Origin: an uncultured Alphaproteobacteria bacterium
GTDB taxonomy: Bacteria; Pseudomonadota; Alphaproteobacteria; RF32; CAG-239
Length of the DNA stretch: 64,000 bases
Reading direction: 5' to 3'
Assembly (NCBI GenBank): GCA_944391405.1
Contig: CALXTN010000005.1
Location: forward strand, 1,515-65,514
In this document: positions 1 to 64,000 of the stretch, piece by piece
Numbering within the stretch: the stretch's first letter is position 1
Layout: each line of letters begins with the position of its first letter
Position numbers and translations under genes: made by a program
The notes under the pieces: model-generated
Database searches by the model: none
The model's input: only the letters and a program-made list of their open reading frames with translations
What the model was told of the DNA's origin: nothing

Positions 1-218
1 GTTTCTATACGATAAAGGTCGCCACCAATCTTTTCATGAATAGCTTCGGCAACTTCTTTTGTGTTACCTGACCATGAATAGTAGGCAATTAGGATTTTTT
101 TATTTGTGGTCATGTTGATATCCTTGTTTGGCTCAGCATTACTATTGGTTATGGTTAAAATGACAGTACTTAGTACGTAAAGTGATTTTTTTATTATATT
201 CAGTATTTTATTTCTCAT
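1..218 (-). CDS. Flavodoxin-family protein with an N-terminal signal-peptide-like segment, truncated at its 3' end by the window edge
   Basis: Minus-strand ORF MRNKILNIIKKSLYVLSTVILTITNSNAEPNKDINMTTNKKILIAYYSWSGNTKEVAEAIHEKIGGDLYRIET. It carries the flavodoxin signature YSWSGNT..A. RBS AAGGAGAG lies just upstream of the ATG at 218, and an alternative internal ATG is at 113. It is absent from the ORF track because it runs off the window. Confidence 0.5.
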   Translation of the reverse strand, partial: MRNKILNIIKKSLYVLSTVILTITNSNAEPNKDINMTTNKKILIAYYSWSGNTKEVAEAIHEKIGGDLYRIE

Positions 219-249
219 ATGTCTCTCCTTTCAGCTTTTTTGTGCTGTC

Positions 250-280
250 AGTATAATTTTTAGAGTATACTCTAAGTCAA
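250..280 (-). promoter_or_regulatory. MerR-type promoter with a palindromic operator in the spacer, upstream of the flavodoxin gene (site 1)
   Basis: Read on the minus strand: TTGACT (280..275), a 19-nt spacer, then TATACT (255..250). The spacer holds the perfect 14-bp palindrome TAGAGTATACTCTA (261..274). A 19-bp spacer is the MerR-family hallmark. Confidence 0.6.
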
Positions 281-308
281 GCGCTTTTTGTTAAAATTGC
301 GTATAAAT

Positions 309-1031
309 TTATTGATTAATTTTTTTTGAAAAATATAGTCCTACTTCAAATAACGCATATGTTGGGAGGGTTAACATTAGCTGGCTTACCACATCAGGTG
401 GAGTGAGAATGGCTGCTATAATCAGTATGAGCGTAAATATATAAGGGCGTTTTGATTTGACTGTTTCATAAGAGCATATGCCTGATTTTATTAAAGAGTA
501 TGTGATTAGGGGAAATTGGAACATTAAGCCGAAGATTACGGAAAGCCATAAGCTTAATCCGATAACATTTGATATGCCTAGCGTTGCTTTTAGTTCTGAT
601 GTTGCAAAACTTGCTCCGAATTTGATGATTAAAGGAAGTATAAATGTAATGCAAAAGATTACACCAAGAATGAATAAGAAACTGGAACTTAAAACTATCT
701 TTTTTATGAACTGTTTTTCATTTTCATATAAAGCTGGAAGGATAAAATTCCACAATTGCCTTGCGATGTATGGGAAACAAAGCAATAAATCAAGTACAAG
801 TGCTAATTTAATTTGCAAAATGAAAACTTCGGCTGGGGAGAAAAAATTTAGTGTGACAGGTGTGTCTTGAATTAATTTTTGTATTAACCAATCCAAAAAA
901 TGCGGAGATGCAAATAAGGTTAAAGGAAGAATTATTCCTAGTGCGGTTAGGCAACGTAATAAGGTCTTTCGCAAAGCTTCTAAATGCGAAATTAAACTTT
1001 CTTCTTCTGAATTTTGTTTGTTTTCTTGCAT
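309..1031 (-). CDS. tatC: Twin-arginine translocase subunit TatC
   Basis: 240-aa polytopic membrane protein with the typical TatC length, hydrophobicity profile and sequence. The tatA stop abuts the tatC start. Confidence 0.9.
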   Translation of the reverse strand: MQENKQNSEEESLISHLEALRKTLLRCLTALGIILPLTLFASPHFLDWLIQKLIQDTPVTLNFFSPAEVFILQIKLALVLDLLLCFPYIARQLWNFILPALYENEKQFIKKIVLSSSFLFILGVIFCITFILPLIIKFGASFATSELKATLGISNVIGLSLWLSVIFGLMFQFPLITYSLIKSGICSYETVKSKRPYIFTLILIIAAILTPPDVVSQLMLTLPTYALFEVGLYFSKKINQ

Positions 1032-1247
1032 TTATTCTTTTTTGCTGTTTTTCTCTTCGTCTTGTTGGGCGACTTTTTCAATTGTTTCTTTTAAGTTATC
1101 TGCTTCGTTTTGAAGGGCTTCTTTAGCTTTTTTATATTCATAAGATGCTTTACCAAAGGCTTTGGCTAATTCTGGAATCCGTTTTCCGCCGAAGAGTAAT
1201 AATACGACAACTAGTATTAGTAAGAGTTCGCTTAATCCGATAGACAT
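1032..1247 (-). CDS. tatA: Twin-arginine translocase subunit TatA/E
   Basis: 71 aa: an N-terminal TM helix ([27 protein letters not shown]), then an amphipathic helix and an acidic tail. It sits immediately upstream of tatC. Confidence 0.9.
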
Positions 1248-1259
1248 ATTTGACTCCTT

Positions 1260-2579
1260 TTATTGTTTAAGTGTTTTTTGAAATTCGGTTGCATTAATTT
1301 TTATTGCTGATACGGGGCATACAGCTTGGCATGCTCCGCAGCCGATACATCTTTCAGTATCAATTTTTGGAAAATCTCCTTGCGCTTTGGTTATAGTGGA
1401 GCGAGGACATTCCATTACGCATAGTCCACATTGTATGCACGAATCGATATTAACTGAGGCTAAACCAATTTGCGTATGTTGTTTTTCTTTTAGAGTTAGT
1501 CTTTTTATAGCACCGCTGGGGCATACTTCAGAGCATTTGTGGCAATTGTAATCGCAAAAGCTTTTTTGGTATTTTAGATGTACAACTGGGAATTCATCGT
1601 TGGCTTTTTGAATTATTTTCATGGGACAGTTTGCAACGCATAAATTGCAATTTAGGCATTTATTGGCAAATGTTTTACTATCTCTTGCTCCAGGGGGAAG
1701 TAGAATATTTTTTAATCTTTTAGCAACGTTTTCGCCTAGTTTTATACTATTTTTGTAGGCGATTGTCAAAATTGCTAAAGCACCAGCACTGATTAGAAAA
1801 CGACGACGTCCAGTATTAATTGGTGTAGTTCCTCTTTGTTTTTTTTCTTTTTCAAAAGAAATTCCACTATTGTGGCAGAGACTTAAACAGCGAAAGCATT
1901 TTATGCATGTTTCATTATCAACGCTTTTATTTTTGAAATCAATACAATCTGCAGGGCATTTCTGAGTACAGAGACCACACGCGACACAGGCGTCTTTGTT
2001 TATGTTAATTTTGTATAAAGAGTGTTTTGCAATTATTCCCAAGATTGTACCGACAGGACAGATGTTTGTGCAGAAATATCTGCCCTTAAACCATGTTAAA
2101 AGCGCAATGACGGCTATCAGGGTTAATCCGTATGTGGCTCCACTGACTGCTGATCCAAAAATAGAATAAGGATCTATTAGGCGCATTAGGTATGCGGTTC
2201 CTCCTAATAGAGTACCTAATGTTAGTGCCGCTATGAAATATTTTAATGGCGAATTCTTTTGGGTGGGGTGTTTTTTACGATGGAAGATAAGCAAATATAA
2301 TTCTTGTAGTAGCCCGAGAGGACATATTGTGGAGCAGTATATTCTTCCAAAGAGAAAAGTTATAATGAGGAGGAGGGTAATTAGTATTCCTGACGATATG
2401 GTAAAAGTGGTGATAGAGCTCTGTATTAGAGGAGTAATATTTATATTAAATATTTTGATGGGATAAAATAACCCTAATAGTCCGCCGATGCTTATGATGG
2501 CCATCAGGAGGGCAATGGTTATCCTTGTTTTTTGAAGTGTTTTAGCTTTTAGCATCTTATTTTCCTCTTCTGTCGTCAT
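1260..2579 (-). CDS. Membrane polyferredoxin, NapH/MauN-like N-terminal half fused to a NapG-like multi-[4Fe-4S] half with an internal RRRF twin-arginine-like motif
   Basis: The N-terminal TM region carries two CxxxCP motifs (GRIYCSTICPLG, GRYFCTNICPVG). Six CxxCxxCxxxCP-type cluster motifs are present. TGRRRFLISAGALAILTIAYK lies mid-protein. Confidence 0.65.
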   Translation of the reverse strand: MTTEEENKMLKAKTLQKTRITIALLMAIISIGGLLGLFYPIKIFNINITPLIQSSITTFTISSGILITLLLIITFLFGRIYCSTICPLGLLQELYLLIFHRKKHPTQKNSPLKYFIAALTLGTLLGGTAYLMRLIDPYSIFGSAVSGATYGLTLIAVIALLTWFKGRYFCTNICPVGTILGIIAKHSLYKININKDACVACGLCTQKCPADCIDFKNKSVDNETCIKCFRCLSLCHNSGISFEKEKKQRGTTPINTGRRRFLISAGALAILTIAYKNSIKLGENVAKRLKNILLPPGARDSKTFANKCLNCNLCVANCPMKIIQKANDEFPVVHLKYQKSFCDYNCHKCSEVCPSGAIKRLTLKEKQHTQIGLASVNIDSCIQCGLCVMECPRSTITKAQGDFPKIDTERCIGCGACQAVCPVSAIKINATEFQKTLKQ

Positions 2580-2647
2580 TTTAAGAGTACTCGTCTAGAT
2601 GTTTTTTATCAAGATTTTTTCAAGGTTATTAGCTTTTATTTCATAAA

Positions 2648-2675
2648 AAAGCAGGTAATATACCTGCTCTTTTTA
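2648..2675 (-). terminator. Intrinsic terminator ending the phosphoesterase-cupin-Isf operon
   Basis: Hairpin AGCAGGTA-ata-TACCTGCT (2650..2668) with a T-run on the minus strand (plus-strand AAAAAA 2645..2650). Confidence 0.55.
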
Positions 2676-2685
2676 CGTATTTATG

Positions 2686-3228
2686 TTATATGTTTTTGCC
2701 CATTTCGTAGGCTTCTTTTAGCGCAGGACTTCCTTTTATGTCTCCAATTTGCCAAGCGTCGGTTCCATAAATAACACCTTTTTCATGAGCGTTGTTTAGA
2801 CAGTCTTCAGTAAAACCGCGAAAACTTTCCAATACGCGTTCCATATTGGCTCGACTGTTGTCGGCAGCGGCTAAGATAAAGTAAAAATCTTTGTTGCTAA
2901 TTTCTTCATATCTTGGAACGGTTCTATCAATCAGGGTTTTCATTTGTCCGTTCATATTGTAAAAATAAACGGGTGTGCCCATGACAATTACGTCGGCATT
3001 TACCATTTTATCTAAAATTTTTACCATATCATCCTTTTGTACACATTTGTGGGTGGTGTTGCAAACCCCACATCCGCGGCAAAAATTTATTTGATAGTCG
3101 TTTACGTGTATTTTTTCTATATTATGACCTGCTTCTTTGGCTCCTTTTATGAATTCATCGCAAAGAACATCGGAATTTCCGCCTTTGCGAAAACTTGCAG
3201 ATAATACAAGAACGTTTTTGCTCATCAT
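2686..3228 (-). CDS. Iron-sulfur flavoprotein (Isf) / NADPH-dependent FMN reductase-like flavodoxin-fold protein
   Basis: Flavodoxin-like N-terminus (LVLSASFRKGGNS) plus the compact Cys motif CRGCGVCNTTHKC (C-x2-C-x2-C-x5-C) typical of the Isf family. Confidence 0.7.
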   Translation of the reverse strand: MMSKNVLVLSASFRKGGNSDVLCDEFIKGAKEAGHNIEKIHVNDYQINFCRGCGVCNTTHKCVQKDDMVKILDKMVNADVIVMGTPVYFYNMNGQMKTLIDRTVPRYEEISNKDFYFILAAADNSRANMERVLESFRGFTEDCLNNAHEKGVIYGTDAWQIGDIKGSPALKEAYEMGKNI

Positions 3229-3704
3229 TTATACTCCTCATTTGTTACAGGTTCTAACCATGTGGTTGTATTGTTGGGAACGTTGGTTTCAAGAGAAATG
3301 TGCGTAAACCAAGAATCTGGCGCTGCGCCATGCCAATGTTCAATGTTGGGGGCTATGCGAACTATGTCTCCTTTCTTTAAAATTTGTATTTTCCCATTCT
3401 TTTCTTGGTAGCGTCCCTCTCCATTTAAAATCAGTAAAATTTGTCCGCCACTGTGTTTATGCCAGTTAGTGCGTGCTCCAGGTTCAAAAGTGACGTTGCC
3501 TATCGGGGCGTTGAATGTGTCATCTTTTTTACTTAGCATATTTAAGTAGGTTTGTCCGGTAAAAAATTGTCCGTAAGGATTTTTCTCGCCTTGGGCAAAA
3601 ATGGTGTCTATTGGTGCTTTGTTCATTTCGGTGGCTCCTGTAATTGATGTTGTTAGGGTTAAAATAATTGTGCTTAGATATAAAATCAGTTTTTTTGATT
3701 TCAT
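3225..3704 (-). CDS. Secreted cupin-domain protein
   Basis: N-terminal signal peptide; cupin beta-barrel motifs (GARTNWHKH...G). Overlaps the Isf gene by 4 nt. Confidence 0.55.
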   Translation of the reverse strand: MKSKKLILYLSTIILTLTTSITGATEMNKAPIDTIFAQGEKNPYGQFFTGQTYLNMLSKKDDTFNAPIGNVTFEPGARTNWHKHSGGQILLILNGEGRYQEKNGKIQILKKGDIVRIAPNIEHWHGAAPDSWFTHISLETNVPNNTTTWLEPVTNEEYK

Positions 3705-3718
3705 GTATTTCCTCCTTG

Positions 3719-4843
3719 CTATTTTGATTTGGGGTGTATGGTTATTATGCTTATTTCACTAGGGGCTAAGAAGCGCATTTGTGGGCCCCATTGTCCGGCT
3801 CCATTTGATACGTAAATTTGTGCATTGTTATTCATTGTGTACAATCCGGATAAATATTTGTTTGCTAGCTTTACAAATATATGGAATGGGAAAATCTGTC
3901 CTCCGTGTGTATGACCAGAAATTTCTAGGTCAAAATTATTTTGCTTATCAAAATCTACAGGAGTGTGTGATATTAGTATTTTATATTGTGAGTTTGTACT
4001 GGTTTTGAAAGCGGTTGGCAAAGATATTGGTATTTGGTGTTGTTTAGCTGAAAACCAGTCAGGTATACCTGCTAAGTATATATTGGGAGTTATGTTTGTG
4101 CCGCTATTTTCTAAAAATGTAAATCCTAGTTTTTTTAATTCATTAGTTGTTTCTTGATAGCTGGTGTAGAATTCATGATTGCCAGTTACAAAATAAATTC
4201 CTTGTTTGGCTTTTAATTTACTTAAAAGTTGAGTGATAGATTGCACTTTGTTTACTTCATCATCAATAATGTCGCCTGCGAGGAGAATTATATCTGCGTT
4301 TTCTTGATTGGTTTTGTTTATGATATTCTCTATTTTTTGAGGATTTATGGTGCGGTGGATGTGTAAATCACTCAAAACGGCAATTTTGAGTGGTGTTATG
4401 ATTTTGTCACTGTATAGTGTTGATGTCTTAATCTCTGGTGTGGCAATTCCTTTTAGTAATGCGTATGTGGTAAGGATAATTGCTATTCCGAGGCTGATTA
4501 AACTGTTATTTAAATGGTATTCTTTTGCAAATGGGGATCCGATGTGTTGAGGCGATATTTTGTGTGCTATTAACCATAAGGTATCTCTGAATATAGATAA
4601 TGAAAATAAAATTATGCATCCAACATAGATATAGTATAGAGTATATCTGTAGATAGGGTAGAGATTTCCAAATAGATTTTCAAATTTGTAACTGACGAAA
4701 AGAGGAATGCAACCGAATAAGAGAGCAATGGTTAAAGATATAAATTTGTAAATTACCGGTGTATTGATAAAGAATATATAACGAAAATATAGCGATAATG
4801 TTACAATGCATCCTAGAAATGAAGTAGTTACGGCGCAGGTCAT
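3719..4843 (-). CDS. Membrane-anchored calcineurin-like metallophosphoesterase
   Basis: About 4 N-terminal TM helices, then the phosphoesterase motifs D-x-H, GDIIDD and GNHE. Confidence 0.75.
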   Translation of the reverse strand: MTCAVTTSFLGCIVTLSLYFRYIFFINTPVIYKFISLTIALLFGCIPLFVSYKFENLFGNLYPIYRYTLYYIYVGCIILFSLSIFRDTLWLIAHKISPQHIGSPFAKEYHLNNSLISLGIAIILTTYALLKGIATPEIKTSTLYSDKIITPLKIAVLSDLHIHRTINPQKIENIINKTNQENADIILLAGDIIDDEVNKVQSITQLLSKLKAKQGIYFVTGNHEFYTSYQETTNELKKLGFTFLENSGTNITPNIYLAGIPDWFSAKQHQIPISLPTAFKTSTNSQYKILISHTPVDFDKQNNFDLEISGHTHGGQIFPFHIFVKLANKYLSGLYTMNNNAQIYVSNGAGQWGPQMRFLAPSEISIITIHPKSK

Positions 4844-4888
4844 TAATGATTCTCCTATAAAAATAAGTACGACTCGATTTTGTATTTA

Positions 4889-4919
4889 GGATAATTGTTA
4901 GAGTTAACTCTAAGTCAAG
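4889..4919 (-). promoter_or_regulatory. MerR-type promoter/operator (site 2) for the phosphoesterase-cupin-Isf operon, divergent from merR
   Basis: Read on the minus strand: TTGACT (4919..4914), then the perfect palindrome TAGAGTTAACTCTA (4899..4912) inside a roughly 19-nt spacer, then TTATCC. Confidence 0.5.
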
Positions 4920-4951
4920 CCTTTTTTTGAGAGATTGAAATTTTATACACT

Positions 4952-4965
4952 TAGAGCCTACTCTA
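4952..4965 (+). promoter_or_regulatory. Third operator-like palindrome TAGAGCCTACTCTA, upstream of merR
   Basis: Same TAGAG-N4-CTCTA half-sites as sites 1 and 2. It lies about 15 nt upstream of the TTGACA -35 of the merR promoter (4980..4985). Confidence 0.45.
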
Positions 4966-5031
4966 ATGGTTTCTTCAAGTTGACATTGTTTTTGTATGCT
5001 GTATTTTTAGAGATAAAAAAAGGAGTGTGTT

Positions 5032-5463
5032 ATGCGGTATTCTATTGGGCAAGTAGCTAAAAAATTAGGACTTACAACTCATACTATTCGTTATTATGAT
5101 AAAGAGGGGTTGTTGCCTTTTGTCAGAAAAGGTTCTTCGGGGGCTCGAGTTTTTGAGGAGGATGATGTTGATTGGTTGATTATTGTTGAATGTCTTAAAG
5201 GTACAGGGATGCCTTTGAAAGAAATTCGAACTTATATTCAATTGTGTCAACAAGGTGATGCTACTCTACAAAAAAGATTTGAAATGTTTAAAAAACAAAA
5301 AGAAAAAATAGAAAAACAGATGAATACATTGAAGCAATATATGGAGAAAATTGATTTTAAAATTGCCTATTATGGTGATGCTATAAAGCATGGTACGGAT
5401 GATATTTATATTCGTAATACGTGGCTGGCTACAGAAAGAGAGCGTTTGTTTGGGCATAAATGA
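5032..5463 (+). CDS. MerR-family transcriptional regulator, NmlR/AdhR (thiol-based carbonyl/electrophile sensor) subfamily
   Basis: N-terminal HTH (MRYSIGQVAKKLGLTTHTIRYYDKEGLL). A conserved Cys54 lies in VECLKGTGMPLKEI (TGMP motif). There is a C-terminal coiled coil but no SoxR or MerR metal-Cys cluster. Confidence 0.8.
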   Translation: MRYSIGQVAKKLGLTTHTIRYYDKEGLLPFVRKGSSGARVFEEDDVDWLIIVECLKGTGMPLKEIRTYIQLCQQGDATLQKRFEMFKKQKEKIEKQMNTLKQYMEKIDFKIAYYGDAIKHGTDDIYIRNTWLATERERLFGHK

Positions 5464-5477
5464 CAGATTAAAAATAC

Positions 5478-5771
5478 TTAAATTATTCCTCTGATTGCAT
5501 CAAAAATGGGAGTGGTTAAATTGTTTCCATTATTGTTTTTGGTATGATATTTGGAAAGTAGTTGATAATAGTAGATTAGAGAGAATAAACGTACAGAACA
5601 TGTTAATCCCATTTGTGTATTTTTACGTGCATTGATCATTCCAATAAGGGTGTTTCTTTTTATGTTTTCTCTTTTACAGATATTATCAATGGCTTCCCAT
5701 TCTGCATTTGCTAATCGCATACTTGTTTTATGGTTATCAATAAAAATTACTTTACTGGATAATTCTGTCAT
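5478..5771 (-). CDS. RHH_4 ribbon-helix-helix domain protein (family often mis-annotated as aryl-sulfate sulfotransferase), paralog 1
   Basis: KTSMRLANAEWEAIDNICKRENIKRNTLIGMI...LGLTCSVRLFSLIYY matches the S-x-RL..W.A...I......L.....SSAIRVFVL.YY pattern of alphaproteobacterial RHH_4 proteins. Confidence 0.65.
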   Translation of the reverse strand: MTELSSKVIFIDNHKTSMRLANAEWEAIDNICKRENIKRNTLIGMINARKNTQMGLTCSVRLFSLIYYYQLLSKYHTKNNNGNNLTTPIFDAIRGII

Positions 5772-5932
5772 AATTTTCTCCTAAATTATAAATAATTATC
5801 TATTAATATAAAGTCTATGCGTAAAAATTCAATTAATATTTGTATTTTGTTAAAATAAAAAGGGGTGTTTTTTGCTAAGATAAAATTAATTTTTTTTTAT
5901 CATTATAATTATGGATAGTTGATGAGGTTGTA

Positions 5933-7315
5933 ATGTTTTTTAGGTTTATTGTTTGTTTAATTGTCTATTTTAATATAAACTTGTGTTATGCTCAATATGA
6001 GCGGCCAGGATGGTTTTTGTCTGATGAAATAACAGAAAATGTAGGGGTGAATAAAAAAGTAAAAAATGCAGATGAGATATATGGTGAAACAGGGAAATCT
6101 TTGTTAAATAATGTTAAAAATCATAATTTTAAAAAGAAACAGCCACAATCTATTGAAATAATAGACAGAGGTTTTTCTTTAGGAAGGAAAGAGCTTAAAT
6201 TAACATCTATTTTGCTTAAAAATGTTTATGAAGATAATATGGGAAAAAATTTTGTCTTTTCTCCATTATCTTTTTACGCAGTTGCTGTTTTGTTAGCAAA
6301 TGGTGTTGTTGATTCAACATTGTGGGAGTTTTCGAAAATTTTTTCTGTGTTTCGTTTAGTTGATGTTAATGAGGTGTTTAAAAAGTATTTGTACTCTAAA
6401 GGAGAATCTTACATTTGGAGTATTTCTTTGTGGGGAAATGTTTTTAGTCAGAGATATCGAACATTGATAGGTGATATTTTGAGTGCAGAAACTTGGAATT
6501 TACAAGGTAATACTAATACTCTTAATATGTGGATTAGTGAAAAAACAAAAGGTAAAGTTAACAAAATTATTGAAGAACGCCCGGTTAACGATGATGAACT
6601 TTTTGTTGTTTCCTCGTTAGGCTTTTATCAAAACTGGAAATATCCATTTAATAAAAATTTTACTAGAAAAAAGATTTTTTATGCAGTTGATGGTAAAAGA
6701 ACTATGGTTAATATGATGTATCAAAGTGGTATATTTGAATATTTTGAAAATGATTTTATGCAAGTTGTTCGCTTATTTTTTGACACAGGCGACTATATTA
6801 CCTTCTATCTTCCTCATGAAAATTCAGATTTTAGTAAGTTTGTTGCCAATTTTGAGGATTATAAAATGGAGCCAGAATTTCAATATTGTAAAGTTGATTT
6901 ATTTATACCAAAGTTTCAATTGTCTAATAATGCTAATAATATTCGTGAAAAATTTGCACTTCTGGGAGTGAGCGAAGTTTTTTATTCTATTTATAATTTT
7001 GCTAAAATGATTAATTTTGATATGCAAGCTAAAGTATCAGATGTTTTTTTGAATGTTCGTGTAAGAATTGACGAAGGGAATGAGCAAAAAATATTGAAGG
7101 ATTCTTTTATTAAAGGAAATTTAGAAAACAATATATCTGTTATTTTTAATGCTAATAGACCTTTTATTTTTATGATTAATAAAGGTGATATTGTTGGTGG
7201 TTTTGTTAAGGGTAATAAATTAAATCTTGACGAATTAGTTGAAAATAATGATGAGAAAGTAGGTGAAGTTATTATTAGAAAAGATGAAACTTCTACTTGG
7301 TATGATAATAAGTAG
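5933..7315 (+). CDS. Secreted serpin (serine protease inhibitor family) with a non-canonical hinge
   Basis: Signal peptide; NFVFSPLSFYAVAVLLANG N-terminal serpin motif; a C-terminal FNANRPFIFMI that fits the PROSITE serpin signature exactly. The RCL region RIDEGNEQKILKDSF lacks an Ala-rich hinge. Confidence 0.85.
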   Translation: MFFRFIVCLIVYFNINLCYAQYERPGWFLSDEITENVGVNKKVKNADEIYGETGKSLLNNVKNHNFKKKQPQSIEIIDRGFSLGRKELKLTSILLKNVYEDNMGKNFVFSPLSFYAVAVLLANGVVDSTLWEFSKIFSVFRLVDVNEVFKKYLYSKGESYIWSISLWGNVFSQRYRTLIGDILSAETWNLQGNTNTLNMWISEKTKGKVNKIIEERPVNDDELFVVSSLGFYQNWKYPFNKNFTRKKIFYAVDGKRTMVNMMYQSGIFEYFENDFMQVVRLFFDTGDYITFYLPHENSDFSKFVANFEDYKMEPEFQYCKVDLFIPKFQLSNNANNIREKFALLGVSEVFYSIYNFAKMINFDMQAKVSDVFLNVRVRIDEGNEQKILKDSFIKGNLENNISVIFNANRPFIFMINKGDIVGGFVKGNKLNLDELVENNDEKVGEVIIRKDETSTWYDNK

Positions 7316-7342
7316 TTATTTATTATCATGGGGAATGAAATT

Positions 7343-7630
7343 TTAAATTATTCCTTTTATAGCATCACACATTGGTGAGGTACGATTACTGTTTTTGTGA
7401 TCAAGTTGGTACTGCAGAGCTTTTCTGTAGTAAATTAAAGAAAATAATCTGACTGATGATGTTAGCCCTAATTTATCATCTTTGTTGGCTTGTATTAATT
7501 CAAATAAATTTTTTCTTTTAATGTTTTCTCTTTTACAGATTGTATCAATTGCTTTCCACTCAGCTGGAGCTAGACGCATGCTTGTTTTGCGGTTATATAT
7601 CGAAACGACGCGATTTGATAATGATGCCAT
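7343..7630 (-). CDS. RHH_4 ribbon-helix-helix domain protein, paralog 2
   Basis: About 55% identical to the 5478..5771 product (KTSMRLAPAEWKAIDTICKRENIKRKNLFELI...LGLTSSVRLFSLIYY). RBS GGAGG. Confidence 0.65.
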   Translation of the reverse strand: MASLSNRVVSIYNRKTSMRLAPAEWKAIDTICKRENIKRKNLFELIQANKDDKLGLTSSVRLFSLIYYRKALQYQLDHKNSNRTSPMCDAIKGII

Positions 7631-7781
7631 CTTGCCTCCTTTTTTTGATTTCTGTGGTTAGTTTATCTCTTTTTTTTTAATATGCAACTATAATTTGTAT
7701 TATTTTTATATTTCTCCTAAATAATGATTGATTGTTAAAAAATAGTTGTTTATGATAAAAAAAAGTAGATAATGAGATTTT

Positions 7782-8207
7782 GTGAATATGATTTATAAAC
7801 GTGATACTTTAATTTTAAAAAAAATTGTTAATGAAATTTCTTGTAAATGTATTCAAAATTTTAGTAATTGTACTGAGAGGCAAAGTGCTTGTATTTTTGA
7901 AGATATTTATAGATGGTGTCATTCGAAATTTCATTCTATACAAACAAGATATGTCCCTAATGAAATAATTTTTGTAGATGATGCTGTTAATTATGCATAT
8001 AATTGTCAGTGGATGTATGGCGAGTATTTCTTAGAGGCGGAAGACTTTAATCCTCAGGATTCAAAGGATTTCTGTGAAAAAAATATTAAACAAAATATTT
8101 CTGATTTGCAAATTTTTCAGACAATTTTATATATTCTTAATACGGAGCATTCTGCTTTTATAATAAAGAAAAAAATTAATAATTTTTTGCATTTTGATAT
8201 TTGTTAG
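7782..8207 (+). CDS. Hypothetical Cys-rich protein
   Basis: 141-aa ORF, AT-rich, with no recognisable domain. Confidence 0.3.
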   Translation: MNMIYKRDTLILKKIVNEISCKCIQNFSNCTERQSACIFEDIYRWCHSKFHSIQTRYVPNEIIFVDDAVNYAYNCQWMYGEYFLEAEDFNPQDSKDFCEKNIKQNISDLQIFQTILYILNTEHSAFIIKKKINNFLHFDIC

Positions 8208-8227
8208 TTTTTAGAAGAGATATTTTT

Positions 8228-9199
8228 CTATATTTTTGATATGATTTTAGCTATATCTTTTGCTGTATTCAAAAAGGGTGGGGTTGATGTTGATTTGTTT
8301 ACAATGTTTTTATTAAGTTCTATTGCGTATCCATTGTCATATAGGGATTGAACAAAGCGCAGATGTTTTGGGGTTAACCAATTTTTACCTGTAAAAATTT
8401 GTAATTTTTTTTGGGTTGCAGTAGCTTCGCTACACATGGATACTGAATCTCCAGTAACAACAAGATTGTCAGCGCATGCTAAAAAACCAAGGTAAGGGTT
8501 ATTTTCTTTGGAACCCCATAGATATGCATAGTGAGGGTATTTCTCTAAATAGGACATTATTTTTTTTTCAGCATTTAATCCTGTGCGGCGGGATGTGGTT
8601 ATTAATAGTGATCCACCTTCTGTCTCTTTTAAGAGGGCAATCGATTTAGCTAATTCTTCCGCATTTTCTATAGAAAAGGGATGTCTTTTTATAGCCCCAC
8701 CGACGATTACTGCTGTAATTGGATGTGGCAAATGTGAAAATTTTGTTATCCATTCTTTATATGCGCTTTCTAATTTTTCTTTTGTTATGAAATGAGGACA
8801 GCCAATTGTATAATGGATATTAGGGGCATGTAGTTTGTTTTTATCATGCTCAGGGGTGAATATTAGGTCAAATTCTTTGATTCCAAAATACCCAATGTGT
8901 CCTAATTGCACTAATTTTGTTTTAGAATTTTGTTTTTTTATGTAACGAGCAATTGGGGCTGTTCTTCTGGTTGAGGACAGCACAATATCAGGATAAGGTG
9001 CTTTTATTTCTGCTTTTGATTCTTGTGTTAGCCCTATTAAAGTTCTGCCACGGATAAAATTTGGTAAGCTCGCTAATTTAGTATATTCTATTTTTTTATA
9101 TATCACGGAGGTATTTGCAGAATTTAAGTAATTTGCAATACCTTCTGCTTGGTGACGGCTACCAGCTCTGTTGTCTATAAGAATCCAAATATTTTTCAT
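8228..9199 (-). CDS. ELM1-family (mitochondrial fission ELM1 / DUF1022) glycosyltransferase-like protein
   Basis: 323 aa; the N-terminus MKNIWILIDNRAGSRHQAEGIA and overall pattern fit the alphaproteobacterial ELM1 family. Confidence 0.6.
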   Translation of the reverse strand: MKNIWILIDNRAGSRHQAEGIANYLNSANTSVIYKKIEYTKLASLPNFIRGRTLIGLTQESKAEIKAPYPDIVLSSTRRTAPIARYIKKQNSKTKLVQLGHIGYFGIKEFDLIFTPEHDKNKLHAPNIHYTIGCPHFITKEKLESAYKEWITKFSHLPHPITAVIVGGAIKRHPFSIENAEELAKSIALLKETEGGSLLITTSRRTGLNAEKKIMSYLEKYPHYAYLWGSKENNPYLGFLACADNLVVTGDSVSMCSEATATQKKLQIFTGKNWLTPKHLRFVQSLYDNGYAIELNKNIVNKSTSTPPFLNTAKDIAKIISKI

Positions 9200-9296
9200 G
9201 GGCGTAACTTTTAGAAAACAAAATCTTATTTAGTTTTTATTAAGTTATATATGATATAGATATATTTGCAAGGGGATTTTTAAGAGAGTTTTTAGT

Positions 9297-9602
9297 ATGT
9301 TGAAAAAAGTAGTTTTTGTTTGTTTCTGCTTTATGATTTTTGCAATTGGTGCGAAAGCTCAAGTGGCAGCGCTAAATGAGGCTAAATATATTACAACGTT
9401 GAAAGTTATTACGGATCATAAGATGAATGATGTCGATTTAGTCGCTGATATTGATAAGTTGCGTCAGAGCGATAATTTTATTAAAGATTTAAAAAAAATG
9501 TTAGCAAAGTTAGACAACGATAGGCCGAACAGTGCTAAGAATCTGAAAATAAAAAGAATTTTAGAAAGAGCAGGAAAAGATATTTATAATGAACTTAAGT
9601 AA
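9297..9602 (+). CDS. Small secreted hypothetical protein
   Basis: 101 aa with a signal peptide (cleavage around AKA-QV). Confidence 0.4.
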   Translation: MLKKVVFVCFCFMIFAIGAKAQVAALNEAKYITTLKVITDHKMNDVDLVADIDKLRQSDNFIKDLKKMLAKLDNDRPNSAKNLKIKRILERAGKDIYNELK

Positions 9603-9621
9603 TTGGTGAGGTATAAGAGTT

Positions 9622-9993
9622 ATGAAAAAAATAGTGTGTTTGTTTGCTTTGTTTTTAGGGGCTTGCACAACTGAATATATTTTGATGGATGAAAATTCTA
9701 ATCCAGTTCAGGATGGATATTATACACAATTGGAGCAAGAAAGTTCTGTAGATAATAGTTTATCGCAGCTTTCTCAACGCAATTTGACTGTTAATGATGT
9801 TTTTGTGGTTGGGGAAGGTAATGATTTTGTTACTTATCAGTATAAAAATGTGCGCGTAGACGAGATATCTCCTTTAGCTTCTATGTATTGTGCAGATGTT
9901 TCTTATGGCGGGTCTCCATATTTGCGTGAAGTTACTATGTATCATAATGGTTTTATGCGCGCGACCTTTGATTGTGTTAGCCTTGCAATCTAG
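9622..9993 (+). CDS. Hypothetical lipoprotein
   Basis: Lipobox LGAC after a hydrophobic signal; 123 aa. Confidence 0.45.
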   Translation: MKKIVCLFALFLGACTTEYILMDENSNPVQDGYYTQLEQESSVDNSLSQLSQRNLTVNDVFVVGEGNDFVTYQYKNVRVDEISPLASMYCADVSYGGSPYLREVTMYHNGFMRATFDCVSLAI

Positions 9994-10034
9994 TATCTTG
10001 TTCCCTATATATTATCAAAAGGGGATGTGATGTT

Positions 10035-10979
10035 ATGGTAAAAAATCTTTATGAAGTATTGGGTGTTGCTAAAACAGCAACAGAGGCTGAAATTAAGTCT
10101 CAATATCGTAAATTAGCTCGAAAATATCATCCGGATTTAAATAAAGATGATAAAAATGCAGCGGAGAAATTTAAAGAGGTTTCTGCCGCTTATGATATTT
10201 TAGGTGATAAAGATAAACGTAGGAAATACGATAATCGCGAAATAGACGAAGAGGGGAAACCTACAGGTTTTGGTGCAGGTGGTTTTAACCCAGGTGGTGG
10301 GACATATAGGACGTATTCTACAAATGGGTTTAATGGCGCTCAGGGCTTTAGTAATACTGGTGGTTTTGATTTTTCTTCATTATTTGGAGAGGATATTTTT
10401 AGTCAGTTTAGTAATGCCGGCGGGGCTGGTTTTGGTTCAACTACTGGATTTAATACTAGACGTGCGCAAAAAGGACAGGATGTTTCCTATTCTCTTGATG
10501 TAGATTTTTTGGATGCAGCTAAAGGTGCTGAAAAATATATTTCTATTAATGGAAAAAGATTGAGTGTTAAAATTCCGGCTGGTACAGCCACTGGGCAGAC
10601 ATTGCGTCTTAAAGGGCAGGGAATGCCTGGTATCAATGGAGGAACCTCTGGTGATGCACTGATTACGTTGACAGTGGGGCAACATCCATATTTTAAAGCG
10701 GAAGGACGTGATATTTTGGTTGATTTGCCTATTTCAATGAAAGAAGCGATTTTAGGGGCAAAAGTTATTGTACCAACACTTAGTGGTAAAGTTAGTGTTA
10801 AAATTCCTCCATATGCATCTAGTGGTGAAAAATTACGCTTAAAAGGTAAAGGTATTAAAACAAAAGATGGTGTTGGAGATGAAATTGTAAATTTGGCGAT
10901 TATGGCGCCGAAAATAAAAAATAATAGTTTGGAAGATGTATTAAGTAAATTACCAGATGAGCAGTTGAGGGCTTTTTAA
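10035..10979 (+). CDS. cbpA: CbpA-like DnaJ-family co-chaperone (curved-DNA-binding protein type)
   Basis: J-domain with HPD (YHPDLNK); a G/F-rich linker; two C-terminal CTD repeats closely resembling E. coli CbpA (KIPAGTATGQTLRLKGQGMPG...). No DnaJ-type zinc finger. Confidence 0.75.
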   Translation: MVKNLYEVLGVAKTATEAEIKSQYRKLARKYHPDLNKDDKNAAEKFKEVSAAYDILGDKDKRRKYDNREIDEEGKPTGFGAGGFNPGGGTYRTYSTNGFNGAQGFSNTGGFDFSSLFGEDIFSQFSNAGGAGFGSTTGFNTRRAQKGQDVSYSLDVDFLDAAKGAEKYISINGKRLSVKIPAGTATGQTLRLKGQGMPGINGGTSGDALITLTVGQHPYFKAEGRDILVDLPISMKEAILGAKVIVPTLSGKVSVKIPPYASSGEKLRLKGKGIKTKDGVGDEIVNLAIMAPKIKNNSLEDVLSKLPDEQLRAF

Positions 10980-11542
10980 TGCATTTTGAGGCTTTAGAAA
11001 ATTTTGAATGGTATAATGATCCTGAAAATGTTCGTTTTGAAGATGATGCAATGGTTATTTATGCTCGTTCTAATACGGATTTTTGGCAAAGTATTCATCG
11101 CGGATTTAAAAAGGATGATGGGCATTTTTTCTTTTGTCGGCAAGGTGGGGATTTCTTTTTAACACTCAAATGGAAATTTGATGTATTGGAAAATTTTTCT
11201 CAATGCGGAATTATGTTGAGAATCGATGAGCGTAATTGGTTTAAGGCTTCCTTAATGAATGAAAATGCTTTGCAAAATATTATGGCTTCTTCCTTGACCA
11301 TTATGGGGCATTCAGATTGGGCGGGTTTTAATCTATCCCAAAATGTTCATGAAATTTGGTTTAGGTTAAACCGTGTAGGTGATGATTATATTTTAGCTTA
11401 TTCTTTGGACGGAATTCAATTTATTAAAATTCGTATGTTTTATATGCAGAGTTATGAAGAAGTTAAAGTAGGGGCTTACATTGCTAGTCCTAATGATGAG
11501 AATTTTTCTGCAGAACTTTCTGGGTTGAAGCTTGGTCTATAG
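10979..11542 (+). CDS. DUF1349-like (concanavalin-like beta-sandwich) protein, translationally coupled to cbpA
   Basis: TAATG stop/start overlap with cbpA. NTDFWQSIHRGFKKDDGHFFF resembles the DUF1349 signature (TDFW...YGF..D.GHF). Tentative. Confidence 0.4.
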   Translation: MHFEALENFEWYNDPENVRFEDDAMVIYARSNTDFWQSIHRGFKKDDGHFFFCRQGGDFFLTLKWKFDVLENFSQCGIMLRIDERNWFKASLMNENALQNIMASSLTIMGHSDWAGFNLSQNVHEIWFRLNRVGDDYILAYSLDGIQFIKIRMFYMQSYEEVKVGAYIASPNDENFSAELSGLKLGL

Positions 11543-11692
11543 ATGAATTTTAAGAAAGAATCTTATTATTAAAGATTAGTAAAGATATCCGCTTTGATAC
11601 GAAAATTTTTTTCTTGACAACTAGATAAATTTGTTGTCTTTTTATCATGTTTATAACATACATTTTAGTATGTATCTATAATTTTAGGAGGC

Positions 11693-12307
11693 TTGATGGC
11701 TAGGAAATGCAAAGAAGATGCTGAAAAAACAAGGCAAGCTGTTTTGGAATCTGCATTAGATGTTTTTTCTGAGAAAGGTTTTGCAAAAACTACGTTTGAT
11801 GAAATTGCAGCAAGAGCAGGTTTTACAAAAGGGGCAGTGTATTGGTATTTCAGAAATAAGGCGGATTTAGTGGCGGCATTGATTACGGAATATGTTGAAC
11901 GTAAACGTGCAGAATTAGCTCCGGTTGTTCCTGAAGGGAATTCTTTGGATGATTTGCTTAACTATTTTGTGCTATGGGCAGAAGCAAGTGAAAAAGATCA
12001 AAGATTTTCCCGTTTTAATAGGTTTATGGCTTGTCAAATGGAGTGGTCAGAGGCTGTTATTGATAGAGTTGATAAAGCTAGGGCTTTGACTAAAAATCAT
12101 CATTTAGAAAAAATTAATGCAGTTTTGATAGAATCAAAGAATAAAGGCGAATTGCATGAAGATGTTAATATTGATGTTATGTCTCATGTCATAATGTCTA
12201 CTTATATCGGAATTGTATTTTCTGTTTTGAGTAAAAGAGTTAATTTTAGTATGGTTGATATGGTTCATTCAGGGATGAAAGCTCTGTTGAACGGGATAAG
12301 AAAATAG
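11693..12307 (+). CDS. TetR/AcrR-family transcriptional repressor of the downstream RND efflux operon
   Basis: N-terminal TetR HTH (TTFDEIAARAGFTKGAVYWYF); lies directly upstream of the efflux operon. Confidence 0.85.
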   Translation: MMARKCKEDAEKTRQAVLESALDVFSEKGFAKTTFDEIAARAGFTKGAVYWYFRNKADLVAALITEYVERKRAELAPVVPEGNSLDDLLNYFVLWAEASEKDQRFSRFNRFMACQMEWSEAVIDRVDKARALTKNHHLEKINAVLIESKNKGELHEDVNIDVMSHVIMSTYIGIVFSVLSKRVNFSMVDMVHSGMKALLNGIRK

Positions 12308-12376
12308 GGTGGAAAAATGCATAAAATAGATCTTAAGGAAGTTATTAAAGTTGATAAGAAAGAGGGGGTGAAAATT

Positions 12377-13492
12377 ATGAAAAAAAGTTATTTGTTTGCA
12401 GGTACTGTTGCGTTGTTAGCAGTTATTGCAGGATGCCATTTTTATGGTCAGAAGGCTGAAACAGCTGGGATGCCGGCAGTAAATGTTACTGTTGCAGAAG
12501 TTAAAGAAGAAGCTATTAATAATCCTAAAACTTATGTTGCTTTGGTTGAAGCTATTAATAGTGTGGATGTTGTTGCGAAGGTTAGCGGTAGTTTGGATAA
12601 GGTAAATTTTGTAGAGGGGAGTTTTGTGAAAAAAGATGATCCTCTCTTTATTATTGATAAAGATACTTACAAGGCTAATTATAATTTGGCTCTGGCTCAA
12701 TTGGAAAGTGCAAAAGCTAATTTGACAAAAACGGAACGTGATTATAATCGTCAAAAACAATTAAGTGCTAAGAATATAGCGTCTAAAGCTACATACGATA
12801 GTGCTGAAAGTGCATATTTGCAAGCGAAGGCAGCTGTTTCTCAGGCAGAGGCTCAACTTCAGTTAGCGAAAATTGATTTGGATAATACAGAAGTTAAAGC
12901 TTATATTGACGGTTATATCGGAAAAACCCAAGTTACAGAGGGAAATTATGTCAATGCTTCGGCTGAGCCTTTGGCTAGAGTTGTACAAATTAATCCAATT
13001 AGAATTGCTTTTTCTTTAACAGATAAGGAGTTTTTGGAACTTAACGCGGGATCTGATAAACCTCTAGAAAATTTTGTGATGAATATTGAGTTGGCTAGTG
13101 GGGAAATTTTTAGTGAGAAATTGGAAAGAGTTTTTGCTAATAATGAAATTAATCAAGGTACAGCAACAATTGCAGTTTATGCAGATATTAAAAATGATAA
13201 AGGTTTATTAAAACCTGGTGCTTATGTTAAAATGTTTATTACTTCTTCTAATCCAAAGAAAGCTTTGACCATTCCTGAAACGGCGATTATCCAAAATGAA
13301 GAAACTTCTCAAGTTTATGTGGTTGGTGCTGATAATGTTGCAAATCTCAGAAAAGTAGAATTAGGTGATGCCTTTGAAGGTAAACAAATTATTGTTAGCG
13401 GTTTAAAAGCTGGTGATAAAGTTATTGCTAGTGGTATGCAAAACAGAATGATGCGCCCAGGTGCTACAGTTAATATCGTAAGTGCAAACTAA
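12377..13492 (+). CDS. RND efflux periplasmic adaptor (membrane fusion protein, AcrA/MexA-like) lipoprotein
   Basis: Likely start is MKKSYLFAGTVALLAVIAGC (lipobox) with RBS GAGGGGGTG. Coiled-coil hairpin and beta-barrel domains. The ORF-track start at 12317 is probably an upstream extension. Confidence 0.85.
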   Translation: MKKSYLFAGTVALLAVIAGCHFYGQKAETAGMPAVNVTVAEVKEEAINNPKTYVALVEAINSVDVVAKVSGSLDKVNFVEGSFVKKDDPLFIIDKDTYKANYNLALAQLESAKANLTKTERDYNRQKQLSAKNIASKATYDSAESAYLQAKAAVSQAEAQLQLAKIDLDNTEVKAYIDGYIGKTQVTEGNYVNASAEPLARVVQINPIRIAFSLTDKEFLELNAGSDKPLENFVMNIELASGEIFSEKLERVFANNEINQGTATIAVYADIKNDKGLLKPGAYVKMFITSSNPKKALTIPETAIIQNEETSQVYVVGADNVANLRKVELGDAFEGKQIIVSGLKAGDKVIASGMQNRMMRPGATVNIVSAN

Positions 13493-13510
13493 TTTGAGGG
13501 AGAGAAGGGT

Positions 13511-16500
13511 ATGTTCTCTAAGTTCTTTATTGAAAGACCGCGTTTTGCGGTAGTTATTGCTATCGTTATGAGTTTGGCGGGTATAATTGCTATTTTTTCA
13601 TTACCTATTGCAATGTATCCGGAAATTACTCCGCCATCAGTAACCGTTTCTGCTGACTATACAGGAGCTAGCGCCGAAACTGTAGCTAATACGGTTGCCA
13701 TTCCGATTGAAAAGGAAATTAACGGTGTTGATAACATGCTTTACATGAGCTCTTCATCATATAACTCTGGTAACTATCAATTGGATATTAGTTTTGAAAT
13801 CGGTACAGATCCAGACTTGGCACAAGTTAAAGTTCAAAACCGTGTACAGAAAGCTATTAACAGTTTGCCTGATGAAGTGCAAACGCGAGGCGTTAATGTT
13901 ATTAAACGCTCTTCTGAAATTTTGGCTTTTTTGCAGGCTATTTCTCCTAATGGTACTCATGATCGTAATTTCTTAAATAATTACGTTACTAATAATATTA
14001 AGAACAACTTGGCTCGTCAGTATGGTGTTGGCGATGTGCGTGTTATGGGGTCGGATTTAAGTATGCGCGTCTGGTTGGATGCCGATAAAATGGCTGCTTT
14101 AAATCTTCCTATTAGCACAGTGCAGCAGGCTATTACTAGTCAGAATTATCAACCTTCTTTGGGGTCTGTTGGCGCAGAGCCAAATGATGGTACAAGCGAA
14201 ATTGTATTTTCTTTGGAAACTAAGGGGCGTTTGAACGAAGCTAAAGATTTTGAGAATATTATTGTTAGGACAGAAGCTGAAGGTGGTTTGGTTCGCCTAA
14301 AAGATATTGCTAAAGTTGAAATTGGTTCAGAGAGTTATTTAACGGTTTCTGATGTTGATGGTCAACCAAACGTTGCTTTGATGTTGAATAAACTTTCCGG
14401 TGCAAATGCTTTGCAAGCAATGGAAGCTGTTAATGCTGAATTGGAACGTTTGTCTAAGTATTATCCTGAAGACTTTGATGTGCAAGTGTTCTTTGATGCT
14501 ACCGAATTTATTCGTGTTTCTATTGAAGAAGTTGTTTTTACTTTAGTCTTGACATTCTTATTGGTGGTTTTAGTTTGTTATGTATTCTTACAAGACTGGC
14601 GAGCAACACTTATTCCATCAATTGCAATTCCTGTGTCTATTTTAGCAACATTTGCTGTTATGTTGGCATTGGGATATAACCTTAATATTTTGACATTGTT
14701 TGGTTTGATTTTAGCCATCGGTTTGGTTGTGGATGATGCTATTGTGGTGGTAGAACGTGTTTTGTATTTGATGCAAACTGAGAATCTATCTCCGAAAGAA
14801 GCTTCAATTAAAGCAATGGAACAGGTGTCTTCGGCGGTTGTTGCAACAACATTAGTTTTGTTGGCAATTTTTGTGCCGATTGCATTTATGGGAGGTGTTA
14901 CCGGTAGAATTTATCAACAATTTGCTATTGCGATTTCTTTTGCGGTACTCTTTTCTGGTGTTAATGCTTTGACACTTAGTCCGGCTTTGAGTGCGACATT
15001 ATTAAGACCAATTAAACCGAGAACATCCGGATTTTTGTTCAGATTTGAACAAATGATTAATTCCACCAAGAATAAGTATACACAAGCTGTTGCTTGGCTT
15101 GGGCGTAAAATGGCCATTATTATTTTGATTGTCTTGATGTTGGCGGCTCTTAATATCTTTTCTGTATTGAATATTAAATCGTCTTTCTTACCTGATGAGG
15201 ACCAAGGGATGATTATGGCTAATATTCAATTACCTGAAGGTGCATCTGGTCGTCGTACTCTTGATGTGATTGATAAAACTAGACCAATTATGAAAACTGA
15301 AGATAAAATTAGATCTGTGATGAATTTGCGTGGATTTAGTATTTTGGCTGGTCAAGGTGAAAATGTTGGTTTTAATGTTATTGCTTTAAAGCCTTGGTCT
15401 GAACGCGAAGATATTTTAGATAAGTCTTCTAATATTAGATCGCGCTTAAATGCTGCTTTACAGGGGATTACAGAGGCTAATATTATGTTGTTCGAAATGC
15501 CAGCTATTCCTGGTTTGGGTAATAGTAACAGTATGGATTTGAGATTGCAGTCAATTGAAAATTCAGATATGAATCAACTAGAGAAAACCTTAAATGATTT
15601 CTTGATTAAGTTAAACCAACTTCCTGAAGTGGCTATGGCTTATTCTACATTTACTTCTCAGACACCTCACGCTTATTTGGATATTAATCGTGAAAAGGCC
15701 GAGCTTATGGATGTTTCTATCGGAAATATTTATACGACGTTGCAAACATATTTAGGTTCTTTATATGTTAACGATATTAATATCGGTACGCAAGCTAACA
15801 AAGTTATGGTTATGGCGGACTGGAAATATCGTAAAAATCTTGACAGTATTAAGAATTTGTATGTTCAAAGTAATTCTGGTCAGATGGTTCCTTTGGGCAG
15901 CTTGATTGATATTCGTCGTGTTACATTGCCTCGTTCTGTTGATAGATATAATCAATATGCAGCAGCTACAATTAATATTATGGCGTCGGAAAATTCTAGT
16001 TCCGGTGCAGCTATGCAGGCTGTTGAGAAATTAGCAGATGAAGTTCTTTCTAATAAGTATGCATATGAATGGTCAGGAATGAGCTTGCAAGAGAGACGCA
16101 ATCAGGGACAGATTGGATATTTGGTTGCTTTAGCTATCTTGTTTGCTTATCTTTTCTTGGTTGCCCAATATGAGAGTTGGACTATTCCTTTGTCAGTTAT
16201 TCTTTCTGTGATGACGGCAATGTTTGGTGCTTTCGTTGGAATGTTTGTAACCGGATTGTCCTTAAGTATCTATGCTCAGTTAGGTTTGGTGCTTTTGGTT
16301 GGTTTGGCTGCAAAGAATGCGATTTTGATTGTCGAATTTGCTAAAGAGGAACACGAGAAAGGCGCATCTATTGTTGATGCTGCGGTTGTCGGAACAAAAG
16401 AAAGATTCCGTGCCGTGTTGATGACAGCGTTGACCTTTATTCTAGGTGTGGCTCCGATGGTTTGGGCAACCGGAGCATGTTCTGGTTCTCGTGTAGCCGT

Positions 16501-16615
16501 TGGCGTACCGGTATTCTCTGGAATGTTGGTCGGCACGATATTCGGCCTTGTGGTTATTCCTTTGCTGTACATTATGATTCAATCTATTGTAGAGCGTCGG
16601 AAAAAATCTAAATAA
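13511..16615 (+). CDS. RND multidrug efflux transporter (AcrB/MexB-like, HAE1 family)
   Basis: 1034 aa with 12 TM helices and two large periplasmic loops. The N-terminus [24 protein letters not shown] is canonical. Confidence 0.9.
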
Positions 16616-16625
16616 TCGTATTAAG

Positions 16626-16656
16626 TAGGGGGCGGCGCTTAGGCGTCGCTCCTTTT
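16626..16656 (+). terminator. Intrinsic terminator after the RND operon
   Basis: GC-rich hairpin GCGGCGC-ttag-GCGTCGC followed by TTTTTT. Confidence 0.55.
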
Positions 16657-16669
16657 TTGTGAGGGATAT

Positions 16670-17320
16670 ATGTTTTCTAAATCTGATGCACAGGATTTTA
16701 TCAGCGATTTATTACAATTTGATTTAGCGCATGGCAGAGAATCCGGTACATGGTATAAATTTCATAATCATGTTTATGGGGTGGGGTATTTGGCACAAAA
16801 AATGGCTGATGTTTTGGGATATATTGATCCTGAAAAAGCTTGGATTTTAGGTGTTATGCATGATGCTGGGAAAATTCATGAACAATTAGAGCAGAGGTTT
16901 CATGGTCTGATTGGGTATGAGTTCTTTAAAGATAAAGATGATGAAATTGCTATAATTTCTTTAACGCATACTTTTCATTTTAATCGTATTCCGCCGTATG
17001 AAAAGGTTGAAAAAATGTTTTTTGGAAGGCGTGAGGATTATAATTTTGTGGCCGATTTTTTAGCACAACATCCGGCAAATGAATATGATAAACTGATACA
17101 AATGTGTGATAGTTTGGCTAATTGTAGTGGTTTTGTGACATTAGAACAACGCGAAGAAGAGTTTTCTCAAAGAAACAATATGTCGGTTCCAGATTATATG
17201 GCGAGTGGAGCCAATCTGCTTAAAGATTTTTTTGATAAGCGTTTGGGACGTGATGTTTATTCTTTTTATGAAGAGATTCCATGTGATTTTATGTTAACCC
17301 CAGGTAATGATTATCAATAA
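16670..17320 (+). CDS. HD-domain phosphohydrolase
   Basis: HD motif H...LGVMHDAGK; 216 aa. Confidence 0.55.
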   Translation: MFSKSDAQDFISDLLQFDLAHGRESGTWYKFHNHVYGVGYLAQKMADVLGYIDPEKAWILGVMHDAGKIHEQLEQRFHGLIGYEFFKDKDDEIAIISLTHTFHFNRIPPYEKVEKMFFGRREDYNFVADFLAQHPANEYDKLIQMCDSLANCSGFVTLEQREEEFSQRNNMSVPDYMASGANLLKDFFDKRLGRDVYSFYEEIPCDFMLTPGNDYQ

Positions 17321-17405
17321 TTCACTTGTTGCAGATATTTTTTTGATAAGGTAGAAAATGCTTGCAATCTGAATTTATTTGTATTATCAAAGAACTGTTT
17401 TTAAT

Positions 17406-17481
17406 GGTCCCATCGTCTAGAGGCCTAGGACGCGGCCCTCTCAAGGCTGCAACACGGGTTCGAATCCCGTTGGGATCACCA
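17406..17481 (+). tRNA. tRNA-Glu (anticodon CUC) with encoded CCA
   Basis: Cloverleaf: acceptor GGTCCCA/TGGGATC; D-arm GTCT..GGAC; anticodon stem CGGCC/GGCTG with loop CTCTCAA; T-arm ACGGG-TTCGAAT-CCCGT. Closely resembles E. coli tRNA-Glu apart from the anticodon. Confidence 0.85.
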
Positions 17482-17488
17482 ATTTAAA

Positions 17489-17516
17489 CAGCAGTCATGA
17501 AAATGGCTGCTTTTTG
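17489..17516 (+). terminator. Terminator hairpin after tRNA-Glu
   Basis: AGCAGTCAT-gaaa-ATGGCTGCT followed by TTTTT. Confidence 0.5.
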
Positions 17517-17680
17517 CGTCGCTACGGAAACAAGTTTCCTACTTGACTAACCTTTGGCTTAGGCTAAAGCCTAGCAAAGCTAAGAGAAGGTTCTTTTATT
17601 TCCAAGGCTTTCAGCAAGTTCGGATGTTTAATTTTCAAAAATAGTCATTTTTTCAATTTGTCCGAACTTTTTGAGTTTTT

Positions 17681-18225
17681 TTATAGTAATTTTCTTTTTC
17701 GATATTTAAGATTTCTGTATCCTAATTTTTCGTATAAATTATTAGCGGCCTCATTAAAGGCGTAGACGTCTAATTCAAGAGATTTTATATTTTTTGATTG
17801 TAAATATTTTTCTGCTTCTAATATCAGGGCTTGAGCGATTCCTTGCTGGCGATAATTTTCATCAATACATAAGTCTCCTATATATCCGAATTTAGGATAG
17901 ATAAAAAATCTTTTGGGCAATCGTATATATATAGTGCTATGTATCCTATAATTTTTTTGCTTTCATTGTAGGCCTTAAATACTACTCCAGCTTCATCTTC
18001 AATTACTTTTTTTATGTATTCTAAATTATATGGTAACTTACATTTATGAAAAAGGGTTGGTTCTTTTTCTTGATGAAGTTTTTGGCTTTGCATGGATAAT
18101 TTTGCTATTTCTTTGATATCATCTAGTTGTGCTATGCTAATTTGGTAATTCATGGAATATTTCTTGGTGGTTAGCGTGCGTTGTAATAGTATGACTAGTC
18201 TATGTTTTAGTTCAATGTTTGTCAA
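17681..18225 (-). pseudogene. Frameshifted GNAT-family N-acetyltransferase (two overlapping ORF fragments)
   Basis: ORFs 17878..18225 (N-terminal part) and 17681..17920 (C-terminal part, with GNAT motif A QQGIAQALI) overlap by 43 nt in different frames. An A6 run at 17903..17908 is a possible slip site. Confidence 0.5.
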
Positions 18226-18358
18226 TAGAGTATGTGGTAATGGGAAAATTTAGTTTGGTTGGAAAGTGTGGATGTTTTTATAAAAGTCAAAAGGATATCT
18301 TGAAAAAATTTTTATCGTTAATACATAAAAATTGTTATGATATTTTAGGAGAGGTAAT

Positions 18359-18544
18359 ATGTTAGGTAAAATAGCGCTTATTTTAACGATAGTTGGCGGT
18401 ATTAACTGGGGATTGGTTGGTATTGCTGATTTTAATTTAGTTAATATGCTTTTAGGTTTTGCGCCTATGTTAGAGAGAATTGTTTATATTATTGTTGGTT
18501 TATCGGCTATTTATGCGGCATATGATATGGTGCAAAAATCTTAA
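18359..18544 (+). CDS. DUF378-family small membrane protein
   Basis: 61 aa; GGINWGLVGIADFNLV...RIVYIIVGLSAIY matches the DUF378 pattern. Confidence 0.55.
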   Translation: MLGKIALILTIVGGINWGLVGIADFNLVNMLLGFAPMLERIVYIIVGLSAIYAAYDMVQKS

Positions 18545-18606
18545 AATTAATAGGCAAAAAAATAAAAGCTCAATCTCTTTTGAGGTTGAGCTTTTTGTAT
18601 TGGTGT

Positions 18607-18906
18607 TTACTGTTTTTTTGTGGTCTTGATTGTTGAAGAGTGAATGCCGATTATCATTAACCCCAGAACAACTAAGACGGGCCATGTGGATGAAATAGAT
18701 CCTATTAAATAGCTGAGATGCAGCATCAGCGCTGCTAGTATTAGGAGGAATAATAGAATAAATTGAATGAATACTTTTTTTAACGGTGAGAAATCTTTGT
18801 TCTTTTTACATAGTTTCTGCGCTTTGTTATACTTAAAAAGTGTGTAGACGCATAGAAGTATTTCTATGCTGAAATAGATTAAAATTATATTTTGCCACTG
18901 TTCCAT
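18607..18906 (-). CDS. Hypothetical small membrane protein
   Basis: 99 aa with two or three TM segments; no recognisable domain. Confidence 0.35.
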   Translation of the reverse strand: MEQWQNIILIYFSIEILLCVYTLFKYNKAQKLCKKNKDFSPLKKVFIQFILLFLLILAALMLHLSYLIGSISSTWPVLVVLGLMIIGIHSSTIKTTKKQ

Positions 18907-19069
18907 AATAGTTAAATTTAATTGTTAGACATAATTGTTGATTTTAGATGTTCTTTATATGAGGTTATGTCAGAAAAGGCAAGTACTTTGTTGTTGGAAT
19001 GGTAAAATTGAAAAAATATTAACAAACAATGCTTTTTATTCTTAATTCTTTTCGGAAAAATTATTAGAA

Positions 19070-19098
19070 GTGGCGAGTATTAGACTTGCCACTTTTTT
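19070..19098 (+). terminator. Orphan intrinsic-terminator-like hairpin in the trpS upstream region
   Basis: GTGGCGAGT-atta-GACTTGCCAC followed by TTTTTT. No plus-strand CDS lies within about 500 nt upstream. Confidence 0.4.
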
Positions 19099-19290
19099 GG
19101 TTAAGATGCATAGGGCTTATTTCTTGTGAAAATGCTTGGCGCAAGGTTGTTTTTTATTACCATAGTAGGATGAAATTAGTTGGTATGCCTTCAGGAGCTG
19201 GTTATTATCAGTATAGTTGTGTACAGGTTTAACAGTGTTGACAATGATACTTCTCTGTGGTAGCGTGCGCAAAAATGAAAGGAATTTGAA

Positions 19291-20349
19291 ATGGATGTTA
19301 TTTTAACAGGGGATCGCCCGACCGGTAAATTGCACTTGGGGCATTATGTTGGATCTTTAAAACGTCGCGTTGAATTGCAAAATAGCGGTAAATATCATAA
19401 TATCTATATTATGATTGCAGACGCTCAGGCTTTAACCGATAATGCAGATAATATCAATAAGGTCAGAAATAATATTTCTGAAGTGGCTTTGGATTATTTG
19501 GCTTGTGGTTTGGACCCGAAAAAGTCTACAATTTTTATTCAATCGCAAATTCCGGAATTGTGTGAGTTGTCTTTTTATTATATGAATTTGGTTACTGTTT
19601 CCAGATTGCAGAGAAATCCGACTGTTAAAAATGAAATTCAATTAAGAGGCTTTAAGCAGAGTATTCCGGTTGGCTTCTTTACTTATCCAATTAGTCAGGC
19701 GGCTGATATTACAGCTTTTAAAGCAAATATTGTACCAGTTGGTGAAGATCAGTTGCCGATGATTGAACAAACTCGTGAAATTGTTCGTTCGTTTAATACT
19801 CAATATAAGCCTGTTTTGATTGAACCGACTGCCGTATTACCAGAAAATTCTGTTTGCTCACGTTTGCCGGGGATTGATGGGGCTGCAAAGATGAGTAAAT
19901 CTATCGGAAATTGCATCTATCTTTCTGATTCTTCTAATGATATTAAGAAAAAAGTGCAGAGTATGTTTACCGATCCGATGCATCTTCGTGTGGAAGATCC
20001 AGGACATACGGAAAATAATCCTGTCTTTATTTATTTGGACGCTTTTTGTAAAGATGAATATTTCCAAGAATTTTTACCAGCTTATCAAAACTTGGATGAA
20101 ATGAAAGAGCATTATCGTCGCGGAGGTTTGGGCGATGGTGTGGTTAAAAAGTTCTTGAATGAGGTTTTACAAGCAGAATTGAAACCTATTCGTGAAAGAA
20201 GAGAGCTTTTGGCTCAAGATTTGCCACAGATTTTTGATATGCTTCACCAAGGAAGTATTAAAGCAAGAGAAGTTGCTGCACAAACTTTAAGTGAAGTTAA
20301 AACCGCGATGGGAATTAATTACTTTAAAGATAATTTTTTTGATAGATAA
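19291..20349 (+). CDS. trpS: Tryptophan--tRNA ligase
   Basis: Class I aaRS; the HIGH-like motif TGKLHLGH and KMSKS (KMSKS at [10 protein letters not shown]); 352 aa. Confidence 0.85.
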
Positions 20350-20377
20350 ATTCTTTGATTTTGTGGAGGAAAAGAAT

Positions 20378-21010
20378 ATGAATACAGTAATAAAGCAAGA
20401 ATTTACGCCATCTTTGGTTTTATATAATGGAACTAAAGAAATAAAGGTTTCATGTAGAGAGTGGGGAGAAACTGTTCAAGAAGATGGTGAAATCCAACAG
20501 ATGGGATATATGGGGCGGATGCAATTTCGAGAAGTTTGGAAATTGGCAGGTCATTTTCAGAGTAAATATTCTAAAAAAATTTGGGAAAGGGTTGGTGTTG
20601 ATGATAGTATGAGTGATGAAATTGCTTATATTTATGTTAGTAATTTGGGATATGTGGCCGTTTTTTCTAAAGAAGAGGGAGAAGTTATTTTCAAAAATAA
20701 AGAAGGAACTGCTCAAGTTGATTTATCTTCTGAAAATAAGCAAAAATTGAAGGATAGAATTATTATTCCTCAAAATAGGAAAACAGGGTGTTATGTTTGT
20801 TTAAATGTTCTTGCTGAGACACAAAATAGTGAGTGGGATATCCATCGGTTAGTTGCTGAAAATTTTCTTGTCAAACCTTCAGATGCGTGGGGGGTACATC
20901 ATATTGACAATAATTCTTATAATAATAGTGTTACGAATCTTGTATGGGTTACGTCTGAACAGCATATAGAACATCATAGAGAATTACATCCAATGTCTTA
21001 TTCTCGGTAA
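20378..21010 (+). CDS. Free-standing HNH endonuclease-domain protein (HNH_3-like)
   Basis: C-terminal WGVHHIDNNSYNNSVTNLVWVTSEQHIEHH fits the HNH_3 motif. The likely start is the ATG at 20378 with RBS GGAGGAAAAG; the ORF-track start at 20291 overlaps trpS. Confidence 0.55.
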   Translation: MNTVIKQEFTPSLVLYNGTKEIKVSCREWGETVQEDGEIQQMGYMGRMQFREVWKLAGHFQSKYSKKIWERVGVDDSMSDEIAYIYVSNLGYVAVFSKEEGEVIFKNKEGTAQVDLSSENKQKLKDRIIIPQNRKTGCYVCLNVLAETQNSEWDIHRLVAENFLVKPSDAWGVHHIDNNSYNNSVTNLVWVTSEQHIEHHRELHPMSYSR

Positions 21011-21017
21011 AGGGATT

Positions 21018-21347
21018 TTATAGCCTTTTCCATGTGCGGAGTTTGTTTTTCTCTTCTTTATCTCTAAAGGCTTGTTCTAGGTCTATATTGTGCATATTGG
21101 CTAAAGAGCATATGTAGATAAAAACGTCGGCGAGTTCTTCGGCAATGTTGCCTGCTGTTGATCCACTTCCGATAGAGCCTGTTTTGCTATTTTTTCGTAT
21201 GGCAGAAATTAGTTCTCCACATTCCTCTGCAAGTAAACAACATTCATAAAATTTATCGGTGGTATTGAAACCTCGTTCTTGTTTCATTTGCTGAACGTAG
21301 TTTTGAAAATCTTGTAAAGTTGGGTCTTCTTTTAATTCTAATGTCAT
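21018..21347 (-). CDS. MazG-like nucleotide pyrophosphohydrolase domain protein
   Basis: 109 aa; the EExGEL and EELADVFIY motifs of the all-alpha NTP-PPase (MazG) fold. Confidence 0.65.
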   Translation of the reverse strand: MTLELKEDPTLQDFQNYVQQMKQERGFNTTDKFYECCLLAEECGELISAIRKNSKTGSIGSGSTAGNIAEELADVFIYICSLANMHNIDLEQAFRDKEEKNKLRTWKRL

Positions 21348-21476
21348 GTTTTCCTCCTTATTAAATGATATTGTATCTTAAAAGATGTAAAATGCCATAT
21401 TTTTTTGCTTGTAAACTAGGTGGGGTGTATTATTATGCCTTTTATAAAGTGTAATTTTTTAGGATGATGTGAAATT

Positions 21477-21836
21477 ATGGCTGATACAGAGGATGTTGAG
21501 GTTCCTTTTTCTCCAATTTTGATTATGGAATTTATTCGTCAGACTACGGTGGCGAGATGTTTAGTTAATGAAACAACACAGTTAGTTGTTCGGTTTAAGT
21601 TGTCCAAGGCTTATTATGACGAAATTATGGGTTATTATCTTCACGCTCAGCTTATTCGTTTGTATCTTAATTATAATGAGGCTGCAGAAATTCTTTCTGT
21701 TAAAACAGATGATGTTCTGATTAATCGTTTTAAGGAACAAAAATCTTTGGTTGAAATTGCTGGTAAATATGAAAATAAATTTGCAGAAAGATATAAAAAA
21801 TTTATAGAAGTTTTGGGTGAGGATAAAATCGCATGA
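21477..21836 (+). CDS. Hypothetical protein translationally coupled to the downstream deacylase
   Basis: 119-aa ORF whose stop overlaps the next start (ATGA). Confidence 0.35.
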   Translation: MADTEDVEVPFSPILIMEFIRQTTVARCLVNETTQLVVRFKLSKAYYDEIMGYYLHAQLIRLYLNYNEAAEILSVKTDDVLINRFKEQKSLVEIAGKYENKFAERYKKFIEVLGEDKIA

Positions 21837-22684
21837 TTACAAAATACGAATTTGATTCTGGGGTGTCAGGGCTTAATTTGTTGATATTGGCTGCTGTGCA
21901 CGGAAACGAAACAGCCGGAACAAATGCTTGTCATAAATTAATTGAAAAATTAAATAGAGGTATGATTAAATTAGCAAAAGGTAAATTGACACTGGTTCCA
22001 ATTTGTAATCCTGAGGCATATCGCAGAGATGTGCGTAGTATTGATGAAAATTTGAATCGGGTTATGCTTATGCACGATAATCCTCAAACATATGAACAAA
22101 AATTAGCTAATGAGATTTGTCCACTTATTCAAAGTCATCGTGTTACTTTGGATTTACACTCTACACATTGTGTTGGAGATGTTCCATTTGCTTTTTGCGA
22201 TTATCCTGATGAATATAATCGGAAATTGATAGATGCGTTAGATGTTGATTTTGTATTGGAAGGGTGGCCGGATATTTATAGTAAACAAGATGCAATTCAA
22301 GATTTTTCTACGGAACACTGTGCTCATGTTTATGGTAATACGGCAACGACGCTTGAATGTGGATATCATAAAGCTCCAGAAGCGGTTGAATTAGCTTATC
22401 AGGCGATTATTAATACTTTAGCGACGTTTGAGATGATTGATATGCCTCATCCGTCTGTTTATCCTAAAAAGCATATTCAGATGGATAGTTATATTCTAAA
22501 AGTAAAAGAGGGACAACTTTGCCGTGATTATAAACACCTTGATCCTGTATCTGAGGGAGAAGAAATTGCTCGTTATGATGATGGCGAAAGTTTGTATGCT
22601 CCTTATGGTGGATATATTCTTTTACCGAACCTTCAGGCAGCGGTTAATACTGAATGGTATTATTTGGGAAGAGCAAAAAAATAG
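21833..22684 (+). CDS. Succinylglutamate desuccinylase/aspartoacylase (AstE/AspA) family zinc deacylase
   Basis: The HGNE motif (AAVHGNETAG), a downstream His, and a 283-aa length typical of the family. Confidence 0.65.
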   Translation: MITKYEFDSGVSGLNLLILAAVHGNETAGTNACHKLIEKLNRGMIKLAKGKLTLVPICNPEAYRRDVRSIDENLNRVMLMHDNPQTYEQKLANEICPLIQSHRVTLDLHSTHCVGDVPFAFCDYPDEYNRKLIDALDVDFVLEGWPDIYSKQDAIQDFSTEHCAHVYGNTATTLECGYHKAPEAVELAYQAIINTLATFEMIDMPHPSVYPKKHIQMDSYILKVKEGQLCRDYKHLDPVSEGEEIARYDDGESLYAPYGGYILLPNLQAAVNTEWYYLGRAKK

Positions 22685-22756
22685 CTTTTTTTATGGGGAT
22701 TGATTTTTTAGTTGCTATTTTTCTACTTGATAAAGGTAGAGCATTTTTGAGTGAAG

Positions 22757-22783
22757 TTTAAAGGCAGGTATACCTGCCTTTAT
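22757..22783. terminator. Bidirectional terminator between convergent genes
   Basis: Perfect palindrome GGCAGGTATACCTGCC (22763..22778) flanked by A/T runs. Confidence 0.5.
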
Positions 22784-22815
22784 GAGTTGATTTTAGAATT
22801 GTTGGGGACATCTAT

Positions 22816-23166
22816 CTAATCTACTTCTATGATGAAACCTCCTACTGGTGGATTAGAATACATATCTTGAGGCAGCATTTGTTGAGAATTTTGAGAAGGA
22901 TCTATATTTGTTGGAGTTGGTTGTACTTGATGCATGCCTCGATGTATTTTTTGCTTTTTTATTTTATTATGGTGCTTTTGAGGTGATATTGCGTGATAGT
23001 AATTTCCTGGATAATAACACGGACGACAGTTTCCAACCATTATTCCTGCAATAAAGGCTAGCAATAAAATTACAACAATCATAAATGTTTTTTTGCAATG
23101 ACAGCATTCACAACAGCAGGTGTGAGAATATTCTTTGTTCTCTGTTTTTTCTTTGTTTTCAGACAT
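22816..23166 (-). CDS. Small Cys-rich membrane protein (HTCCCECCHC cluster)
   Basis: 116 aa: an N-terminal Cys cluster, one TM helix, then NCRPCYYPGNYYH and a Gln/Pro-rich tail. Confidence 0.4.
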   Translation of the reverse strand: MSENKEKTENKEYSHTCCCECCHCKKTFMIVVILLLAFIAGIMVGNCRPCYYPGNYYHAISPQKHHNKIKKQKIHRGMHQVQPTPTNIDPSQNSQQMLPQDMYSNPPVGGFIIEVD

Positions 23167-23326
23167 AGTGTTTCCTTTCGTTTGGGTTAATATTGATGAA
23201 CTCTTTTCTTTTTATTTTTGTTTTGATATAATCATTTTTAGATTGATTTCTATAGAGCTTGCATTCATATTGCAAAAGTTGATATATATATTTAGTCTAT
23301 GCAAATGTTTTGTAAATGGAGAGACT

Positions 23327-24004
23327 ATGTCAAAATGGTTTGATTTTATTTTGGGATTGCTAAAGTGGCCTGTGGCGCTCTTTATGTTTGTGTCGTTACC
23401 TGCATTGTTGCGTGCTGTGGATGATTTGCAATTTGGAAATTTACGCTTTTTTGCTTTTTTAGGAGGTGCTTTTTTATATTTGGCTCTTAAAATTGTTGCG
23501 TCTGCAAGGTCTAATGTTTCGATGCAAATTTTAGCACATGAATTAACGCATACTTTTTTTGCTTTGCTGACTTTTCATAAAGTGGTGCATATTCATTTAA
23601 ATATGGATGAATCTGGCGGTGCAATGGGATTTAAGGGAAAAGGAAATTGGCTTATTACTATCTCTCCATATTTCTTTCCGTTGTTTTTGTTTTTTATGAT
23701 GTTGGGAATTACTTTCTTTTCTGAAAAAATTCCTGATGGTTATATGATTAACGGCATTTTAGGGTATTTTTTTGCATACCATCTTGAAAGTATTTTAGTA
23801 CAGATACATGGGGAACAACCGGATTTTCATGAAGTGGGATTTCCATTTTGTTGGTTGTTTTTACCCGGGGCAAATCTTTTTATGTGTTCGATAATTCTCG
23901 CTTTTAATAATGGAGGATGGCTAAATGTTCAAAGATACTGTTGGACCGTTTATAAGCTGAGCTCTCAATATATTGCAGAATGTTTAGCTTATTTTACCAT
24001 GTAA
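23327..24004 (+). CDS. Polytopic membrane protein with an HExxH zinc-metallopeptidase motif (DUF3267/M50-like)
   Basis: Likely start MSKWFDFILG with RBS GGAGAG. The HExxH motif HELTH lies within a TM segment. The ORF-track start at 23135 is an upstream extension. Confidence 0.4.
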   Translation: MSKWFDFILGLLKWPVALFMFVSLPALLRAVDDLQFGNLRFFAFLGGAFLYLALKIVASARSNVSMQILAHELTHTFFALLTFHKVVHIHLNMDESGGAMGFKGKGNWLITISPYFFPLFLFFMMLGITFFSEKIPDGYMINGILGYFFAYHLESILVQIHGEQPDFHEVGFPFCWLFLPGANLFMCSIILAFNNGGWLNVQRYCWTVYKLSSQYIAECLAYFTM

Positions 24005-24884
24005 GAATACATTCTTGTGAGGTTGCTTTTAGTCTTACTGGCAATCCTAGTGGTATGATATGACTGTTTTGTATGTGTCCATAATTAAAGTTTTTTATCA
24101 CTGGTATTTTAAGCTCTTTTACAAAATCGTTTATACAGTCATCTATGGTTCCGTCAAAATCATCAACAAGCGGACAATTTGTGAATTGACCTAACACGAT
24201 ACCTTTTAATTTATCAAAATTTTTTAGCAATTTGATTTGGCTGAACATCAAATCAATATTAAAAGTTTTTTCGCCTTTATCTTCTAAGAGAAGTATCTTA
24301 TCTTTAAAATCTGGGAGGAATTTTGTTCCAGCTAAAAATAAAAAGGAACTTAGACATCCGCCGATAATTTTTCCTTCTGCTTCGCCTTGAATGACGGTTT
24401 CTCCGGATTGCAAATGATGAGCGTCTGCAAACAAAATGGTTTCAAGATGTTGCGCCATTTCTTCGTTTATGCCCTCTTGATTTATATTGTAGAGTGGTAG
24501 AAAGCCTGTATAGCATGTATTATTTGTTTGGGATAATATAGCATTTTGAACGCTACTGACATCGCTTAAACCAAAAAGTGGTTTCGGGTTATTCTTTACA
24601 CTGTTATAATCTAATAATGAGAGCATGCGAAGAGAGCCACCAGCGCCACGGATGGTGAAAATTGCTTTAATGTCTTGGTCTTTATACATATCTGTAAGAG
24701 CTTGAGCACGTTCTTCGTCTGTACCGGCCATATAGCGATATGCTTTGTTTAGATTGGGGGCTAATTTTACTTTTAGTTTTAATACTTTTTCAAAGTAATT
24801 TATGGCAGATTCCGGATTGCGCCCTTCTAGTCCTGATGAAGTGGCGGCAAAACCTATGGTGTCTCCTTTTTGCAATAGGCTCAT
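23994..24884 (-). CDS. ldcA: LD-carboxypeptidase (peptidase S66, LdcA/MccF family)
   Basis: 296 aa; the S66 fold motifs (GDTIGFAATSSG; the catalytic Ser region GLSDVSS); translationally coupled to the upstream Mur ligase. Confidence 0.7.
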   Translation of the reverse strand: MSLLQKGDTIGFAATSSGLEGRNPESAINYFEKVLKLKVKLAPNLNKAYRYMAGTDEERAQALTDMYKDQDIKAIFTIRGAGGSLRMLSLLDYNSVKNNPKPLFGLSDVSSVQNAILSQTNNTCYTGFLPLYNINQEGINEEMAQHLETILFADAHHLQSGETVIQGEAEGKIIGGCLSSFLFLAGTKFLPDFKDKILLLEDKGEKTFNIDLMFSQIKLLKNFDKLKGIVLGQFTNCPLVDDFDGTIDDCINDFVKELKIPVIKNFNYGHIQNSHIIPLGLPVRLKATSQECILTW

Positions 24885-26248
24885 TATAGCTTCTCCAAAA
24901 GTTCATAGCCCATTGTGGTAATGGAGTTATCTCTGGCTCCCATTAAGATAATTCTATCGTCGGGCTGAGCAATTTTTAGAATATGTTCTTTTAATTCATC
25001 TCTGGTAGCGAAAAATGCTGCATTTACTCCTTGTGATTTAGCGTGTTCTACTAAATCGTTTGAAGATATATCGCGTTTTACGGTACCACCGGCAAAGAAA
25101 ATTTCCGGTATTAATAGTATATCTTCTTTATCCATATGTTTGGCAAAGCTATCCATAATTTCTTTTCCCATTAATCGCATAGGAGAAAAACCATGAGGCT
25201 GGAACATAACAATTAAACGTCCTTGATAACTTTTGAGTGCAGACATTGAAGCATTGACTTTGTCTGGATTATGCGCAAAATCGTCAATAACAGTGATTTG
25301 ATGAGTTTGTCCAAGAACTTCTAAGCGACGTTTGGTGCCTAAAAATGTTTGTAGGATTTTACAAGACGTCTTTCCGTCGATTCCAAGCAGAGAGCAACAT
25401 GCTGCTGCGCACATTGCATTGGCAATGTTAAAGGCTCCAATAAGGTTTAATTTGTATGTTTGATTATTGTAAGTATAAGTTGTTCCGTTTGCAATTGGAG
25501 TTATGTTTGAGGCATAGAAATCGGCAGAGGAATCTTTTATGCTGAAGGTTAAAACTTTAGGATTTGCGTTAATGAGTATTTGGCTGTGGATACAGTCTTT
25601 GTTGATAACGGCTCCTAATTCGGCTTTTGTGGCAAAATTTTTGAAGATAGCTTGTAATTCATCGATAGATTTGTGGTCTAGGGTTATGTTATTGATAACA
25701 GATACGCTTGGAGTATATTTTTCTATAGAACCATCGCTTTCGTCTGCTTCAATTACGCAGTAATCGCCATTGTTTAAGATAACATTTGGGATGCCTTTTT
25801 GATTTTCATAGTTCTTCAAGAGGGCACCATTTATAACTAATGGTTTTAGTCCGGCTTTATCTAAGATGTAACCAATCATGGCGGTTACTGTTGATTTTCC
25901 GCTCGTTCCGCCAACGGCGATACGTTTATTGTATGATGCAAAAATTTCTGCTAACAAATCGGAGCGATGTTTTATAGGAATATTTAATTCGTGTGCTTTT
26001 TTTATATCTGGAATCGTGTCTTCTACGGCGGTTGATGCGTATAATACGGAAAAATCTTTATCTAGCATAGAACCATCTTGAGGATATATTTTTATACCAA
26101 GTTCTTCTAGTGCAGCTTTGTTTTTTTGATCTTTGCCTTGGTCAAAACTACGGTCTGAACCATATACGTCGTTTCCTTGATATTTTGAGATTTGAGCTAA
26201 AGCACTCATGCCACTGCCGGAGATTGCACAAAATCCTATTTTTGCCAT
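24884..26248 (-). CDS. mpl: Mur ligase family protein, likely Mpl (UDP-N-acetylmuramate:L-alanyl-gamma-D-glutamyl-meso-DAP ligase)
   Basis: N-terminal MurC/Mpl-type Rossmann fold (IGFCAISGSGMSALAQ..GSD); P-loop GGTSGKST; 454 aa. The stop overlaps the ldcA start, and the gene is outside any dcw cluster. Confidence 0.65.
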   Translation of the reverse strand: MAKIGFCAISGSGMSALAQISKYQGNDVYGSDRSFDQGKDQKNKAALEELGIKIYPQDGSMLDKDFSVLYASTAVEDTIPDIKKAHELNIPIKHRSDLLAEIFASYNKRIAVGGTSGKSTVTAMIGYILDKAGLKPLVINGALLKNYENQKGIPNVILNNGDYCVIEADESDGSIEKYTPSVSVINNITLDHKSIDELQAIFKNFATKAELGAVINKDCIHSQILINANPKVLTFSIKDSSADFYASNITPIANGTTYTYNNQTYKLNLIGAFNIANAMCAAACCSLLGIDGKTSCKILQTFLGTKRRLEVLGQTHQITVIDDFAHNPDKVNASMSALKSYQGRLIVMFQPHGFSPMRLMGKEIMDSFAKHMDKEDILLIPEIFFAGGTVKRDISSNDLVEHAKSQGVNAAFFATRDELKEHILKIAQPDDRIILMGARDNSITTMGYELLEKL

Positions 26249-26389
26249 TTTCGTTTCCTTTGTATTGTTGTTTTTGTGTTGGATATTTTAATTCTTAAAG
26301 GTTAACTTTTTTATAAAAAAATACTTGAACAGTGTTATAAAATATTTTATTCTTGGTTTAAATAAACAGAATTCATCCGGATAGAGAAT

Positions 26390-26986
26390 ATGACTAAAAC
26401 AAAAGAAGAAATTAGAGCTGATTTAATCTTGAAAGCCAGAGAGCTTTTGGTAGACAAAGGATTTGAATTCTTAACGGCCAGAAAGTTAGCCGATTATTCG
26501 GGGTATTCGGTTGGAACGATTTATAATCAGTTTAAGAGTATGGATAATCTTTTTTTAGAAGAGAATGTCCAAACATTAGATGAATTATATCAGGTTTTGA
26601 TTTCTGCTGAAATGGGATCAGACGTTTATCTTAATCTTAATAAGTTGTTAGATAAGTTTGTGCAATTTGTTTTAGAAAATAAAAATCTTTGGTTTACACT
26701 TTATAATACTCATTTTCAAAACACAGCTGATGGATATGAAATTTTTTACTTAAAGCGGATTGTTAAAATTGTACAGTTGTTGGAAAGAAATTTAAAAAAA
26801 TTGTTTTTTAATGTTTCTTGTAAAGAAAGAGAAGTTTCTTCGCAAGTTCTTTTTATTACATTATTTGCTTTAAGTTCACTGCTAACATCTGAAAAAGAGT
26901 TTGTTTCTTTAGAGAAAAAATATGTGGTTCGTATTTTGTTTAATACGTATTTAGCCGGAATGTCTTATTTAGCTGTTAAAAAGTAA
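26390..26986 (+). CDS. TetR-family transcriptional regulator
   Basis: HTH TARKLADYSGYSVGTIYNQF; 198 aa; divergent from mpl-ldcA. Confidence 0.7.
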   Translation: MTKTKEEIRADLILKARELLVDKGFEFLTARKLADYSGYSVGTIYNQFKSMDNLFLEENVQTLDELYQVLISAEMGSDVYLNLNKLLDKFVQFVLENKNLWFTLYNTHFQNTADGYEIFYLKRIVKIVQLLERNLKKLFFNVSCKEREVSSQVLFITLFALSSLLTSEKEFVSLEKKYVVRILFNTYLAGMSYLAVKK

Positions 26987-26987
26987 A

Positions 26988-28331
26988 TTAATTGCTGTCA
27001 TTTTCTAGATTTGTAACAATTTCCTTAGTGATTTCTTTACCATCTCCTAGGAGCATTAGGGTTTTTTCATCATAAAATAAAGGATTATCCAAGCCTGCAT
27101 ATCCAGGAGCGAGAGAACGTTTTACAAATAAAATCCGTTTTGCTTGTTCTACTTCCAAAATTGGCATCTGATATATAGTGCTGTCTTTTTGAGTTTTTGC
27201 TAAGGGATTTGTTGTATCGTTGGCTCCAATGATATATGCAATATCGGTGGTTTTGAATTCTGAGTTTATCTCGTTTATACTATAAATTAGTTCAGAAGGG
27301 ATATCTGCCTCTGCTAGTAATACATTCATGTGGCCAGGCATTCTACCAGCAACAGGATGAATACCAAATTTAACATCAACTTTATATTTTTGTATCAATA
27401 ATTTGGCCATGTTTGCAAGTTCGTATTGTGCACCAGATGCGGCCATGCCAAATCCTGGGACAATAATTACTTTATGCGCATTTTCCATTAAGAATGCTGC
27501 ATCTTGAGCTGTTCCTGTATGAATATCTTGTTTATTGTGTAAATAGGATATTTCGTTATGTTTATTTATAGAAGAAAAAATAACTTTTAATAAATGACGA
27601 TTCATTGCTTTTGTCATTATATAAGTTAAAATACAACCACTCGCACCAATTAAAGTTCCGATAATAATTAATAAACTATTTTGTATACTAAATCCAACGA
27701 GTGTTGTACACCATCCCGATAATCCATTGAGAATAGAAATAATAATAGGCATGTCTGCTCCACCTATGGGTAAAATAAAACAGAACCCCAATAAGGAAGA
27801 TAAAATGGCGAAACCAATAATATATTCGATATCTCCATTGTAAGCATAAAAAACACCAATAATATTTAAGATTAACAAAATAGTACTAGTTGAACGAAGT
27901 GTTTCATAATCATTTATTTTAAGTATGCCGGATAATTTAAAAAAGCCGGCTACAGAACCGCTGAATGTTATACAACCTGTGAAAATAATAAAGAGCTGTA
28001 AAATATTTGGTTGAAGTTCGGTTATTGTTTCACTTATTCCAATTAAACCAGAGGCGAGACCTCCGAAACCGTTTAATAAAGCAACCATTTGTGGTAATTG
28101 TGACATAGATGTTTTTTGTGATCCAATTATTCCTAACACACCTCCTAATAATATACTCATGGTTGCATAAATTTGATATTCACTTTTTAAGTTTATTAGT
28201 CCTAAAATTAATGCAATTCCCATTCCGACTATAGCAAAAATATTCCCTTTATAGGCACTACGTGTTGCAGACATACGACTTATAGATAAAATAAATAAGC
28301 TATATATTAAAATGTTTATAAAACTAATCAT
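26988..28331 (-). CDS. pntB: NAD(P) transhydrogenase beta subunit
   Basis: Membrane domain plus C-terminal dIII (GFGMAASGAQY...PVAGRMPGHMNVLLAEA). Confidence 0.85.
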   Translation of the reverse strand: MISFINILIYSLFILSISRMSATRSAYKGNIFAIVGMGIALILGLINLKSEYQIYATMSILLGGVLGIIGSQKTSMSQLPQMVALLNGFGGLASGLIGISETITELQPNILQLFIIFTGCITFSGSVAGFFKLSGILKINDYETLRSTSTILLILNIIGVFYAYNGDIEYIIGFAILSSLLGFCFILPIGGADMPIIISILNGLSGWCTTLVGFSIQNSLLIIIGTLIGASGCILTYIMTKAMNRHLLKVIFSSINKHNEISYLHNKQDIHTGTAQDAAFLMENAHKVIIVPGFGMAASGAQYELANMAKLLIQKYKVDVKFGIHPVAGRMPGHMNVLLAEADIPSELIYSINEINSEFKTTDIAYIIGANDTTNPLAKTQKDSTIYQMPILEVEQAKRILFVKRSLAPGYAGLDNPLFYDEKTLMLLGDGKEITKEIVTNLENDSN

Positions 28332-28611
28332 TTGTCTTATCCTTATTTTTAAACATTTTTAGCATTTTTGCTGATACGTGGAAACCGCCGAATATATTGA
28401 TAGAGGAGAAAAATATAGAAATTAATAATAAAATGGTTGTAACAATATTATTTGAGAAATTTATACTTTGTAGTGCGCCTAGAATTACAATGCCCGATAT
28501 GGCGTTGGTTACGCTCATTAGCGGAGAATGAAGCATTGGGGTAACATTCCAAATAGCAAAATAACCAATAAAACAGGATAGAATTAATATGTCTATTAAA
28601 TAAAATTCCAT
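28324..28611 (-). CDS. pntAB: NAD(P) transhydrogenase alpha subunit part 2 (membrane portion, PntAB)
   Basis: 95-aa protein with three TM helices between pntAA and pntB; the split-alpha arrangement is typical of alphaproteobacteria. Confidence 0.75.
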   Translation of the reverse strand: MEFYLIDILILSCFIGYFAIWNVTPMLHSPLMSVTNAISGIVILGALQSINFSNNIVTTILLLISIFFSSINIFGGFHVSAKMLKMFKNKDKTND

Positions 28612-28628
28612 TTTTCCTCCTTGTCGTA

Positions 28629-29618
28629 TTATGAGGCTGTAATTATAGTGGGTGCAATATATGGGAGGGTTAAATCATATTCATCACTCTGAGTAATAAT
28701 AAGTTTAATTAAATTATAGATGCTATTCGCCCATAGTATTGAAGCAGTTATTGGAAATAATTGTTCAGCGGCTGAATTGCGATAAAAGTGATAGCTTTTT
28801 GTTTTTTTAGTGTTTTCTGTAATTCCTATGTTATTTTCGGTTGTGTCAAAAATAATTGTGCCTGAAGTGATATATTTTAAGTCTTCTTTTCCTATAATTT
28901 GTGGCGCATTACCTGTTGATGATGATGCAGCGGTTAATATAAAATTTTTGTCTGATAGTATTTTTCGTATTTCTTCTGTTTTTTCTATTTTAATAAAATT
29001 TACTCCTATGGATTTAGCTAATTCTTCGGCTTGTTGGGTAATGTCTGCTATTGTTACTATACAGCCTTGGCGTTTAAATACAGTTGCAGCTTGGAGTCCG
29101 GTAATACTTGCTCCAATAATTAAAGCTGTGCTGGCTTTCGTTGTTGCAGCTCCGGTCATTAATTGCGGAGCTATGCGTGAAGAATATGTAAGGGAATGAA
29201 TTGCTCCAGCGTAGCCTCTTATTGTGGCTTGAGTACTTTGTATATCAATACTTTGAGCAACAGAAGAACGGGGAACTTTTTCTAAATGCAAATATTTTAT
29301 ATTGGGGAGAAGGGGGTAATTCAAATGTTTTTTGAAATCGGCTATTATGAGTTGTTCCTTGTTGGGTAAACTTAATAGTGAGGCATCTGGTGGGGAAATC
29401 TGAGTGAGTATATCGCTTTGCGTACATATTTCTTCAACAGATTTAGATATGATTGCTCCGGCTGTAAGATATTCATCATCATAGTATCCAGCTTTTGTCC
29501 CATAATTCTTTTCTAATATTATACTGTGTCCTTCATTTCTTAATTTGTTTACGATTGAAGGTGTTAAGGATACTCTTGTTTCTTGGCTATTTTTTTCTTT
29601 TATTGAACTTATAATCAT
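28629..29618 (-). CDS. pntAA: NAD(P) transhydrogenase alpha subunit part 1 (dI, NAD(H)-binding, PntAA)
   Basis: AlaDH/PNT-type domain with the Rossmann motif LIIGASITGLQAATVFKRQG. Confidence 0.75.
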   Translation of the reverse strand: MIISSIKEKNSQETRVSLTPSIVNKLRNEGHSIILEKNYGTKAGYYDDEYLTAGAIISKSVEEICTQSDILTQISPPDASLLSLPNKEQLIIADFKKHLNYPLLPNIKYLHLEKVPRSSVAQSIDIQSTQATIRGYAGAIHSLTYSSRIAPQLMTGAATTKASTALIIGASITGLQAATVFKRQGCIVTIADITQQAEELAKSIGVNFIKIEKTEEIRKILSDKNFILTAASSSTGNAPQIIGKEDLKYITSGTIIFDTTENNIGITENTKKTKSYHFYRNSAAEQLFPITASILWANSIYNLIKLIITQSDEYDLTLPYIAPTIITAS

Positions 29619-29688
29619 AAAAAAACCTTTATTTTAAGAATTTTTTGTATTATCTGTTCGGTATATAAACAATGTTAGAAGAATATCA

Positions 29689-30222
29689 ATGGCAGAACTT
29701 GGAAAAATTTTCATTTCATTTTTTAAAATCGGTCTGTTTACTTTTGGGGGCGGTTATGCAATGATGCCCTTATTTCGGCAAGAACTTATTGAAAAAAGAA
29801 AATATATTACGGAAGATGAACTTATAGACTATTACTCTATTGGACAATGTACCCCCGGAGTTATTGCTGTTAACGTGGCAACTTTTACTGGATATAAAAT
29901 TCAACAAGGGTGGGGAGCTGCTGTGGCTACATTGGCGATTGTGTTACCATCTTTATTGATTATTATGGCTCTAGCCGGTATTTTAAATACGCTTTCTGAT
30001 AATCCAATCGTTGCACATGCTTTTGCTGGTATCAGAGTGGGCGTTATTGCTCTTATTTTGAAAGAAGTTATTGTTCTTTTTAGAAAAGCAGTTGCAACAA
30101 AATTTCAAATTTCGTTATTTTGTATTGTTTTGTTTTTGTTATTTTTTATACATCTTTCGGCAATTGCTGTTGTACTTTTAGCAGCTTGCTCTGGTTTTAT
30201 TAAGCATTTTAGGGATAAATAA
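29689..30222 (+). CDS. Chromate transporter (CHR family) short-chain subunit, N-type
   Basis: 177 aa; the GLFTFGGGYAMMPL motif; paired with the next gene. Confidence 0.7.
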   Translation: MAELGKIFISFFKIGLFTFGGGYAMMPLFRQELIEKRKYITEDELIDYYSIGQCTPGVIAVNVATFTGYKIQQGWGAAVATLAIVLPSLLIIMALAGILNTLSDNPIVAHAFAGIRVGVIALILKEVIVLFRKAVATKFQISLFCIVLFLLFFIHLSAIAVVLLAACSGFIKHFRDK

Positions 30223-30223
30223 A

Positions 30224-30742
30224 GTGATTTATGGTTTGTTATTTTGGGAATTTTTTAAAATAGGATTGTTTGCTATCGGAGGCGGTATGGTTACTATACC
30301 ATTTCTGTTTGATTTGACGAAAAAGTATTCTTGGTTTACAGCTGAAGAGCTGACAAATATGATTGCTGTATCACAGTCTACCCCAGGGCCGGTAGGAGTT
30401 AATATGGCAACTTATGCAGGATTTCAAACTGCTGGTATATTGGGTGGAATTGTCGCTACTTTGGGTTTAGTGTTGCCTTCGGTTATTATTGTTATTTGGG
30501 TTTCTAAATTGTTAAATCATTACAAAAATAATCAATGGGTTAATGAAATTATGGCATCAATCAGACCTGCTGTTGTGGCTTTAATCTTATTGGCTGGGTT
30601 CGAACTTTGTAAATTGAGTATAGAAGATTGGATATCCGCTGTTTTTGCGTTTTGTTTCTTTTTGATGGTTTATTTCTTTAAAAAAAGTCCCATTTTTTAT
30701 ATTATTCTTTCGGCGGTGTTGGGAATTTTTCTTAAACTTTAA
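30224..30742 (+). CDS. Chromate transporter (CHR family) short-chain subunit, C-type
   Basis: 172 aa; GLFAIGGGMVTIPF motif; follows the previous gene after a 1-nt gap. Confidence 0.7.
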   Translation: MIYGLLFWEFFKIGLFAIGGGMVTIPFLFDLTKKYSWFTAEELTNMIAVSQSTPGPVGVNMATYAGFQTAGILGGIVATLGLVLPSVIIVIWVSKLLNHYKNNQWVNEIMASIRPAVVALILLAGFELCKLSIEDWISAVFAFCFFLMVYFFKKSPIFYIILSAVLGIFLKL

Positions 30743-30796
30743 AGGGTTGGTAATAAATTATTTGTAGAGTTAATTATCTTTTCAAGGGGATATGTA

Positions 30797-31813
30797 ATGA
30801 ATAAAGAAGAAATTATTTATGATGTTTTAGGGATTGGTAATGCTATTGTTGATGTTTTAGCAAAGGTTGGTGAAGGTTTTTTAAGTGAGAGAAATTTACA
30901 AAAAGGAAGTATGACTTTACTTGGTGCGCGTGAAGCAGGAGAAATTTATAATGATATTATTCCTGAAGGAGAAGTTTCCGGTGGTTCTGCAGCAAATACT
31001 GTAGCGGGACTTGCCTCTTTAGGTGCCGATTGTGCTTTTATTGGTAAAGTCCATGATGACGAATTAGGGCAAGTATTTAAAAGACAAGTTGCTGGAGCAG
31101 GAATTGATTATTTTACGGACCCTCTTTGGGAAGGACCGGCGACGGGTAGAAGTATTGTGTTGGTTACTCCAGATGCTACTCGTTCTATGTTTACATATTT
31201 GGGGGCGTCTAGCCGCTTAACTGAAAATGATATTGACGAAAATTTAATTAAAGTTTCTAATGTTATTTTTCTTGAAGGCTATTTGTGGGATAATGAACAA
31301 TCTAAAAATGCAGTAAAAAAAGCTGCAGATTTAGCTCATCATTATAATCGTCAAGTGGCATTTACACTTTCAGATGAAGCTTGTGTTAAGCGTCATCGAG
31401 AAGAAATTGTCGAATTTGTTCAAAATCATGTGGATATTCTTTTCGCTAATGAGGCAGAATTATTGTCGCTATTTGATGAGACTGATTTTATGAAGGCGCT
31501 GGATATATTAAAAAGTATGGTAGAGCTTTCAGCAATCACCAGAGATGCAAGAGGTTCTGTAGTTGTAAAAAATAGAATTAAAATTTTTGTAGAAGCGGAA
31601 AAAGTTGAAGAAGTTGTTGATTCTACTGGTGCTGGAGATTTGTATGCTGCCGGATTTTTGTATGGAATGTCAAAAGGGCGTAGTTTAGGTACTTGTGCCA
31701 TAATTGGAGGTATTGCCGCTTCTGAAATTGTCGGACACTATGGAGCGCGTCCAGAAGTTTCTCTGCGTGGTTTTGTGCGAAATAAGTTAATTAAATATGG
31801 TAAGAGAGCCTAG
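30797..31813 (+). CDS. PfkB-family carbohydrate/nucleoside kinase (adenosine kinase-like)
   Basis: GGSAANTVAGLASLG and the C-terminal TGAGDLYAAGFLYG PfkB signature. Confidence 0.75.
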   Translation: MNKEEIIYDVLGIGNAIVDVLAKVGEGFLSERNLQKGSMTLLGAREAGEIYNDIIPEGEVSGGSAANTVAGLASLGADCAFIGKVHDDELGQVFKRQVAGAGIDYFTDPLWEGPATGRSIVLVTPDATRSMFTYLGASSRLTENDIDENLIKVSNVIFLEGYLWDNEQSKNAVKKAADLAHHYNRQVAFTLSDEACVKRHREEIVEFVQNHVDILFANEAELLSLFDETDFMKALDILKSMVELSAITRDARGSVVVKNRIKIFVEAEKVEEVVDSTGAGDLYAAGFLYGMSKGRSLGTCAIIGGIAASEIVGHYGARPEVSLRGFVRNKLIKYGKRA

Positions 31814-31838
31814 TAGGCCTAGTTTTAGAAACAAAATA

Positions 31839-33500
31839 ATGACTAAAATATTAAATTTTGAAAAAATAAAACAAGGTGGTCTTTTCTTTTTATCTTGTTT
31901 TAATGTTATTTTTTTAGGAATAATAATTTTTATATTGTGTTGTTGTGTATATACATCACATACATGGGGAACAGTTAGTTTACCTCAACTTTTATTTTTT
32001 ATAAAGTCAGGTATGTCTGAAGGAATAGAACTTTCTTTATTGTTAGAAATAGTAGGGTATTGCTTTGTTTTGCCGCTGGGTTTGACTACTTGTATCACTT
32101 ATGGTATCAAAAAAATAAATAATGGAAAATTATTATTCTGTAATAGAGCTATTTTTGGAGTATATTTAATCTTTTTATGGTTTATTGTTAATCATAGTAT
32201 AGATTTAACTTTAGAAGAACAATATGTTTTTTATGTATTATTGTTTGTTTTTTATCTTTTAAATCAGTGGAGAAAATATAATTCCATAGCCGTTACAGTA
32301 ACTTTATTATTATTATTACCTGTTGTTTTTATTGTAATTAAGGTTTTGGGATGTGAACGATTGTTACTGTCTTCTGTTGATTTTAGAGAAACAGATTTTT
32401 ATGCTCAAAACTATGTTCGAATAGATAAAAAACATTTAGTAAATAACAACCCTAGAAATGTAATTATTATTTTTGGAGAATCTCTAGAAAAGAAATATTT
32501 AACTTTAACTCAGGACAATCAACCTTATACTATTAAAGATGATGATGCAGTTAAGTTTGCAGATTTTACGGAAGGGTATTCTCAACGTTGGACACAAGGA
32601 GCTCTCTTTTCAGCCTTTACAGGAGTTCATATTCATTATTTGTCTGATTTTTTTAGATATCAGCTTTATGATAAACTTAAATATCATGAAGGAAAAGATA
32701 GAATTTTAATGATTTCTAATTATGTGGGAAAAGATTTTGATTTTAATACTCCTAATATTACCTATTTAGGAGATATAACTAAGGCCTTTGGTTATCAAAA
32801 TTTATTTGTTCAAGGTGGAAGTATTGCTTTTTCAGGTACAGACAATTTTTTGTTTAAACATGGTTTCGATAAAGAAAATGTTTATGATTTAAAAGCATTT
32901 AGCGGTTCGGAAGATACAGAGAAAGGGAAATATTGGTGGGGAGTTAGTGATAAAACAACTTTTGAATTATTTAAAGATAAAATTGATACATTAGATAAAA
33001 ATAGACCATTTTTAGCTATAGTGTTTACTTTAGATCTTCATCGTGGAAAAAATCCATTTTTTAAAAATGAAAATGAATTAAAACGTAATACTATTGATAA
33101 CTTAAATAATTTTATCGACTGGTTTAAAAAGCAAGATTTTTATGATAATACAACATTGATTATTTTAGCAGATCATAAAAGAATGGGAAGAGATGTTCAA
33201 GTTGGTGGTGGTCTTTATAATGCCTTTTTTAATTTACCTACTAATTTAAAACAAAACATAAACATCAATAGAAAGTTTAATCAAATAGATGTTTTTCCTA
33301 CAATTTTAGAGATTGCTGGTTTTACTCTTCCTCAGAGAAAAGCTGGAGTTGGTGTTTCGTTATTTTCTAAAAAGGCTACTTTGGCTGAAAATATGAAATA
33401 TTCAGAGCAAGAAGATGTTTTTTCTAAAATCGATAAGTTTTATCAAAAAATTTGGCTGAATAAAGATATATTTTCTTCGTCTTATATAACAAATTTTTGA
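31839..33500 (+). CDS. Membrane-anchored sulfatase-like hydrolase/transferase (LtaS/MdoB/EptA superfamily)
   Basis: N-terminal multi-TM region, then an alkaline-phosphatase-superfamily domain (DLHRGKNP...ILADHKRMG). Start ATG 31839 (MTKILNF). Confidence 0.55.
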   Translation: MTKILNFEKIKQGGLFFLSCFNVIFLGIIIFILCCCVYTSHTWGTVSLPQLLFFIKSGMSEGIELSLLLEIVGYCFVLPLGLTTCITYGIKKINNGKLLFCNRAIFGVYLIFLWFIVNHSIDLTLEEQYVFYVLLFVFYLLNQWRKYNSIAVTVTLLLLLPVVFIVIKVLGCERLLLSSVDFRETDFYAQNYVRIDKKHLVNNNPRNVIIIFGESLEKKYLTLTQDNQPYTIKDDDAVKFADFTEGYSQRWTQGALFSAFTGVHIHYLSDFFRYQLYDKLKYHEGKDRILMISNYVGKDFDFNTPNITYLGDITKAFGYQNLFVQGGSIAFSGTDNFLFKHGFDKENVYDLKAFSGSEDTEKGKYWWGVSDKTTFELFKDKIDTLDKNRPFLAIVFTLDLHRGKNPFFKNENELKRNTIDNLNNFIDWFKKQDFYDNTTLIILADHKRMGRDVQVGGGLYNAFFNLPTNLKQNININRKFNQIDVFPTILEIAGFTLPQRKAGVGVSLFSKKATLAENMKYSEQEDVFSKIDKFYQKIWLNKDIFSSSYITNF

Positions 33501-33772
33501 TTACATAATCAAATTTTGCAAGAACTTATAAAAATAGAGTTAAAGAACTTAGAAATCATGGTGTCTTGATGTTGCTTTATTCAGTATGGATACCAAGGGA
33601 TATTCAGGATAATGAGGATATTGGGGATGTTTTTTATTATAATGGTGAAGAAAATTTAATATAGTTTTTTTAGTTCAAGGACTTGCTATTTAAATTTTTT
33701 TTGCTATAAAGAGGGCAATTATATCGGATTTTCCCTTTATATTTATTGACGTTTTTTAGGAATTTTAAAAGC

Positions 33773-35590
33773 ATGGATATTAGAAATATTGCAATTATTG
33801 CACACGTTGACCATGGTAAAACAACATTGGTTGATGGTTTGTTGCGCCAGAGTGGTACTTTCAGAGATAATCAAAAAGTGGCTGATTGTGTGATGGATAG
33901 TAATGATTTGGAGCGTGAAAGAGGTATTACTATTCTTTCTAAATGTACGGCCGTTGATTGGAATGGTACCCACATTAATATTGTAGATACTCCGGGACAC
34001 GCTGACTTTGGTGGTGAAGTTGAACGTATTCTTTCTATGGTGGATGGTGTTGTTTTATTGGTGGATTCTTCTGAAGGGCCTATGCCTCAGACAAAATTTG
34101 TGCTTGGTAAAGCCTTGAAAATCGGTCTTAAACCGATTGTAGTTATTAATAAGGCAGATAAACCAGATGCAAGGCCTGATGAAGTTTTAAATGAGATATT
34201 CGATTTGTTTGTTAGTCTTGACGCTACTGATGAACAACTTGATTTTCCGGTTTTGTATGCTTCTGGTCGTAATGGTTGGGCTGTTAAAGAATTAACTGAT
34301 GAAAAGAAAGATTTGAAGCCTTTGTTTGAACTTATTCTTTCTTATGTTCCGGAACCTGTTTGTGAAAAAGATAAGCCTTTTTCTATGTTGGCGACAACGC
34401 TTGAAGCTGATAAATTCGTTGGACGTATTTTGACTGGTAAGATTCATAGCGGTACATTAAAAGTTAACGATGCAGTTAAAGTTATTAATGATAAAGGTGA
34501 AATTGAGCGTACTCGTATTACTAAAATTATGGCATATAAAGGTTTGGAAAGAGTGGCTCTTAATGAAGCTCACGCAGGTGATATTGTGGCTGTTGCTGGT
34601 GTTGTTAAAGGTACTGTTGCTGATACAATTTGTGCACCGGAAGTTACTGAAGCGATTGAAGCTCAGCCAATTGATCCGCCAACATTGGCAATGACTTTCT
34701 CTGTTAATGATTCTCCTCTTGCCGGTCGTGAAGGTGATAAAGTTACTTCGCGTATGATTTGGGATAGATTGCAAAAAGAAGCAGAATGCAATATTGCTCT
34801 TAAAATCTCTCGCACAGATATGACAGATTCTTTTGAAGTTGCCGGACGTGGGGAGCTTCAACTTGGTGTTTTGATTGAAACAATGCGTCGTGAAGGATTT
34901 GAACTTTCTATTTCTCGTCCGAAAGTGTTGTTCCATAAAGATGAAAACGGTAATTTGCTTGAACCGGTGGAAGAAGTTGTTATTGATGTTGATGATGAAT
35001 TTTCCGGTACGGTTGTTGAGAAATTAAGTCAACGTAAAGCCGAACTTTTGGAAATGATTCCGTCTCAGGTTGGCAATAAAACGCGTTTGATTTTCCATGC
35101 ACCTTCCAGAGGTCTTATTGGTTATCACTCTGAATTTTTAACTGATACTCGTGGAACAGGGGTTATGAACCGTATTTTCTATGCATATGAACCTTATAAA
35201 GGGGAAATTGAAAGTCATCGTAATGGTGTGCTTATTTCTAGTGAAGATGGTACGGCTGTAGCTTATTCTTTGTGGAAATTACAAGATAGAGGCCCGATGT
35301 TTATTGAACATAACAGCCCTGTTTATGTTGGTATGATTATCGGGGAACATACCAAGTCTAATGATTTGGAGGTTAATCCGACGAAGTCTAAGCAACTGAC
35401 TAATATTCGTGCTGCCGGTAAAGATGAAGCGATTGATTTGATCCCGCCACGTAAATTGTCTTTGGAGCAGGCTTTGTCTTATATTCAACAAGATGAATTG
35501 TTGGAAGTTACTCCTAAGTCTTTGCGGTTGCGTAAAAAGATTTTAGATCCGATTTTACGTAAACGTTCAAGAAATGATGCAACTGCATAA
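33773..35590 (+). CDS. typA: Translational GTPase TypA/BipA
   Basis: [22 protein letters not shown]1 motif, [13 protein letters not shown], and the BipA-specific C-terminal domain. An alternative upstream ATG lies at 33746. Confidence 0.9.
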
Positions 35591-35612
35591 TTTCTTTGAT
35601 GTTGTTTGTAAA

Positions 35613-35637
35613 GGGCTCGTTTCGGCGAGCCTTTTTG
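35613..35637 (+). terminator. Intrinsic terminator after typA
   Basis: GGCTCG-tttcgg-CGAGCC followed by TTTTT. Confidence 0.5.
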
Positions 35638-35694
35638 CTCTTTAAATCTGATTTTTATGATATATATCAATGATGATGATTTAAGGAGAAGAAA

Positions 35695-36357
35695 ATGTTT
35701 ACACATCGTGAAAAAAAAGAAGAAAAGCGCTTTTTTAGGAGTTTATTTGGGAGTTTTTGGAATTTCTGGACTAGTCCGACTGGTGCTTTTATTTTAGCGG
35801 TTTCAGCTATTGCTCTTGGGTATTATCAATTTTATGTCAGTCGCCCGATTTTGCGCTATCAGACAAATACAGTGAAGTTAATTTCTTCTAATAATACTAA
35901 TGAATATGCCGTGGATGTCAAAGGTAAAAAGTATAAAGATTTATATCTGACTAAAGTGTATTTGTATAATCAGGGGGAACAAGCTCTTTCTGGCACAGAT
36001 GTTTCTCATATTGGGCATGACCCTATTCGGATAGAAGTGCCAAAAGAGGCAATGATGCAACATTATAACTTAGATAATGATGAAACAACAAATGCGATTA
36101 CTGCTAAAGTTGTGCCCTATGGGGAAGATTTAATCTTGAATTTTGATTTTCTTAACCCTGAATATCAGTACGTTGTCAATATTTTGCACGAGAAACCGAC
36201 AGACGGTATTAAGGTTGCAGGTAGTGCACTTAATGTTAATGAAATAACAAGAGCTATTAGCGATAGAGAGTTAAAAAATTGGCTTGTATGGGGGTTGGGT
36301 GCTCTCTATTTGTTGTTAATTATTCGCTATGTTTTGAAAAAGGTCGGAAAACATTAA
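35695..36357 (+). CDS. Hypothetical membrane protein (N- and C-terminal TM helices)
   Basis: 220-aa ORF with RBS AGGAGAAG; no recognisable domain. Confidence 0.4.
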   Translation: MFTHREKKEEKRFFRSLFGSFWNFWTSPTGAFILAVSAIALGYYQFYVSRPILRYQTNTVKLISSNNTNEYAVDVKGKKYKDLYLTKVYLYNQGEQALSGTDVSHIGHDPIRIEVPKEAMMQHYNLDNDETTNAITAKVVPYGEDLILNFDFLNPEYQYVVNILHEKPTDGIKVAGSALNVNEITRAISDRELKNWLVWGLGALYLLLIIRYVLKKVGKH

Positions 36358-36422
36358 GAGTATTTTAAGCTCTCAAAGCTATAAATTGTATGTGTTTGTA
36401 ATTTTATTGAGGGGTTAATCTT

Positions 36423-37061
36423 ATGAGAAAATCACTTATTTGCAGTATGTTAGCTATTTCTTTGTTAACTGCTTGTGCTACAGATCCTTATACGGGACAA
36501 AGTAAAGTTTCTAATACCGCTTGGGGAACAGGAATCGGGGCTCTTGCCGGGGCGGGTATTGGTGCTTTAGCTGGTGGTGAAAAAGGTGCGTTAATCGGTG
36601 CAGGCGTTGGTGCAGCAGCAGGTGCTGGTACTGGTGCATATATGGATGTGCAAGCACGTAAATTGCGTCAAGAATTGTTAAATACCGGTGTTCAAGTGCA
36701 GGAAGTTAACGGACAAATTTATTTGATTATGCCGGGTAATATTACGTTTGATTCAAATGATGCTAATATTAAGCCTGCTTTCCAACCAGTTTTGAATTCT
36801 ATTGCGAAAGTTATTAACGAGTATAGTAAGACGATGGTTCAAGTTAACGGCTATACGGACAGTACAGGCAGTGCGGCTACCAATAACTCTCTTTCTTTGA
36901 TGAGAGCTAACTCAATTTCTAATTATTTGAGATTGAAAGGGGTAGATGCTAACCGTATTGTTTCTAATGGTTATGGCTCTTCTAATCCGATTGCGTCTAA
37001 TGCGACAGCTGCAGGAAGAGAACAGAATCGTCGTGTTGAAATTGTGCTGATTAATCGTTAA
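36423..37061 (+). CDS. OmpA-family outer-membrane lipoprotein (glycine-zipper + OmpA C-terminal domain, YiaD-like)
   Basis: Lipobox LTAC; Gly-zipper GIGALAGAGIGALAGG; an OmpA_C domain ending NRRVEIVL. Very similar in architecture and sequence to E. coli YiaD. Confidence 0.85.
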   Translation: MRKSLICSMLAISLLTACATDPYTGQSKVSNTAWGTGIGALAGAGIGALAGGEKGALIGAGVGAAAGAGTGAYMDVQARKLRQELLNTGVQVQEVNGQIYLIMPGNITFDSNDANIKPAFQPVLNSIAKVINEYSKTMVQVNGYTDSTGSAATNNSLSLMRANSISNYLRLKGVDANRIVSNGYGSSNPIASNATAAGREQNRRVEIVLINR

Positions 37062-37084
37062 GCCATTTTTTATTATTGCAGATA

Positions 37085-37109
37085 GGGGAGCATAGTAGCT
37101 CCCTTTTTT
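37085..37109 (+). terminator. Intrinsic terminator after the ompA-like gene
   Basis: GGGGAGC-atagta-GCTCCC followed by TTTTTT. Confidence 0.55.
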
Positions 37110-37163
37110 ATTGATGGGCAATGTTTCTTGCTTCTTTAGTTTGGCCGTTTATAATCATAAAAA

Positions 37164-37197
37164 AGGCTTTCTTCTTATGAAGAGAGCCTTTTTGTTT
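37164..37197 (-). terminator. Terminator downstream of ackA (bidirectional hairpin)
   Basis: AAGGCTTTCTTCTTATGAAGAGAGCCTT inverted repeat flanked by A/T runs. Confidence 0.5.
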
Positions 37198-37217
37198 GGG
37201 TATAGATAAAATTTTAT

Positions 37218-38402
37218 TTATGCACCAAATACAATTTGCATTGTATCTTTAGCAATCATGTATTCTTCATCGGTTGGGATAACGAATACGCGAATTTTTG
37301 AATCTTTAGTAGAAATTTCTGTAATGTTGCCTCTCTTGTTATTTGCTTCTTCATCTAAAGTGATACCTAGGTAAGCTAAGCGTTCTACAACTAATTTTCT
37401 TACTAAAGAACCATTTTCACCAATACCAGCCGTGAATACGATGGCGTCAACGCCACCTAAAACTGCAATGTATGCACCGATGAAACGAATGATGCTATGA
37501 ACATAGGTATTTAAGGCATCTGTTGCAGCTTCTTCTACACCATACAATGTTTCGATATCGCGGTTGTCGGAATATCCGCATAAACCATACATACCACTTT
37601 TTTTATTCAAAATTTCATTAACTTCATCAGGTGTTTTGTTTTGTGTCTTACAGATGTATAATGGAATATACGGATCAATGTCTCCGCAACGTGTTCCCAT
37701 AACAAGACCGGCAAGTGGAGTAAAGCCCATAGATGTATCTAAGCACATCCCATTGTCAACGGCGGAAATAGAAGCACCGTTTCCTAAGTGGCAAGTGATG
37801 ATTTTGCCTTTTTTGCCGATTAATTCAGCGGCTTTTTGAGAGACGTATGCATGTGATGTGCCATGGAAACCATAGCGGCGAATCTTGTATTTTGTGTATT
37901 GTTCAATCGGGAGTGCATATAAAAATGCTTCTTTCGGCATGGTTTGATGGAATGCTGTATCAAAAACTACTGTTTGTGGAACATTTGGTAAAAGTTTTTT
38001 TACAGCTCTAATGCCTAATACATGTGCATGGTTGTGAAGTGGTGCCAATTCTGATAATTCTTCAATTTGATCAATTACGGTGTCTGTTACCAAAACAGAG
38101 TTTTTGAAAATGTCGCCGCCTTGCACGATGCGGTGTCCAACAGCGTCGATTTCGTCCATCGATTTTAAAGCACCGTTTAGTAATTCTTTAGTTACTTCCT
38201 CAATGGCTTCATTATGTGTTGGCAAAGCTACTTCTCTGGTTCTTTTTTCACCACCGGTGATTTTGATTTCAACGAATGAACCATGAATACCAATACGGTC
38301 TGCTTTTCCTTTAGCGATAACATCATAATTGTTCCCATCAACATTAAATAATTGGTATTTTAATGAAGATGAACCTGAGTTTAATACAAGAATCTTTTTC
38401 AT
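37218..38402 (-). CDS. ackA: Acetate kinase
   Basis: MKKILVLNSGSSSLKYQLF N-terminus; full-length ASKHA fold; 394 aa. Confidence 0.9.
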   Translation of the reverse strand: MKKILVLNSGSSSLKYQLFNVDGNNYDVIAKGKADRIGIHGSFVEIKITGGEKRTREVALPTHNEAIEEVTKELLNGALKSMDEIDAVGHRIVQGGDIFKNSVLVTDTVIDQIEELSELAPLHNHAHVLGIRAVKKLLPNVPQTVVFDTAFHQTMPKEAFLYALPIEQYTKYKIRRYGFHGTSHAYVSQKAAELIGKKGKIITCHLGNGASISAVDNGMCLDTSMGFTPLAGLVMGTRCGDIDPYIPLYICKTQNKTPDEVNEILNKKSGMYGLCGYSDNRDIETLYGVEEAATDALNTYVHSIIRFIGAYIAVLGGVDAIVFTAGIGENGSLVRKLVVERLAYLGITLDEEANNKRGNITEISTKDSKIRVFVIPTDEEYMIAKDTMQIVFGA

Positions 38403-38426
38403 TTTATTTTCCTTATTGGGGTTAGA

Positions 38427-39431
38427 TTATTTGGTTGCTTGAATTGCAGTAATTGCAATCATTCCAACAATGTCTTCTGCTAATGCACCACGTGATAAAT
38501 CGTTTACAGGCGCATTTAAACCTTGCAACATTGGACCGTATGCTTCACATCCGCATAAACGTTGCAATAATTTGTAACTGATGTTTCCAACTTCAAGACA
38601 TGGGAAGATCAAAACGTTTGCTTGACCGGCAACTCGGGAATCCGGTGCTTTTTTCTTGGCAACGACAGCGTCTAATGCTGCGTCAGCTTGCATTTCTCCA
38701 TCGATCATGATCGGGAGACTCTTATATTCGTCAAGCAATAACATGTCTTGAGCAAGTTTGGTGGCGTTGCGTACTTTATCTACCATGCCGCCAGAGCCAG
38801 AACCTCGGGTTGAATATGAAAGCATGGCCACTTTGGGAGATAAACCAAATTTCAAAGCTGTTTCAGAACTTGCTAAAGCCATATCTGCTAATTCTTGCTC
38901 ACTAGGGTTAATGATGATAGCGCAATCTGAAAAAATATATGGTTTGTCATTGGCAACCAAAATTAAAGCAGAAGAAACACTGCGGTCTTTGTGTGCAGAT
39001 TTGATGATTTGAAGGGCAGGTCTTACAGTATCTGCCGTGGAGTGATTTGCTCCAGATACCATGCCATCTGCGTCACCGGCTTTTATCATTAATGTACCGA
39101 AATAATTGTAATTTAATGCCATCTTTTTAGCGTCATTTGGTGTCATACCTTTTGCTTTGCGCAATTCATATAGAAGATCGGCGTATTTTTCTAATTTGTC
39201 TGAAGTTTCCGGTTGTAATAATTCAATTCCATCCATGCTCCAGTTGTTTTTATCAAAGTAGGCTTTGATTTCTTCCGGATTGCCTAAAATAATCAATTTA
39301 GCGGCTTTTCTTTCAGCAATGGTATGTGCGGCTTGTAAAATGCGCTCATCTTCTCCTTCAGGCAATACTATCGTTTTCAGCTCTTTAGAGGCTCTCTCTA
39401 AAAGGCTATCAAGGAATTTGGTTATTTTCAT
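38427..39431 (-). CDS. pta: Phosphate acetyltransferase (short form, PTA_PTB domain only)
   Basis: About 334 aa from the likely start MKITKFLDSLLERA with RBS AAGGA. The ORF-track start at 39485 adds 18 aa. pta-ackA order on the minus strand. Confidence 0.85.
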   Translation of the reverse strand: MKITKFLDSLLERASKELKTIVLPEGEDERILQAAHTIAERKAAKLIILGNPEEIKAYFDKNNWSMDGIELLQPETSDKLEKYADLLYELRKAKGMTPNDAKKMALNYNYFGTLMIKAGDADGMVSGANHSTADTVRPALQIIKSAHKDRSVSSALILVANDKPYIFSDCAIIINPSEQELADMALASSETALKFGLSPKVAMLSYSTRGSGSGGMVDKVRNATKLAQDMLLLDEYKSLPIMIDGEMQADAALDAVVAKKKAPDSRVAGQANVLIFPCLEVGNISYKLLQRLCGCEAYGPMLQGLNAPVNDLSRGALAEDIVGMIAITAIQATK

Positions 39432-39569
39432 CTCTATCGTCCTTTTATGATGTGTATTTGAAAAGTTTTCTTCAGTTAATATCATAACCTTTTAAAAGGC
39501 AATAAAAAAGTTTGATTTTTATGCTTTTACGTTATAAATCTAGTAGAGGTTAATTATGGAGATTTTATC

Positions 39570-40601
39570 GTGTTGAAATTTTTCGTTGTTATGACATTAT
39601 TTTTTATTTTGTCAGGTAATGTAACGGCTAAACCTCTTTTTGAGGCTGATGTTAATGTTGATATAACAGCTGAAAATGTGGTGGAAGCTAAAAAGCAAGC
39701 TATGGCTAAGGCTAGAAGAGATGCTTTAAATGATGTTTTGCTTAGTGTTAGTACAGCTCAAAGTGTTGAAGAATTAGCTAAATTGAATGATAATCAAATT
39801 CAGCATTTTATCTCTGGTGTTATGGTTTTAATGGAGAAATCTTCAAATGTTCGTTATATCGCGGATTTGCGTGTTACCATTAATGAAGATGTATTAAAGG
39901 CGTATATGGCAGAGAATAATTTGCCGTTGGTTGTGGGTGAAGAGCAAACAGTTTTGGTTATTCCTTTGCTGGAGAAAAATGATGGTTCGCTTGATTTGTG
40001 GAGTGACGCTAATTTTTGGCGGCAGGTTTTTACAGATAGAAAAGATATTCGCAAAGGAAACCTTATTCTTCATGATATAGATAAAAATTTGGGAAATATT
40101 ACAGCTGTTGAGGCTAATCGTATTTATGATATGTCAGATGCTGAATTTGCTGATGTGTCTGGTTTTAATAATGTTGAAGAAGTTTATGTCTTAAAATACT
40201 CGCTTAAAGATGGTAAAGTTTATGTCAAATCGTTTCCAACTCGTGAAGTGAATGGAGTTGTTATCGGTGACGCAACGCCTCAAGATATGATTGAAGCGGT
40301 ATTGCCGTTTTTTAAAGATGTGAAAAAAGCAGCTAAACTTGAAAATTTAGATGATAATGCAGAATTTGTTAATCAAAAGATAGAAGCAGTTTATTCTTAC
40401 TCTAAACTTAGTGAATGGTTATCTTTGAAACGCTTTTTGGAGACAAATTCTCAAGTTAAAGATGTTAAGGTTGTTTCTATGGCTAACGGCAAGGTGCATT
40501 TTAGCTTTATTTATAATGGTGTTTGGGAAAAGTTGCAGGCAAATTTGGCTTTGAGTGGCTATAAAATGAGAAATGAAGGAGGGTATTATGCCATCAACTA
40601 A
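39570..40601 (+). CDS. Secreted DUF2066-like protein
   Basis: Signal peptide; 343 aa. Family assignment is from memory of the DUF2066 / AI-2E gene pairing and is tentative. Confidence 0.4.
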   Translation: MLKFFVVMTLFFILSGNVTAKPLFEADVNVDITAENVVEAKKQAMAKARRDALNDVLLSVSTAQSVEELAKLNDNQIQHFISGVMVLMEKSSNVRYIADLRVTINEDVLKAYMAENNLPLVVGEEQTVLVIPLLEKNDGSLDLWSDANFWRQVFTDRKDIRKGNLILHDIDKNLGNITAVEANRIYDMSDAEFADVSGFNNVEEVYVLKYSLKDGKVYVKSFPTREVNGVVIGDATPQDMIEAVLPFFKDVKKAAKLENLDDNAEFVNQKIEAVYSYSKLSEWLSLKRFLETNSQVKDVKVVSMANGKVHFSFIYNGVWEKLQANLALSGYKMRNEGGYYAIN

Positions 40602-41661
40602 GGTACAAAGTCGTTTTTATGTTAACCCGTATATGTGGTTTGTTATCTTTTTTGTGTTCTTTTTCTTTCTTTATATGTTACGATCTGTTTTAATGCCATT
40701 TGTCGCCGGTATTTTATTGGCGTACTTGTTAAATCCTCTGACAATTAAATTGCAGAAATGTAAAATGTCTAGAACGTGGGCGACGGTGATTGTTTGTATT
40801 TTGATGATTTTGTTGGTTATACCGGCTATTTTCTTATTTTTGGGAATGGTTGAAAGCCAACTGACATTGCTTATTCAAGCTACACCTAAATATTTGGCGC
40901 TGTTGTTGGATAAAATTCGACCGACGTTGAAACGTTTGGCAGAAAGCTATCCTGATTTATTTGCTGGCAATTTAGAGGATATGATTAAGGGAAATATCGG
41001 TAATGGTGTGAAATTAGCGAGCAAGCTGTTTCAAGGATTGATTGCAAATGGTTTTGCTTTTATTAACCTTATTTCTCTTATCTTGATTACGCCTATCGTT
41101 GCTTTTTATATGTTGCGTGATTGGGATACATTTGTTAAAAAATTTGAGGGACTTCTGCCTAAGAAATCTAAAAAAGGTATTATGCAGAGTATGCAGGAAA
41201 TTAATACAATTATTGCCGGTTTTATTCGCGGTCAACTTAGTGTTTGTGTTATCTTAGGGTTGTATTACTCTATCGGCTTAAAATTGGTTGGATTGGAATT
41301 AGGCTTGCTTGTCGGTTTTATTGCCGGTGTTATCTCCTTTATTCCATATGTTGGCTCAATTACCGGTTTTGTGTTGGCGATAATTTTGGCTTTTGCGCAG
41401 TTTAACGATATTACGCATGTGATGTATGTGGTGGCTGTGTTCTTAAGTGGACAATTCTTAGAAGGTAACTTCTTAACACCTAAATTAGTGGGTGAAAATG
41501 TGGGGTTACATCCAGTATGGGTGATGTTTGCATTATTAGCCGGTGGCGTGTTATTGGGATTCCTTGGGTTAATGCTTGCTGTTCCTGTGGCAGCTATTAT
41601 TGGTGTTTTGGTGCGTCATTTAGTTAAACATTATAAGATGAGTTCGCTTTATCTGGACTAG
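40588..41661 (+). CDS. AI-2E family transporter (PerM/TqsA-like, UPF0118)
   Basis: 8 TM helices and a typical AI-2E profile. Likely start MPSTKVQS with RBS GAAGGAGGG; overlaps the upstream gene by 14 nt. Confidence 0.75.
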   Translation: MPSTKVQSRFYVNPYMWFVIFFVFFFFLYMLRSVLMPFVAGILLAYLLNPLTIKLQKCKMSRTWATVIVCILMILLVIPAIFLFLGMVESQLTLLIQATPKYLALLLDKIRPTLKRLAESYPDLFAGNLEDMIKGNIGNGVKLASKLFQGLIANGFAFINLISLILITPIVAFYMLRDWDTFVKKFEGLLPKKSKKGIMQSMQEINTIIAGFIRGQLSVCVILGLYYSIGLKLVGLELGLLVGFIAGVISFIPYVGSITGFVLAIILAFAQFNDITHVMYVVAVFLSGQFLEGNFLTPKLVGENVGLHPVWVMFALLAGGVLLGFLGLMLAVPVAAIIGVLVRHLVKHYKMSSLYLD

Positions 41662-41665
41662 TAGT

Positions 41666-41695
41666 AAAAAAAGCCGCGAATTGCGGCTTTTTTTA
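41666..41695. terminator. Bidirectional terminator
   Basis: AAAAAAAGCCGCGAATTGCGGCTTTTTTT. Confidence 0.6.
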
Positions 41696-41713
41696 TATTA
41701 TCTGGATTTTTTA

Positions 41714-42163
41714 TTAGAGTTTTTTGACCATACGAATAAAGTTAATGCCTTTTTCTTCAAATAAATCGCCGTCTTGTTTGAAACCGAGTTTCTCGTAAAA
41801 ACCAACAACGGAAAGCATTGCGTGCATCACCATTGTACTATATCCGATTTCTTTAGCAGTCTTTTCGGCGTATTCAATTAATTTTTTACCAATACCTTCG
41901 CCTTGATGCACGACGTCTACGGCAACTTGCATTACTCTGATTTCTTCATTATCAAGAGGTACCATTATTAAACCGCCGATTAGTTTGTCGCTGACGGAAT
42001 CTATGCAGCCAATGTGTAGGAAACTTGCTTCTTCTTCTCTGAAAGAATCGAGGAATTTTAACCCTAATGGTTGCAATAATATACGATAGCGTAAATCTAA
42101 CAGTTCCTGATAACGACTGGAACCGAATTCTATGTCTATAAATTTAATCATTGCAACCTCCAT
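41714..42163 (-). CDS. GNAT-family N-acetyltransferase
   Basis: 149 aa; motif A VHQGEGIGKKLI. Confidence 0.7.
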   Translation of the reverse strand: MEVAMIKFIDIEFGSSRYQELLDLRYRILLQPLGLKFLDSFREEEASFLHIGCIDSVSDKLIGGLIMVPLDNEEIRVMQVAVDVVHQGEGIGKKLIEYAEKTAKEIGYSTMVMHAMLSVVGFYEKLGFKQDGDLFEEKGINFIRMVKKL

Positions 42164-42309
42164 ATTATTTCAGAATAATTTTATTGTTTCTTATTTAAGC
42201 ACAGTTTTGTCTTACTTGCAACAGTAAAGTGTTTAAAATCTGTTGCGTTCCGATAAAATTTACTTTATGACTGATATAAGTTTGTTAATTTGTATTTAAG
42301 GATAACTCT

Positions 42310-44112
42310 ATGCAGGATTTGGCAAAAATTAGAAATTTTGCAATTATTGCTCATATCGACCATGGTAAATCTACAATAGCGGATAGAATTATTGAGCGTT
42401 GCGGCGGTTTGGAGCGTCGCGAAATGACAGAACAAGTTTTAGACTCCATGGATATTGAACGTGAACGTGGAATTACAATTAAAGCACAGACCGTGCGTCT
42501 TAAATATGTTGCAAAAGACGGACAGGAATATATGCTTAATTTAATTGATACTCCAGGACATGTTGACTTTTCTTATGAAGTTTCTCGCTCGTTAGCTGCT
42601 TGCGAAGGTTCGGTGTTGGTTGTTGATGCAACTCAAGGTGTTGAAGCGCAAACCTTGGCTAATGTTTATTTGGCAATTGATAATAATCATGAAATTGTGC
42701 CGGCTCTTAATAAAGTTGATTTACCTTCTGCGGATGTTCAAAAAGTTAAAACTCAAATTGAAGATGTTATTGGTATTGATGCCAGTGATGCTGTTGAAAC
42801 TTCCGGAAAAACAGGATTTGGTATTGATGATTTGTTAGAGGCTATTGTGCATCATTTACCGGCTCCTAAAGGTGATGCCGACGCGCCTCTTAAAGCTCTT
42901 TTGATTGATAGTTGGTATGATTCCTATTTAGGGGTGGTTATCTTGGTGCGAATCAAGGATGGTGTACTTCGTAAAAAACAAGTTATCCGTATGATGAGTA
43001 ATAATGCGACTTATACAGTAGATAGATTAGGCGTGTTTACGCCTAAAATGCAGGAAACTGATGAGTTGTCTGCAGGTGAAGTAGGTTATATTACAGCTAG
43101 TATCAAGAGTGTTGGAGATTGTAGCGTCGGTGATACGATTACCGATAATAAAAGACCTTGTGAGCAAGCTCTACCCGGTTTTAAACCTTCTATACCGGTG
43201 GTGTTCTGTTCTATCTTTCCGGTTGATAGCAGCCAATATGAGGCTTTAAAAGATGCATTGGCGAAATTGAAACTTAATGATGCTAGTATTGATTATCAAA
43301 ATGAAAATTCGGCGGCTTTAGGACTCGGTTTCAGATGTGGTTTCTTGGGACTCTTGCATATGGAAATTATTCAAGAACGAATTGGTCGCGAGTTTGATTT
43401 GGATATTATTACAACAGCTCCGTCTGTGGCTTATAAAATTAATTTGACTAAGGGGGAAACTATTATGTTGCACAATCCTGCTGATATGCCGGATTTGTCG
43501 ACAGTGGCTTCTATTGAAGAACCTATGGTTAGAGCGACAATACTTGTGCCAGATACTTATTTGGGGGCGGTTTTGAAACTTTGTACGGAACGTCGTGGAT
43601 TACAACAGGAATTAACCTACGTTGGTTCTAGAGCGATGGTGGTTTATCGAATCCCTCTTAATGAAATTGTATTTGATTTCTATGATCGCTTAAAATCTAT
43701 TACGAGCGGATATGCCAGCTTTGATTATGAATTGGTTGGCTATGAACAGTCTGATTTAGTTAAGGTGCAGATTTTAATTAATGAAGAACCTGTTGATGCT
43801 CTAGCCTTTTTATGCCATAGAAGCGAGGCTGAATCTAGAGGGCGTCAAATTTGTGAGAGATTGAAGGATTTAATCCCGAGGCATTTGTTTAAAATTCCGA
43901 TTCAAGCAGCTATCGGAGGACGTGTTGTGGCTCGTGAAACTATTTCGGCTATGCGTAAAGATGTAACGGCTAAATGTTATGGTGGCGATGTTACTCGTAA
44001 ACGTAAGCTTTTAGATAAGCAAAAAAAAGGTAAACAAAGAATGCGACAATTTGGTAAAGTAGAAGTACCTCAGTCTGCGTTTATTGAGGCTTTACGCATT
44101 GGCGATGATTAA
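42310..44112 (+). CDS. lepA: Elongation factor 4 (LepA)
   Basis: [28 protein letters not shown], and the LepA-specific C-terminal domain; 600 aa. Confidence 0.95.
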
Positions 44113-44121
44113 TTTGATAGA

Positions 44122-44158
44122 AAAAAATAAACGGCTCAAGTCAGCCGTTTATTTTTTT
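44122..44158. terminator. Bidirectional terminator after lepA
   Basis: AACGGCT-caagtc-AGCCGTT flanked by A8 and T7 runs. Confidence 0.55.
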
Positions 44159-44159
44159 G

Positions 44160-44921
44160 TTATTGCACTTCAAAGCGTTTTATAGAGTTGGCTTTAGCTA
44201 AAGTCTCTTCTTGTTCACGATTACTTGGAAATTTGCCACGGCGTTGATAGACTCTTAATTCCATACCATAGTAAGAATATAATTGCTTAAATTTAGGTAA
44301 GGACGAATCCGGATATGGAATCGCTTTGAGTAAAGATGATAAACTTTTTTGTTTCAGTTTTTCTAAATCAGATAATTGAGACAGAGGTTGCGGAGAGCTG
44401 TTTTCTTTGGTGGCTGCAATTTGAGTGTTTTCATCTAGTCGGTATTGCTGTAGTTTTTGTTTTGTTTCAGGGGAAACAGAGATAGATTTTGGGGTTTCAT
44501 CTTTGAAAACTATGTTTGTTGAAGGGAGAGTTTGGGGTGTGTTGGTTTTTGTTTGTTTTTTTATGGGTTGCAGAGGGGCTGTTGCGTTTTTGGTGATTGG
44601 AAATGTTGACCTTTTTTTATTTTCTAATGAGGCTTGTGAAGAAATTGATGTAGAGGATGAATCTTCAGCTATGGTTGTTTTTTGTGAAGTGAGGGTATTG
44701 TTGTTTGATGTAGATGTATTTTGTTGTAATTGATTTTCGGATGTTTCATCTGGTTGGGTGTATCGTGGGCGCATTAAACGGATATCTTGTACTTTTTGAT
44801 TTTGTTGGAAAGCTCCGCCTGGGATGAAAAAAGCGTATTGCTGAGAAGTAATGTTAGCGGATACGGTCTTATATGTAAAAAAACTGGACAAGATTATGCT
44901 TATAATATATATGTGTTTCAT
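44160..44921 (-). CDS. Secreted Ser/Thr/Gln-rich low-complexity protein
   Basis: Signal peptide (MKHIYIISIILSSFFTYKTVSA); a central S/T/N/Q-rich region. Confidence 0.4.
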   Translation of the reverse strand: MKHIYIISIILSSFFTYKTVSANITSQQYAFFIPGGAFQQNQKVQDIRLMRPRYTQPDETSENQLQQNTSTSNNNTLTSQKTTIAEDSSSTSISSQASLENKKRSTFPITKNATAPLQPIKKQTKTNTPQTLPSTNIVFKDETPKSISVSPETKQKLQQYRLDENTQIAATKENSSPQPLSQLSDLEKLKQKSLSSLLKAIPYPDSSLPKFKQLYSYYGMELRVYQRRGKFPSNREQEETLAKANSIKRFEVQ

Positions 44922-44964
44922 AGGATGACTCCGCATTGTAAAAGAACTTTGTGAGGGATTATAT

Positions 44965-45681
44965 ATGAGAAAAGTTTTTTTTGCCTTAATTTTTATGATT
45001 TCTGCTGTACGTATAGGGGATGCGGCAGATGATAATATGCAAAAATATGTTCAAGAATGTTTGAGTGTTATTGACGCTCCTGTAGTAGAAGTTACTTCTG
45101 CTTATGGTAAATTACGGTATAATTATACAAAAGGTGAAGAGTTTCTTAAACGCGAAACAGCTCAGAAATATAAGGAAAATGGACTCGATATTCCTCAGGA
45201 TTTTGTTCCTATTGGACTTACAAAGGTTCGTGATGGTTTTAGTTTTAATTTAACTGTGGGACAAATTGAAATTAGTCGGGGTTATGAATGTGTTTATCCA
45301 GAAAAAATAGAAGCTCATCTTGGCTTTTATGTTCCAACTATCTATATCTCTAAAGATTTGCAAGAGGGGTCTTGTTTGTATGATGTAGCTTTAAAGCATG
45401 AAAAAACACATATGCAAATTTATATTGAAGCTTTGGATTATTTTTTGCCGGAATTTAAAAGAGCTTCAGAAGATCTTTTTAATTCTGTGGGGGTAAAAAT
45501 AGTTGCTCCAGGTCAGCAGAGTGATGTTGTTGCAAAAGAACTTAATGTGGAGTATTTGCAAAAATTGCAGACTAAAGTTGAAAATTGGCGAACAGAAGTA
45601 GAAAGTGAGCAATTGAAATTGGATTCTGTTGAAAATTATATTATTGAAAATAAGCTTTGTGAGAAGTTTGATAAAAAGTAG
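44965..45681 (+). CDS. Secreted protein with an HExxH motif (putative small zinc metallopeptidase)
   Basis: Signal peptide; HEKTH within ALKHEKTHMQIY; 238 aa. Confidence 0.35.
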   Translation: MRKVFFALIFMISAVRIGDAADDNMQKYVQECLSVIDAPVVEVTSAYGKLRYNYTKGEEFLKRETAQKYKENGLDIPQDFVPIGLTKVRDGFSFNLTVGQIEISRGYECVYPEKIEAHLGFYVPTIYISKDLQEGSCLYDVALKHEKTHMQIYIEALDYFLPEFKRASEDLFNSVGVKIVAPGQQSDVVAKELNVEYLQKLQTKVENWRTEVESEQLKLDSVENYIIENKLCEKFDKK

Positions 45682-45782
45682 TATGAGATAGTGGGTGGTT
45701 AAAATTAATTATTTGTTTGTTATGTTCTTTAAAAGGGGATATATGCTCATATCTTAGATTTGTCGAAATTGGTATTGGTAAT

Positions 45783-45810
45783 AAAAAAACCACCCTTGTG
45801 GTGGTTTTTT
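45783..45810. terminator. Bidirectional terminator
   Basis: AAAAAAACCACC-cttg-tGGTGGTTTTTT. Confidence 0.55.
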
Positions 45811-45823
45811 ATGATCTTTTATG

Positions 45824-46492
45824 TTAACAATTATAATCCTTTTTTAATCCAGTAATACAATCATATATTCCTTTGTATGCAGAATCGATAAATTGCATAT
45901 CTTTTGCGGAGTTATTTCCATAATATATACGAATTGTTGTCATGCCACATTGTTTGGCAAAATCTAAATTTGAATAGCTGTCATCCACAAAAATACATTC
46001 TTCGGGATTGACACCTATTTTTTCGCATAGACGTTTATATACGTCAGGACTCTCATTTTTTTTGTATACATCAAAATCTTCTACAGAGTAGAATCTGTCT
46101 TTAAAAAAGTCATACAAGCCAATATGTTTTAAGATCTTTTCACAAATATCTTTTGATGAAGTTGAAAATATATATTGTGGACATTTGAGACTTTGAAGAT
46201 TTTCTAATAAGTTTTCATATGGAGCTATGGTTTGTACTAGTTCACTTTTATAATTGTGATATGATTTGTACAAGTCTTTATGCGGTATACCATATTCCCT
46301 GGAAAATATCTCTAGTCCATCTCTGTATGTAGCATATGATTCTTTTACTTTTGCAGTAGCTTCTTTAAAATCCAACGGTATATTAAATTTTTCTATTGCT
46401 GCGGCTGCAGTTGCTTCATTTAACTTGTTTTTGTATTCGTCTGTTTCGTAGTAAAGGGTGTTATCTAAATCCCAAATTATGGTGTTTTGCAA
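45824..46492 (-). CDS. HAD-superfamily hydrolase (pyrimidine 5'-nucleotidase-like)
   Basis: The DLDNTLY motif I and FVDDS motif IV. Confidence 0.65.
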   Translation of the reverse strand: MQNTIIWDLDNTLYYETDEYKNKLNEATAAAAIEKFNIPLDFKEATAKVKESYATYRDGLEIFSREYGIPHKDLYKSYHNYKSELVQTIAPYENLLENLQSLKCPQYIFSTSSKDICEKILKHIGLYDFFKDRFYSVEDFDVYKKNESPDVYKRLCEKIGVNPEECIFVDDSYSNLDFAKQCGMTTIRIYYGNNSAKDMQFIDSAYKGIYDCITGLKKDYNC

Positions 46493-46775
46493 TTTTTATA
46501 CTCCATCAAATTTTATCCGTCAAATATAATATAGATTGATATTATATAGGTCAACCTTTTTTAATGAAAAAAAAGGAGAAGTTTTTTAAAAAACTGTTAG
46601 TAAAATCTTTAAAAATATTGTGAGGGGGGTTATTGACTTCCTAAAAAAAAAAAATCGTTTTAATTTTAATATGATATAAAAAAATAAAAAAAAATGAAGA
46701 GGGATATCTTGTCAAAATAGATGTTTTTTTTATGATGAGGCTTGTTATCGAATTTGAGATTGAAAAGTATTTTTT

Positions 46776-46822
46776 ACTATATTTAGTGTATTTTTACGGT
46801 TTGTTAACACAATATGTAGTAT
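46776..46822 (+). promoter_or_regulatory. Tandem NrdR-box-like sites upstream of nrdD
   Basis: ACTATATTTAGTGTAT (46776..46791) and ACACAATATGTAGTAT (46807..46822), 31 bp apart; both resemble the NrdR box consensus acaCwAtATaTwGtgt. Confidence 0.45.
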
Positions 46823-46882
46823 GGTGCTCTTAAAGTCGAAAAGGAACTTGTTACATTTATAAGAGAAGGGAATAATAAAAAA

Positions 46883-48943
46883 ATGGCAAATAATGAGTTG
46901 CAAATGCCCGCGGCAAAAAAATATAAAATGCCGTTTAAAAGTATAACCAAAAGAGATGGTACTCTTGCTGATTTTGATGGTGATAAAATTTATAACGCAA
47001 TTTTAAGAGCCGGTGAAATTACGAACGAGTTTGATAATGATGATGCTTGGCTTTTAACAGCTCAAGTGATGAAAATTTTGTCTCATAAGTTTGATGAGTC
47101 TCTGCCTTCAGTTGAGGATATTCAAGATGTGGTTGAACAAGTTCTTATTTCTTCAAACTATTTTAAAACAGCTAAGTCTTATATCTTATATCGTGATAAG
47201 AGAAACAGAATGCGTGGAGATGGGAAGACTGTTATTGATGTTGAAAGCTCTGTTAATGAGTATTTGGAAAATTTGGACTGGCGTATTAAAGAGAATGCTA
47301 ATCAAGGATATTCCAACGGCGGGTTAATTTTGAATGTTTCCGGTAAAGTTACTGCCAACTACTGGCTGTCTCATGTTTATCCGGCTGAAGTTGGTGAAGC
47401 TCACAGAAATGGAGATATTCATATTCATGATTTGAGTATGTTGGCGGCTTATTGTGCCGGATGGTCTTTGAAAAATTTGTTGCGTGAAGGATTTAATGGT
47501 GTTCCTGGTAAGGTTGAAGCTGGCGCTCCGAAGCATCTTTCTTCTGCTATTGGACAGATGGTTAACTTTATGGGAACCTTGCAAAATGAATGGGCTGGTG
47601 CTCAAGCTTTTTCTTCTGTTGATACTTATTTGGCTCCGTATGTCAGAAAAGATAAGCTGAATTATGAGCAAGTAGAACAATGTATGCAAGAATTAATCTA
47701 TAATTTGAACGTTCCTTCTCGTTGGGGGTCTCAGACTCCATTTACAAACTTTACGTTTGATTGGGTTTGTCCTGAAGATTTGCGTGATCAACATCCAATT
47801 ATTGCTGGTGTTGAGCAGGATTATACCTACGGTGATTTAGGTGAAGAGATGGCTATGATTAACAAAGCTTACATCACGGTTATGATGGGTGGCGATGTTA
47901 AGGGAAGACCTTTCACTTTTCCAATTCCAACATATAATATGACTTGGGACTTTCCTTGGGAGGATGAAAATACTGAATTGTTATTTGAAATGACAGCTAA
48001 GTATGGGTTGCCTTATTTTCAGAATTTCTTGAACTCTTCTTTGAAGCCAGGTCAAATTCGTTCTATGTGCTGTCGTTTACAACTTGATTTGAGAGAACTT
48101 TTAGCTCGTGGTAATGGCTTATTTGGTTCTGCAGAACAAACCGGTTCTGTTGGGGTGGTTACAATTAACTGCGCAAGACTTGGTTATGTTTATAAAGGTA
48201 ATGAAGCAGCTTTGTTTGCCAGAGTTGATGAGTTGATGAATATTGCCAGAACTTCTTTGGAAATTAAGAGAAAAGTTATTCAACGTTTGATTGATAATGG
48301 GTTGTTCCCATTCACCAAGAGATATTTGGGCACTCTTCGTAATCACTTTTCTACTATTGGTGTCAATGGTATGAATGAAATGATTAGAAACTTTACTAAT
48401 GATGAACACAATATTGCAGATGCTTGGGGACAAGCTTTTGCTGAAAAATTCTTAGACTTTATTCGTGATAGATTAGTGAAGTTTCAAGAAGAGACTGGAC
48501 ATATGTATAACCTTGAAGCGACTCCGGCTGAAGGTGCAACAACAAGATTTGCAAGAGAAGATAAAAAACGTTATGTCGGTATTATTCAGGCGGGGACTCC
48601 TGAAGCTCCTTTCTATACAAACTCTTCTCAATTGCCGGTTGGTTATACAGATGATCCATTTGAGGCTTTGGATTTGCAAGCTAGATTGCAATCTAAGTAT
48701 ACAGGAGGTACCGTTCTTCACCTTTATATGAACCAACGTATATCCTCTGCAAAAGTTTGTCGTGACTTTATTAAAAAGGTTTTGGCTAATTATCGTTTGC
48801 CATATATCACGATTACACCGACATTCTCTGTTTGTCCAAAACATGGTTATATTGCCGGTGAACATGAATTCTGTCCGATTTGCGATCAAGAAAAGAAGGC
48901 AGAAAAGTTGAAAATGCTTGCAAAAAAGCAAGAAGTAGCGTAG
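46883..48943 (+). CDS. nrdD: Anaerobic ribonucleoside-triphosphate reductase (class III) catalytic subunit, lacking the C-terminal glycyl-radical motif
   Basis: N-terminal ATP-cone (FKSITKRDGTLADFDGDKIYNAI); NrdD core; a C-terminal Zn-ribbon-like SVCPKHGYIAGEHEFCPIC. It stops 19 aa later with no RVxGY/FNxGK motif. Confidence 0.85.
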   Translation: MANNELQMPAAKKYKMPFKSITKRDGTLADFDGDKIYNAILRAGEITNEFDNDDAWLLTAQVMKILSHKFDESLPSVEDIQDVVEQVLISSNYFKTAKSYILYRDKRNRMRGDGKTVIDVESSVNEYLENLDWRIKENANQGYSNGGLILNVSGKVTANYWLSHVYPAEVGEAHRNGDIHIHDLSMLAAYCAGWSLKNLLREGFNGVPGKVEAGAPKHLSSAIGQMVNFMGTLQNEWAGAQAFSSVDTYLAPYVRKDKLNYEQVEQCMQELIYNLNVPSRWGSQTPFTNFTFDWVCPEDLRDQHPIIAGVEQDYTYGDLGEEMAMINKAYITVMMGGDVKGRPFTFPIPTYNMTWDFPWEDENTELLFEMTAKYGLPYFQNFLNSSLKPGQIRSMCCRLQLDLRELLARGNGLFGSAEQTGSVGVVTINCARLGYVYKGNEAALFARVDELMNIARTSLEIKRKVIQRLIDNGLFPFTKRYLGTLRNHFSTIGVNGMNEMIRNFTNDEHNIADAWGQAFAEKFLDFIRDRLVKFQEETGHMYNLEATPAEGATTRFAREDKKRYVGIIQAGTPEAPFYTNSSQLPVGYTDDPFEALDLQARLQSKYTGGTVLHLYMNQRISSAKVCRDFIKKVLANYRLPYITITPTFSVCPKHGYIAGEHEFCPICDQEKKAEKLKMLAKKQEVA

Positions 48944-48971
48944 AATAGTATTATATTTGAAAGGGAGAAAA

Positions 48972-49202
48972 ATGAGCAATATTATTAATATTGAAGATGT
49001 TAAATTGGATGATTCCGAAAGACAACGTTGTGAAGTATATACCAGAGTTATGGGGTATATTCGTCCGACAACAGAATTCAATGTTGGTAAAAAGGGCGAA
49101 TACAATAGCAGATTATGCTTCTGTGAAGAAAAGGCTATTCAAGGTTGCGAAGCTCGTGAATGTGTTTGCAGTGCAGAAACAATGGCTTTGGCTGCAGAGT
49201 AA
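48972..49202 (+). CDS. Stand-alone NrdD glycyl-radical tail protein (76 aa) with a Cys-rich C-terminal extension
   Basis: MSNIINIEDVKLDDSERQRCEVYTRVMGYIRPTTEFNVGKKGEYNSRLCFCEEKAIQGCEARECVCSAETMALAAE. RVMGY plus FNVGKKGE matches the canonical NrdD C-terminus. RBS AAGGGAG; the reading frame differs from nrdD. Confidence 0.7.
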   Translation: MSNIINIEDVKLDDSERQRCEVYTRVMGYIRPTTEFNVGKKGEYNSRLCFCEEKAIQGCEARECVCSAETMALAAE

Positions 49203-49226
49203 TTCCTTGCTAAGAGGTGGGTGCTT

Positions 49227-49928
49227 ATGAACCCTATTAGAATCGGCGGTATTGAGAAATTCAGTATCGTCGATTTTCCAACTAAGATGTCCGCTGTTGT
49301 CTTTATGCAGGGATGTCCGTGGCGTTGTCCGTTTTGCCATAATACGCATCTTCAAGATATTAATGCTGATACGAATATTGTATGGCAAAAGTTTGTTGAT
49401 TTTCTTCAACATAGAAAAGGAATGTTGGATGCCGTTGTGTTTTCTGGCGGGGAACCGTTGGTTCAGGACGGCCTAATTGATGCGATTGAAGAAGTTAAGG
49501 CGTGGGGATATAAAATTGGTTTACATACCGGAGGATATCGTCCCGATAGATTTGCTGAGGTTTTAAAGCATGTTGATTGGGTGGGGTTTGATGTAAAGGC
49601 TCCATTTGATAAAGAAAAATATAAAGTTGTTACTGGTGGGTGGGGCGATGTTGATAAAGTCTTGGATAGCTTAAAAAAACTTATTGCATCAGGTATCACT
49701 TTTGAATGTCGAACGACTTGTGATCCTCGTTTCTTAACAGTTGATGATCTATATCAGATTGCAGATACTCTTAAAAGTATGGGGGTAAAAGAGTATTATT
49801 TGCAAAAATATCGTAAGGTTCCTTCTGATACGGATACTACTGAAAGTCAATGTTTGGCTTTGGTTGAAAATGAAGATTTGTTAAAGCACTTAAAAGCAAA
49901 TTTTGAAATTTTTGATGTGCGAAAATGA
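49227..49928 (+). CDS. nrdG: Anaerobic ribonucleotide reductase activating protein (radical SAM)
   Basis: CPWRCPFC (C-x3-C-x2-C) radical-SAM motif; 233 aa from MNPIRIGG with RBS GAGGTGGG. Confidence 0.85.
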   Translation: MNPIRIGGIEKFSIVDFPTKMSAVVFMQGCPWRCPFCHNTHLQDINADTNIVWQKFVDFLQHRKGMLDAVVFSGGEPLVQDGLIDAIEEVKAWGYKIGLHTGGYRPDRFAEVLKHVDWVGFDVKAPFDKEKYKVVTGGWGDVDKVLDSLKKLIASGITFECRTTCDPRFLTVDDLYQIADTLKSMGVKEYYLQKYRKVPSDTDTTESQCLALVENEDLLKHLKANFEIFDVRK

Positions 49929-50101
49929 TTTTACATTCAACGAGAAAAGAAGAAGCTCTAGAAGCTTCTTCTTTCTTTGTATCTGTTTATAATAAACGGA
50001 AAATGGCAAAAAAATAGGGGATAACCTTGGAATTTTTGCAAAAATTACTTGGTTAAAATTGCAGAGGTGCTATATTGAATCGTGCTTAAAATTTATTATA
50101 A

Positions 50102-52555
<2,454 letters not shown>

Positions 52556-52583
52556 TTATATCCATTTAATCGAGATGAAATTG

Positions 52584-52610
52584 AGGGAAACCGTTAGGTT
52601 TCCCTTTTTG
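52584..52610 (+). terminator. Intrinsic terminator after gyrB
   Basis: GGGAAACC-gtta-GGTTTCCC followed by TTTTT. Confidence 0.6.
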
Positions 52611-52723
52611 TTTTCGGAGAATTGAATACGGATATTTAGATTTCCTTTATTAGGTTTTAGCGTGAGCAACGTTTTTAGGAGAAAATTGTTATTGTTTCGT
52701 TGTGTAGTTGAGTGAATTGATAT

Positions 52724-52766
52724 AAAAAAGAACCTCTCTTTTGAGAGGTTCTTTAATTTTTTAATA
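52724..52766. terminator. Bidirectional terminator hairpin
   Basis: GAACCTCTC-tttt-GAGAGGTTC flanked by A6 and T-rich runs. Confidence 0.5.
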
Positions 52767-53135
52767 CATTGAATATTTTATGGCGAAGTAAATAAGTGCC
52801 CAGACAATCATCATACAAATGATTGCTAATATTTTACTTTTTTCATACTCTTTATATGTATTCCACATGCCGACAATGCACACAATGCAGTATGTCAGAG
52901 TGCCAATAAATGCAGCAGAGTAGAAACATAGCCAAGTGAAAGCCGATGGATTCATGCTTAATAGAGATATGTTATTCAAAACAACTTGTAAAAATCTTGT
53001 GTCATAGCCAACAGATTGTTTTAAAAATATCATAAGTAATCTTGTTATAAAACTGGAGGCAATTAAGCCTAAAACAGAGAATTTCCAAAAGGCAACGGCT
53101 AGTGAATATTGTCCGTAAACAAATTTTCCAAACAT
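52761..53135 (-). CDS. Hypothetical membrane protein (4 TM)
   Basis: 124-aa hydrophobic ORF. Confidence 0.35.
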   Translation of the reverse strand: MFGKFVYGQYSLAVAFWKFSVLGLIASSFITRLLMIFLKQSVGYDTRFLQVVLNNISLLSMNPSAFTWLCFYSAAFIGTLTYCIVCIVGMWNTYKEYEKSKILAIICMMIVWALIYFAIKYSMY

Positions 53136-53200
53136 TATGTATCTCCTTGTTGTCGTTCTTATTTAGTTTTTAGTGTATTTCTTATTGTTTCGCAAGCTTT

Positions 53201-54919
53201 TTAGAAAAAATCTACAATGTTCTTGTATTTTTTCAATCCTAATTTTTTATGGGTATTGGCTATGTACTCATGCAAGTCATTCCATGTTGTATTTTCTTCT
53301 ATATATTGACGGGCTTTTTGAGGGGATTTGGATAATTGTATCTCAATTACTTGCGTTAATAAATCATACATGGCAGGGCTTACTTTGGCAAAGTCAATGT
53401 GGATTAATTTGTTTTCATCAAGAGTGATAGCTTTGTGTTGTAATAGAGTATTGAATTCTATTAAATCCACAATTTTGTATGTTTCTGTTGGAAATATTGG
53501 TTTTGCTCGTAATAGTAAGCGGAAAATCCATGTGGTATAAATTTCTTTTAATTCTTCTTCTGTGATGATGCCTTGTTTAACGTATTCTGGCATGAATGAA
53601 ATTGATACTGTATCCGCTTTGTTTTCTTCAATAATTGATTTGCAAATACCAGGGGCATTTTGATATTCGCTGTTCGGTCCTAAAGAGTGTCCGTTTTCAT
53701 GACCGATTACGAATAGATGGTCTGCTTCTAAGTTATAATATTTGTGGTAATCTGGATGTAAAAACGCATTTAGCATTTTTTGTGTTCTTTCCGGATCGTG
53801 ACTTTGTCTTACTTGACGATGGTATACGTTGCGTCTTCCTCCGCCGGTTTTGATTGATAATTTATCATTGTTGGGAAGGTTTTGGGCTACAGTCATGCCA
53901 CCACGACATTGTGCATAATCTCCGGTTAAGCTAATTAAATCAACATCAACCATGGTTTGTTTTAATTCAGTATTGGTGCTGATGGTTTGGGTGTATTGGC
54001 TGGCATGAGGCATTAAAGAACTTAATTTGGGCATCATGTTTTTGAATTTTAGGAGCAAATCTGTCCCCTTTTGGTTTACGATGCCAACACGAGCGCCTAG
54101 CATGTCTTTGGCAATGACTTCAATGTGCTTTTCAGCGATTAGTTGTGCCAATTCCGGATTTTCCAGAACGGTTGAGGTCATTTCATCATCATAATTTTCG
54201 CGACTTAATGTAAATTCTAGCGGTGTATCTTGCATCATAGCCCAATGTTTATCTGCAAGCATATCCATATCTTCGTTGTTTTGCAGTAAAGCTTGTGCTT
54301 GCCATGATAAATATTCTTTGAATAGGTTGTTAGTGCAATAATGAGCGGCGACTTCTAATTCATTGGCCATTTCTGAGAATTCTTGTTTGAAATATTCCGT
54401 ATAGTCAATCGCTTTTAATTCATCTTGTTCCCTTACAACCATAGTGCGTGCAGATAGAATTTGAGCTATTTCTTTGTCTTTTCCTTCTGCAAACATTTTT
54501 AATAAAATTTGGTGGAATTCGCTGACACTTAAATCTTGAGGATAGAAATTTTTTCCGGCAGGAGTTGTTAAACCTTTGAATATGGTAATTGGTTTCTCAT
54601 CAATGCCGTTCAGGCCACATACGCCGTTTAGAGAATTAAACATTTTTAAGGATAATGCTGCTTGTTCATCATTTGCAGCTTCTTTTTCAAGTGCTTTTTT
54701 TAATGAAATATTGTGCTGATTATCTTGTTGTAAGCTGACATTATTTAAAATTTTTGCAGCAGCTACTAAGTGTTGTAGTGCTTTTTTATCTCCTTCCTCT
54801 AGGGCTTGATATTGCACAGATTGCTCTGACAATAGGGTAATATCTGTCATTTCCTCTGTTGTCATTTTCTTGAGTTCATCAATGTTATAATTTAATTCAT
54901 AGCCATTATATGTTGTCAT
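53201..54919 (-). CDS. Zinc metallopeptidase, M49 (DPP III)-like, with HExxH pentapeptide and EENKAD second motif
   Basis: IGHENGHSLG followed 25 aa later by IEENKAD, resembling the M49 HExxGH...EExxAE pairing; 572 aa. Family assignment is tentative. Confidence 0.4.
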   Translation of the reverse strand: MTTYNGYELNYNIDELKKMTTEEMTDITLLSEQSVQYQALEEGDKKALQHLVAAAKILNNVSLQQDNQHNISLKKALEKEAANDEQAALSLKMFNSLNGVCGLNGIDEKPITIFKGLTTPAGKNFYPQDLSVSEFHQILLKMFAEGKDKEIAQILSARTMVVREQDELKAIDYTEYFKQEFSEMANELEVAAHYCTNNLFKEYLSWQAQALLQNNEDMDMLADKHWAMMQDTPLEFTLSRENYDDEMTSTVLENPELAQLIAEKHIEVIAKDMLGARVGIVNQKGTDLLLKFKNMMPKLSSLMPHASQYTQTISTNTELKQTMVDVDLISLTGDYAQCRGGMTVAQNLPNNDKLSIKTGGGRRNVYHRQVRQSHDPERTQKMLNAFLHPDYHKYYNLEADHLFVIGHENGHSLGPNSEYQNAPGICKSIIEENKADTVSISFMPEYVKQGIITEEELKEIYTTWIFRLLLRAKPIFPTETYKIVDLIEFNTLLQHKAITLDENKLIHIDFAKVSPAMYDLLTQVIEIQLSKSPQKARQYIEENTTWNDLHEYIANTHKKLGLKKYKNIVDFF

Positions 54920-56036
54920 TTAAGTTTATCTCCACTGTCTTAAATTTGTAGAATTTCATTTTAGGATTATGATAGTCAGGATTTATACCTGCTTGTTGTT
55001 TTATATAATGATAAATGTTTTCATCTTTGGCGTTTTCTTTTTTATATTTTTCTATTTCTTGAGGAAGTAAAATGTATTCACGTTGTTCAAAGCGAAATAA
55101 TAAGCCATCATTTGATAATATATTGTTCTGGTAAGGGATTTCTTGGAACGAAGTTAATAGGAATAATTTTTCTATTTTTTCTTGAGAGGTAAATTTGTGT
55201 AAACTTTTGCTAATGTTGTGAGCCAGAGATTTATTTGTATTTAAGGTGCAGATTTTTTTATTTGCAGAACATATACAAACAGCAGAATTTTTTAAAAGAA
55301 TATATTGAGCAGAAATTGGGTAATCTATTTTTGCATATGGGGTAGATGGAATGCGACTGAGAATTATATCTTTATGGTTTTCTATTAGTTTTTTTAGGTT
55401 TTCTTGTTCTTGCTCTTGTTGGTTTTGAGGTGAGGGGGAAAGTGGAGCAAAAAAATCTAAAAAAGTTTGAATTTCAGGTGTTATAACAAAGTCTTTTGGA
55501 TATGTGTAACTTATGGTATAAGGAATAAAATTTTTTGATTGAATTAGTTCTGGTATTTTATTTTCATCAGATACTACAATAAGTTGCGTTGATTTATTAT
55601 CTTGTTTTATTTGGGGAGAAAATATTTGTGCCAGTTTTAAAATCTTTTCAGAATCTGGGATTTCTGAGGAAATGTTGATTGTTGTTGCATTATTAGGTAT
55701 TAGGGAGAATGATTTTGCTAATGTAATCAGATTTTCTCTGCTGGAAAGATTGGAAATAAGAAAAATTATTTCTTCTTTTTTAGGGGTGCTCAGAATTGTT
55801 ATGGGGGTGGTTTGCGTATACCACTCTAGTGGTGTTGCTTGGAATTTATAGTTGATTAATTGTTTTTTTGTTTGATGCAAATTAATCGGAAATTGGATGA
55901 AATTGATTAAGATAATGAGTGTTATACTGATGATAAAAAGGATCCGTTTTATTTTTTTTTGACGTTCTTTCTTTTTATCTACGTACAGTAACATGGGAAA
56001 ATCTTTCGCTATTGTTTTTGCGGATGCAAGGCGCAT
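54906..56036 (-). CDS. Hypothetical single-pass membrane protein
   Basis: 376 aa; N-terminal basic stretch plus a TM helix; contains an A9 coding homopolymer at 55952..55960. Confidence 0.35.
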   Translation of the reverse strand: MRLASAKTIAKDFPMLLYVDKKKERQKKIKRILFIISITLIILINFIQFPINLHQTKKQLINYKFQATPLEWYTQTTPITILSTPKKEEIIFLISNLSSRENLITLAKSFSLIPNNATTINISSEIPDSEKILKLAQIFSPQIKQDNKSTQLIVVSDENKIPELIQSKNFIPYTISYTYPKDFVITPEIQTFLDFFAPLSPSPQNQQEQEQENLKKLIENHKDIILSRIPSTPYAKIDYPISAQYILLKNSAVCICSANKKICTLNTNKSLAHNISKSLHKFTSQEKIEKLFLLTSFQEIPYQNNILSNDGLLFRFEQREYILLPQEIEKYKKENAKDENIYHYIKQQAGINPDYHNPKMKFYKFKTVEINLNDNI

Positions 56037-56695
56037 CTTTTCATGTTTTCTTTAGATAACGTGATAATGGCATTTTCTAAGTCTTTAAGTATAGGTTCAC
56101 CTATTTCTTTGATTAAGGGTTTCTTTTTTAATGCCATTTTGTAGTATTCTCCGCCGTTTTCACATAATCCCCAATAGCGCACGTCTCCATCTTTGTATTG
56201 GTTGGCTTGGAGGTTGGCTTCTAATTTATCTAAAGCGGAAACAATTTTGGCTTCAAGAGTTTCTTTTTCCTCATACTCTTGGTATAAATCGTAAATCTTT
56301 TTATTTAATGGTATAGGAAGCTGTTTTTTTAGTTCTTTTATAGCTTGAGCTTCTTTATATTTTTTTTCTTCTTTTATGGCAGGATTAGCAATTTGATTTG
56401 CTGCTGTATAGTCGCCTACTTTTCCTTCTGCAATATCATGTACTAATGCCATTTCTAACATCTTTGTGTAGTCAACTTTACTCTTTAAGTAAGGGGTAAT
56501 TAACATAACTAAAAAGGAGAGTTTGAAAATATGCATTGCATCATTTTCGGTGGAACCTTCATATAAGAGTAAATCTCTTTTGACAACGCAGACCTCTTCT
56601 AATGCACGCATAAAATTGATGATTTTATCAATTCTTTTCATAACTCTCCTTTGTTTTTGTGGTTTATATTTATTTGTTTTTAGCGTTTTTACCAA
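56009..56695 (-). CDS. HD-domain hydrolase (YfbR-like 5'-deoxynucleotidase family)
   Basis: ALVHDIAEGKVGDY HD motif. Alternative start MKRIDKII at 56641 with RBS GGAGAG. Confidence 0.55.
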   Translation of the reverse strand: MVKTLKTNKYKPQKQRRVMKRIDKIINFMRALEEVCVVKRDLLLYEGSTENDAMHIFKLSFLVMLITPYLKSKVDYTKMLEMALVHDIAEGKVGDYTAANQIANPAIKEEKKYKEAQAIKELKKQLPIPLNKKIYDLYQEYEEKETLEAKIVSALDKLEANLQANQYKDGDVRYWGLCENGGEYYKMALKKKPLIKEIGEPILKDLENAIITLSKENMKRCALHPQKQ

Positions 56696-57965
56696 TAAAC
56701 TTTTTGCCGTTCATATAAGGTTGTAATTTTTCAGGAATACGTACGGTATGGTCAGCCTGTTGGTGATTTTCAATAAACGGTACCAATATACGTGGTGTGG
56801 CAATTCCGGTATTGTTTAAGGTATGAACAAACTTAACTTTACCGTCTTTGTTATCTCTGTATCTTAAGTTCGTGCGACGAGCTTGCCATTCTGTGATGTT
56901 TGAGCAAGAGTGGGTTTCTCTGTAGCAATTTTGAGAAGGTGTCCAAGCTTCTAAATCGTATTGGCGATATTTAGGTGCACCCATGTCACCAGTACATATT
57001 TCCAATACCTGATAGGGCAACTCTAAATCTTGCAGTACTTCTTCTGAAATGGCTAATAAGGTTTTGTGCCATTTTTCACTTTCAGCAATATCATTTTTAC
57101 AGATTACAAATTGTTCTGTTTTTAGGAATTGATGAACACGAACTAATCCTCTTGTATCTTTTCCGGCAGCTCCGGCTTCACGACGAAAACATGGAGAAAA
57201 TCCAGCATATAGTATTGGAAGGTCGTTTTCAGATAATATTTCATCTGCTCTTAAAGAGTTCAGCACAAGTTCTGCAGTACCTGATAGGTATAAGTCATCA
57301 GCTGGCATATAATATACTTCATCTTGGGAAAATGGCAGATATCCCATGCCATATAATGGTTTTTGTTTTGATAAAGATGGAACAGTAATGGTAGTAAAGC
57401 CGTGTTCGGTTAATTTATCTAATACCATCATATGCATAGCTAATTCCAAACGAGATAATTCGTTTTTAATAGCATATGTTCTGGCTCCAGATACTTTTGT
57501 AATGCGTTCTAGTTCAGACCAGTCGTTTAATTCCATTAATTCTACATGGTCTTTAGGTGTAAAATCAAATTTTGTTGGTTCACCAATGCGTCTGATTACA
57601 ACGTTGCCAGATTCATCTGGTCCGATAGGTGATTCAGGACATGGTAAATTTGGCATTCTCCACATAATGCTATCATATTTTTTTTGTTCTTCAGCCAGTA
57701 AATCTTGTTCTTTTTTTAATTCTTCACCGATTTCTTTACTTTTAGCAATAATTGCGGGGCGTTCCTCATTAGATGCGGATTTTATGGAGTTGCTTAATTT
57801 ATTTTTTTCTTCAGCTAGTGTTTGGGTAGATGTTTTTAGCTTATTCACGTCTTTGTGTAATGCGATTAAGCCATCTATATCAATTTGTTCTTTTGTATAG
57901 CCTTTTTTGGCTAAACCTTCTTTTACCGTCTCCGGATTTTCTATAATAAATTTTATATCCAACAT
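56670..57965 (-). CDS. serS: Serine--tRNA ligase
   Basis: N-terminal coiled-coil arm and class II motifs. Likely start MLDIKFIIENPE at 57965; the ORF-track start at 58061 is an upstream extension. Confidence 0.9.
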   Translation of the reverse strand: MLDIKFIIENPETVKEGLAKKGYTKEQIDIDGLIALHKDVNKLKTSTQTLAEEKNKLSNSIKSASNEERPAIIAKSKEIGEELKKEQDLLAEEQKKYDSIMWRMPNLPCPESPIGPDESGNVVIRRIGEPTKFDFTPKDHVELMELNDWSELERITKVSGARTYAIKNELSRLELAMHMMVLDKLTEHGFTTITVPSLSKQKPLYGMGYLPFSQDEVYYMPADDLYLSGTAELVLNSLRADEILSENDLPILYAGFSPCFRREAGAAGKDTRGLVRVHQFLKTEQFVICKNDIAESEKWHKTLLAISEEVLQDLELPYQVLEICTGDMGAPKYRQYDLEAWTPSQNCYRETHSCSNITEWQARRTNLRYRDNKDGKVKFVHTLNNTGIATPRILVPFIENHQQADHTVRIPEKLQPYMNGKKFIGKNAKNK

Positions 57966-58126
57966 CTTTGTGTTTCCTTTTACATAAATTATTGCAAAAT
58001 CTGGGGGTAGATTATCAAAATTTAAAATTAAAAACAATAGAAAATTAAAAGGCAAGCACAAAATGATAAAAAAGAGAAATTTGGCGATTGGTAAATTGGG
58101 TAAAAAATAAAGCTCACTATGGAGCT

Positions 58127-58567
58127 TTATTCATCTGAGTTATTCTTGTTTAAGATGTTTTCTCGGGCTTTGCGAGCTTTTTCGGCGAGAGTTTTTTGAG
58201 GCAGTGAGACCTCTTTGACGATGGAAGTTTGTGGTTGAGTTGGTTTTTTTTTTAATACTGCAGCATAGGCGTTAACAATTTCATTTTCAGCTTCTGGATT
58301 TTCATTGTATTTCATTTCACAGACATATAGTGTTTTTAAGTTTCTTATCTTTTCAATAGCTTCCGGTTGTAGACCTTCTATTAGAACTATTTCACTTTTG
58401 TTGCGTGTGATCTCTATTAATTTTTCTTTTTCTTTTAATTGAAAAGTAGGATTTAACGGTTTGTTTTCGCCAGCAAAAATCAAAACCATAATCTCTCCAT
58501 TGTCATTTTCTAAAAGTTCATAGATGTTTTGAGGTTCGAGTTGTGTTTTATTTGTGGTTTCTGTCAT
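58127..58567 (-). CDS. Hypothetical protein
   Basis: 146-aa acidic ORF; no recognisable domain. Confidence 0.3.
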   Translation of the reverse strand: MTETTNKTQLEPQNIYELLENDNGEIMVLIFAGENKPLNPTFQLKEKEKLIEITRNKSEIVLIEGLQPEAIEKIRNLKTLYVCEMKYNENPEAENEIVNAYAAVLKKKPTQPQTSIVKEVSLPQKTLAEKARKARENILNKNNSDE

Positions 58568-58733
58568 TCTAATTTCCTTGTTATATATCTTTTGGTTAAG
58601 TGTATATCGTAACTTCTTAAAAATCTGTTACATATTTTATTTTGTTTTATATTTTTTTAGTTGCATTCTAAAAAATATATGATATAAGGCTCTAAAATGT
58701 TTAACTGTTTAGAGTAGAAAAGAGGTGATTTAA

Positions 58734-58940
58734 GTGGTTCAAGTTACTGTTATCGGTAATGATGTAGCTCAGTCTTTGAAAATTTTGAAAAAGAAAATGC
58801 AACGCGAAGGTATTTTTCGTGAAATGAAGTTAAGACGTTGTCATGAGAAAAATTCAGAAAAGAAAGCTCGTCGCCAAGCTGAAGCTATTCGTAGAGCTAG
58901 AAAACAGTTGCGCAAGCGCTTAGATACTGAAGGTTTCTAA
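58734..58940 (+). CDS. rpsU: 30S ribosomal protein S21
   Basis: GTG start with [56 protein letters not shown] closely matches alphaproteobacterial S21. Confidence 0.85.
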
Positions 58941-58958
58941 TTTGACTGTTTTGTTTTG

Positions 58959-58989
58959 TGGGAATCCTTGATTAGGATTCCCTTTTTTG
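58959..58989 (+). terminator. Intrinsic terminator after rpsU
   Basis: GGGAATCC-ttgatta-GGATTCCC followed by TTTTTT. Confidence 0.6.
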
Positions 58990-59023
58990 TTGTTTGTTAC
59001 TGTTTGGGGAGGGAATATAGATA

Positions 59024-59848
59024 ATGTGTTTTGAAAAAGCTAAGGAGTGGTTGGTTGAAGAATATAAAGCATATTATCAAAAAGCTACAGAGCATGCTCG
59101 GCAGGTAATGGATGAAAAAATGAAACACTCATATCAAGTTTTGGGTGTTGGTAATTATTTACTGAAACATGAAAAAGCTTTTCAGAATTATAGTCTAGCG
59201 GAGATTCAACGGTTAAAGGCGACCGTTTTGTTGCACGATTTAGGTCGTTTTTATGAAGTATTTTTACATGAAGATGGGGGAAAGGTTGATCATGGTGTTT
59301 ATGGTGCTTCTTTGTTAGCTGAAAATCCTGATTTTAATCACATTGAGATAATTCTTCCTATAAGACATCATGGACATTTAATTGAAAAACTTTATGAAGA
59401 TGCTGATTATTTAGAATTATCAGCAGAGGATCGACTAGAAATTCAGAAAATCATTTATTTGGTGCGCGATGCTGATAAAATAGCTAATTTTTATCTTTTG
59501 TCGCGGCATTTTAGGGAAATAGAAAATGTATTTTTTCTAAAGTCTTTATTAGATTCTCAAACAAGAATACCTAGTGCAATGGTTTGGAGTGCTTTTATAA
59601 AGCATTCAGCAGTTGATGTTAAATGTGTTAAAAGTTTTGCAGATCAAGCTATTATGTATATGGCTTGTATATATGATTTAGCTTATAAATCTTCATTTGT
59701 GTTGCTAGATAGATTAAATATTTTACCTAAATTAGTTGATTGTTTTAAAAAATTTATAGCAGATGATTATATGAATATTTGCCAAAAGGAGTTGACCGAT
59801 TATCAAAAGGCTCAGTTAAGTGGACAAAAAAACTTTTTTGAGTTTTAA
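59024..59848 (+). CDS. HD-domain phosphohydrolase
   Basis: LLHDLGR...DHGVYGA...RDADKI motifs; 274 aa. Confidence 0.55.
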   Translation: MCFEKAKEWLVEEYKAYYQKATEHARQVMDEKMKHSYQVLGVGNYLLKHEKAFQNYSLAEIQRLKATVLLHDLGRFYEVFLHEDGGKVDHGVYGASLLAENPDFNHIEIILPIRHHGHLIEKLYEDADYLELSAEDRLEIQKIIYLVRDADKIANFYLLSRHFREIENVFFLKSLLDSQTRIPSAMVWSAFIKHSAVDVKCVKSFADQAIMYMACIYDLAYKSSFVLLDRLNILPKLVDCFKKFIADDYMNICQKELTDYQKAQLSGQKNFFEF

Positions 59849-59909
59849 GATGTTCTTAAGGCTTTTAGTGTATCTTTTAGATTATATAGATGTTAGTTTA
59901 GAGGGTAAA

Positions 59910-62900
59910 ATGAAAGTTTTTGGTCTTTGGGTAGGATGCTTGTTTTTTGTAGTAAGTTCTGCGTCAGCTCAAGGGATTGTTGAGTCTCGATCAAATGGTA
60001 ATTCGGCTTATAATATAAATGTTATTTCTGAAGAAGAGTATAATCAAAATATTACAGGAAATGTTTATAAAGTATATGAATTTGATGGAGCTTCTTCTCT
60101 TGTTCCTCAGTATTATCAATATAATGTAAATGAAAATAAAGAATATGAAAATGTAATTACGCAGACTGGATATGGAAGCGGTAATGGGGTGAATCCAGAA
60201 GTCAATGTGGGTGTTGCTCTTAATAATAGTGAAAATATAGAGGGTATTTCTGGTACATTGTATGAGAATAATCATTATACTTATGATTTTGTAGGCGGTG
60301 ATGTTGACACCTATATTCGTGGTGGTGCTGTTTATAATAATGGTGTTATTGGGAATAAAGATGATAATGGACATTTTGTCGGTATTGCAATTGATGCAGA
60401 TTTTATTGGAAATACTTTGACTATACAAACGCAAAAGGACGGTTTGTTGCGTGCTCAAGGTGGTGCTTTAGCTAATCAAGGGGATATAGGTAATATTCAA
60501 GGTGATTTTATTAATAATAGTGCAAACGGAATGTTTGCTTGGGGCGGAGCTATTTATAATGATAAAATTGCAATGATAGGTGATGTTTATGGTGATTTTG
60601 TTGGTAATTTTGTAAATGGAGAAAGTTCTGGTGGCGGTGCTATTATTAATGAAGGCCAAATTGGAAATATGCACAGTGATTTCGTTGCCAATTATGCCGA
60701 GACGTCTAGCTATGCGGCGGGAGGTGCTATTCATAATGACGATAATGGCTATATTGCAGGAATTAATGGTAATTTTGTAGATAATCACGTAAAGGGGGGG
60801 GCTCAGGCTTATGGTGGAGCTATTGATAATTTCTTAGGTTCTATTGGTGATATAAATGGTGATTTTAATAATAATCGAGCAATTTCAACAGATTTAGGGC
60901 AATCTTTTGGTGCTTTTGGTGGTGCTATTTCTAATCAAGAAGGTTATTTTAGCAATGTAAATGGTAATTTTTATGGAAATCAAGCATCAGCAAAAGTTTA
61001 TGCTCAAGGTGGTGCTATTTTTAATTCATATGCTCGTATTGGAAATATACAAGGTGATTTTGTTCAGAATTCAGCTGTTTCTCAAGACGCAAGTGCTTAT
61101 GGGGGCGCAATTTATAATGAGGCTGCGGTTATTGATGGTATTAAAGGGGATTTTTCTGAAAATATTGTTTCGGCTAAATTGGAAGCTCTCGGTGGTGCTA
61201 TTTACAGTATGAATGGAACGGAAAGTAATAGTACGCTTAATTTAATTAATTCTAGTTTTTACAATAATTCTGCAGTTTCAGAGGATGGAATGGCGAAGGG
61301 TGGTGCTATTTATGCGGATAATCTTACTGTTACTGCTCAAGGGCAAAACAGTATTTTTCGTGGAAATATGGCAGATAATGTAAGCAATGCTATTTATATG
61401 GATGGGGCTACCAGTAATAAAAAAGCTGAATTGAATCTGATTACTAAGGAAGATGGGAATATTGTTTTTGATGATGCTATTGATGGAGAAAATTATAATT
61501 TAAATCTAGACAGTGATGGTTCTGGTGAAGTTATTTTTAATCATATTGTTGATCATGTTAGTAATTTTAATCTTTCAGATGTTTCAGCTGTTCATTTAGG
61601 TAAAGACGCTCAGATAAATATGCAAAATTATGTTGCGGATAATAAGAATGGTAGGCCTATTTTAACATTAGATGTTGAAGTAGATAAAAGTACGGGTAGC
61701 ATTAATAATGGTATTTTGAATATTAGTGGAGATGTTTCTGGTAAAACAAATGTTGTTGTTAACTCGCTTAATCAGGATATGTTGGACGATGTTACTAATG
61801 CTAAAACTATTTTCGTTCATGCGCCTAATGATGATATGAATACCGAATCTGTTTTTAATGTCAGCCGAGTTATTGGAAGCCCTTATATGTGGGATTCTAT
61901 TCGTAATTATGGAGGAGAAACAGAAGGAAGTAACTGGTATCTGGTTGTGCGTGATAATGGTAGTGGCGAAGGTGGTGGTGATGAAGATGGAAATGATAAT
62001 CCGCCAAGTGATGTTGTATATGCTCCAGAGATCCCTGCTTATGTAGGTATACAGACAGCTGTTGTTGAACAGAATCGTAATCTTGGGCGGAAAATTGCTG
62101 CGGGGTTACGTTCTGAGCAAAATAAAGGATGTTGTGACAGAAAATTTCAGCATGCATATAATATGTGGATTGATGCAGATTATGATAGTGCAAAAATTGA
62201 TGCTCCGGCTGATATGGATGCAAGTGTTCAGGGGGTAACTGCGGGAGTTGATTTTAAAACTGATAATTATAGTCGTTTGGGAGCTTTTGCTTCATATCGG
62301 AAAGGTGATTATGATTTGTCTGGGAAAGGAAAGTATGCTTCGGATTCAGGATCTTCGTTGGATGTAGATAGTTATTTAGGCGGTTTATATTATCATTATG
62401 GGCGTTATAATTGGAATATTTTAGCTACGTTATTTGGTGGAACTAATGATATTAATATTGAAACTGATGATAGAATTGTTTTTGCTGATACAAAAGGTAC
62501 GCAATATGGAGCTAGTGTTGAGGTGGCAAAGAAGTTTTATTTGCCGTATGCTTGGATTATTGAACCTAGTGCAAGTTTGTTCTATTCAGCTTTAGATTTG
62601 GATGGGTTTAGTGATAATATGGGGAAAAGTGTTGATTTTGATTTGATGCACTATATTGAAGCTGAACTGGGGTTGAGATTTGAGCATTTGTTTTGCTTAA
62701 ATGGGTGGACTACAAAAGTTTATGCTAAACCTTCTATTATTCAAACTTATGCTAGTGGCGATTCAGTCAATATTAGTGGCTTAAATGATATTTCTACCTA
62801 TGATAATCAGTTATTGGGGAAAATGGAGTTAGGGGCAAAGTTTGGCTTGTCTCGTACTCTATCAGCTTATGCTGCGGCTAATTATACGTTTGGTAGTAAT

Positions 62901-62945
62901 TATTCTGGATATGGTATTAATGCTGGATTAAATTACGCTTGGTGA
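59910..62945 (+). CDS. Autotransporter with a Pmp-type (GGAI / FxxN repeat) passenger domain and a C-terminal beta-barrel translocator
   Basis: Signal peptide MKVFGLWVGCLFFVVSSASAQG with RBS GAGGG. Over 12 GGAI(Y/F/H/I)N repeats alternate with (Q/N)GDF/FxxN. An acidic Gly-rich linker precedes a roughly 270-aa beta-domain ending ...GINAGLNYAW. Confidence 0.8.
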   Translation: MKVFGLWVGCLFFVVSSASAQGIVESRSNGNSAYNINVISEEEYNQNITGNVYKVYEFDGASSLVPQYYQYNVNENKEYENVITQTGYGSGNGVNPEVNVGVALNNSENIEGISGTLYENNHYTYDFVGGDVDTYIRGGAVYNNGVIGNKDDNGHFVGIAIDADFIGNTLTIQTQKDGLLRAQGGALANQGDIGNIQGDFINNSANGMFAWGGAIYNDKIAMIGDVYGDFVGNFVNGESSGGGAIINEGQIGNMHSDFVANYAETSSYAAGGAIHNDDNGYIAGINGNFVDNHVKGGAQAYGGAIDNFLGSIGDINGDFNNNRAISTDLGQSFGAFGGAISNQEGYFSNVNGNFYGNQASAKVYAQGGAIFNSYARIGNIQGDFVQNSAVSQDASAYGGAIYNEAAVIDGIKGDFSENIVSAKLEALGGAIYSMNGTESNSTLNLINSSFYNNSAVSEDGMAKGGAIYADNLTVTAQGQNSIFRGNMADNVSNAIYMDGATSNKKAELNLITKEDGNIVFDDAIDGENYNLNLDSDGSGEVIFNHIVDHVSNFNLSDVSAVHLGKDAQINMQNYVADNKNGRPILTLDVEVDKSTGSINNGILNISGDVSGKTNVVVNSLNQDMLDDVTNAKTIFVHAPNDDMNTESVFNVSRVIGSPYMWDSIRNYGGETEGSNWYLVVRDNGSGEGGGDEDGNDNPPSDVVYAPEIPAYVGIQTAVVEQNRNLGRKIAAGLRSEQNKGCCDRKFQHAYNMWIDADYDSAKIDAPADMDASVQGVTAGVDFKTDNYSRLGAFASYRKGDYDLSGKGKYASDSGSSLDVDSYLGGLYYHYGRYNWNILATLFGGTNDINIETDDRIVFADTKGTQYGASVEVAKKFYLPYAWIIEPSASLFYSALDLDGFSDNMGKSVDFDLMHYIEAELGLRFEHLFCLNGWTTKVYAKPSIIQTYASGDSVNISGLNDISTYDNQLLGKMELGAKFGLSRTLSAYAAANYTFGSNYSGYGINAGLNYAW
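60794..60801 (+). repeat. G8 homopolymeric tract inside the autotransporter coding sequence
   Basis: aaaGGGGGGGGctc encodes K-G-G-A in frame. A poly-G tract of this length is rare in a genome of this GC content. Confidence 0.6.
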
Positions 62946-62966
62946 TGTAGGTGGTTGACGTTTTAT

Positions 62967-63006
62967 AAAATAACAAAGCCCGCAATTTTGCGGGCTTTGT
63001 TATTTT
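62967..63006. terminator. Long perfect-palindrome bidirectional terminator between the autotransporter gene and nusG
   Basis: AAAATAACAAAGCCCGCAA-tt-TTGCGGGCTTTGTTATTTT. Confidence 0.6.
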
Positions 63007-63034
63007 ATAAAACATATTGATAGTTTTTTTGTTA

Positions 63035-63568
63035 TTAAGCGATTTTTTCTACCTGGCTGAATTCTAAATCAACAGGAGTGTAACGTCCGAAGATGGAAAC
63101 TGATACTTTAACGCGAGATTTTTCGTTATCAACTTCTTCTACGACGCCCACAAATGATGCGAAGGGGCCATCTGTTACGCGAACTTGTTCGCCAACTTCA
63201 AAGTAAATCTCTGTAGATGGACGTTCAACGCCTTCTTCAATTTGAGTCATGATACGTTTAACTTCGGCTTCGCTGATTGGTTGTGGCTTATTATGACTGC
63301 CTAAAAAACCGCTTACACGAGGTGTATCTTTAACAATGTGCCATGCATCATCACTCATTTCCATTTTTACTAAAATGTATCCTGGGAAAAATTTGTGCTC
63401 AGCATTAACTTTTGTTCCTTTGCGAACTTCAACGACTTGTTCGGTTGGAACTAAAACTTCTAAAATTCTATCATCCATTTTTTTCAAAACGGCTTGTTCT
63501 CTGATTGATTCAGCAACTTTCTTTTCTGAACCGGAATATACGTTTACAACATACCAACGCGCTGTCAT
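63035..63568 (-). CDS. nusG: Transcription termination/antitermination factor NusG
   Basis: NGN domain (WYVVNVYSGSEKKV) and a KOW motif at the C-terminus; 177 aa. Confidence 0.9.
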   Translation of the reverse strand: MTARWYVVNVYSGSEKKVAESIREQAVLKKMDDRILEVLVPTEQVVEVRKGTKVNAEHKFFPGYILVKMEMSDDAWHIVKDTPRVSGFLGSHNKPQPISEAEVKRIMTQIEEGVERPSTEIYFEVGEQVRVTDGPFASFVGVVEEVDNEKSRVKVSVSIFGRYTPVDLEFSQVEKIA

Positions 63569-63577
63569 TGAAAACTC

Positions 63578-63769
63578 CTAATATTTGAAGATTAAACGAA
63601 CTATTGCGGCAAATATCATGTCTACGCAAAAGAAAAATGCTGATGCAATTGCGACGATTACTAAAACCATAACCGTGGCACGCATTACTTCCTTTTTAGA
63701 AGGCCAAGTAACCTTTTTTACTTCTTGTTTAACTTGTCTAAAAAATTGTACCGGACTTGTATTTCCCAT
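63578..63769 (-). CDS. secE: Protein translocase subunit SecE
   Basis: 63 aa with a single TM helix; KVTWPSKKEV motif; immediately upstream of nusG. Confidence 0.85.
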   Translation of the reverse strand: MGNTSPVQFFRQVKQEVKKVTWPSKKEVMRATVMVLVIVAIASAFFFCVDMIFAAIVRLIFKY

Positions 63770-64000
63770 AGCTCTACCATTTCAATTACATTGATAAAAA
63801 TTAGCAGGATGTTCTTAGGCGTTTTCTGATTTGTAAGATTTTTCTTTTATATCATTATGATGCCATCCATCCTAACAGATGTGCCAAACATATTAAAAAA
63901 TTTTTTAGATGTCAATAAATATATTGATTGTTTACGCAGGTTATCTTTGACAGAGTTATATCTCTTTGATTGATGGAGAGGTGAGAACTACTTTGTTTTG

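Follow-up and report, generated by a model that had tools for sequence, protein, structure and literature searches.

A conserved Pmp-like autotransporter of an uncultured gut alphaproteobacterium and its probably incidental in-frame G8 tract

A run of eight guanines lies in frame in the gene for a predicted surface protein in the window, by which we mean the entire 64-kb stretch of DNA that was analyzed. The question raised by this locus is whether the G8 acts as a slipped-strand switch or simply follows from the amino acids encoded there. Phase variation through homopolymer tracts has been demonstrated in Neisseria, Haemophilus, and Campylobacter genes; such contingency genes differ in tract length from isolate to isolate as well as inside populations, and their tracts are over-represented relative to composition. 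We consider it likely that the locus encodes a conserved type Va autotransporter, present as a single copy in synteny, that the host is an uncultured, low-GC, anaerobic gut alphaproteobacterium, and that the G8 is incidental.

The gene is delimited by the following features.

59910..62945, + strand: coding sequence, including the stop codon, of a Pmp-like type Va autotransporter of 1011 amino acids (ORF list, Pfam and NCBIfam, homologues, synteny)
59900..59905, + strand: Shine-Dalgarno-like AGAGGG, 4 nt 5′ of the ATG, read from the sequence; the orthologues start at the equivalent Met
62961..63012, no strand: hairpin formed by a perfect palindrome of 24 bp, located where the autotransporter gene and nusG converge (RNA folding)

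The mechanical open reading frame starts at a GTG at 59820, and the alignment of the orthologues starts at the ATG at 59910. Two minus-strand ORFs (59991..60458 and 60468..60788) were rejected as genes and attributed to the mirror frame of a repetitive, AT-rich gene, on the sole basis of their Ile/Asn-rich, low-complexity translations. The hairpin downstream (ΔG −33.1 kcal/mol, z −9.2, equalled in 0 of 200 shuffles) is probably a bidirectional intrinsic terminator; a scan for the terminator consensus did not report it, though folding supports it. A protein-collection search returned 1198 homologues of the autotransporter at E ≤1e-5. The gene order S21-HD-AT-nusG-secE is kept in more than 10 species-level MAGs of uncultured Alphaproteobacteria, where the syntenic orthologues show 44–79% identity to the window protein, with one syntenic autotransporter copy per genome at the loci examined. 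The window also carries nrdD, gyrB, serS, lepA, and acrB nearby, and is therefore taken to be chromosomal DNA of an anaerobe.

The domains of the protein, all on the same strand as the gene, are arranged as follows.

59910..59969, + strand: putative Sec signal peptide MKVFGLWVGCLFFVVSSASA, read from the sequence, with cleavage presumed after ASA
59997..61949, + strand: passenger, predicted all-β (β-helix type), amino acids ~30–680 (AlphaFold2 model, Foldseek)
60321..61367, + strand: Pmp-type repeat region, amino acids 138–486, with 11 GGA[ILV] motifs alternating with 11 FxxN motifs at a period of ~30 amino acids (motif count)
61950..62021, + strand: low-complexity Gly/Asp/Glu-rich spacer, amino acids 681–704 (pLDDT <50; a gapped alignment block whose length varies among orthologues)
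62028..62111, + strand: α-helical linker, amino acids 707–734 (DSSP helices 707–722 and 725–734 in the model)
62166..62942, + strand: autotransporter β-barrel translocator, ending in ...GLNYAW (PF03797, TIGR01414, Foldseek, phmmer)

On the evidence of sequence and model, the protein is a classical (type Va) autotransporter, with a barrel, a Sec signal, and a passenger joined to an α-helical linker. The hydrophobic N-terminus with its A-x-A end is kept in character across the orthologues, as is the linker segment PEIPAY..Q.A..EQNR in their alignment; by analogy, the linker helix may fill the barrel pore. The barrel is matched by Pfam PF03797 at amino acids 753–990 (E 2.7e-31; score 109.7 bits, cutoff 26) and by NCBIfam TIGR01414 (E 7e-28; score 97.8 bits, cutoff 16), and phmmer aligns it to the BrkA structure 3qq2. 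The AlphaFold2 model has a mean pLDDT of 80.7, with values mostly of 85–97 and short strands throughout amino acids 30–620. The best Foldseek match to the barrel is the BrkA β-domain (TM 0.80–0.82, E 2e-9), followed by EspP, NalP, Hbp, and AIDA-I, while the passenger matches pertactin (E 4e-4) and Ag43 (E 1.5e-3). An earlier note on this DNA had proposed that the C-terminus is an autotransporter barrel with NYAW as its last residues and had suggested that the β-helix and the barrel be modeled; the profile match and the BrkA superposition (TM 0.8) bear out the barrel, and the modeled passenger is indeed all-β.

The same note had described the passenger as built from alternating Pmp repeats, and this description holds: in addition to the 11 + 11 motifs, the Chlam_PMP profile PF02415 scores 35.6 bits in six stretches on the fragment 60300–61400. 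On the whole protein PF02415 reaches 15.6 bits, below its cutoff of 20.6, and TIGR01376 reaches 11.1 bits on the repeat fragment, below its cutoff of 15. Full membership of the Pmp family was therefore rejected, and the protein is classed as Pmp-like. The only Pfam families returned at E ≤10 were PF03797 and PF02415, so named in a search whose HMMER filters remove most matches above about E 0.1, and the Pmp middle domain was not detected.

The comparison with chlamydial Pmps (C. pneumoniae Pmp21 and Pmp10, C. trachomatis PmpD and PmpG) brings out both likenesses and differences. Shared features are the Sec signal, the passenger of alternating GGA(I/L/V) and FxxN motifs, and the C-terminal autotransporter barrel, and the motif counts of Pmps resemble those found here (PMC2997323, PMC4488443). 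Unlike the Pmps, the present protein has no detected middle domain and falls below the cutoffs of the curated Pmp models, its repeats are far more regular, it occurs at the loci examined as a single syntenic copy rather than in a large paralogous family, and its host is a free-living gut alphaproteobacterium. With classical type Va proteins (BrkA, pertactin, Ag43, AIDA-I, EspP, Hbp, NalP) it shares domain order, the α-helical linker, and a superposable barrel, but its identity to any solved structure is at most 22%, its passenger repeat is of the Pmp rather than the pertactin/AIDA type, and it has no protease domain. By analogy with these systems the protein would be exported through Sec, and its C-terminal barrel of 12 strands would insert into the outer membrane, with the helix-linked passenger, presumably a long β-helix of about 11 Pmp-type GGA(I/L/V)...FxxN coils, exposed at the cell surface. 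Judged from the chlamydial Pmps, this passenger is most likely an adhesin; in C. pneumoniae, Pmp6, Pmp20, and Pmp21 were found to adhere to host cells through the motifs (PMC2997323).

The homopolymer itself is a single short feature within the repeat region.

60794..60801, + strand: G8 homopolymer in the codons AAG GGG GGG GCT (K295 G296 G297 A298), in frame

It sits in a variable linker, six residues ahead of a canonical GGAID motif, and is the sole run of at least seven G or C in the 64-kb window. The next longest G runs are two of six (at 20889 and 46624), C runs all stay below six, and A/T runs of 8–10 are also present. The earlier note was thus correct as to the position of the tract, its frame, and its rarity in the window. 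Its placement is such that a change of length alters the reading frame: G6, G7, G9, and G10 lead to stops at codons 305–310, at most 14 codons on. A slipped G8 would consequently turn the gene off, the barrel being lost. In these respects the gene is like homopolymer contingency genes (Neisseria NalP/AutA, Campylobacter poly-G genes, Haemophilus), in which a surface-protein gene has an in-frame G run towards its 5′ end and a frameshift abolishes the product; it differs from them in that no length variation was seen here in assemblies and the frequency of the tract fits the expectation from codon usage.

That frequency was assessed in several ways. Dinucleotide-preserving, composition-matched shuffles of the window contained a mean of 0.55 G8 runs, with at least one G8 in 32 of 100. 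When the same protein was recoded by synonymous-codon resampling, P(G≥8) was 0.05–0.07 with the codon usage of the window, which is mildly improbable, and 0.15 with that of the gene itself; P(G≥7) was 0.29–0.53. Across ten orthologous lineages the resampling predicts 5.06 runs of G≥7, where three were seen, and 0.92 runs of G≥8, where two were seen. Gly-Gly occurs 19 times in the protein, with Ala as the next residue in 12 cases (GGN GGN GCN), and the + strand has a GC skew of about +0.2 across the whole window. Two related genomes have similar 8-nt in-frame runs (C8) in an unrelated, non-surface gene, where they encode Pro-Pro. The tract is not over-represented relative to composition or codon usage, and the G8 is within chance expectation for a protein rich in Gly-Gly-Ala.

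The tract is also confined to few lineages. None of the 12 orthologous loci has it at the K295–A298 codons; the closest orthologues read AAA GGA GCT GTT and AAA GGT GCG GCG there, the second Gly not being conserved (K-G-A-V/A). The earlier note had named homologues with an interrupted tract at these codons as a refuting outcome, which is what the 12 loci display. Within the window lineage the G8 is in frame in the window, in L002, and in L001, a strain of 99.1% identity, two independent strains or assemblies thus agreeing on this allele. A Logan contig of SRR19070415, which represents an independent sample and strain with 44 SNPs relative to the window, has the same G8. A lineage of 74% identity has G7 and G8 runs at other GGA motifs, namely two canonical GGAI motifs; each of its 12 alleles encodes the full-length protein (1008 amino acids), and tract length differs among them solely through a synonymous CAG/CAA substitution.

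The comparison of tract lengths across assemblies, likewise proposed at the outset, brought to light no G8 length variant for the window allele or for the tract-bearing sister lineage, the window allele being carried by only about five contigs and assemblies giving a consensus that would mask minority off-variants. No near-identical truncated protein is found among the best 120 matches of the protein-collection search, where an identical 300-residue fragment would rank. Flank patterns around a variable gap (long flanks and degenerate short flanks) had 0 matches in the JGI metagenomes, the allele being present only in NCBI, ENA, and Logan. Short members of the orthologue clusters were considered as off-alleles: P0156 and P0158 were rejected as frameshifted forms, being due to 100-N scaffold gaps, and P0154 was rejected as a homopolymer frameshift, being a repeat-to-repeat deletion; for P0165, P0143, and the other short members the comparison covered the protein sequences. 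Mismatch-repair genes were absent from the ten larger window ORFs scanned. Low-level variation in G8 length is possible.

Four other explanations of the tract and its gene have to be set against an incidental origin. An assembly or sequencing artefact, the true run being of another length or interrupted, is scarcely credible: homopolymers are error-prone on some platforms, but the frame of 1011 codons is intact only with exactly eight Gs, and an independent strain has the same in-frame G8 (the SRR19070415 contig described above), for which reason this origin was rejected as effectively refuted. More serious is the proposal that the G8 is a true contingency locus, with frequent replication slippage to G7 or G9 serving as a reversible off-switch of the adhesin by which the cell would evade mucosal antibody or phage or would alter its adhesion. 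The tract lies in the 5′ third of a surface-protein gene (codon 295 of 1011), such a run is intrinsically slippage-prone, a change of one nucleotide in either direction leads to a stop and no barrel, and no other G or C run in the window is as long. Two adjacent GGG codons follow AAG despite GGG being 12% of Gly codons and AAG 18% of Lys codons in the window, and the orthologous gene of a second lineage independently has both a G7 and a G8, so that G8 lineages number two of ten against 0.92 expected. There is also precedent in Pmp genes: chlamydial pmp genes, the nearest relatives by motif, carry long poly-G tracts with suspected phase variation, which has been proposed for the pmpG family (PMC3323650, PMC4488443), and C. 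trachomatis pmpG has a G8–G9 tract that was always in frame in the surveyed genomes (PMC4488443). Against a contingency locus stand the uniform length in assemblies of both tract-bearing lineages, the orthologues without the tract at the same codons, the family-wide count of G≥7 runs, which is at or below codon-usage expectation, the frequency of G8 in shuffled windows, and the C8 runs in a non-surface gene of relatives. Moreover, eight guanines are near the short end of the tracts that vary appreciably in repair-proficient bacteria. We regard such a switch as unlikely, and the phase-variation role which the earlier note had put forward for the G8 is unsupported by a tract at chance level, without counterpart in 12 orthologous loci and without an off-state allele in the assemblies.

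A variant of this proposal holds that the G8 is a recently born but functional contingency tract, and that Pmp-type passengers are predisposed to repeated, independent tract births because GGA is encoded as GGN GGN GCN, one or two synonymous changes from G7–G8. The sites cited are K295–A298 in the window lineage and the two GGAI motifs in the lineage of 74% identity; we consider this quite unlikely. It is very unlikely that on/off or antigenic variation in the family proceeds mainly by recombination between the ~90-nt GGA/FxxN units, with deletion or expansion of coils, rather than through a homopolymer. One allele of an orthologous lineage, found in two samples, has an out-of-frame deletion of ~550 nt that splits the gene into 217 + 618 amino acids and whose breakpoints lie in a 10-nt stretch common to two repeat units, and more distant orthologues are without one or two whole units (alignment columns 384–460); the deletion could, however, be a repeat collapse in assembly, other short cluster members are scaffold gaps, and no such variant is seen for the window's own allele. 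An incidental origin of the G8 thus remains the preferred explanation: since the protein has so many Gly-Gly dipeptides encoded on a strongly G-skewed strand, the run would be a lineage-specific result of coding Lys-Gly-Gly-Ala as AAG GGG GGG GCT and not an evolved contingency tract.

These results suggest that a codon-aware null should be applied before a homopolymer lying in frame in a Gly-Gly-rich gene is labeled a contingency locus. Were the tract to switch, it would be a first hint of phase-variable surface display in this uncultured group of gut Alphaproteobacteria and would offer a simple codon-level reason for the gain of poly-G tracts in Pmp-type genes; if it is a recently born, functional tract, gut commensal alphaproteobacteria would be able to turn a Pmp-like adhesin on and off in the way proposed for Chlamydia. 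The locus itself adds one non-chlamydial Pmp-like autotransporter, conserved beside nusG/secE in its clade.

The autotransporter locus is spanned by a single long open frame on the + strand. The mechanically called ORF starts at GTG 59820; the alignment of all orthologues begins at ATG 59910, with AGAGGG just upstream (59900-59905), and the product is therefore a protein of 1011 amino acid residues encoded from 59910 to 62945. Its N-terminus, MKVFGLWVGCLFFVVSSASA, is typical of signal peptides, and the C-terminus reads ...GLNYAW. Counting of motifs reveals 11 GGA[ILV] and 11 FxxN motifs in strict alternation between residues 138 and 486, with a period of approximately 30 residues. The GGGGGGGG run occupies exactly 60794..60801 within the codons AAG GGG GGG GCT (K295 G296 G297 A298), in a variable linker six residues ahead of a canonical GGAID motif. 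Re-reading the sequence bore out the earlier note's description of the repeats, NYAW end, in-frame G8 and coordinates in each detail, as well as its remark that poly-G of this length is rare: the 64-kb window contains one G8, two G6 and no C run longer than five. The features are:

59910..62945, + strand, autotransporter coding sequence, 1011 aa (orthologue alignment and upstream AGAGGG)
62961..63012, hairpin with a perfect 24-bp palindrome between the convergent autotransporter gene and nusG (dG -33.1 kcal/mol, z -9.2)

Pfam reveals an autotransporter beta-domain at residues 753-990 (E 2.7e-31), and NCBIfam a match to TIGR01414 (E 7e-28). The earlier note had suggested predicting the beta-helix and beta-barrel, and the model that AlphaFold2 produced from 16 orthologues (mean pLDDT 80.7) shows both: a high-confidence, all-beta passenger (residues ~30-640), a disordered acidic/Gly spacer (681-704) and two helices (707-734) followed by the barrel. 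Residues 293-301 form short strands and a turn within a high-confidence coil. In Foldseek the barrel is closest to the BrkA beta-domain (TM 0.80-0.82), with EspP, NalP, Hbp and AIDA-I next, and the passenger matches pertactin and Ag43. The protein is a type Va autotransporter of the classical kind, and its Pmp-like passenger is a very regular beta-helix. Run on the isolated repeat fragment, PF02415 (Pmp repeat) gave a clear match (35.6 bits, six stretches); the whole protein scored 15.6 bits, below the gathering score of 20.6, TIGR01376 likewise fell below its cutoff, and Pfam found no Pmp middle domain. Because that domain is lacking and the whole-protein profile scores are sub-threshold, the protein is Pmp-like and lies outside the chlamydial Pmp family; with that caveat the earlier note's identification of the gene is supported.

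With a threshold of E<=1e-5, a protein search recovered 1198 relatives. Only a few bear names; these are annotated as [quoted passage not shown] and come from MAGs, mostly of Alphaproteobacteria bacterium or "Azospirillum sp.," with one labelled Lactobacillaceae. Most of the 14 loci in the genome scan come from MAGs whose title reads uncultured Alphaproteobacteria bacterium and whose sample names point to human, mouse and ruminant gut studies. The orthologues (44-79% identity) share the gene order rpsU (S21), HD-domain gene, autotransporter, and convergent nusG and secE. The window, which also carries gyrB, nrdD (anaerobic ribonucleotide reductase), serS, lepA, typA and an AcrB pump, is chromosomal DNA from an anaerobe. 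Its GC content is 34%, and the + strand is strongly G-rich throughout: GC skew lies between +0.08 and +0.29 in each 4-kb block whatever the gene orientation. The entire window seems to be on the leading strand of one replichore, with an unusually large skew. Over positions 1..64000, G (13297) outnumbers C (8744) and T exceeds A, and 26 of the 27 G/C runs of at least five are G runs on the + strand. The hairpin at 62961..63012, which a consensus terminator scan did not report, is presumably a bidirectional terminator. The homopolymer-richest spot of the window is intergenic, before nrdD (46883..48943), where A12 (46643..46654) and A9 (46686..46694) lie ~30 nt apart with G6 (46624..46629) just upstream. 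A homopolymer longer than G8, T10 at 58244..58253, is also in frame, in the minus-strand ORF 58127..58567 (146 aa), as A10 on the coding strand (Lys-Lys-Lys-Pro).

By three nulls (composition, codon resampling and family-wide), the G8 is no more than chance. Dinucleotide-preserving shuffles of the window gave a mean of 0.55 G8, with at least one in 32 of 100. The protein contains 19 Gly-Gly dipeptides, 12 of them followed by Ala, and GGN GGN GCN needs one or two synonymous changes to become G7. When synonymous codons were redrawn for the fixed amino acid sequence, P(G>=7) was 0.29-0.53, and P(G>=8) was 0.05-0.07 under the codon usage of the window and 0.15 under that of the gene itself; in the remaining 49 large ORFs taken together no run of at least G7 occurs (0.41 expected). 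The same resampling across ten orthologous lineages gave 5.06 expected against 3 observed for G>=7, and 0.92 against 2 for G>=8. Orthologues of the minus-strand ORF 54906..56036 in two related genomes carry an in-frame C8 at Phe-Pro-Pro, at differing positions (L004 1171..1178 and L009 1285..1292, coding strand C); such runs are therefore sporadic wherever Gly-Gly or Pro-Pro is encoded. The protein concerned is conserved, ~365 aa long, with a hydrophobic N-terminal segment and no Pfam match, and the window copy has no C8 and an A9 (Lys-Lys-Lys) near its 5′ end (55952..55960). A further C8, at 349..356 of L015, is intergenic and lies 34 nt beyond the stop codon of an autotransporter orthologue that is more distant.

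Where the window protein has K295-A298, the corresponding codons of the nearest relatives are AAA GGA GCT GTT, AAA GGT GCG GCG and CAA GGT GCA GAA; the second glycine is not conserved (K-G-A-V/A). The tract is young and specific to one lineage. The exact allele is present on five contigs. L002 is identical to the window, and L001 (a Logan contig from SRR19070415) belongs to another strain, separated from the window by 44 SNPs over 5.2 kb, nearly all in nusG/secE; both retain G8. Compared with window positions 58736..63949, L001 has 2 SNPs from 58736 to ~63100, one of them synonymous in the 3-kb autotransporter gene, then 42 within the next ~830 nt (nusG, secE), marking a sharp recombination boundary just beyond the terminator hairpin. 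The 90% cluster of the window protein has one member only. In the P0005 lineage (74% identity), G7 at GGAIHN and G8 at GGAIFN have arisen independently; all 12 alleles of this shallow sample, which differ by <=2.8%, are full length (1008 aa), and the sole difference in tract length, G8 versus G7, reflects synonymous CAG/CAA in the preceding codon and no indel. The comparison of tract length across isolates or metagenomes that the earlier note proposed has, for the alleles above, yielded no indel variant. Two short members of orthologue clusters, checked at the DNA level as possible off alleles, proved to be scaffold gaps. JGI metagenome scans for tract-length variants gave no matches, the allele being known only from NCBI, ENA and Logan.

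The earlier note regarded the tract as a phase-variation switch. G6, G7, G9 and G10 each end translation at codons 305-310, with loss of the barrel and of the greater part of the passenger, so the tract has the capacity to switch the gene off. Long poly-G tracts do occur in chlamydial pmp genes (PMC3323650, PMC4488443): in C. psittaci, two sequencing efforts on a single strain disagree on the frame of three such tracts (PMC3323650), and the G8-G9 of C. trachomatis pmpG is in frame in 53/53 genomes surveyed, phase variation being only suggested (PMC4488443). The window gene resembles pmpG in possessing a tract with switching potential and no demonstrated variation. However, every test run left the switch unsupported. 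The tract is within chance by all three nulls and is absent from 12/12 orthologous loci at the same codons, an outcome that the earlier note had named as refuting; all observed alleles, in a shallow sample of assembly consensus sequences, are "on." The ~305-aa product of a frameshifted copy would match the query without a mismatch and would be expected among the first 25 hits of the protein search; the best 25 of the 1198 relatives include none. We consider a switch unlikely. The most likely account, which we hold to be probably correct, is that the autotransporter is a conserved protein of adhesin type and that its Gly-Gly-Ala codons, on a strand skewed towards G, gave rise to G8 by chance.

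Variation in whole repeat units was also observed. In alignment A1 of the orthologous proteins (columns 384-460), one or two entire ~30-aa repeats of the window protein are missing from the more distant orthologues P0011-P0018 (47-51% identity), so that species differ by whole repeats in their number of beta-helix coils. In an orthologue of the P0007 lineage (L021 4001..6488, L022 1235..3722), one allele, present in an ENA/NCBI scaffold and a Logan contig, has an out-of-frame deletion of ~550 nt, which ends in two GGA/FxxN repeat units with 10 nt in common and splits the gene into 217 and 618 aa; either the deletion is real and repeat-mediated, making this a pseudogene or an off allele, or the repeats were collapsed in assembly. 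Adhesion by chlamydial Pmp21, Pmp6 and Pmp20 needs both motifs (PMC2997323), from which we surmise that the autotransporter most likely functions as an adhesin.
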